A DNA stretch of 64,000 nucleotides. It comes from Escherichia coli (GTDB taxonomy: Bacteria; Pseudomonadota; Gammaproteobacteria; Enterobacterales; Enterobacteriaceae). A model generated the notes under the pieces. The model searched no databases and had not been told where the DNA came from. It worked only from the letters and a program-made list of their open reading frames with translations. The stretch's first letter is position 1. Every line of letters begins with the position of its first letter. The stretch lies in the NCBI RefSeq assembly GCF_044324875.1, contig NZ_CP172185.1, one strand, 5' to 3'. Below are positions 1 through 64,000 of this stretch, piece after piece. Position numbers and translations under genes: made by a program.

Positions 1-1404
1 GTGTCACTTTCGCTTTGGCAGCAGTGTCTTGCCCGATTGCAGGATGAGTTACCAGCCACAGAATTCAGTATGTGGATACGCCCATTGCAGGCGGAACTGA
101 GCGATAACACGCTGGCCCTGTACGCGCCAAACCGTTTTGTCCTCGATTGGGTACGGGACAAGTACCTTAATAATATCAATGGACTGCTAACCAGTTTCTG
201 CGGAGCGGATGCCCCACAGCTGCGTTTTGAAGTCGGCACCAAACCGGTGACGCAAACGCCACAAGCGGCAGTGACGAGCAACGTCGCGGCCCCTGCACAG
301 GTGGCGCAAACGCAGCCGCAACGTGCTGCGCCTTCTACGCGCTCAGGTTGGGATAACGTCCCGGCCCCGGCAGAACCGACCTATCGTTCTAACGTAAACG
401 TCAAACACACGTTTGATAACTTCGTTGAAGGTAAATCTAACCAACTGGCGCGCGCGGCGGCTCGCCAGGTGGCAGATAACCCTGGCGGTGCCTATAACCC
501 GTTGTTCCTTTATGGCGGCACGGGTCTGGGTAAAACTCACCTGCTGCATGCGGTGGGTAACGGCATTATGGCGCGCAAGCCGAATGCCAAAGTGGTTTAT
601 ATGCACTCCGAGCGCTTTGTTCAGGACATGGTTAAAGCCCTGCAAAACAACGCGATCGAAGAGTTTAAACGCTACTACCGTTCCGTAGATGCACTGCTGA
701 TCGACGATATTCAGTTTTTTGCTAATAAAGAACGATCTCAGGAAGAGTTTTTCCACACCTTCAACGCCCTGCTGGAAGGTAATCAACAGATCATTCTCAC
801 CTCGGATCGCTATCCGAAAGAGATCAACGGCGTTGAGGATCGTTTGAAATCCCGCTTCGGCTGGGGGCTGACTGTGGCGATCGAACCGCCAGAGCTGGAA
901 ACCCGCGTGGCGATCCTGATGAAAAAGGCCGACGAAAACGACATTCGTTTGCCGGGCGAAGTGGCGTTCTTTATCGCCAAGCGTCTACGATCTAACGTAC
1001 GTGAGCTGGAAGGCGCGCTGAACCGCGTTATTGCTAACGCCAACTTTACCGGACGGGCGATCACCATCGACTTCGTGCGTGAGGCGCTGCGCGACTTGCT
1101 GGCATTGCAGGAAAAACTGGTCACCATCGACAATATTCAGAAGACGGTGGCGGAGTACTACAAGATCAAAGTCGCGGATCTCCTTTCCAAGCGTCGATCC
1201 CGCTCGGTGGCGCGTCCGCGCCAGATGGCGATGGCGCTGGCGAAAGAACTGACTAACCACAGTCTGCCGGAGATTGGCGATGCGTTTGGTGGCCGTGACC
1301 ACACGACGGTGCTTCATGCCTGCCGTAAGATCGAGCAGCTGCGTGAAGAGAGCCACGATATCAAAGAAGATTTTTCCAATTTAATCAGAACATTGTCATC
1401 GTAA
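1..1404 (+). CDS. dnaA: Chromosomal replication initiator DnaA (467 aa, GTG start)
   Basis: Full-length ORF; Walker A motif [10 protein letters not shown]-terminal DnaA-box binding domain; followed by dnaN-recF-gyrB in canonical order. Confidence 0.97.
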
Positions 1405-1408
1405 ACCT

Positions 1409-2508
1409 ATGAAATTTACCGTAGAACGTGAGCATTTATTAAAACCGCTACAACAGGTGAGCGGGCCGTTAGGTGGTCGTCCTACGCTACCGATTCTCGG
1501 TAATCTGCTGTTACAGGTTGCTGACGGTACGTTGTCGCTGACCGGTACTGATCTCGAGATGGAAATGGTGGCACGCGTTGCGCTGGTTCAGCCACACGAA
1601 CCAGGGGCGACGACCGTTCCGGCGCGCAAATTCTTTGATATCTGCCGTGGTCTGCCTGAAGGCGCGGAAATTGCCGTGCAGCTGGAAGGTGAGCGTATGC
1701 TGGTGCGCTCCGGGCGTAGCCGTTTTTCGCTGTCTACCCTGCCAGCGGCGGATTTCCCGAACCTCGATGACTGGCAGAGCGAAGTCGAATTTACCCTGCC
1801 GCAGGCGACGATGAAGCGTCTGATTGAAGCGACCCAGTTTTCTATGGCGCATCAGGACGTTCGCTATTACTTAAACGGTATGCTGTTTGAAACCGAAGGC
1901 GAAGAACTGCGCACCGTGGCGACCGACGGCCACCGCCTGGCGGTCTGCTCCATGCCAATTGGTCAATCTTTGCCAAGCCATTCGGTGATCGTGCCGCGTA
2001 AAGGCGTGATTGAACTGATGCGTATGCTCGACGGCGGCGACAATCCGCTGCGCGTGCAGATTGGCAGCAACAACATTCGCGCCCACGTTGGCGACTTTAT
2101 CTTCACCTCGAAACTGGTGGATGGTCGCTTCCCGGATTACCGACGCGTTCTGCCGAAGAACCCGGACAAACATCTGGAAGCAGGTTGCGATCTCCTCAAG
2201 CAGGCGTTTGCTCGCGCGGCAATTCTCTCTAACGAGAAATTCCGCGGCGTACGTCTGTATGTCAGCGAAAACCAGCTGAAAATCACCGCCAACAACCCGG
2301 AACAGGAAGAAGCGGAAGAGATCCTCGACGTTACCTATAGCGGTGCGGAGATGGAAATCGGCTTCAATGTCAGCTATGTGCTGGATGTTCTGAACGCGCT
2401 GAAATGTGAAAACGTGCGCATGATGCTGACCGATTCGGTTTCCAGCGTGCAGATTGAAGATGCCGCATCACAGTCGGCTGCCTATGTTGTCATGCCAATG
2501 AGACTGTA

Positions 2509-2509
<1 letters not shown>
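1409..2509 (+). CDS. dnaN: DNA polymerase III beta sliding clamp (366 aa)
   Basis: ORF translation [21 protein letters not shown]...; begins 5 bp after dnaA stop. Confidence 0.97.
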
Positions 2510-6025
<3,516 letters not shown>

Positions 6026-6035
6026 TGGCGTTAAC

Positions 6036-6150
6036 AATGCGAGCGTGCCTGATGCGCTACGCTTATCAGGCCTACGAGACTCCTGCAATATATTGAATTT
6101 GCATGATTTTGTAGGCCGGATCAGACGTTAACGCCGCATCCGGCAAGAAG
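6036..6150. repeat. REP/BIME-type palindromic units downstream of gyrB
   Basis: Imperfect palindromes gcctgatgcgctacgcttatcaggcctac and tgtaggccggatcagacgttaacgccgcatccggca, typical of enterobacterial REP elements. Confidence 0.6.
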
Positions 6151-6159
6151 CTATAAGAA

Positions 6160-6190
6160 AAGGGCGGAGATCATCTTCGCCCTTTTTATT
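6160..6190 (+). terminator. Rho-independent terminator
   Basis: GC stem GGGCG...CGCCC followed by a T-tract. Confidence 0.55.
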
Positions 6191-6264
6191 TCTGCAATCC
6201 GCAATTATCATCCCGCAGATCTATACTTTTTGAGTCAACACGTAACGCTTTACAGGTGATTATC

Positions 6265-6663
6265 ATGGGGCTTTTTGATGAAGTTGTCGGTGCCTTTCTG
6301 AAAGGCGATGCGGGGAAATATCAGGCCATTTTGAGCTGGGTTGAGGAGCAGGGCGGCATTCAGGTGCTGCTGGAAAAACTGCAAAGTGGCGGTTTAGGTG
6401 CCATTCTCTCAACCTGGCTGAGTAATCAACAGGGCAATCAATCGGTTAGCGGCGAGCAACTGGAATCAGCGCTCGGCACAAATGCGGTGTCCGATCTCGG
6501 GCAAAAACTGGGCGTGGATACCAGTACAGCTTCCAGTTTACTGGCAGAACAATTGCCGAAGATTATTGATGCGCTCTCACCGCAAGGTGAAGTGTCACCA
6601 CAAGCCAATAACGATCTGCTTTCCGCAGGCATGGAACTGCTGAAAGGGAAACTCTTCCGCTAA
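6265..6663 (+). CDS. yidB: DUF937-family protein YidB (132 aa)
   Basis: ORF translation from MGLFDEVVGAFLKGDAG...; ATG at 6265 preferred over the upstream GTG used by the track. Confidence 0.88.
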   Translation: MGLFDEVVGAFLKGDAGKYQAILSWVEEQGGIQVLLEKLQSGGLGAILSTWLSNQQGNQSVSGEQLESALGTNAVSDLGQKLGVDTSTASSLLAEQLPKIIDALSPQGEVSPQANNDLLSAGMELLKGKLFR

Positions 6664-6777
6664 GCAAATGGGGAGCACGCAACGCGCGTTGCATCCCCCT
6701 TTTCCTTCGGGTGTTGTACTGATTTTTGAGCGGAATCGCGTTAGCATGGGTCAGGAACCAATCTACCTGGGGAACTC

Positions 6778-7590
6778 ATGGCTATCAAACTCATTGCTAT
6801 CGATATGGATGGCACCCTTCTGCTGCCCGATCACACCATTTCACCCGCTGTTAAAAATGCGATTGCCGCAGCTCGCGCCCGTGGCGTAAATGTCGTGCTG
6901 ACGACGGGCCGCCCTTATGCAGGTGTTCATAATTACCTGAAAGAGCTGCATATGGAACAGCCGGGCGACTACTGCATTACTTACAACGGTGCGCTGGTGC
7001 AGAAGGCCGCTGATGGTAGCACCGTGGCGCAAACCGCTCTCAGCTATGACGACTACCGTTTCCTGGAAAAACTCTCTCGCGAAGTCGGTTCTCATTTCCA
7101 CGCCCTGGACCGCACCACGCTGTATACAGCAAATCGCGATATCAGCTACTACACGGTGCATGAATCCTTCGTTGCCACCATTCCGCTGGTGTTCTGCGAA
7201 GCGGAGAAAATGGACCCCAATACCCAGTTCCTGAAAGTGATGATGATTGATGAACCCGCCATCCTCGACCAGGCTATCGCGCGTATTCCGCAGGAAGTGA
7301 AAGAGAAATATACCGTGCTGAAAAGTGCGCCGTATTTCCTCGAAATCCTCGATAAACGCGTTAACAAGGGTACGGGTGTGAAATCACTGGCCGACGTGTT
7401 AGGTATTAAACCGGAAGAAATCATGGCGATTGGCGATCAGGAAAACGACATCGCAATGATTGAATATGCAGGCGTCGGTGTGGCGATGGATAATGCTATT
7501 CCTTCGGTGAAAGAAGTGGCGAACTTTGTCACCAAATCCAACCTTGAAGATGGCGTGGCGTTTGCTATTGAGAAGTATGTGCTGAATTAA
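6778..7590 (+). CDS. yidA: HAD-family sugar phosphatase YidA (270 aa)
   Basis: HAD motif I (IAIDMDGTLL) at N-terminus and motif IV (GDQENDIAM) near C-terminus. Confidence 0.93.
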   Translation: MAIKLIAIDMDGTLLLPDHTISPAVKNAIAAARARGVNVVLTTGRPYAGVHNYLKELHMEQPGDYCITYNGALVQKAADGSTVAQTALSYDDYRFLEKLSREVGSHFHALDRTTLYTANRDISYYTVHESFVATIPLVFCEAEKMDPNTQFLKVMMIDEPAILDQAIARIPQEVKEKYTVLKSAPYFLEILDKRVNKGTGVKSLADVLGIKPEEIMAIGDQENDIAMIEYAGVGVAMDNAIPSVKEVANFVTKSNLEDGVAFAIEKYVLN

Positions 7591-7596
7591 TCAGTG

Positions 7597-7628
7597 AACG
7601 GGCAAACGGCATGAATGCGTTTGCCCGC
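7597..7628. terminator. Hairpin between convergent yidA and yidX
   Basis: Inverted repeat cgggcaaacg...cgtttgcccg. Confidence 0.45.
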
Positions 7629-7633
7629 AGCGA

Positions 7634-7975
7634 TTAACAATTTCTGGTCGTGCATAAAATCAGGAACTGGAGTGGTGACGTTACTATATCCAGCGTAAGA
7701 GTGACTGGCAGCAGCGCATTAACGAGGCCGCGCGGGACGCCATCTGTTGCTTTGTACTCATAAAATCCCACCGTAAAGGGTTGATGGAAAACCATCACGT
7801 TTGAGTAATCCGCTTTTTTATTTTTCTGGTGGATTGAGCCTTTCAAACCGTCCAGCATCCATGTACAACGCCGGGTATCACAAATAAAACCATATTGTGT
7901 TGCCAGTGCCTTATCTTCTTCGTTGTTCCAGTCGTAATAGAGCGTAATAGCACCAGAGAAATTCTTATTACTGCT
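7634..7975 (-). pseudogene. yidX: yidX lipoprotein gene, C-terminal fragment, separated from its 5' part by an IS insertion
   Basis: Reading leftward from 7975 on the minus strand gives SSNKNFSGAITLYYDWNNEEDKALATQYGF...MLDGLKGSIHQKNKK... in frame to the stop at 7634; joins in frame to the fragment at 10426..10740 once the IS and one TSD copy are removed. Confidence 0.8.
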
Positions 7976-7983
7976 GCTTAAAA
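7976..7983. repeat. 8-bp target-site duplication GCTTAAAA (left copy)
   Basis: Identical 8-mer directly abuts both IS ends (7976..7983 and 10426..10433). Confidence 0.85.
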
Positions 7984-8020
7984 GTAAGCGTACAGCGAGG
8001 GCCGTATTGACGGGGATGTG

Positions 8021-9559
8021 TTATTCAGCTGGCAGTGCTATGCGCCACGGAAGCAGTTCGCTGACCCGGTTGACCGGCCAGTCTGCTATGACGCCAAGCA
8101 CATGGCGAAGGTAGCTTTCTGGATCCACGTCATTCAGTTTGCACGTCCCTATCAGGCTGTACAGTAGCGCTCCCCGCTCACCACCATGGCCAGAGCCGAA
8201 GAACAGGAAGTTTTTACGACCCAGACTTACCGCCCGCAGGGCATTTTCAGCGATGTTGTTGTCGATTTCCACCCAGCCATCGTTCGCATAGTACGTCAGT
8301 GCCGGCCACTGGTTAAGTGCGTACGCGAACGCCTTCGCCAACTCTGAGTGTCGCGACAGGGTCTTCATCTTTTCACGCAACCAGCTTTCCAGGGATTTCA
8401 ACAGCGGTTTCGTTTTTCGCTGACGTTCAGCAAGCCGCTGCTCTGCCGGCATTCCCCTTATATCCGCCTCTATGGCGTACAACTGACCGATCTGCTCCAG
8501 GGCTTCTTCCGTCAGTGCTGACGGGATGCGGACGTGCACATCGTGGATCTTTCGGCGGGCATGAGCCCAGCAGGCAGCTTCCGTTATCCCACCATTGCGA
8601 TACAGCTCGTTGAACCCGGCGTACGCATCCGCTTGCAGCACACCGCTGAAGCAAGCAAGATGAGTCTGCGGATGGATGCCTTTTCTGTCCGGGCTGTAAG
8701 CGAACCACACTGCAGGTGCCAACGCTGACCCGGCATTGCGGTCATCACGAACATACGCCCACAACCGCCCGGTCTTCGTCTTCTTATTACCCGGCATCAG
8801 TACCTGGACCGGGGTATCATCGGCATGGAGTTTGCCGTCAGTCATGACATAGCCATGAAGCGCCTCTTCCAGCGGAGACAGCAGCCGGCAGCATGCATCC
8901 ACCCAGCCCGACAGCAGTGAACGGCTCAGCTCCACACCTTGCCGGCCGTATATTTCTGACTGGCGATACAGCGGGGTGTGCTCTGCATACTTCGAGGTCA
9001 GCACGCGGGCCAGCAGCCCCGGTCCGGCGATACCCCGCTCGATGGGCCGCGAAGGTGCAGGTGCCTGCACGATGGCATCGCACTGAGTACAGGCATGTTT
9101 TTCCCGTACCGTCCGGATAACCCGGAAGGCGCTACGCATCAACTCCAGCTGTTCGGCGGTATCCTCGCCCAGATAGCTCAGTGAACCGCCGCAGTTCGGG
9201 CAGCACGGCGCCGCAGGCAACAGTCGCTTTTCGTCACGGGGTAGTGATTCAGGGAACGGCTTACGGATGCGGGTCTGACGCAACGGACGCTGTACTGCCG
9301 GGTCATACACCCTACCAGTCAGCGTATCGCTCTCTTTCTGAAGCTGGTTCAGATCGGCTTCCATTTGTGCGATACGGCGGGAGACTTTTTCGGAACGACT
9401 GCCGAAGTTCATCCGGCGGAGTTTATCCAGCTGCGCCTGCAGATGGTCTATTTCGCGCTCCCGGTTGCTCAGCTTTTCCTGCAGGGCGTGGATCAGCGCT
9501 TCCTGTTCGGCCAGGCGCTGTTTCAGCAGGAAGATGTCGTCAGAAGAGATGTCGTTCAT
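8021..9559 (-). CDS. IS66-family transposase TnpC (512 aa)
   Basis: N-terminal leucine-zipper/coiled coil, Cys cluster CCPNCGG...CTQC, DDE-type core. Confidence 0.92.
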
Positions 9560-9608
9560 AAGCCCGTATTTTACCGGGCTTATTCTGTGACAACCAGGAT
9601 AAAGAGAT

Positions 9609-9956
9609 TTACAGCATGGTCAGGGAGGTCAGCAGCCGCTTAGGCTGTCGCCAGTCGATACCTTCCAGCAGCATCGCCAGCTGCGCCTGTGTAAGGAACA
9701 CTTTGCCATCACGGGCTGACGGCCAGGCGAAGCGCCCACGCTCCAGCCGTTTGGTCAGGAGGCACAGTCCGTCACCGGTGGACCACAGCAGTTTAACCTG
9801 ACTGCCGCTGCGGCCCCGGAAAATGAAAACATGGCCGGACATGGGATCGTCTTTCAGCGCCGTCTGTACTTTCGCAGCCAGGCCGTTGAAGCCATTTCTC
9901 ATATCGGTGATACCGGCAACCAGCCAAATTTTGGTCCCGGAAGGTAAAGGGATCAT
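9609..9956 (-). CDS. IS66-family accessory protein TnpB (115 aa)
   Basis: Translation [30 protein letters not shown]...; overlaps tnpA stop by 4 nt. Confidence 0.9.
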
Positions 9957-10354
9957 CGCTTCAGTTCCTGTATCAGCAGAGTCAGGAGCTTTTCGCTGAC
10001 ATTGCCATTGAAGCGGAGCGTCCCGTGCCGGAACGTTACCTCACAGCTGATACTGAGGGTTTCCGGGTCCTCTGCGAGCGATTCTGGCTGTTCGGCAGCT
10101 GCATCGAGAGTCACAGGAAGTAGCTGGGGGCTCTCTGAAGAAGGTAATAGCAGCTTTCCCTCGCGCCATTGTTGTCGCCATTTGAACAACAGATTGGCGT
10201 TAATGCCATTTTCAAGAGCAAGTTTTGAGATGGATATCCCGGGTTCACAGGAGGCAGCAACGAGCTGCTGTTTAAATTCGGGAGGATAATTAGGGCAGCC
10301 TTTTCGCCTGCCGGGAGTCACATTTTTCTGCATATCTGACACTTTGGTTCCCAC
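9953..10354 (-). CDS. IS66-family accessory protein TnpA (133 aa)
   Basis: First ORF inside the IS, upstream of tnpB/tnpC on the same strand. Confidence 0.85.
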   Translation of the reverse strand: MGTKVSDMQKNVTPGRRKGCPNYPPEFKQQLVAASCEPGISISKLALENGINANLLFKWRQQWREGKLLLPSSESPQLLPVTLDAAAEQPESLAEDPETLSISCEVTFRHGTLRFNGNVSEKLLTLLIQELKR

Positions 10355-10425
10355 TACTTATTTGGTGGACACCACTTTGTCTAATTCGTCAGATTCTGAC
10401 CAGACGGTTCAGGCTGTACGCTTAC

Positions 10426-10433
10426 GCTTAAAA
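10426..10433. repeat. 8-bp target-site duplication GCTTAAAA (right copy)
   Basis: Matches 7976..7983. Confidence 0.85.
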
Positions 10434-10740
10434 TAAATTTCGCGTTATCAGAAACGGTGATTCTTTCACCATGAATTGCCGGATCGTTCAGCATTTTAAC
10501 CACCTCATCGCCGCCGGTGGTCAACAGATAGTCCAACGATTCACCAACAAAAACATAGCCTTTCGTACCGTTACTATCTTCTGCCAGCGATAAACCCTTA
10601 ATCGTGTCTGACCGCCATTGCTCGGCATGTGGAGGGCTTGCAGTATTGGAAACCAATCCCCAGGTGATACATCCGGTCAACGCAAATGCCAAAGAACACA
10701 AACCGGCAGCCTTAAAAAATCCCTTAAAATTCAACTTCAT
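10426..10740 (-). pseudogene. yidX: yidX lipoprotein gene, N-terminal fragment (lipoprotein signal peptide with lipobox LTGC), truncated by IS insertion
   Basis: Start [24 protein letters not shown] at 10740; the reading frame runs into IS sequence at 10425 and ends after 15 IS-encoded codons. Confidence 0.8.
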
Positions 10741-10877
10741 GATTAATCCTTTAAACGAGTAGCTAAGCCGTTGAAAGCATACTCTTCTTTCCCTCCTGTT
10801 TAGCGCCTGATATCCCTTTTCAGATTTCTGCCCGACGCATGTCATTTTTTTATGCATTGTTCTTTTTGTGATCTAAA

Positions 10878-10909
10878 TTGTAGTACAACAGTATAAGTTT
10901 GTACTACAT
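10878..10909. promoter_or_regulatory. Putative DgoR operator (two inverted-repeat half sites) in the dgo promoter region
   Basis: TTGTAGTACAA and TTGTACTACAT repeats about 110 bp upstream of dgoR; GntR-family operators are short palindromes of this kind. Confidence 0.45.
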
Positions 10910-11017
10910 TACGCACACGGCAAACGCGAACGTCATCACGCTGGTACTACAAAGTTGCCGCGTTATGCATCGATCGGGGTAAAGTAGAGAAGAACATACA
11001 GAGCACAAGGACTCTCC

Positions 11018-11707
11018 ATGACTCTCAATAAAACCGATCGCATCGTCATTACGCTGGGTAAACAGATCGTTCACGGCAAATACGTGCCAGGCTCGCCGCT
11101 TCCGGCTGAGGCGGAACTCTGTGAGGAGTTTGCAACCTCGCGCAACATCATCCGTGAGGTGTTCCGCTCGCTGATGGCGAAGCGGCTGATTGAAATGAAA
11201 CGTTATCGCGGGGCGTTTGTGGCACCGCGTAACCAGTGGAATTACCTCGACACTGACGTACTGCAATGGGTGCTGGAAAACGACTACGACCCACGGCTTA
11301 TCAGTGCAATGAGCGAAGTGCGAAATCTGGTGGAACCGGCGATTGCCCGTTGGGCGGCAGAACGCGCGACCTCCAGCGATCTGGCGCAGATTGAATCGGC
11401 GCTGAACGAGATGATTGCCAACAATCAGGACCGCGAAGCGTTTAACGAAGCGGATATTCGCTACCACGAGGCGGTGCTGCAGTCGGTGCATAACCCGGTG
11501 TTACAGCAACTTAGCATTGCGATCAGTTCGCTGCAGCGGGCGGTTTTTGAACGAACCTGGATGGGCGATGAGGCCAACATGCCGCAAACGCTCCAGGAAC
11601 ATAAGGCGCTGTTCGATGCGATACGGCATCAGGACGGCGATGCGGCAGAGCAGGCGGCGCTTACCATGATCGCCAGCTCGACACGAAGGTTAAAGGAAAT
11701 CACATGA
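11018..11707 (+). CDS. dgoR: GntR/FadR-family repressor of galactonate operon (229 aa)
   Basis: N-terminal GntR HTH; first gene of dgoRKADT. Confidence 0.95.
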   Translation: MTLNKTDRIVITLGKQIVHGKYVPGSPLPAEAELCEEFATSRNIIREVFRSLMAKRLIEMKRYRGAFVAPRNQWNYLDTDVLQWVLENDYDPRLISAMSEVRNLVEPAIARWAAERATSSDLAQIESALNEMIANNQDREAFNEADIRYHEAVLQSVHNPVLQQLSIAISSLQRAVFERTWMGDEANMPQTLQEHKALFDAIRHQDGDAAEQAALTMIASSTRRLKEIT

Positions 11708-12582
11708 CAGCTCGCTACATCGCAATTGACTGGGGATCGACCAATCTGCGCGCCTGGCTTTATCATGGCGACCACTGCCTGGAGAGCAGGCAATCAGAAG
11801 CAGGCGTCACGCGTCTGAACGGAAAATCTCCGGCTGCGGTGTTAGCAGAAGTGACGACCGACTGGCGTGAAGAGAATACGCCAGTGGTAATGGCAGGAAT
11901 GGTCGGCAGCAATGTCGGCTGGAAAGTCGCGCCGTATTTATCCGTTCCTGCACGTTTTTCGTCTATTGGCGAACAATTAACGTCGGTTGGCGACAATATC
12001 TGGATTATTCCCGGATTATGCGTCTCTCATGACGATAACCACAATGTGATGCGCGGCGAAGAAACACAATTGATCGGCGCGCGCACTTTGGCTCCTTCCT
12101 CTCTTTATGTTATGCCCGGAACCCATTGCAAATGGGTGCAGGCCGATAGCCAGCAAATCAACGATTTTCGCACCGTAATGACCGGTGAATTACATCATTT
12201 ACTGTTAAATCACTCATTGATTGGCGCAGGTTTGCCGCCGCAGGAAAACTCTGCCGATGCCTTCGTGGCTGGCCTTGAGCGTGGCCTTAATGCGCCCGCC
12301 ATATTGCCGCAGCTTTTTGAAGTTCGCGCCTCGCATGTGCTGGGAACGCTTCCCCGCGAACAGGTCAGCGAATTTCTCTCTGGTTTGTTGATTGGCGCAG
12401 AGGTTGCCAGTATGCGCGACTATGTGGCCCATCAACACGCCATCACCCTTGTCGCCGGAACATCGCTGACCGCGCGCTACCAGCAAGCCTTTCAGGCGAT
12501 GGGTTGCGACGTGGCGGCGGTGGCGGGTGACACGGCATTTCAGGCTGGTATAAGGAGCATCGCTCATGCAGTGGCAAACTAA
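11704..12582 (+). CDS. dgoK: 2-dehydro-3-deoxygalactonokinase (292 aa)
   Basis: Start overlaps dgoR stop (ATGA); operon context. Confidence 0.94.
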   Translation: MTARYIAIDWGSTNLRAWLYHGDHCLESRQSEAGVTRLNGKSPAAVLAEVTTDWREENTPVVMAGMVGSNVGWKVAPYLSVPARFSSIGEQLTSVGDNIWIIPGLCVSHDDNHNVMRGEETQLIGARTLAPSSLYVMPGTHCKWVQADSQQINDFRTVMTGELHHLLLNHSLIGAGLPPQENSADAFVAGLERGLNAPAILPQLFEVRASHVLGTLPREQVSEFLSGLLIGAEVASMRDYVAHQHAITLVAGTSLTARYQQAFQAMGCDVAAVAGDTAFQAGIRSIAHAVAN

Positions 12583-13183
12583 ACTCCCGCTGATCGCCAT
12601 TTTGCGCGGTATTACGCCCGACGAGGCGCTGGCGCATGTTGGCGCGGTGATTGACGCCGGGTTCGACGCGGTTGAAATCCCGCTGAATTCCCCACAATGG
12701 GAGCAGAGCATTCCCGCCATCGTTGATGCGTATGGCGACAAGGCGTTGATTGGCGCAGGTACGGTACTGAAACCTGAACAGGTCGATGTGCTCGCCAGGA
12801 TGGGCTGCCAGCTCATCGTTACGCCCAATATCCATAGTGAAGTGATCCGCCGTGCGGTGGGCTACGGCATGACCGTTTGCCCCGGCTGCGCGACGGCGAC
12901 CGAAGCCTTTACCGCGCTCGACGCGGGTGCGCAGGCGCTGAAAATATTCCCTTCATCGGCTTTTGGTCCGCAATACATCAAAGCGTTAAAAGCGGTATTA
13001 CCACCGGACATCGCAGTCTTTGCCGTTGGCGGCGTGACGCCAGAAAACCTGGCGCAGTGGATAGACGCAGGTTGTGCAGGGGCAGGCTTAGGCAGCGATC
13101 TCTATCGCGCCGGGCAGTCCATAGAACGCACCGCGCAGCAGGCAGCAGCATTTGTTAAGGCGTATCGAGAGGCAGTGCAATGA
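12566..13183 (+). CDS. dgoA: 2-dehydro-3-deoxy-6-phosphogalactonate aldolase (205 aa)
   Basis: KDPG-aldolase-like sequence; overlaps dgoK end. Confidence 0.94.
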
Positions 13184-14328
13184 AAATCACCAAAATTACC
13201 ACGTATCGTTTACCTCCCCGCTGGATGTTCCTGAAAATTGAAACCGATGAAGGCGTGGTCGGCTGGGGCGAGCCCGTGATCGAAGGCCGCGCCCGTACAG
13301 TGGAAGCGGCAGTTCACGAACTGAGCGACTATTTGATTGGTCAGGATCCATCGCGCATCAATGACTTATGGCAAGTGATGTATCGCGCCGGATTTTATCG
13401 TGGCGGTCCAATCCTGATGAGCGCCATCGCCGGGATCGACCAGGCGTTATGGGATATCAAAGGCAAAGTGCTGAATGCGCCGGTGTGGCAACTGATGGGC
13501 GGCCTGGTTCGCGACAAAATTAAAGCCTACAGTTGGGTCGGCGGCGATCGTCCGGCGGATGTTATCGACGGCATTAAAACCCTGCGTGAAATCGGCTTCG
13601 ATACCTTCAAACTGAACGGTTGTGAAGAACTGGGGCTAATTGATAACTCCCGCGCGGTAGATGCGGCAGTCAACACCGTGGCACAAATTCGTGAAGCTTT
13701 TGGCAATCAGATTGAGTTTGGTCTTGATTTCCACGGTCGCGTCAGCGCGCCGATGGCGAAAGTGCTGATTAAAGAACTGGAGCCGTATCGCCCGCTGTTT
13801 ATTGAAGAGCCGGTGCTGGCGGAACAAGCCGAATACTACCCGAAACTGGCGGCACAAACGCATATTCCACTGGCGGCGGGTGAGCGCATGTTCTCACGCT
13901 TCGATTTTAAACGTGTGCTGGAGGCAGGCGGTATTTCGATTCTGCAACCGGATCTCTCCCACGCAGGCGGTATTACCGAATGCTACAAAATTGCCGGAAT
14001 GGCAGAAGCCTATGACGTGACCCTTGCGCCGCACTGTCCGCTCGGACCGATTGCACTGGCGGCTTGCCTGCATATCGACTTTGTTTCCTATAACGCCGTA
14101 CTTCAGGAACAAAGTATGGGAATTCATTACAACAAAGGCGCGGAGTTACTCGACTTTGTGAAAAACAAAGAAGACTTCAGCATGGTTGGCGGCTTCTTTA
14201 AACCGCTAACGAAACCGGGCTTAGGCGTGGAAATCGACGAAGCTAAAGTTATTGAGTTCAGTAAAAATGCCCCGGACTGGCGTAATCCGCTCTGGCGTCA
14301 TGAAGATAACAGCGTAGCAGAGTGGTAA
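13180..14328 (+). CDS. dgoD: D-galactonate dehydratase (382 aa), enolase superfamily
   Basis: Translation [32 protein letters not shown]... Confidence 0.96.
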
Positions 14329-14447
14329 TTCCTGCCACGTAAGCCCCTCATCGGGCACTAAAACAGTAATACAAAAATATAACCCTCTGTAAATTACAGG
14401 GCATGGTGAGCGGCTTCGCTATGCCCAAAATCTGGAGAAAGCTCGCT

Positions 14448-15740
14448 ATGGATATTCCCGTTAATGCAGCAAAGCCGGGGCGTCGGCGTTATCTGACGCT
14501 GGTGATGATCTTTATTACGGTGGTCATTTGTTATGTTGACCGCGCTAACCTGGCCGTGGCTTCCGCTCATATTCAGGAAGAGTTCGGCATTACGAAAGCG
14601 GAAATGGGCTATGTATTTTCGGCCTTCGCATGGCTTTATACGTTATGCCAGATCCCCGGCGGTTGGTTTTTAGATCGCGTAGGTTCTCGCGTGACTTATT
14701 TTATTGCGATATTTGGCTGGTCAGTGGCGACTTTATTCCAGGGCTTTGCCACGGGATTAATGTCATTAATTGGTCTGCGCGCGATAACCGGTATTTTCGA
14801 AGCGCCCGCTTTCCCGACCAATAACCGGATGGTGACCAGCTGGTTCCCGGAACATGAACGCGCTTCCGCCGTTGGTTTTTATACGTCTGGTCAGTTTGTC
14901 GGTCTGGCGTTTCTGACTCCGCTGCTGATCTGGATTCAGGAAATGTTGAGCTGGCACTGGGTGTTCATTGTCACCGGTGGTATCGGCATTATCTGGTCGC
15001 TGATTTGGTTTAAGGTTTATCAGCCGCCGCGCCTGACTAAAGGCATCAGCAAAGCTGAACTGGATTACATTCGTGATGGCGGCGGTCTGGTGGATGGTGA
15101 TGCGCCGGTGAAAAAAGAGGCACGTCAGCCGTTAACAGCCAAAGACTGGAAACTGGTGTTCCATCGTAAACTGATCGGTGTCTATCTTGGGCAATTTGCG
15201 GTGGCTTCTACACTGTGGTTTTTCTTAACCTGGTTCCCGAACTATTTAACCCAGGAAAAAGGAATCACGGCGCTGAAAGCAGGCTTTATGACCACGGTGC
15301 CATTCCTCGCGGCGTTTGTCGGCGTCCTGCTCTCTGGCTGGGTCGCGGATCTGCTGGTACGTAAGGGCTTTTCACTGGGCTTTGCGCGTAAAACGCCGAT
15401 TATCTGCGGCTTGCTGATCTCCACCTGCATTATGGGCGCTAACTACACTAACGATCCGATGATGATTATGTGCCTGATGGCGCTGGCATTCTTCGGTAAC
15501 GGTTTTGCTTCGATTACCTGGTCGCTGGTTTCTTCTCTGGCACCGATGCGCCTGATTGGTTTAACCGGCGGCGTGTTTAACTTTGCCGGTGGTCTGGGCG
15601 GCATCACCGTTCCGTTGGTGGTGGGTTACCTGGCGCAGGGTTACGGTTTCGCGCCTGCACTGGTTTATATCTCCGCCGTCGCGTTGATTGGCGCGCTCTC
15701 TTACATCCTGCTGGTGGGCGATGTGAAGCGCGTTGGCTAA
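14448..15740 (+). CDS. dgoT: D-galactonate:H+ symporter, MFS (430 aa)
   Basis: Start taken at [11 protein letters not shown] (ORF track starts 15 codons upstream); 12-TM MFS-like hydrophobicity. Confidence 0.92.
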
Positions 15741-16801
15741 TCTTTCAACTGTGGAATATGCGCCACACCACTGCGCATAATCCACTTTCTTAAAGCCGGT
15801 GCGGTCAGGCATCGGCTTTTTACTATTTTGCCGAAGAGTTTTAAACGCAGTTTGCGGGTGGCGCGCCAGTAGGCGGCGTTGCTCTTCTCCGGCTGCTTCA
15901 GTAACACCGAACGCAGAATCTCTGCGCTATCCAGCGCATAGCTAATCCCCTCCAGCGAACTGGCGCTGATAAATCCCGCCGCTTCACCAATCAGAAAGGC
16001 ATTGTCCTTACCGCAGACAAAATCCTGCCAGCGTGAGGGAAACAACACGGTACATTTCTCACTTTTCACCGCTTTGCCAAACTGGAACTGAAAGGCGCTC
16101 ATTTTCTCTTTCAGCGTCGTGAAACGCGTCTGACCGTCTTTCATGGGATAGGCACCGCCAAAGATAAAATAACCGTCTTTGCTGATACTCCATGAATAAC
16201 AGTCAGTTATCGCATTATCAAAGATGCAGGAGTAGAACGGTACCGGATGTTTCTCTGCAAACCACAGCTGGATAGCGACATATTTACGAATTTGATGGTC
16301 CGGGTAGAGATGTCGCCGCACCATCGAGTTGGCACCATCGGCACCGACCAGATAGCGGGCGGTAATATGCTGCTCCCAACCGTCTGCACGAAAAATGACA
16401 TGCCATTTATCATCCTCACGCCAGATTTTTCGACACAGGCTGTCGTGGTAAACCTCAACGCTGGCGGGGATCAGCGATTTCATCCACAAGTCGAAAGCAT
16501 GGCGATTAATATTGATATAGCTTCGCTGGTAGTTACGCGTGAGCGATGCGGCGACGTCGACGGTTTTGACGCTGAAAATCTGTGGATTGGCGATCACATC
16601 GACAGGAAGCGTCAGTCCATCGCGAATAAAAGATCGCTGCGCGTCCGGTGCCAGCAGACCGCCGCAAGGTTTGCTGAAACCTTCAGTACCACACTGGTGC
16701 TTTTTATCCAGCGCGATCACCTGCATTTTGCCGGCTAACTTTCGTGCCAACGCCGACCCTGCCGGGCCGAGGCCAATAATCGCCACGTCGAAATGTTCCA
16801 T
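15737..16801 (-). CDS. cbrA: FAD-dependent oxidoreductase CbrA (354 aa)
   Basis: N-terminal FAD fold motif [15 protein letters not shown]; start taken at MEHFDV. Confidence 0.9.
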
Positions 16802-16868
16802 CTTTTCACTCACATTCATCACGATGGCGAAAGACTATTGTCTGAAAGTGAAGTCCTTGTGAAGTATG

Positions 16869-18116
16869 ATGGCGGGAACCGTTTTGTATCAGGACCGCGC
16901 CATGAAACAGATAACCTTTGCTCCCCGTAATCACCTGCTCACCAATACCAATACCTGGACGCCCGACAGCCAGTGGTTGGTATTTGACGTGCGTCCTTCA
17001 GGGGCGTCGTTTACCGGCGAGACCATTGAGCGTGTGAATATCCATACCGGCGAGGTCGAGGTTATCTATCGCGCGTCACAGGGCGCGTACGTCGGCGTGG
17101 TGACCGTTCATCCGAAGTCAGAGAAATATGTTTTCATCCACGGCCCGGAAAATCCTGATGAAACATGGTATTACGACTTCCATCATCGGCGCGGAGTGAT
17201 TGTTGAAGGCGGCAAGGTGAGCAATCTCGATCCAATGGATATTACCGCGCCGTACACCCCAGGAGCACTGCGCGGCGGCAGCCATGTGCATGTCTTTAGC
17301 CCGAACGGAGAAAGGGTGAGCTTTACCTATAACGACCATGTAATGCATCAACTCGATTCGGCGCTGGATTTGCGAAACGTCGGTGTTGCGGCACCGTTTG
17401 GCCCGGTCAACGTACAAAAGCAGCATCCGCGTGAATACAGCGGTAGCCACTGGTGCGTGCTGGTGAGTAAAACCACGCCTACGCCGCAGCCTGGCAGCGA
17501 TGAAATCAATCGTGCTTATGAAGAAGGATGGGTAGGAAATCACGCGCTGGCGTTTATTGGCGACACACTTTCGCCAAAGGGCGAGAAAGTGCCGGAGCTG
17601 TTTATCGTTGAGTTACCGCAAGATGAAGCTGGCTGGAAAGCAGCAGGTGATGCGCCGTTAGGTGGAACGGAAACAACCCTGCCCGCGCCACCGCGTGGCG
17701 TCGTGCAGCGACGTTTAACCTTTACCCACCATCGGGCTTATCCGGGGTTAGTCAACGTCCCGCGCCACTGGGTGCGCTGTAATCCGCAGGGTACGCAAAT
17801 CGCGTTTTTAATGCGTGATGATAACGGCATTGTGCAACTGTGGCTTATCTCGCCACAAGGCGGCGAGCCGCGCCAGTTAACCCATAACAAAACGGATATT
17901 CAGTCTGCATTTAACTGGCATCCGTCAGGAGAATGGTTGGGCTTTGTGCTGGATAATCGAATTGCTTGCGCCCATGCGCAAAGCGGCGAGGTTGAGTATT
18001 TAACCGAAAACCACGCCAATCCACCTTCTGCGGACGCCGTGGTCTTCTCGCCGGATGGTCAGTGGCTGGCGTGGATGGAAGGTGGCCAGCTGTGGATCAC
18101 CGAAACTGATCGCTAA
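16869..18116 (+). CDS. yidR: DUF3748 beta-propeller protein YidR
   Basis: Long ORF; start ambiguous among ATGs at 16866, 16869 and 16902 (the last has the best SD, AGGA). Confidence 0.85.
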   Translation: MAGTVLYQDRAMKQITFAPRNHLLTNTNTWTPDSQWLVFDVRPSGASFTGETIERVNIHTGEVEVIYRASQGAYVGVVTVHPKSEKYVFIHGPENPDETWYYDFHHRRGVIVEGGKVSNLDPMDITAPYTPGALRGGSHVHVFSPNGERVSFTYNDHVMHQLDSALDLRNVGVAAPFGPVNVQKQHPREYSGSHWCVLVSKTTPTPQPGSDEINRAYEEGWVGNHALAFIGDTLSPKGEKVPELFIVELPQDEAGWKAAGDAPLGGTETTLPAPPRGVVQRRLTFTHHRAYPGLVNVPRHWVRCNPQGTQIAFLMRDDNGIVQLWLISPQGGEPRQLTHNKTDIQSAFNWHPSGEWLGFVLDNRIACAHAQSGEVEYLTENHANPPSADAVVFSPDGQWLAWMEGGQLWITETDR

Positions 18117-18117
18117 A

Positions 18118-18450
18118 TCAGTTATCAGGCATTCTGGCGGGTGGAATAACCGCATTGGTGGCTTGCGCGTTGGCTTCGCTTTTTTCAACGCGCGAGCGCA
18201 CCGAGCTGTCTTTGCGGAACACGTCCCACGGCAGTAAAAGCGTGTCCATTACAGCGGTAAACGGCATATCGAGAATCGCCAGCGACTTAGTGCCCCAGTT
18301 GGTTTCATCGTCGCCAATCATGGTGGCGCTGGCGCGGGTGCCGGGATATGTTCCTTCTTTCCCCCCGGTATGGGACATCACGCTGGAGCATCCTCCAAGT
18401 AATGTCATTCCGCTGCATATCATGAACGCTAACAACACATTTCTTATCAT
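18118..18450 (-). CDS. yidQ: DUF1375 lipoprotein YidQ (110 aa)
   Basis: Signal peptide plus lipobox LLGGC; start taken at MIRNVLLAFMICSG. Confidence 0.85.
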   Translation of the reverse strand: MIRNVLLAFMICSGMTLLGGCSSVMSHTGGKEGTYPGTRASATMIGDDETNWGTKSLAILDMPFTAVMDTLLLPWDVFRKDSSVRSRVEKSEANAQATNAVIPPARMPDN

Positions 18451-18624
18451 AATAAATTCATCTGTTGATCGTGGGTGTTGGCCTGATGAGTTATAGCGAT
18501 CCCTTGCTGAAAATAACATCATCATTACGTCGCACTGTGGCGGCTATCGCACTTTAACGTTTCGTGCTGCCCCCTCAGTCTATGCAATAGACCATAAACT
18601 GCAAAAAAAAGTCCGCTGATAAGG

Positions 18625-18654
18625 CTTGAAAAGTTCATTTCCAGACCCATTTTT
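18625..18654 (+). promoter_or_regulatory. sigma32 heat-shock promoter of ibpA
   Basis: CTTGAAA (-35), 14-bp spacer, CCCATTTT (-10), matching the sigma32 consensus CTTGAAA/CCCCATnT. Confidence 0.65.
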
Positions 18655-18659
18655 ACATC

Positions 18660-18755
18660 GTAGCCGATGAGGACGCGCCTGATGGGTGTTCTGGCTACCT
18701 GACCTGTCCATTGTGGAAGGTCTTACATTCTCGCTGATTTCAGGAGCTATTGATT
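18660..18755 (+). promoter_or_regulatory. ibpA 5' UTR (ROSE-like RNA thermometer)
   Basis: Long leader between the sigma32 promoter and the ibpA SD; known thermosensor location. Structure not verified by folding. Confidence 0.4.
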
Positions 18756-19169
18756 ATGCGTAACTTTGATTTATCCCCGCTTTACCGTTCTGCTATTGGA
18801 TTTGACCGTTTGTTTAACCACTTAGAAAACAACCAGAGCCAGAGTAATGGCGGCTACCCTCCGTATAACGTTGAACTGGTAGACGAAAACCATTACCGCA
18901 TTGCTATCGCTGTGGCTGGTTTTGCTGAGAGCGAACTGGAAATTACCGCCCAGGATAATCTGCTGGTGGTGAAAGGTGCTCACGCCGACGAACAAAAAGA
19001 GCGCACCTATCTGTACCAGGGCATCGCTGAACGCAACTTTGAACGCAAATTCCAGTTAGCTGAGAACATTCATGTTCGTGGCGCTAACCTGGTAAATGGC
19101 TTGCTGTATATCGATCTCGAACGCGTGATTCCGGAAGCGAAAAAACCGCGCCGTATCGAAATCAACTAA
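18756..19169 (+). CDS. ibpA: Small heat-shock protein IbpA (137 aa)
   Basis: Translation [27 protein letters not shown]...; alpha-crystallin domain. Confidence 0.96.
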
Positions 19170-19280
19170 TTCCCTAAGGCCGCCTGGCGCGGCCTGACAT
19201 CTCCATGCTCGCCGTCAGGGAGCATATGCGAATCTTCGGATTTGCAGGTACTTACTCGCTTCTTAGAAGGAGAAATGACT

Positions 19281-19709
19281 ATGCGTAACTTCGATTTATC
19301 CCCACTGATGCGTCAATGGATCGGTTTTGACAAACTGGCCAACGCACTGCAAAACGCCGGTGAAAGCCAGAGCTTCCCGCCGTACAACATTGAGAAAAGC
19401 GACGATAACCACTACCGCATTACCCTTGCGCTGGCAGGTTTTCGTCAGGAAGATTTAGAGATTCAACTGGAAGGTACGCGCCTGAGCGTAAAAGGCACGC
19501 CGGAGCAGCCAAAAGAAGAGAAAAAATGGCTGCATCAAGGGCTTATGAATCAGCCATTTAGCCTGAGCTTTACGCTGGCTGAAAATATGGAAGTCTCTGG
19601 TGCAACCTTCGTAAACGGTTTACTGCATATTGATTTAATTCGTAATGAGCCTGAACCCATCGCAGCGCAGCGTATCGCTATCAGCGAACGTCCCGCGTTA
19701 AATAGCTAA
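19281..19709 (+). CDS. ibpB: Small heat-shock protein IbpB (142 aa)
   Basis: Translation [24 protein letters not shown]...; paralog of ibpA. Confidence 0.96.
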
Positions 19710-19724
19710 CTAGCTATTCTCTTT

Positions 19725-19752
19725 GCCCCGCCATTCTGGTGGGGCTTTTTTT
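19725..19752 (+). terminator. Rho-independent terminator of ibpAB
   Basis: GCCCCGCC-loop-GGTGGGGC followed by TTTTTTT. Confidence 0.7.
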
Positions 19753-19904
19753 GTCTTTCTTCTTCAACAATGCGTTAAATTTCGCCTGTTTAAGATATTT
19801 CGGCACGTTCTTTCCCGTGATAATGTGCGCTATAAGGCAAATCTGCTTCACCGATTCAGCCATAATCCGTAGCAATTAAAATGTTATCTCAAGAGAAATG
19901 GACG

Positions 19905-21566
19905 ATGAGTGATATAGCATTAACGGTCAGTATTCTGGCTTTGGTGGCAGTCGTCGGTTTGTTTATCGGCAACGTCAAATTTCGCGGCATAGGATTAGGT
20001 ATTGGCGGCGTGCTGTTTGGTGGGATCATCGTCGGCCATTTTGTTTCTCAGGCGGGGATGACATTAAGTAGCGATATGCTGCATGTTATTCAGGAATTTG
20101 GCCTGATCCTGTTCGTTTATACCATCGGGATTCAGGTAGGGCCGGGCTTCTTTGCCTCATTGCGCGTCTCCGGATTACGCCTCAACCTGTTTGCTGTTCT
20201 GATCGTCATCATCGGGGGTCTGGTTACCGCCATCCTGCATAAACTGTTTGATATTCCACTGCCGGTAGTGCTGGGGATTTTCTCCGGTGCGGTAACCAAT
20301 ACGCCAGCGCTGGGGGCAGGGCAGCAGATCTTGCGCGACCTGGGTACACCAATGGAAATGGTCGATCAGATGGGGATGAGTTACGCGATGGCGTATCCAT
20401 TCGGCATTTGCGGGATTTTGTTCACCATGTGGATGTTGCGGGTTATTTTCCGCGTCAATGTCGAGACAGAAGCCCAGCAGCACGAGTCTTCTCGCACCAA
20501 TGGCGGCGCGCTGATCAGGACTATCAATATTCGCGTTGAGAACCCTAACCTGCATGATTTAGCCATTAAAGATGTGCCGATTCTCAACGGCGACAAAATT
20601 ATCTGCTCGCGTCTGAAACGCGAAGAAACCCTAAAAGTACCTTCGCCAGATACCATTATCCAACTGGGCGATTTGCTGCATCTGGTGGGGCAGCCAGCGG
20701 ATTTACATAATGCGCAACTGGTGATTGGTCAGGAGGTCGATACCTCGCTGTCCACGAAAGGCACTGATTTACGCGTCGAGCGTGTGGTGGTCACCAATGA
20801 AAACGTGCTTGGTAAGCGTATTCGCGACCTGCACTTTAAAGAACGCTATGACGTTGTTATCTCGCGCCTGAACCGTGCCGGGGTCGAACTGGTCGCCAGT
20901 GGCGATATCAGCCTGCAGTTCGGCGATATCCTCAACCTGGTGGGGCGTCCGTCCGCAATTGATGCCGTTGCCAATGTGCTGGGGAATGCGCAGCAAAAAC
21001 TGCAACAGGTTCAGATGCTGCCGGTGTTTATTGGTATCGGGCTTGGCGTATTGTTAGGTTCTATTCCCGTCTTTGTGCCGGGATTCCCGGCCGCGTTGAA
21101 ACTGGGGCTGGCGGGCGGTCCGCTGATTATGGCGTTGATCCTCGGGCGTATCGGCAGTATCGGCAAGCTGTACTGGTTTATGCCGCCAAGCGCCAACCTC
21201 GCGCTGCGGGAGCTGGGGATCGTGCTGTTCCTCTCGGTAGTGGGGCTGAAATCTGGTGGGGATTTTGTGAATACCCTGGTCAATGGCGAAGGGCTAAGCT
21301 GGATTGGTTATGGGGCCCTGATCACCGCCGTTCCGCTGATTACTGTTGGTATTCTGGCGCGGATGTTAGCCAAAATGAATTACCTGACCATGTGCGGGAT
21401 GCTGGCTGGCTCCATGACCGATCCACCGGCGCTGGCATTTGCTAATAATCTTCATCCAACGAGCGGTGCGGCGGCGCTTTCTTACGCCACTGTCTATCCG
21501 TTAGTGATGTTCCTGCGCATTATCACCCCCCAATTACTGGCGGTGCTCTTCTGGAGTATCGGTTAA
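19905..21566 (+). CDS. yidE: AAE-family (YidE/YbjL) duplicated-domain transporter (553 aa)
   Basis: Two membrane domains separated by TrkA_C-like segments; start taken at [14 protein letters not shown]. Confidence 0.92.
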
Positions 21567-22279
21567 CTCTTTTCCGGGTGGAGTCGCCGTAAATGGTACT
21601 CCACCTGGTATTCGTTGGCATTTCTGAACATTACTGAATAATTCAAAAACTCCCCGCTCTCGCTATATGACAACGAGGTGATCCGCAGCAGTGGCGTGTG
21701 TTCCGCTACCTTCATTTGCCGCGCCAGCAGTCTATCGGCGAGCACCGGCGTCAGGCTTTCATAATTACCGCCAATCAGAATCCCGCACTCTTGTTCAATA
21801 TATTCAAACTTCGACCCTTCCAGATGTTGCAGCGAAAGGTTACGGAACAGTTTTACCGGCATATAGCTGTCTTCCAGCATCAGCGGTTTCCCTTCCACAA
21901 AACGAACGCGACGGGAGAAGTAGATCTGCTCGTTGATTTGAATCCGTAACTGGCTGGCAATGGCCGGAGGCGCAGGCATGATTTCAAAAATCAGCACCTG
22001 GCTGGTGACCGTTTTTCCCTGGCGTTTTAACACCTCCACCAGCCCGGTCAGACTGGCGGTTTGATGCAGTACATCTTTGCGCACCAGGTAAGTGCCGCTA
22101 CCGTGGCGGCGGACCACCAGCCCCCACGCTACCAGCAGGTCAATGGCTTTACGGATGGTCATCCGCGATACCGCAAATTCTTCCGCCAACTTTTTTTCAC
22201 CGGGAAGAAGGCTGTTTAGCGTGAAATCCGCGGAGTTAAGTCGAATTCTTAACCGCTCCGCAATGCTTTTGTAGATCAT
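21563..22279 (-). CDS. yidP: GntR/HutC-family transcriptional regulator (238 aa)
   Basis: N-terminal GntR HTH ([20 protein letters not shown]) plus UTRA-like C-terminus. Confidence 0.92.
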
Positions 22280-22573
22280 CTCTAGATCTCTTTTTTGCCT
22301 GCAAGCCCGGGTAATGCGCCCACAAGTTCTGCTTAATCGATTGAAAAAAATCTTTTTTTTAAAGATGTGTTCGATGCTGTGTACCAGTGCTCACAGATGT
22401 CTACTTTTTCGCGAAAACGTAGATCTCTACCGCCCAACGAAAAGCATGAAAGCGATCACGAATCCCATTGGGTCGTCATGTTCTGCCGATCGCATCTTCC
22501 TATCCTCGCTCCAGGCCTGCCGCATAACCAATCAGGCTTCCTACTTACAGAATTGAGAAAAGAGGATGTGGAA

Positions 22574-26402
<3,829 letters not shown>

Positions 26403-26568
26403 TTTAATATCCCTCCGGCGAATTATGCTCACAACCTGAACTTAACAGAAAACAATCCGTTCAGGGATACGATGTTTGTATTTTAAGAATCTGACTGCCT
26501 GACCCGACGCATTTTACCTCTCCCTATATTCATGCGTCCGGGACATAAACATAAATAAGGGCTATGAG

Positions 26569-28284
26569 ATGAATTCGTTACAAATCTTGAGTTTTGTCGG
26601 TTTTACGCTGCTGGTGGCGATCATCACCTGGTGGAAGGTTCGCAAAACAGATACCGGATCGCAACAAGGCTATTTTCTTGCCGGACGTTCACTAAAAGCG
26701 CCGGTTATTGCCGCTTCGTTAATGTTAACCAACCTTTCCACGGAACAACTGGTTGGACTTTCCGGGCAGGCCTACAAAAGCGGCATGTCGGTGATGGGCT
26801 GGGAAGTGACTTCAGCGGTGACGCTGATCTTCCTCGCGCTAATCTTTTTACCGCGCTATCTGAAGCGCGGCATTGCCACCATCCCCGATTTTCTGGAGGA
26901 ACGTTATGATAAAACGACGCGTATTATCATCGACTTCTGCTTCCTCATTGCCACCGGTGTCTGCTTTCTGCCGATTGTTCTCTACTCCGGCGCGTTGGCG
27001 CTCAACAGCCTGTTTCACGTCGGGGAATCGTTACAAATTTCCCACGGCGCAGCGATCTGGCTACTGGTTATTTTGCTTGGTATGGCGGGAATTTTGTATG
27101 CGGTGATCGGCGGACTGCGCGCAATGGCAGTGGCAGACTCCATTAACGGTATTGGGCTGGTTATTGGCGGGTTGATGGTGCCGATATTTGGCCTGATCGC
27201 GATGGGCAAGGGCAGCTTTATGCAGGGCATTGAGCAACTCACCACCGTTCACGCCGAGAAATTAAACTCAGTCGGCGGCCCGACCGATCCCTTGCCGATT
27301 GGCGCGGCATTTACCGGTTTGATTCTGGTGAACACCTTTTACTGGTGTACAAATCAGGGCATCGTGCAACGCACACTGGCGTCAAAAAGCCTGACGGAAG
27401 GGCAAAAGGGGGCGCTGTTAACGGCGGTGCTGAAAATGCTCGACCCGCTGGTACTGGTGCTGCCAGGGTTGATTGCGTTTCATCTGTATCAGGATTTACC
27501 TAAAGCCGACATGGCCTACCCGACGCTGGTCAATAACGTTCTGCCAGTGCCACTGGTGGGTTTCTTCGGCGCGGTGTTATTTGGTGCGGTGATCAGTACC
27601 TTCAACGGCTTTCTGAATAGCGCCAGTACGTTATTCAGTATGGGTATTTACCGTCGCATCATTAACCAGAATGCCGAGCCGCAACAGCTGGTCACCGTCG
27701 GGCGCAAATTTGGTTTCTTTATCGCTATCGTTTCGGTGCTGGTAGCGCCGTGGATCGCCAACGCGCCGCAGGGGCTGTATAGCTGGATGAAACAGCTCAA
27801 CGGTATTTACAACGTGCCGCTGGTTACCATCATCATTATGGGCTTTTTCTTCCCGCGCATCCCGGCGCTGGCGGCAAAAGTGGCGATGGGGATTGGCATA
27901 ATCAGCTACATCACCATCAACTATCTGGTGAAGTTCGACTTCCATTTCCTCTATGTGCTGGCCTGTACCTTCTGTATCAACGTGGTAGTGATGCTGGTGA
28001 TCGGTTTTATCAAACCGCGCGCCACGCCGTTCACCTTCAAAGATGCGTTTGCGGTGGACATGAAACCGTGGAAAAACGTCAAGATCGCGTCAATGGGTAT
28101 CCTGTTCGCGATGATTGGCGTCTATGCCGGGCTGGCTGAATTCGGCGGCTACGGTACGCGCTGGTTAGCGATGATCAGTTATTTCATCGCTGCCGTAGTG
28201 ATTGTCTACCTGATTTTTGACAGCTGGCGGCATCGTCACGACCCAGCCGTAACCTTTACTCCCGACGCGAAGGATAGCCTATGA
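26569..28284 (+). CDS. yidK: Sodium:solute symporter family transporter (571 aa)
   Basis: SSS-family multi-TM protein. Confidence 0.93.
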   Translation: MNSLQILSFVGFTLLVAIITWWKVRKTDTGSQQGYFLAGRSLKAPVIAASLMLTNLSTEQLVGLSGQAYKSGMSVMGWEVTSAVTLIFLALIFLPRYLKRGIATIPDFLEERYDKTTRIIIDFCFLIATGVCFLPIVLYSGALALNSLFHVGESLQISHGAAIWLLVILLGMAGILYAVIGGLRAMAVADSINGIGLVIGGLMVPIFGLIAMGKGSFMQGIEQLTTVHAEKLNSVGGPTDPLPIGAAFTGLILVNTFYWCTNQGIVQRTLASKSLTEGQKGALLTAVLKMLDPLVLVLPGLIAFHLYQDLPKADMAYPTLVNNVLPVPLVGFFGAVLFGAVISTFNGFLNSASTLFSMGIYRRIINQNAEPQQLVTVGRKFGFFIAIVSVLVAPWIANAPQGLYSWMKQLNGIYNVPLVTIIIMGFFFPRIPALAAKVAMGIGIISYITINYLVKFDFHFLYVLACTFCINVVVMLVIGFIKPRATPFTFKDAFAVDMKPWKNVKIASMGILFAMIGVYAGLAEFGGYGTRWLAMISYFIAAVVIVYLIFDSWRHRHDPAVTFTPDAKDSL

Positions 28285-29774
28285 AACGCCCCAATTTTCT
28301 GTTCATCATGACCGATACCCAGGCCACCAATATGGTCGGTTGCTATAGCGGTAAACCGCTGAATACGCAAAATATTGATAGTCTGGCGGCGGAAGGTATT
28401 CGCTTTAATTCCGCCTACACTTGTTCACCGGTTTGTACACCAGCGCGCGCCGGGCTGTTTACCGGTATCTACGCTAACCAGTCCGGCCCGTGGACCAACA
28501 ACATCGCGCCAGGCAAAAACATTTCCACCATGGGGCGCTACTTTAAGGATGCGGGCTATCACACCTGTTACATTGGCAAATGGCATCTCGACGGTCATGA
28601 CTATTTCGGCACTGGCGAGTGTCCGCCGGAGTGGGACGCTGATTACTGGTTCGATGGGGCGAACTACCTTAGCGAACTGACGGAAAAAGAGATCAGCCTG
28701 TGGCGCAATGGCCTAAACAGCGTTGAGGATTTACAGGCGAACCATATCGACGAAACCTTCACCTGGGCGCACCGCATCAGCAATCGGGCGGTAGATTTTC
28801 TGCAACAGCCCGCGCGTGCCGAGGACCCCTTCCTGATGGTGGTTTCGTATGATGAGCCGCATCACCCGTTCACCTGTCCGGTGGAGTATTTAGAGAAATA
28901 CGCTGATTTTTACTACGAACTTGGCGAGAAATCACAGGATGACCTGGCGAAAAAACCGGAACATCACCGCTTATGGGCGCAGGCGATGCCATCGCCAGTA
29001 GGTGATGACGGGCTTTATCACCATCCGCTCTATTTTGCCTGCAATGACTTTGTTGATGACCAAATCGGACGGGTCATCAATGCCTTAACGCCAGAGCAAC
29101 GTGAAAATACGTGGGTCATTTATACCTCCGATCACGGTGAAATGATGGGTGCACATAAGCTGATCAGTAAAGGAGCGGCGATGTATGACGACATCACCCG
29201 TATTCCGCTGATCATCCGTTCGCCGCAAGGGGAGCGGCGACAGGTCGATACGCCAGTCAGTCATATCGATTTACTGCCGACAATGATGGCGCTGGCAGAT
29301 ATTGAAAAACCAGAGATTCTGCTGGGGGAAAATATCCTTGCAGTGAAAGAGCCACGCGGCGTAATGGTGGAATTTAACCGCTACGAGATTGAGCATGACA
29401 GCTTTGGCGGTTTTATTCCGGTGCGTTGCTGGGTGACGGATGACTTTAAACTGGTGCTCAACCTCTTCACCAGTGATGAACTTTACGATCGCCGTAATGA
29501 TTCAAATGAAATGCATAACCTGATAGATGATATCCGTTTTGCCGACGTGCGCAGCAAAATGCATAACGCCTTATTGGATTACATGGACAAAATTCGTGAT
29601 CCGTTCCGCAGTTATCAATGGAGCCTGCGTCCGTGGCGTAAAGATGCACAGCCGCGCTGGATGGGGGCATTTCGTCCACGCCCACAAGATGGCTATTCGC
29701 CAGTGGTACGCGACTATGACACCGGCCTACCGACGCAAGGAGTGAAGGTGGAGGAGAAAAAACAGAAGTTCTGA
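28281..29774 (+). CDS. yidJ: Sulfatase-family protein (497 aa)
   Basis: Sulfatase active-site motif CSPVCTPARAGLFTG (Cys/FGly signature). Confidence 0.93.
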   Translation: MKRPNFLFIMTDTQATNMVGCYSGKPLNTQNIDSLAAEGIRFNSAYTCSPVCTPARAGLFTGIYANQSGPWTNNIAPGKNISTMGRYFKDAGYHTCYIGKWHLDGHDYFGTGECPPEWDADYWFDGANYLSELTEKEISLWRNGLNSVEDLQANHIDETFTWAHRISNRAVDFLQQPARAEDPFLMVVSYDEPHHPFTCPVEYLEKYADFYYELGEKSQDDLAKKPEHHRLWAQAMPSPVGDDGLYHHPLYFACNDFVDDQIGRVINALTPEQRENTWVIYTSDHGEMMGAHKLISKGAAMYDDITRIPLIIRSPQGERRQVDTPVSHIDLLPTMMALADIEKPEILLGENILAVKEPRGVMVEFNRYEIEHDSFGGFIPVRCWVTDDFKLVLNLFTSDELYDRRNDSNEMHNLIDDIRFADVRSKMHNALLDYMDKIRDPFRSYQWSLRPWRKDAQPRWMGAFRPRPQDGYSPVVRDYDTGLPTQGVKVEEKKQKF

Positions 29775-29778
29775 CGAT

Positions 29779-29810
29779 AATGCCCGCTGATGATCACCCG
29801 GCGGGCATTA
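29779..29810. terminator. Bidirectional hairpin between convergent yidJ and yidI
   Basis: AATGCCCGC...GCGGGCATT inverted repeat. Confidence 0.6.
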
Positions 29811-29820
29811 TTCAGGCTGC

Positions 29821-30270
29821 TTAAACCAGTGAACCGCCGGTCAGGAAGGAAAAGATAAGGAATATCAGCAAAATGCTGCACACGATGCCGATACCAAAAA
29901 GCAAGGTATGGAAAGCCAGCGTCCCGCCGCCAAAAACCAGCGCGCCGTGAATGCCCCAGCGATTTTCCTTACGCATACCGCCAATAAATGCGCAAAGTAG
30001 CGCAGCAATGGCCAGTGCGATACCGCTTTGATCGAGGATTTTATCGACATCCACGTCCTCTTTTTTCTCCACGGTGGTAATTTTTTCGCCTTTTATTCCG
30101 GCGAGAAGACCTCTTTTAATTTCAGCCGTTTTGTCCGCCACGATGCTTTCAAGCGTTGGCGGTGGTGCGGAAAAAGGGCCGAATGAAAAGTGGATAATCC
30201 CCATCATTAAAGCGATGGCACCGAACAGCATGCCCAATGAACTGATTTTATTTTGCGCTATGATACCCAT
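29821..30270 (-). CDS. yidI: Inner membrane protein YidI (149 aa)
   Basis: Start taken at MGIIAQNKISSLG; hydrophobic. Confidence 0.85.
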   Translation of the reverse strand: MGIIAQNKISSLGMLFGAIALMMGIIHFSFGPFSAPPPTLESIVADKTAEIKRGLLAGIKGEKITTVEKKEDVDVDKILDQSGIALAIAALLCAFIGGMRKENRWGIHGALVFGGGTLAFHTLLFGIGIVCSILLIFLIFSFLTGGSLV

Positions 30271-30377
30271 CTGACCTCCTTGTAGCGGATGGCAAAAGCA
30301 TATCAGGAAACGGGCGGACGAAATTCTTAAAAAAACCGCTAAAGGTAGAGCGTTAGTGAAATTGCAAAGGAGCAACA

Positions 30378-39911: not shown

Positions 39912-41413
39912 TGAAGACGTTGTTCTCCCGCTTAATTACCGTTATTGCCTGCTTTTTTATCTTCTCTGCCGCATGGTTTTGCCTGTGGAGCATCAGCCTG
40001 CACCTGGTTGAGCGCCCTGATATGGCGGTGCTGTTATTTCCGTTTGGTCTGCGTCTGGGGCTAATGCTGCAATGCCCGCGCGGATACTGGCCGGTGCTGC
40101 TGGGCGCGGAGTGGCTGCTGATTTACTGGCTAACGCAGGCGGTCGGGTTAACCCATTTCTCCTTATTGGTGATCGGTAGTTTACTGACGTTATTGCCCGT
40201 GGCGCTGATCTCGCGCTATCGCCATCAACGTGACTGGCGCACCCTGCTGTTACAGGGGGCAGCGCTGACGGCGGCGGCGTTGTTGCAGTCGCTGCCCTGG
40301 CTTTGGCACGGCAAAGAGTCGTGGAATGCGCTGTTGCTGACTTTAACTGGCGGCCTGACGCTGGCCCCGATATGTCTGGTGTTCTGGCACTATCTCGCCA
40401 ATAACACCTGGCTGCCGCTCGGGCCGTCACTGGTTTCTCAGCCAATCAACTGGCGCGGGCGGCATCTGGTCTGGTACTTGCTGTTGTTTGTTATTAGTCT
40501 CTGGCTCCAGTTGGGATTGCCGGACGAACTGTCGCGCTTTACGCCATTCTGTCTGGCGCTGCCGATTATCGCGCTGGCCTGGCACTATGGCTGGCAAGGG
40601 GCGCTGATTGCGACATTGATGAACGCCATCGCGCTGATCGCCAGTCAAACCTGGCGCGATCATCCGGTGGATTTATTGCTCTCGCTGCTGGTGCAAAGTC
40701 TGACAGGGTTGTTACTGGGCGCAGGCATCCAGCGGTTGCGTGAACTTAACCAGTCGCTGCAAAAGGAACTGGCGCGCAATCAGCATCTCGCTGAACGTTT
40801 GTTAGAAACTGAAGAGAGCGTGCGCCGTGATGTGGCGCGTGAGCTGCACGACGATATCGGCCAGACCATCACTGCTATTCGTACTCAAGCGGGCATTGTT
40901 CAGCGGCTGGCGGCAGATAACGCCAGTGTGAAGCAGAGCGGGCAGCTCATCGAACAACTGTCGCTGGGTGTTTACGACGCGGTGCGCCGTTTGTTAGGGC
41001 GGTTGCGTCCGCGCCAGCTGGATGATCTCACCCTGGAGCAGGCCATCCGCTCACTGATGCGGGAAATGGAGCTGGAAGGGCGCGGCATTGTCAGCCATCT
41101 CGAATGGCGAATCGATGAATCAGCGTTAAGCGAAAACCAGCGCGTGACGCTGTTTCGTGTCTGCCAGGAAGGGCTGAACAACATTGTGAAACATGCCGAT
41201 GCCAGCGCGGTCACCCTGCAAGGCTGGCAGCAGGATGAACGGTTGATGCTGGTGATTGAAGACGATGGCAGCGGTTTGCCGCCGGGTTCCGGGCAACAAG
41301 GTTTTGGCCTCACCGGAATGCGCGAGCGCGTAACGGCGCTGGGCGGCACATTACACATTTCCTGCCTGCATGGCACGCGTGTCAGCGTTTCTCTACCTCA
41401 ACGCTATGTCTAA
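39911..41413 (+). CDS. uhpB: Sensor histidine kinase UhpB (500 aa)
   Basis: Multi-TM N-terminus, H-box ELHDDIGQ, HATPase C-terminus; start overlaps uhpA stop (TGATG). Confidence 0.95.
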
Positions 41414-41422
41414 GGTTTGATG

Positions 41423-42742
41423 ATGTTGCCGTTTCTGAAAGCGCCTGCCGATGCGCCATTAATGACTGATAAACATGAAATTGATGCCCGCTATCGTTAC
41501 TGGCGTCGGCATATTCTGCTGACCATCTGGCTGGGTTACGCGCTGTTTTACTTCACGCGGAAAAGTTTTAACGCCGCCGTACCAGAAATCCTTGCTAATG
41601 GCGTGCTCAGCCGTAGCGATATCGGCCTGTTAGCGACCCTGTTTTACATTACCTACGGCGTGTCGAAGTTTGTCTCCGGCATTGTCAGCGATCGCTCAAA
41701 TGCCCGTTATTTTATGGGGATAGGGCTTATCGCCACGGGCATTATCAACATTCTGTTTGGCTTCTCGACGTCGCTATGGGCGTTTGCCGTACTCTGGGTG
41801 CTGAACGCCTTTTTCCAGGGCTGGGGTTCACCGGTGTGTGCGCGTCTGTTAACCGCCTGGTATTCTCGTACCGAGCGCGGCGGTTGGTGGGCATTATGGA
41901 ACACGGCGCATAACGTCGGCGGCGCACTCATTCCCATTGTGATGGCAGCGGCTGCACTACATTACGGCTGGCGTGCCGGGATGATGATTGCTGGTTGTAT
42001 GGCGATCGTCGTGGGGATTTTTCTCTGCTGGCGGCTGCGCGATCGCCCGCAGGCGTTAGGTTTACCTGCGGTTGGTGAATGGCGGCACGACGCGCTGGAG
42101 ATTGCTCAACAACAAGAAGGGGCAGGGCTGACGCGTAAAGAGATCCTCACCAAGTATGTGTTGCTGAATCCGTATATCTGGCTGCTTTCGTTTTGCTATG
42201 TGCTGGTCTATGTGGTTCGGGCGGCGATCAACGACTGGGGCAATTTGTATATGTCCGAGACGCTGGGCGTCGATCTGGTCACGGCGAATACGGCAGTGAC
42301 GATGTTTGAACTGGGCGGATTTATCGGTGCGCTGGTAGCGGGTTGGGGCTCGGACAAACTGTTTAACGGCAACCGCGGGCCGATGAATTTGATTTTCGCT
42401 GCCGGAATTTTGCTTTCAGTCGGCTCGCTGTGGCTGATGCCATTTGCCAGCTACGTGATGCAGGCAACCTGCTTCTTCACCATTGGTTTTTTTGTCTTTG
42501 GCCCGCAGATGTTAATCGGCATGGCGGCGGCAGAATGTTCCCACAAAGAGGCGGCAGGGGCGGCGACGGGGTTTGTCGGCTTGTTTGCTTATCTGGGGGC
42601 GTCGCTTGCTGGTTGGCCACTGGCGAAAGTACTCGATACCTGGCACTGGAGCGGATTTTTTGTGGTTATCTCAATCGCCGCCGGGATTTCCGCACTGCTG
42701 TTACTGCCCTTTTTGAACGCCCAGGCACCGCGCGAAGCGTGA
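41423..42742 (+). CDS. uhpC: Glucose-6-phosphate sensor/transport-like MFS protein UhpC (439 aa)
   Basis: Organophosphate:Pi antiporter family; start taken at MLPFLKAPAD. Confidence 0.94.
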   Translation: MLPFLKAPADAPLMTDKHEIDARYRYWRRHILLTIWLGYALFYFTRKSFNAAVPEILANGVLSRSDIGLLATLFYITYGVSKFVSGIVSDRSNARYFMGIGLIATGIINILFGFSTSLWAFAVLWVLNAFFQGWGSPVCARLLTAWYSRTERGGWWALWNTAHNVGGALIPIVMAAAALHYGWRAGMMIAGCMAIVVGIFLCWRLRDRPQALGLPAVGEWRHDALEIAQQQEGAGLTRKEILTKYVLLNPYIWLLSFCYVLVYVVRAAINDWGNLYMSETLGVDLVTANTAVTMFELGGFIGALVAGWGSDKLFNGNRGPMNLIFAAGILLSVGSLWLMPFASYVMQATCFFTIGFFVFGPQMLIGMAAAECSHKEAAGAATGFVGLFAYLGASLAGWPLAKVLDTWHWSGFFVVISIAAGISALLLLPFLNAQAPREA

Positions 42743-42997
42743 TGCATCTCACCTTTTCACTTCATATCCGGCAAAACTAAGAAATTTTCCAGGTTTTGCC
42801 TGGACGCTATCTCAGGCCTGATTTGCTGCTGATTTTTACAATGCCATCATTCATTAATTCTTTCCCAAAATAATTCAAGTTGCAGGAACGCAGCAAACGC
42901 GTGAGTCCCGGGAGCATAGTGAACTATGTGACCGGGAGGAATGCGTGCAGCTAAGGCACCTGCGGCTTGAAGTATGAAGGGAAATCAGGAGTAACCC

Positions 42998-44389
42998 ATG
43001 CTGGCTTTCTTAAACCAGGTTCGCAAGCCGACCCTGGACCTTCCGCTCGAAGTGCGGCGCAAAATGTGGTTCAAACCGTTCATGCAATCCTACCTGGTGG
43101 TCTTTATCGGCTACCTGACGATGTACCTGATTCGCAAGAACTTTAACATCGCGCAGAACGATATGATTTCGACCTACGGGTTGAGCATGACGCAGCTGGG
43201 GATGATCGGCCTGGGGTTCTCCATCACTTATGGCGTGGGTAAAACGCTGGTTTCCTACTACGCCGACGGCAAAAACACCAAACAATTCCTGCCGTTCATG
43301 CTGATCCTGTCTGCCATTTGTATGCTGGGCTTCAGCGCCAGTATGGGCAGCGGCTCGGTTAGCCTGTTCCTGATGATTGCCTTCTACGCCTTAAGCGGCT
43401 TTTTCCAGAGTACCGGGGGTTCGTGCAGTTACTCCACCATCACCAAATGGACGCCGCGTCGTAAACGCGGGACATTCCTCGGTTTCTGGAACATTTCTCA
43501 CAACCTTGGCGGTGCAGGCGCGGCGGGTGTGGCACTGTTCGGCGCAAATTACCTGTTCGATGGTCATGTCATCGGCATGTTTATTTTCCCGTCGATTATC
43601 GCGCTGATTGTCGGTTTTATCGGCCTGCGTTACGGCAGCGACTCCCCGGAATCTTATGGCCTCGGCAAAGCTGAAGAGCTGTTCGGCGAGGAGATCAGCG
43701 AAGAGGACAAAGAGACAGAATCTACCGATATGACCAAGTGGCAGATCTTTGTTGAGTATGTGCTGAAAAACAAAGTGATCTGGCTACTGTGCTTCGCCAA
43801 CATTTTCCTCTATGTGGTGCGTATTGGTATCGACCAGTGGTCAACTGTGTACGCGTTCCAGGAACTGAAACTCTCTAAAGCGGTGGCGATTCAGGGCTTT
43901 ACGCTGTTTGAAGCTGGCGCGCTGGTCGGTACGCTGCTGTGGGGCTGGCTCTCTGACCTGGCGAACGGTCGCCGTGGCCTGGTGGCCTGTATCGCGCTGG
44001 CGCTGATTATCGCCACGCTCGGTGTGTATCAACACGCCAGCAATCAATATATCTACCTGGCTTCTCTCTTTGCGTTGGGTTTCCTGGTCTTTGGCCCGCA
44101 ATTGTTGATTGGTGTGGCCGCAGTTGGCTTTGTACCTAAAAAAGCGATTGGCGCTGCCGATGGTATTAAAGGCACCTTCGCTTACCTGATTGGTGACAGC
44201 TTTGCCAAGTTAGGTCTGGGAATGATTGCCGATGGGACGCCAGTATTCGGCCTTACCGGCTGGGCAGGCACCTTCGCTGCGCTGGATATCGCCGCGATTG
44301 GTTGTATCTGCCTGATGGCGATAGTGGCGGTGATGGAAGAACGCAAAATCCGCCGCGAGAAAAAAATTCAGCAGTTGACAGTGGCATAA
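42998..44389 (+). CDS. uhpT: Hexose-6-phosphate:phosphate antiporter UhpT (463 aa)
   Basis: Translation [40 protein letters not shown]... Confidence 0.96.
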
Positions 44390-44407
44390 ACGTAACTGGT
44401 GACTTTT

Positions 44408-44433
44408 GCCCGGCATGACGCCGGGCTTTTTTT
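44408..44433. terminator. Bidirectional terminator between uhpT and ade
   Basis: GCCCGGC-ATGAC-GCCGGGC followed by TTTTTTT. Confidence 0.7.
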
Positions 44434-44434
44434 A

Positions 44435-46201
44435 TTATTCAGTGACTTCCAGCGTGGTGAAGGCAAACTTCTCGCCATCAAACAGCCCCTGGCTGGTTAG
44501 TTTCAGCGCGGGGATCACTGGCAGGGAAAGAAACGCCATCTGAATAAACGGCTCATCGGGTAACGGACCGCATTCACGGGCGGCGGCTTTCAAGGCGTCA
44601 ATTTGCTCCGCCAGTGACTGCGCCGTGTCGGTGCTCATTAGCCCGGCAATGGGCAACGGTAGATGACTTTGTACCTGGCCGTTACGGACCACGCACAACC
44701 CGCCGCCATCCTGAATCACCTGATTGACCGCCAGCGCCATCTCTTGGGCACTGCGACCGATCACCACAATATTATGGCTGTCATGGCTGACCGTCGCAGC
44801 CAGCGCGCCTTCATTCAGGCCAAAGCCGCCGAGCAAACCACAAGCCGGAGCCAGTCGTTGCCCGTAACGCTCAAGTACGGCAATAAAGCACACATTATCG
44901 CGATCAAAACCATTTTCGCTATAGACGCTGGAGCGGGAGTGCGTGATTAATTCGTTATGGATGACGTCAATAACCCGATAGCGTTTTCCGGGCGTAAATT
45001 GCAGGGCAAAGTCGCTGGCGGAAACAGGCTGGCGGGCAATGGTATTGCCATATGGCGGAGCGGATTGTGCCAGTCTCGCCGACTCTTCCGCCTGTAAGGT
45101 TTGCGCATCAATCGGCTCGCCTTTCACCAGTACCTGTTGCACCGTGACCTTACGCGCATCGCTCAACAGGACGATATCGGCCTGCTTGCCGGGTGCCAGT
45201 AAGCCGAGGTGATTCAGACCAAAATGGCGCGCCGTCGACCAGCTGGCGACGCGATATGCCACATGCAGCGGCACATTGTGTTGTTCGATCAGGCGGCGAA
45301 TTAAGGCATCGATGTGTCCTTCATGGGCGATCTCCCACGGGTTACGGTCATCGGTACAGAGCATGCATTGCGGGCTGTTAAATTCGTTGATCAACGGTGC
45401 CAGCGCGTTGAGATTGCGGGCAGCGGACCCTTCGCGGATCATCAACGACATACCGAGTTGTAATTTCCGGCGTCCTTCTTCCAGCTGATAACTTTCGTGG
45501 CAGTTTTCAATACCCGCAGCAATATAGGCGTTAAGTTCTTTACCAACCAAACCCGGGCAGTGACCGTCCAGCGTCAGGTGGCGAAATGCATCCAGTTTAT
45601 CGAGCAGCGCATTCTGCCCGCTAATTACGCCAGGGTAGTCCATCATTTCTGCAAGGCCGGTAACCTGCGGATGGTCCCGCCAGGCGAGCATCTGTTCAAG
45701 GGTAAAACTGGCACCGTTAACATCGCAGCCTTCCAGAGCGGGTACGCAAGAGCTGACCTGTAAGTACTGGTTTTGCCTTGCCTGTTCGGCACAGCGGGCA
45801 AACCAGGCGAATCCGGCTTCGCCCATCACGTTGACGATTTCATGAGGATCGCAAATAACAGTTGTCAGGCCGCGAGGCAGGGTGGCGGTTTCAAAGGTGA
45901 CCGGCGTCATCATGCTGGATTCAATATGCAGGTGAGCATCAATAAACCCTGGCACCGCCGTTGCGCCGTGGGCATCAATCCGCTGCAAAGCCGGAGCATC
46001 AGTGTATTCTGCGCCAACACCGGCAATGTAACGCCCTTTAATCACAATTGGGCCGGAAATTTCTCCGCCATTGATCAGGTCGAGAATAGAGACATTATCA
46101 ATAATATAATCGGCAACAGCGTCGCCACGGGAAACGGCTAACAATTCCTGGTATTCCGCCCGGCTAATGTGATGAAATTTATGGTTAATAGAATTATTCA
46201 T
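44435..46201 (-). CDS. ade: Adenine deaminase (588 aa)
   Basis: Amidohydrolase metal-binding motif ([12 protein letters not shown]) near N-terminus. Confidence 0.95.
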
Positions 46202-46375
46202 ATTTTTCTCATTTTGATTTTATCAATTTGATTATTATTTATCATAAAGAAACGTCGCGAGATTATTAAAGAATATCCATTAATGCGCAATTGAAATGTG
46301 ATAATTATCACTGAACCGTTGTTGTCATTTGTTTTACAAAAGCAAGGGATTAAATCTCCTCCAATGGACAAAAAA

Positions 46376-47710
46376 ATGAATAATGACAATACCGATTACG
46401 TGAGTAATGAATCAGGGACGCTTTCGCGATTATTTAAACTACCTCAGCATGGGACCACCGTCCGCACAGAATTGATTGCGGGGATGACCACTTTTTTAAC
46501 CATGGTGTACATCGTTTTTGTGAACCCGCAAATCCTCGGCGCGGCACAAATGGACCCGAAAGTGGTGTTTGTTACCACCTGTTTGATTGCCGGTATCGGC
46601 AGTATTGCGATGGGGATATTTGCTAACTTACCCGTGGCGCTGGCTCCGGCAATGGGGCTGAACGCCTTCTTTGCGTTCGTGGTCGTGGGGGCGATGGGTA
46701 TCTCCTGGCAGACCGGGATGGGCGCGATATTCTGGGGCGCAATTGGGCTATTTTTGCTCACGCTGTTTCGTATCCGTTACTGGATGATCTCCAACATTCC
46801 ATTAAGTTTACGTATTGGTATCACCAGCGGAATCGGATTATTTATTGCCTTAATGGGATTAAAAAACACTGGCGTTATTGTCGCCAATAAAGACACCCTG
46901 GTGATGATTGGCGATTTAAGTTCTCACGGCGTGTTGTTAGGTATTTTAGGGTTTTTTATTATAACCGTGTTGTCATCACGTCATTTTCATGCCGCGGTGT
47001 TGGTTTCTATTGTGGTGACGTCTTGCTGTGGCTTATTTTTCGGTGATGTTCATTTTAGCGGCGTCTATTCCATTCCGCCTGATATTAGCGGCGTCATTGG
47101 TGAAGTAGATTTGAGCGGCGCGTTAACACTTGAACTCGCCGGTATCATTTTCTCCTTTATGCTGATCAACCTATTTGATTCATCAGGAACATTAATTGGT
47201 GTAACTGATAAAGCTGGCTTAATAGATAGTAACGGTCAATTCCCCAATATGAATAAGGCGCTGTATGTTGATAGCGTCAGTTCGGTGGCAGGCGCATTTA
47301 TTGGTACCTCATCTGTTACTGCCTATATTGAAAGTACTTCTGGTGTGGCGGTCGGTGGTCGCACGGGGCTGACGGCTGTCGTGGTCGGCGTTATGTTCCT
47401 GTTAGTTATGTTCTTCTCACCGCTGGTGGCGATGGTTCCTCCTTACGCAACCGCCGGAGCGTTAATCTTTGTTGGCGTGTTGATGACCTCAAGCCTGGCG
47501 CGCGTTAACTGGGATGATTTTACCGAATCGGTGCCTGCGTTTGTTACCACGGTGATGATGCCCTTTACTTTCTCGATCACCGAAGGGATTGCACTTGGCT
47601 TTATGTCGTACTGCATCATGAAAGTGTGCACCGGGCGCTGGCGCGATCTGAACCTGTGTGTGGTGGTGGTCGCAGCTCTGTTTGCACTGAAGATTATTCT
47701 GGTGGATTAG
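46376..47710 (+). CDS. adeQ: Adenine permease, NCS2/AzgA family (444 aa)
   Basis: Start taken at MNNDNTDYVSNE (track opens 26 codons upstream); multi-TM. Confidence 0.9.
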   Translation: MNNDNTDYVSNESGTLSRLFKLPQHGTTVRTELIAGMTTFLTMVYIVFVNPQILGAAQMDPKVVFVTTCLIAGIGSIAMGIFANLPVALAPAMGLNAFFAFVVVGAMGISWQTGMGAIFWGAIGLFLLTLFRIRYWMISNIPLSLRIGITSGIGLFIALMGLKNTGVIVANKDTLVMIGDLSSHGVLLGILGFFIITVLSSRHFHAAVLVSIVVTSCCGLFFGDVHFSGVYSIPPDISGVIGEVDLSGALTLELAGIIFSFMLINLFDSSGTLIGVTDKAGLIDSNGQFPNMNKALYVDSVSSVAGAFIGTSSVTAYIESTSGVAVGGRTGLTAVVVGVMFLLVMFFSPLVAMVPPYATAGALIFVGVLMTSSLARVNWDDFTESVPAFVTTVMMPFTFSITEGIALGFMSYCIMKVCTGRWRDLNLCVVVVAALFALKIILVD

Positions 47711-47762
47711 TAACTGGCGAGGGTTTCCAGATATCATGAGTTCTGATTACGCAGGAGAACTC

Positions 47763-48215
47763 ATGATCTGGATAATGCTCGCCACGCTGGCGGTGGTGTT
47801 TGTGGTTGGTTTTCGGGTGCTGACATCCGGGGCCAGAAAAGCGATTCGCCGTCTCAGCGATCGGCTGAATATCGATGTCGTACCCGTGGAGTCGATGGTC
47901 GATCAAATGGGAAAGTCAGCCGGTGACGAATTTTTACGTTATTTGCATCGTCCGGATGAGTCGCACCTGCAAAACGCCGCGCAGGTGTTGCTCATCTGGC
48001 AAATTGTCATTGTCGATGGTAGCGAACAGAACCTGCTGCAATGGCATCGGATTTTACAAAAAGCCCGCCTTGCCGCTCCCATTACCGATGCTCAGGTCAG
48101 GCTGGCGCTGGGTTTTCTGCGCGAAACCGAACCTGAAATGCAGGATATTAATGCTTTTCAGATGCGCTATAACGCGTTCTTTCAGCCTGCCGAGGGCGTT
48201 CACTGGCTGCATTAA
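47763..48215 (+). CDS. yicN: Uncharacterised protein YicN (150 aa)
   Basis: Start taken at MIWIMLATLAVVFVVG; single N-terminal TM. Confidence 0.85.
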   Translation: MIWIMLATLAVVFVVGFRVLTSGARKAIRRLSDRLNIDVVPVESMVDQMGKSAGDEFLRYLHRPDESHLQNAAQVLLIWQIVIVDGSEQNLLQWHRILQKARLAAPITDAQVRLALGFLRETEPEMQDINAFQMRYNAFFQPAEGVHWLH

Positions 48216-48224
48216 AACCGCTTC

Positions 48225-48295
48225 GTCTTATCAGCCTACAGACCGCGCCTGACCTGTCGGGTGGATAAGGCGTTCATGCCGCATCCGGTATCGAA
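48225..48295. repeat. REP element
   Basis: GCCTGACCTGTCGGGTGGATAAGGCGTTCATGCCGCATCCGG, REP-type palindromic unit. Confidence 0.55.
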
Positions 48296-48330
48296 ACTGA
48301 CAGTTGGTGAACGCATTATCTACGTTCTAT

Positions 48331-48654
48331 TTACAGCAGCACCTCCAGCCCGTGTTTTTGCACAATGCTGAGCAGTTTTAATGAAATGCCATTGGGGCGT
48401 TTAGCGCCACTTTCCCATTTTTGTACAGTTGAAACGCTGGTATTGAGATAGTGAGCGAAGACGGGCTGACTCACTTTTAATTTTTCCCGCAGTGCTTTTA
48501 TCTCAACAGGTTGTAAGTCTTGCACGCTGGTCAGGCAGGCTTTGTCAAAAGTACGCATCGTTTCGGCAGAAATAGCATCGACGCTGGACAATCCAGCCGC
48601 TGCGCTGTGAATAGCTTCAAATGCAGGACTTTTAAATTTAGTTTTTGCAGTCAT
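48331..48654 (-). CDS. Putative antitoxin, XRE/Cro-type HTH DNA-binding protein (107 aa)
   Basis: HTH segment VSQPVFAHYLNTSVSTVQKWESG; second gene of a two-gene operon, overlapping the upstream gene by 17 nt. Confidence 0.8.
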   Translation of the reverse strand: MTAKTKFKSPAFEAIHSAAAGLSSVDAISAETMRTFDKACLTSVQDLQPVEIKALREKLKVSQPVFAHYLNTSVSTVQKWESGAKRPNGISLKLLSIVQKHGLEVLL

Positions 48655-48997
48655 AGCAGATCTCTGTCAGTTCTTTAGTGTTAATCATTGCTGTTAGTTG
48701 GGCTTTCGTCAGGAAGGCATAATGCTTTGCAAGTTCACGAAACCCAGCCAGTTCCTGACTATTGATGTTCGACATATCCTGTTTTGCATATAAAAACGTG
48801 TAAAACCAATTGCTTCCCCCTTTTGCCAGAATAATTGCACGCTCACGATTTTGGTGAAGGCGCTTTTTAAAAACGCCACCGCCAAGTGCATCAGCTTTAC
48901 CTTGTTCCGTTTCTAAAATGGCCCGGCACAACTCTTCATCTGTTATTGCATGAGACCTGGCTTCCCTTGCAAACCATTTGGTTTTAAACACGCGCAT
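48638..48997 (-). CDS. Putative type II toxin, RelE/HigB-like (119 aa)
   Basis: Small basic protein first in the operon with the HTH gene (toxin-first order as in higBA); inserted between yicN and nepI. Confidence 0.75.
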   Translation of the reverse strand: MRVFKTKWFAREARSHAITDEELCRAILETEQGKADALGGGVFKKRLHQNRERAIILAKGGSNWFYTFLYAKQDMSNINSQELAGFRELAKHYAFLTKAQLTAMINTKELTEICYDCKN

Positions 48998-49224
48998 ATC
49001 GTTGAGGTCCTGTTGTTAAAGTATATCACCAAGTGCAATACTTTATCCCTTGTTCCCAACACAATCGCGAAAATGCATATCACCTTGCCCTATGATTTTT
49101 ATTTCTTCGAGCAGCCTCGAACTTTTCCCACAACACCGTAAAAGTTGCAAAAACGTTAAATGCGTCACACATTTCAATGTTAAAGTGGTCGGCTTTTCCC
49201 CTGAAACATGCCACGGGTAACACC

Positions 49225-50409
49225 ATGAGTGAATTTATTGCCGAAAACCGCGGCGCGGATGTCATCACCCGACCGAACTGGTCAGCCGTATTCTCGGTGG
49301 CGTTTTGCGTCGCCTGTCTGATTATCGTTGAGTTTTTGCCTGTCAGTTTGTTGACGCCAATGGCCCAGGATTTAGGCATTTCGGAAGGGGTTGCCGGGCA
49401 ATCGGTGACCGTGACCGCTTTTGTGGCAATGTTTGCCAGTTTGTTTATTACCCAGACAATTCAGGCCACTGACCGCCGCTACGTTGTTATTTTGTTTGCC
49501 GTTTTGCTGACGCTCTCCTGCTTGCTGGTTTCCTTTGCTAACTCATTCAGTTTGCTTTTAATTGGTCGTGCCTGTCTGGGGCTGGCGCTGGGCGGGTTCT
49601 GGGCGATGTCGGCGTCGCTGACCATGCGTCTGGTGCCGCCGCGTACGGTGCCGAAGGCGCTGTCGGTGATCTTCGGCGCGGTTTCTATTGCGCTGGTGAT
49701 TGCCGCGCCGTTGGGCAGTTTTTTAGGCGAGCTTATCGGTTGGCGCAATGTCTTTAATGCGGCGGCGGTGATGGGCGTGCTGTGTATTTTCTGGATTATC
49801 AAATCATTGCCCTCGCTGCCAGGCGAACCCTCGCATCAGAAACAAAATACTTTCCGCTTATTACAACGTCCGGGAGTGATGGCAGGGATGATCGCCATCT
49901 TCATGTCTTTCGCCGGGCAGTTTGCTTTCTTCACGTATATTCGCCCGGTGTATATGAACCTGGCGGGATTCGGCGTGGATGGCTTAACGCTGGTGCTGTT
50001 GAGTTTTGGTATCGCCAGCTTTATTGGTACGTCGCTTTCGTCGTTCATTCTTAAACGTTCGGTAAAACTGGCCTTAGCGGGCGCGCCGTTAATACTGGCA
50101 GTGAGTGCGTTGGTGCTGACGTTGTGGGGAAGCGATAAAATCGTTGCTACCGGCGTGGCGATTATCTGGGGGCTGACTTTTGCATTGGTTCCTGTCGGCT
50201 GGTCAACGTGGATCACCCGCTCACTGGCCGATCAGGCAGAAAAAGCCGGGTCTATTCAGGTGGCGGTTATTCAGCTTGCTAATACCTGTGGCGCGGCAAT
50301 CGGTGGTTATGCGCTGGATAATATTGGTCTGACTTCGCCGTTGATGTTGTCCGGCACATTGATGTTGCTGACGGCGTTATTGGTCACCGCAAAGGTGAAA
50401 ATGAAGTAA
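49225..50409 (+). CDS. nepI: MFS purine ribonucleoside efflux pump NepI (394 aa)
   Basis: Start taken at [12 protein letters not shown]; 12-TM MFS. Confidence 0.93.
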
Positions 50410-50610
50410 CGTATTTACAGGAGGGGTTACTGCTCTGGCGGGAAGCTCTCCTGTTCTTCCTCCTGATAATCCTTGATCAGGTATTGTTCTTATCTTGTTG
50501 TTATTTCCATTATTCCGCCTGTATTCATCATTTGCTAATCATGAATCATCATTTTCTCTCATGTTAAAGAAAGGTCATTTAATCTGAACGCATAGCGACA
50601 GGGATGACAA

Positions 50611-64000: not shown

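Follow-up and report, generated by a model that had tools for sequence, protein, structure and literature searches.

The window analysed here, a 64-kb stretch of DNA that forms the first 64 kb of an Escherichia coli chromosome starting at dnaA, carries a mobile element inside yidX, the gene that lies between yidA and dgoR. The question is which element this is, how it came to lie within the gene, what it has left of the gene product, and whether the nearby dgo operon, whose promoter had been suggested as a possible target of its influence, is affected.

A complete ISEc8 element interrupts yidX

The initial annotation described an IS66-family element of 2,442 bp with matching terminal repeats at 7984..10425, and this was borne out both by curated protein models and by ISEc8 copies of 100% identity. 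The features of the insertion, counted from the first base of the window, are as follows.

7984..10425, minus strand: complete ISEc8 (IS66 family), 2,442 bp, in the same orientation as yidX; identified by 100% identical full-length RefSeq copies
7976..7983, no strand: target-site duplication, left copy, GCTTAAAA; read from the sequence
10426..10433, no strand: target-site duplication, right copy, GCTTAAAA; read from the sequence
7984..8013, plus strand: terminal inverted repeat at the tnpC-proximal end; perfect match to the other end over the first 13 bp, GTAAGCGTACAGC
10396..10425, minus strand: terminal inverted repeat at the tnpA-proximal end; over the final 13 bp it is perfectly complementary to the other end

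The element ends in GTAAGCGTACAGC and GCTGTACGCTTAC, which form a perfect inverted repeat of 13 bp; over the terminal 30 positions, 22 match. The perfect 8-bp target duplication that had been reported is present on both sides, and the identity between its two copies extends by zero bases in either direction. GCTTAAAA occurs three times in the 64-kb window, two of these being the flanks of ISEc8, and the chance of an exact 8-mer match at fixed flanks is about 1.5e-5. The window contains a single copy of ISEc8.

A megablast search of 5,426 complete E. coli genomes yielded full-length ISEc8 copies with 100% identity, many of them annotated, and the window copy is base-for-base identical to a fetched RefSeq copy (L002). 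The name that RefSeq (PGAP) gives to the identical copies is 'IS66-like element ISEc8 family transposase', plus tnpA and tnpB. By the ISfinder convention, isoforms share more than 95% amino-acid or more than 90% DNA identity; the DNA of the window copy is, over all 2,442 bp, 100% identical to copies placed by PGAP in the 'ISEc8 family'. ISEc8 was first described from E. coli O157:H7 and is listed in ISfinder, and the window copy shares its length of 2,442 bp, its termini and its habit of 8-bp duplication, with no differences in the element. Named through the annotation of its identical RefSeq copies, the element appears to be ISEc8 itself rather than a relative. Some copies annotated as ISEc8, including one on an O157:H7 plasmid, have about 98% identity in the terminal regions, and the window copy is accordingly the commonest ISEc8 variant, not necessarily the type copy.

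Further comparison with six identical copies, located at other sites in other genomes, showed that all six end at exactly the same bases as the window copy and that all six are flanked by an 8-bp duplication, of a different sequence in each case. Because these six copies agree, the boundaries of ISEc8 and its 8-bp duplication rule are confirmed. The ISEc8 query matched in 4,229 of the 5,426 complete genomes; among the genomes with any match, the median is 4 places and the maximum 46. One identical copy, on the chromosome of E. coli STLEFF_47 (L007:289-312 and 2730-2754), has inserted into the end of a different IS66-type element. It is flanked by the duplication GTTTACGC, with TTAC after it, and tnpA genes of other IS66-like elements are found on both sides, a nested IS66-in-IS66 arrangement.

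Gene content and family membership

The element has imperfect inverted repeats and an 8-bp duplication, as is usual in the IS66 family, where the terminal repeats are about 20-30 bp long and begin with GTAA and where an 8-bp target-site duplication is produced. 'Classic' members reportedly have the gene order tnpA-tnpB-tnpC, with the stop of tnpA and the start of tnpB overlapping in ATGA. The corresponding features within the window copy are listed below.

9953..10333, minus strand: tnpA, helix-turn-helix (HTH) accessory protein, 126 aa from the RefSeq ATG; PF01527 (HTH_Tnp_1), NF047595; RefSeq coordinates of identical copies
9609..9956, minus strand: tnpB, IS66 Orf2-type accessory protein, 115 aa; PF05717, NF033819
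8021..9559, minus strand: tnpC, DDE transposase, 512 aa; PF03050, PF13817, PF13007, PF13005, NF033517
9558..9583, minus strand: RNA hairpin at the end of the tnpB-tnpC spacer, stem of 9 bp; the A and U of the tnpC AUG are paired within the 3' arm

All IS66 matches of TnpA, TnpB and TnpC in Pfam and NCBIfam exceed the curated cut-offs. TnpC is a DDE transposase that carries the IS66 transposase domain, scoring 357 bits against PF03050 (DDE_Tnp_IS66; cut-off 23.1) and 457 bits against NF033517 (cut-off 180), and it also matches the zf-IS66, LZ_Tnp_IS66 (leucine-zipper) and IS66 C-terminal domains. Two accessory genes lie upstream of the transposase gene in the classic order; the tnpB start and the tnpA stop overlap in ATGA (overlap sequence GCGATGATCC), and tnpC starts 49 bp downstream of tnpB. 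In a mechanical ORF list, tnpA is given a GTG start at 10354 and a length of 133 aa, versus the ATG and 126 aa of RefSeq. With the inverted repeats (13 bp perfect, 22/30 overall) and the 8-bp duplication seen here and in 6/6 other copies, every sequence-testable feature of the family is present in the element. A further criterion of the family is transposition that depends on tnpA, tnpB and tnpC; the ORFs are intact and many identical copies lie at different sites with duplications, which suggests that the ISEc8 of the window is functional and potentially active.

The end of the tnpB-tnpC spacer can be folded into a hairpin whose stem arms are AUAAGCCCG and CGGGCUUAU; the 68-nt stretch that holds it has a fold energy of -20.1 kcal/mol (z = -4.15). 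In relatives that are 85-92% identical the stem is partly conserved, with one pair changed on both sides (C-G to U-A), one pair turned into G-U and one broken, while ISEc22- and ISKpn24-type elements have a different sequence at this position. The enterobacterial IS66-family elements ISEc22, ISKpn24 and IS679 have the tnpB-tnpC organisation in common with ISEc8, including a spacer of about 48-49 bp; however, they share only 79-81% identity with it in the tnpB-tnpC junction region, and their hairpin over the tnpC start differs in sequence from that of ISEc8. The hairpin at 9558..9583 may serve as a translational brake on the transposase.

The restored gene and its remnants

The gene on either side of the element was read as two fragments, and an ORF of the window runs across one of the junctions.

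10426..10740, minus strand: yidX 5' fragment, codons 1-105, with a lipoprotein signal peptide and the lipobox LTGC; read from the sequence
7634..7983, minus strand: yidX 3' fragment, consisting of the duplicated 8 bp followed by codons 106-218 and the stop; read from the sequence
10381..10857, minus strand: chimeric 158-aa ORF, with 39 upstream codons, 105 yidX codons, 14 IS codons and a stop

As had been predicted, removing the element and one copy of the duplication restored a continuous yidX. The in silico join of 7634..7983 and 10434..10740 is 657 nt long and reads through 218 codons without interruption to a terminal stop. ISEc8 sits exactly between codons 105 and 106. The first 24 residues of the restored protein form a lipoprotein signal peptide with a lipobox, and the whole product is identical to WP_000772922.1, annotated as 'YidX family protein' in strain CH4796, where the gene lies between yidA and dgoR. 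Both the full-length match to an annotated YidX and the conserved yidA-yidX-dgoR position place the restored gene in the YidX family.

In the interrupted state, the yidX frame continues after ...NAKFILS for 14 codons into the element and stops at 10381..10383. The ORF at 10381..10857 was correctly recognised beforehand as a chimera of upstream, yidX and element sequence, the 15 element codons given at that time being 14 codons plus the stop. Translation of the real product likely begins at 10740, which would give a truncated YidX of 119 aa whose last 14 aa are encoded by the element. A further ORF of 74 aa, at 7634..7858, represents an internal part of the 3' fragment. Exact lookup of the truncated YidX-IS fusion, in its 119-aa and 158-aa versions, in a large gene index returned none; this absence is weak evidence, because short-read assemblies break at IS copies.

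The insertion among complete E. coli genomes

The reconstructed empty site (1,000 bp) is 100% identical to two complete genomes, strains CH4796 and LSC52, and the yidX site was found uninterrupted in 5,421 of the 5,426 genomes searched, the query being covered to 80% or more at a single place. When both junctions (600 bp each; an example of a junction 28-mer is ACTGCTGCTTAAAAGTAAGCGTACAGCG) were searched against the same 5,426 genomes, neither was found in any. Positions 1..52420 of the window, the part compared, are collinear with the first 50 kb of strain O17_K12a, except for this insert of 2,450 bp. Set against these 5,426 genomes, the insertion is thus a lineage-specific simple transposition, and the site between codons 105 and 106 is new, a new site for a known and abundant IS being routine. 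Farther along the plus strand of the window, at 50611..60867, a 3,418-aa ORF occupies the place where O17_K12a has iatC (inverse autotransporter adhesin).

Many strains have several copies of ISEc8, at a maximum of 46 places in one genome, and repeats commonly cause misassembly, so a copy of the repeat might have been misplaced into yidX by the assembler. However, a misjoin would not yield an exact 8-bp duplication together with a gene that can be restored to the base, and both flanks are collinear with relatives; we consider the probability of such an artefact negligible. Other origins were also rejected: a composite transposon or larger island because the flanks are collinear with relatives, an IS-mediated rearrangement because the target duplication is perfect, and a decayed IS relic because all three ORFs are undamaged and match widespread copies exactly. 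A tRNA scan of the window found no tRNA, and the insertion is therefore not part of a tRNA-linked island.

The insertion had been called clean and probably recent. The perfect duplication, an element of the commonest variant, junctions present in 0 of 5,426 genomes and collinearity with a relative all agree with this description, and the identity of the flanking sequence to intact alleles likewise suggests that transposition was recent in its own lineage. Over 24.5 kb, identity to the closest complete genomes reaches only about 99%, so the source lineage is not closely represented among them and the age of the insertion within that lineage is not bounded.

Divergence of yidX alleles

The K-12 gene yidX (b3696, 'putative lipoprotein YidX') occupies the same place between yidA and dgoR as the restored gene, and both are 657 nt long and encode 218 aa with an N-terminal signal peptide and a lipobox (PMC7937436). 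However, the two proteins are only 62% identical (133/213 amino acids, E = 1e-101; K-12 gene at L009:2439-3095), whereas the flanking DNA shows about 98-99% nucleotide identity to other E. coli. The restored allele is the one annotated as 'YidX family protein' in CH4796, LSC52 and others, and 3,526 of the 5,436 records in the empty-site search fell within the 60-80% identity band. These comparisons show deeply divergent yidX alleles within E. coli, and behind the divergence of this envelope lipoprotein there may be diversifying selection or the replacement of alleles. YidX itself gave no significant match in Pfam, NCBIfam or PDB sequences.

This unusual divergence, with 62% identity of the protein against about 98-99% in the flanks, speaks for a reading in which YidX would be an envelope or surface lipoprotein under diversifying selection, such as a receptor or an antigen, and its loss through an IS knockout would itself be selected as an escape and not be a neutral hit. 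However, the insertion is a single event in a single genome, the site being uninterrupted in 5,421/5,426 complete genomes; no function, family or structure is recorded for YidX in the three resources searched; and the yidX-yidA region is in use as a neutral insertion locus (PMC12094771). We accordingly regard selection for the loss of YidX as highly improbable, and retain simple transposition into yidX as the reading of the locus.

The dgo regulatory region

The remaining suggestion of the initial annotation concerned dgoR, the promoter of which was placed about 450 bp from the insertion and was thought to be possibly affected by it. The cis-elements of the dgo operon have been mapped to -160 to -30 from the dgoR ATG (PMC6003448); among them are one site for CRP, a pair of operator repeats for DgoR and overlapping sites for RNA polymerase (PMC6003448; PMC11705089). 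In the window, the motifs that match the stretch from -160 to -100 relative to the dgoR ATG delimit the following feature.

10867..10910, plus strand: dgoRKADT regulatory core, intact and outside the insertion; motif positions matched to the published map

The CRP half-site TGTGA is at 10867, 441 bp from the end of the element at 10425, and the DgoR operator repeats are TTGTAGTACAA at 10878 and TGTACTACA at 10900, 452-474 bp from the same end. The -10 hexamer TACATT follows at 10905, and the dgoR ATG is at 11018. The distance that had been estimated is therefore about right, the interval between the element and the dgo regulatory region being about 440-480 bp. All mapped cis-elements are intact and lie at least 441 bp from ISEc8; the intervening DNA consists of about 315 bp of the yidX reading frame plus the entire yidX-dgoR intergenic region. 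The genes of the element are transcribed away from dgoR. A consensus scan for promoters and terminators, run over 7400..11200, detected no promoter-like site near either end of the element, outward or otherwise; it gave one such site in the whole of this interval, fewer than in shuffles.

These data bear on the view that the insertion is regulatory or adaptive and that it changes expression of the divergent dgoRKADT operon through an outward promoter, supercoiling or a disrupted upstream element. The operon serves galactonate use, and dgoR is a recurrent mutation target during gut colonisation (bioRxiv 10.1101/2022.01.11.475860); in addition, the element ends 441 bp from the most upstream mapped dgo element. 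However, this view is opposed by the intact state of every mapped cis-element (PMC6003448), by the coding and intergenic sequence that intervenes, by the direction of the IS genes and by the result of the promoter scan, and the adaptive dgoR changes that have been published are loss-of-function changes within dgoR, not distant insertions. A regulatory role of the insertion thus seems very improbable to us, and the proposed effect of ISEc8 on dgo expression is unsupported speculation.

Discussion

We are almost certain that a full-length ISEc8 transposed into the chromosomal yidX and duplicated an 8-bp target, and none of the results speaks against this. In this event, ISEc8 entered between yidX codons 105 and 106, in the orientation of yidX, with duplication of the target GCTTAAAA. 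The element encodes the usual IS66 trio, namely TnpA with an HTH, the accessory protein TnpB, and the DDE transposase TnpC with its leucine-zipper and zinc-finger domains, and tnpB is predicted to be translationally coupled to tnpA through the ATGA overlap.

With the yidX frame ended by ISEc8 after 105 native and 14 IS-encoded residues, full-length YidX is lost, and what could still be made is at most a shortened lipoprotein, 119 residues long as long as its signal peptide is attached. Since yidX is monocistronic and convergent with yidA, a polar effect on the neighbouring genes is not expected, and the control region of the dgo operon is untouched by the insertion. Between the convergent yidA and yidX stops lies a G+C-rich inverted repeat, GGGCAAACG...CGTTTGCCC at 7599..7626, probably a terminator for both directions; any read-through from the element into the yidX 3' fragment would then be stopped ahead of yidA. 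The loss of YidX would presumably be of little phenotypic consequence.

A non-neutral insertion, in which the knockout of a hypervariable YidX or a subtle change in dgo expression is advantageous to the lineage, appears very unlikely; if it were true, yidX would be a hotspot of diversifying selection and its loss by IS insertion an escape route. The transposition of ISEc8 into yidX is instead a known element in a new place, an ordinary strain-specific insertion that implies no new biology, and its importance beyond annotation is little. For the annotation of this strain, it makes yidX a pseudogene, and neither the 158-aa nor the 74-aa ORF is a gene, both being fragments. The two junctions provide a lineage-specific marker usable for strain typing by PCR, and with the intact, consensus-identical ISEc8 the strain has a potentially active member of the IS66 family.

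Follow-up and report, generated by a model that had tools for sequence, protein, structure and literature searches.

Two well-studied toxin-antitoxin pairs belong to the same family as the two-gene cassette between nepI and yicN: HigB2/HigA2 of Vibrio cholerae (higBA-2; PDB 5JAA, 5JA8 and 8A0X) and ToxP/AntitoxP of the Coxiella burnetii plasmid QpH1 (CBUA0028/CBUA0027). The V. cholerae toxin is a ribosome-dependent mRNase that is neutralised via the disordered N-terminus of HigA2, and its residues K49, R51, R64, Y82 and K84 are needed for activity (PMC5416850). The same active-site residues are conserved in ToxP, in which a K79E change abolishes toxicity; ToxP inhibits translation, while AntitoxP binds ToxP and the toxP promoter, autorepresses, and rescues toxicity (PMC10098735). 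For HigA2, a single inverted-repeat operator spanning the -10 region has been described (PMC11006873), and according to a recent review, the members of Pfam family PF06296, which go by the names HigB2, RelE or StbE, are mRNases that depend on the ribosome and whose genes lie in toxin-antitoxin order (PMC11980606). Nearer by is the Salmonella Typhimurium pair STM3777-STM3778, placed with the RelE superfamily in the toxin-antitoxin list of a retracted paper (PMC3868539). Judging by locus-tag offset and protein mass, it presumably corresponds to SL3743-SL3744 (relBE3ST), of which RelE3ST arrests growth when overexpressed and RelB3ST did not neutralise RelE3ST in that assay (PMC4366850).

The locus studied here lies in a 64,000-nt stretch of Escherichia coli DNA (the window). 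It shares PF06296, the toxin-first gene order and the closest solved fold with V. cholerae higBA-2, although toxin identity to VcHigB2 is only about 20-25% and the E. coli toxin is 9 residues longer, lacks the long basic beta2-beta3 loop of VcHigB2 and carries a further helix and strand at its C-terminus, with a conserved E-I-C-H-D motif. This C-terminal extension is also present in ToxP (121 aa versus 119 aa), and both Coxiella proteins are full-length homologs (31% identity for the toxin, 55% for the antitoxin), with ToxP K79 aligning to K72 of the E. coli protein. The settings differ: the Coxiella pair is plasmid-borne, serves plasmid maintenance and has a gene overlap of only 4 nt, and V. 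cholerae higBA-2 is a superintegron cassette, whereas the E. coli pair occupies a fixed chromosomal site and overlaps by 17 nt. The Salmonella pair is much closer (70% identity for the toxin, about 80% for the antitoxin), with the same lengths, the same overlap and the same nepI side, but with a PTS/sugar island on the far side of the pair where yicN stands here.

E. coli K-12 RelBE and HigBA (YgjN/YgjM) and Salmonella SehAB have the same RelE/ParE (BECR) superfamily fold and, for HigBA and SehAB, the toxin gene first as well. They belong to other Pfam families (PF05016 and PF09907), however, their fold matches are weak (TM 0.3-0.55), and SehB and HigA are proteins of 138-142 aa with an N-terminal dimerisation domain, unlike the 107-aa antitoxin here. 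SehAB was considered as a characterised ortholog and rejected, SehB (142 aa) being K-12 HigA-like and of a different family. SehA, which is HigB-like, inhibits RNase III instead of cleaving mRNA (PMC12817084), so the fold is no guarantee of the mechanism.

Gene layout, protein families and selection

The cassette is an ordinary two-gene toxin-antitoxin module of the HigB2/HigA2 family and had been annotated before: RefSeq labels its genes "type II toxin-antitoxin system RelE/ParE family toxin" and "helix-turn-helix domain-containing protein". No publication dealing with this E. coli locus turned up in literature searches. A sequence-only reading of this DNA had described a toxin-antitoxin-like cassette on the minus strand, in which a basic 119-aa protein and a 107-aa XRE-type helix-turn-helix (HTH) protein overlap by 17 nt in the toxin-first order of higBA. 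That description holds in each of its parts, given the ORF list (Table 1), a pI of 9.2 for the larger protein, its membership of the RelE/ParE superfamily (PF06296, E 1e-41) with a VcHigB2-like predicted fold, and a partner that is closest to HigA2. The same reading had proposed HMM searches against RelE/ParE/HigB and HigA/XRE families, and these matched the PF06296 toxin family and HTH_3. The overlap between the genes probably couples their translation. In RefSeq, the toxin is given as a 117-aa form with a GTG start at 48991.

Table 1. Positions, strands and supporting evidence of features in and around the cassette (window coordinates).
Feature	Position	Strand	Evidence or remark
REP element between yicN and the cassette	48263..48288	+	1 mismatch to the REP-type pattern; abuts the left deletion boundary
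DNA missing from the K-12-type allele	48291..49130	.	840 bp, replaced by 41 bp there; alignment of window, empty allele and O157
Degenerate inverted REP-like arm, shortly after the antitoxin stop codon	48308..48323	+	Pairs with 48261-48276; 16 nt, 88% complementary
Antitoxin gene, higA2-like, 107 aa	48331..48654	-	Conserved N-terminal segment, then C-terminal XRE helix-turn-helix
17-nt overlap of toxin 3' end and antitoxin start	48638..48654	-	Coordinates; same overlap in ten syntenic orthologs
Toxin gene, higB2-like, 119 aa	48638..48997	-	ORF with ATG start; PF06296; HigB2-like model
Toxin codons 29-34 (ETEQGK), source of the relic	48895..48913	-	19-nt stretch surviving in the K-12 empty allele
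Candidate operator, imperfect palindrome TAAAGTATTGCAC-TTG-GTGATATACTTTA	49017..49045	-	Inverted repeat; phylogenetic footprint
Putative extended -10, TGaTATACT	49020..49028	-	Inside the operator right half; read from the sequence
Core of the candidate operator, TTGCACTTGGTGATA	49024-49038	-	Two mismatches to TAGCAC-N3-GTGCTA; end 26 nt upstream of the toxin ATG
Weaker operator-like site TAGGGCAAGGTGATA	49078..49092	-	3 mismatches to the family motif; also a direct repeat of the right half-site

The toxin matches PF06296 (HigB-2/"PF_RelE"/"RelE") with an E-value of 9.8e-42, residues 1-113 aligning to model positions 1-120, and VcHigB2, the sequence of which was checked against the PDB, matches the same HMM with an E-value of 3.3e-8. 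An AlphaFold (AF2) model built from an alignment with 43 homologs has a pLDDT of 90.9 and a pTM of 0.85, and predicts a RelE-type (BECR) fold with N-terminal helices packed on an antiparallel beta-sheet. When this model was compared with the PDB using Foldseek, the best 11 matches were all V. cholerae HigB2 chains (probability 1.0, TM 0.44-0.62, with ten of the 11 at 0.52-0.62), followed by other toxins of the RelE superfamily, namely S. pneumoniae HigB, Cami1, RelE and YafQ. The shared Pfam HMM and the predicted fold are what the link to HigB2 rests on, since HigB2 was not reached when the PDB was searched by sequence, whether with the toxin by itself or with either of two profiles, and hhalign of the family alignment against HigB2 gave a probability of only 20% (E 0.0012). 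In that alignment, K44, R46, R53, Y70 and K72 fall on the HigB2 residues K49, R51, R64, Y82 and K84. Across a diverse set of toxins R53 is invariant, the conservation of K44, R46 and K72 reaches 90% or more and position 70 is Y or F; in a closer set K44, R46, R53 and K72 are all invariant. NCBIfam had no model for the toxin, PADLOC gave no match, and the PHROGs matches were to families of unknown function only. An identity as an MqsR toxin was rejected on the grounds that the protein belongs to PF06296.

For the antitoxin, Pfam returned HTH_3 (E 1e-7) and, for the C-terminal HTH part only, MqsA_antitoxin (model positions 53-123, E 1e-5), and its best phmmer match in the PDB is V. cholerae HigA-2 (5JAA; E 8e-10, residues 46-102). 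The NCBIfam matches, to MqsA-type and NadS HTH families, are all below cut-off (41 bits versus 61.8 for TIGR03830), and PADLOC gave weak generic HTH matches only. MqsA was rejected as an identity, as its N-terminal CxxC zinc-binding part is not matched and TIGR03830 stays below its cut-off. Ahead of the HTH, conservation is high over the first 45 residues, among which an AIH motif is invariant, and in a co-model in which toxin and antitoxin were fused by a linker, residues 10-40 are predicted to be helical with a pLDDT of 87-94. The protein resembles HigA2 in its C-terminal XRE HTH, and its N-terminal segment may be the neutralising part. The residues with which VcHigA2 contacts bases (R68, E71, N72 and R77; roles from PMC11006873) align to S75, Q78, K79 and A84 here, so an operator unlike that of VcHigA2 is to be expected. 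Like its partner the antitoxin is basic (pI 9.6), and between enterobacterial loci it is better conserved than the toxin (78-86% versus 65-73% identity), a combination that is unusual among antitoxins.

The pairing of the two genes is far above chance. An antitoxin homolog lies directly downstream of the toxin homolog in 79 of 79 other loci, i.e., in O157 and in 78 of 80 species-representative loci. All ten syntenic orthologs that were examined encode proteins of 119 and 107 aa with a 17-nt overlap. Both genes are under purifying selection, with dN/dS values of 0.06-0.12 within Escherichia as well as between genera; the toxin is thus being kept by selection and is not decaying.

Operator, promoter and REP signals

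Upstream of the toxin gene lies an imperfect palindrome (Table 1) whose core belongs to a sharply conserved motif, TAGCAC-N3-GTGCTA. All 79 loci have a site with no more than 2 mismatches in the 110 nt that precede the toxin gene, and in 54 of them the site is perfect; the background gave 1 such match in 575,977 positions. Moreover, the best upstream palindrome across related loci is nearly always a version of this motif. The conserved palindrome is therefore likely to be the operator. It differs from that of VcHigA2 (TGTACGC-N5-GCGTACA), and was absent when looked for upstream of the Coxiella locus. The candidate operator overlaps a putative extended -10, an arrangement that would resemble that of HigA2. 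A consensus promoter and terminator scan of 48200-49200 found nothing; because it gave no canonical -35/-10 pair, we treat the extended -10 as putative throughout. The second, weaker operator-like site further upstream may have arisen by chance.

On the yicN side, the sequence-only reading had reported REP-containing DNA, and a REP element is indeed present there. It was located with a REP-type search pattern, taken to represent the REP consensus of E. coli; this pattern also picks out a second copy in the window at 6118-6143. Rfam gave a sub-threshold, REP-derived naRNA4/REP325 match at 48259-48350, together with a spurious miRNA match. The degenerate inverted arm past the antitoxin stop could pair with the REP element region, but the folding energy of the REP region is no better than that of shuffled sequences, and for this reason no terminator function is claimed for the two arms.

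Ancestry of the cassette and of the K-12-type allele

In K-12 MG1655 nepI and yicN are adjacent, 210 nt apart, as the sequence-only reading had stated. Its further proposal, that the cassette is a strain-specific acquisition inserted between the two genes, did not survive a survey of presence and absence. The cassette is found in 1716 of 5426 complete E. coli genomes (32%), including O157:H7 and O145:H28, and in these 1716 genomes it is always present as one chromosomal copy at the nepI site and never on a plasmid. In O157:H7, the toxin start codon has been lost (ATG to ATA). nepI and yicN also flank the pair in Escherichia sp. E1V33, E. coli E69, Citrobacter amalonaticus, an Enterobacteriaceae gut isolate and six Klebsiella species (indica, michiganensis, oxytoca, grimontii, spallanzanii and pneumoniae), and it adjoins nepI in Salmonella (STM3777-STM3778), so that at least four other genera share the synteny with nepI. 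The conservation extends beyond the genes themselves, as the intergenic DNA on the nepI side can be aligned between these genera over a stretch that takes in both the operator and a conserved box preceding nepI.

Synonymous divergence gives a similar picture. Between genera, dS of the toxin-antitoxin genes is saturated (at least 1.9), compared to 1.2-2.4 for nepI and yicN; the values within Escherichia are 0.16-0.29 for the toxin-antitoxin genes and 0.23-0.42 for the flanking genes. The divergence of the toxin-antitoxin genes relative to their flanks rules out a recent transfer.

The K-12-type allele itself retains a trace of the module. Of the 41 nt that take the place of the missing DNA, a 19-nt core matches the toxin gene at 17 of 19 positions, a score that was reached by none of 300 shuffles. 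The relic is the sole match within the 64-kb window (0.00 expected by chance) and both differences are synonymous. The rest of the 41-nt filler, outside this core, has no recognisable homology to the cassette, and alignment of the cassette with the empty site revealed neither a target-site duplication nor integrase or transposase genes. Taken together, the synteny across genera, the orthologous intergenic DNA, the deep dS and the toxin relic establish that presence is ancestral and that the K-12-type allele, carried by about 68% of E. coli, is a deletion scar. The polarity assumed by the sequence-only reading is thus reversed.

Over a longer timescale, the family is mobile. Members of the wider family are found on plasmids in Rhizobiales, Coxiella and others, and among the 80 species-representative loci only 13 have nepI or yicN as flanks, the contexts in other Enterobacterales being mostly unrelated.

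Proposed mechanism and alternative readings

We consider it likely that the two genes form a chromosomal operon for a type II toxin-antitoxin system of the HigB2/HigA2 family, inherited vertically in the nepI-yicN interval of Enterobacteriaceae since ancient times, and that the K-12-type allele is its deletion derivative. RNase activity, neutralisation and autorepression are proposed here by analogy with the characterised relatives. The 119-aa toxin would be a ribosome-dependent mRNA endonuclease of RelE fold that enters the ribosomal A site and cuts translated mRNA using K44, R46, R53, Y70 and K72. The 107-aa antitoxin would bind and neutralise the toxin via its conserved N-terminal segment, dimerise and bind DNA via its C-terminal HTH, and repress the operon at the palindromic operator (49017-49045), which overlaps the putative -10. 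Degradation of the antitoxin, or a halt in its resynthesis, would free the toxin. Several observations weigh against this reading: RelB3ST did not neutralise RelE3ST, the HigB-like SehA turned out to be no RNase, the candidate operator departs from the family consensus at two positions and the scan gave no canonical -35, the antitoxin is basic and better conserved than its toxin, and O157:H7 has lost the ATG of the toxin.

A quite different history would be that of a mobile addiction module entering a REP-associated hotspot between yicN and nepI, recently or recurrently. The low GC content of the cassette (43.7% versus 51.4% for the window), its patchy presence in only about a third of E. coli genomes, the REP element at the left boundary, and the plasmid-borne and scattered members of the wider family would all fit such a history. 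However, Salmonella, Citrobacter, Klebsiella and cryptic Escherichia have the pair next to nepI in the same position and orientation, with the same gene lengths and overlap. The nepI-side intergenic DNA can also be aligned across genera, and dS between genera is similar to that of the flanks or higher. No target-site duplication, integrase, transposase or plasmid copy in E. coli accompanies the cassette, and the empty allele contains a toxin-gene relic. Acquisition is therefore largely refuted already, and we regard it as very improbable. Much the same low standing applies to an anti-phage abortive-infection module, in which phage infection would release the toxin. Defence toxins do exist within the RelE/ParE superfamily (PMC11980606), and patchy presence within a species would suit such a role, but PADLOC leaves the toxin unmatched and gives the antitoxin just weak, generic HTH matches. 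The neighbours, moreover, are housekeeping transporters with no defence island, and defence islands are not typically inherited vertically at one site over long periods.

A slightly better case, but one that we still find unlikely, can be made for a domesticated or decayed module whose toxin is harmless and whose HTH protein serves mainly as a transcription factor, e.g., on the divergent nepI promoter, the locus being kept for regulation. The antitoxin is indeed conserved above the toxin, both between enterobacterial loci and towards Coxiella (55% versus 31%); the module has for very long kept its chromosomal place near a conserved control region of nepI; neutralisation of RelE3ST by RelB3ST was not seen in one assay (PMC4366850); and many E. 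coli thrive without the module. On the other hand, purifying selection is as strong on the toxin as on the antitoxin, all catalytic residues have been kept, and the Salmonella ortholog inhibits growth when overexpressed (PMC4366850). In addition, some 110 bp separate the operator from the conserved nepI box, and the two do not overlap. We likewise give a small chance to a host regulatory role of the unusually conserved antitoxin, acquired in a module that settled next to nepI before Escherichia, Salmonella, Klebsiella and Citrobacter diverged; it might, for example, engage in cross-talk with the divergent, conserved control region of nepI, a gene for purine nucleoside efflux. The natural K-12-type deletion would in that case alter this regulation.

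With regard to the preferred reading, a vertically inherited operon of the HigB2/HigA2 family, the practical value of the locus is small, given that RefSeq labels both genes and that the V. cholerae and Coxiella systems are well studied. What it offers is a toxin-antitoxin pair that has been inherited vertically at a fixed site in several enterobacterial genera. Since the K-12 nepI-yicN junction is a deletion scar, K-12 provides a natural null background in which to test the module, and the TAGCAC-N3-GTGCTA motif could help to find and classify the subfamily.

Conservation and start codon of the toxin-antitoxin pair

Across the related loci encoding homologs of the pair (L003-L082), the antitoxin is consistently better conserved than its partner toxin, with identities between enterobacterial loci of 78-86% for the antitoxin versus 65-73% for the toxin. 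The same difference is seen with the Coxiella homologs, where the antitoxin shares 55% and the toxin 31% identity. The antitoxin is also basic (pI 9.6). Both properties, the stronger conservation of the antitoxin and its basic pI, are unusual among type II antitoxins.

The toxin start codon (48995-48997) is ATG in the window and ATA in the O157:H7 locus (L001). RefSeq gives a toxin product of 117 aa, starting from a GTG two codons past the ATG position, and this call is applied also to strains in which the ATG is intact. In toxin orthologs of other genera, the N-terminus is MR[VI]FKT in all cases.

Features of the cassette and its flanks
Feature	Coordinates	Strand	Context	Basis
Antitoxin gene	48331-48654	-	cassette	
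Toxin gene	48638-48997	-	cassette	
REP with degenerate inverted REP-like arm	48259-48350		occupied allele	inverted repeat; sub-threshold naRNA4 match
Conserved box AGTTGCAAAAACGTTAAATGCGTCACA	49143-49169		upstream of nepI	cross-genus alignment
Gene for 3418-aa Ig-like-repeat protein	50611-60867	+	directly past nepI	ORF

Flanks of the cassette

On the yicN side, the allele carrying the cassette has a BIME-like layout, in which a REP is paired with a degenerate inverted REP-like arm. The empty, K-12-type allele retains the first REP alone, and the deletion endpoint falls between this REP and the degenerate arm.

On the nepI side, alignment of the intergenic region revealed a box that is mostly kept in Escherichia, Citrobacter, Klebsiella and Salmonella, with AGTTGC, AAAACGTTAA and TCACA as invariant blocks across these genera. 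The box resembles a PurR operator and may be one, which would fit the role of nepI in purine nucleoside efflux.

Past nepI, the window has the gene for the Ig-like-repeat protein, whereas K-12 and O157 have yicS and nlpA. In the closest genome, the counterpart of this Ig-like-repeat gene carries the annotation IatC, an inverse autotransporter adhesin, and is followed downstream by eilA, encoding a HilA-family regulator, and by an IpaD/SipD-type needle-tip gene.

Observations in other genomes

Two genes from the cassette in O157:H7 E32511, adeQ (L001, 2678-4011) is annotated as a frameshifted pseudogene; both the window and K-12 have an intact copy of this gene. Outside E. coli, the toxin-antitoxin family can be multi-copy, since a single Erwinia mallotivora contig (NZ_JFHN01000045.1) carries two distinct copies of the pair (L022 and L033), approximately 13 kb apart.
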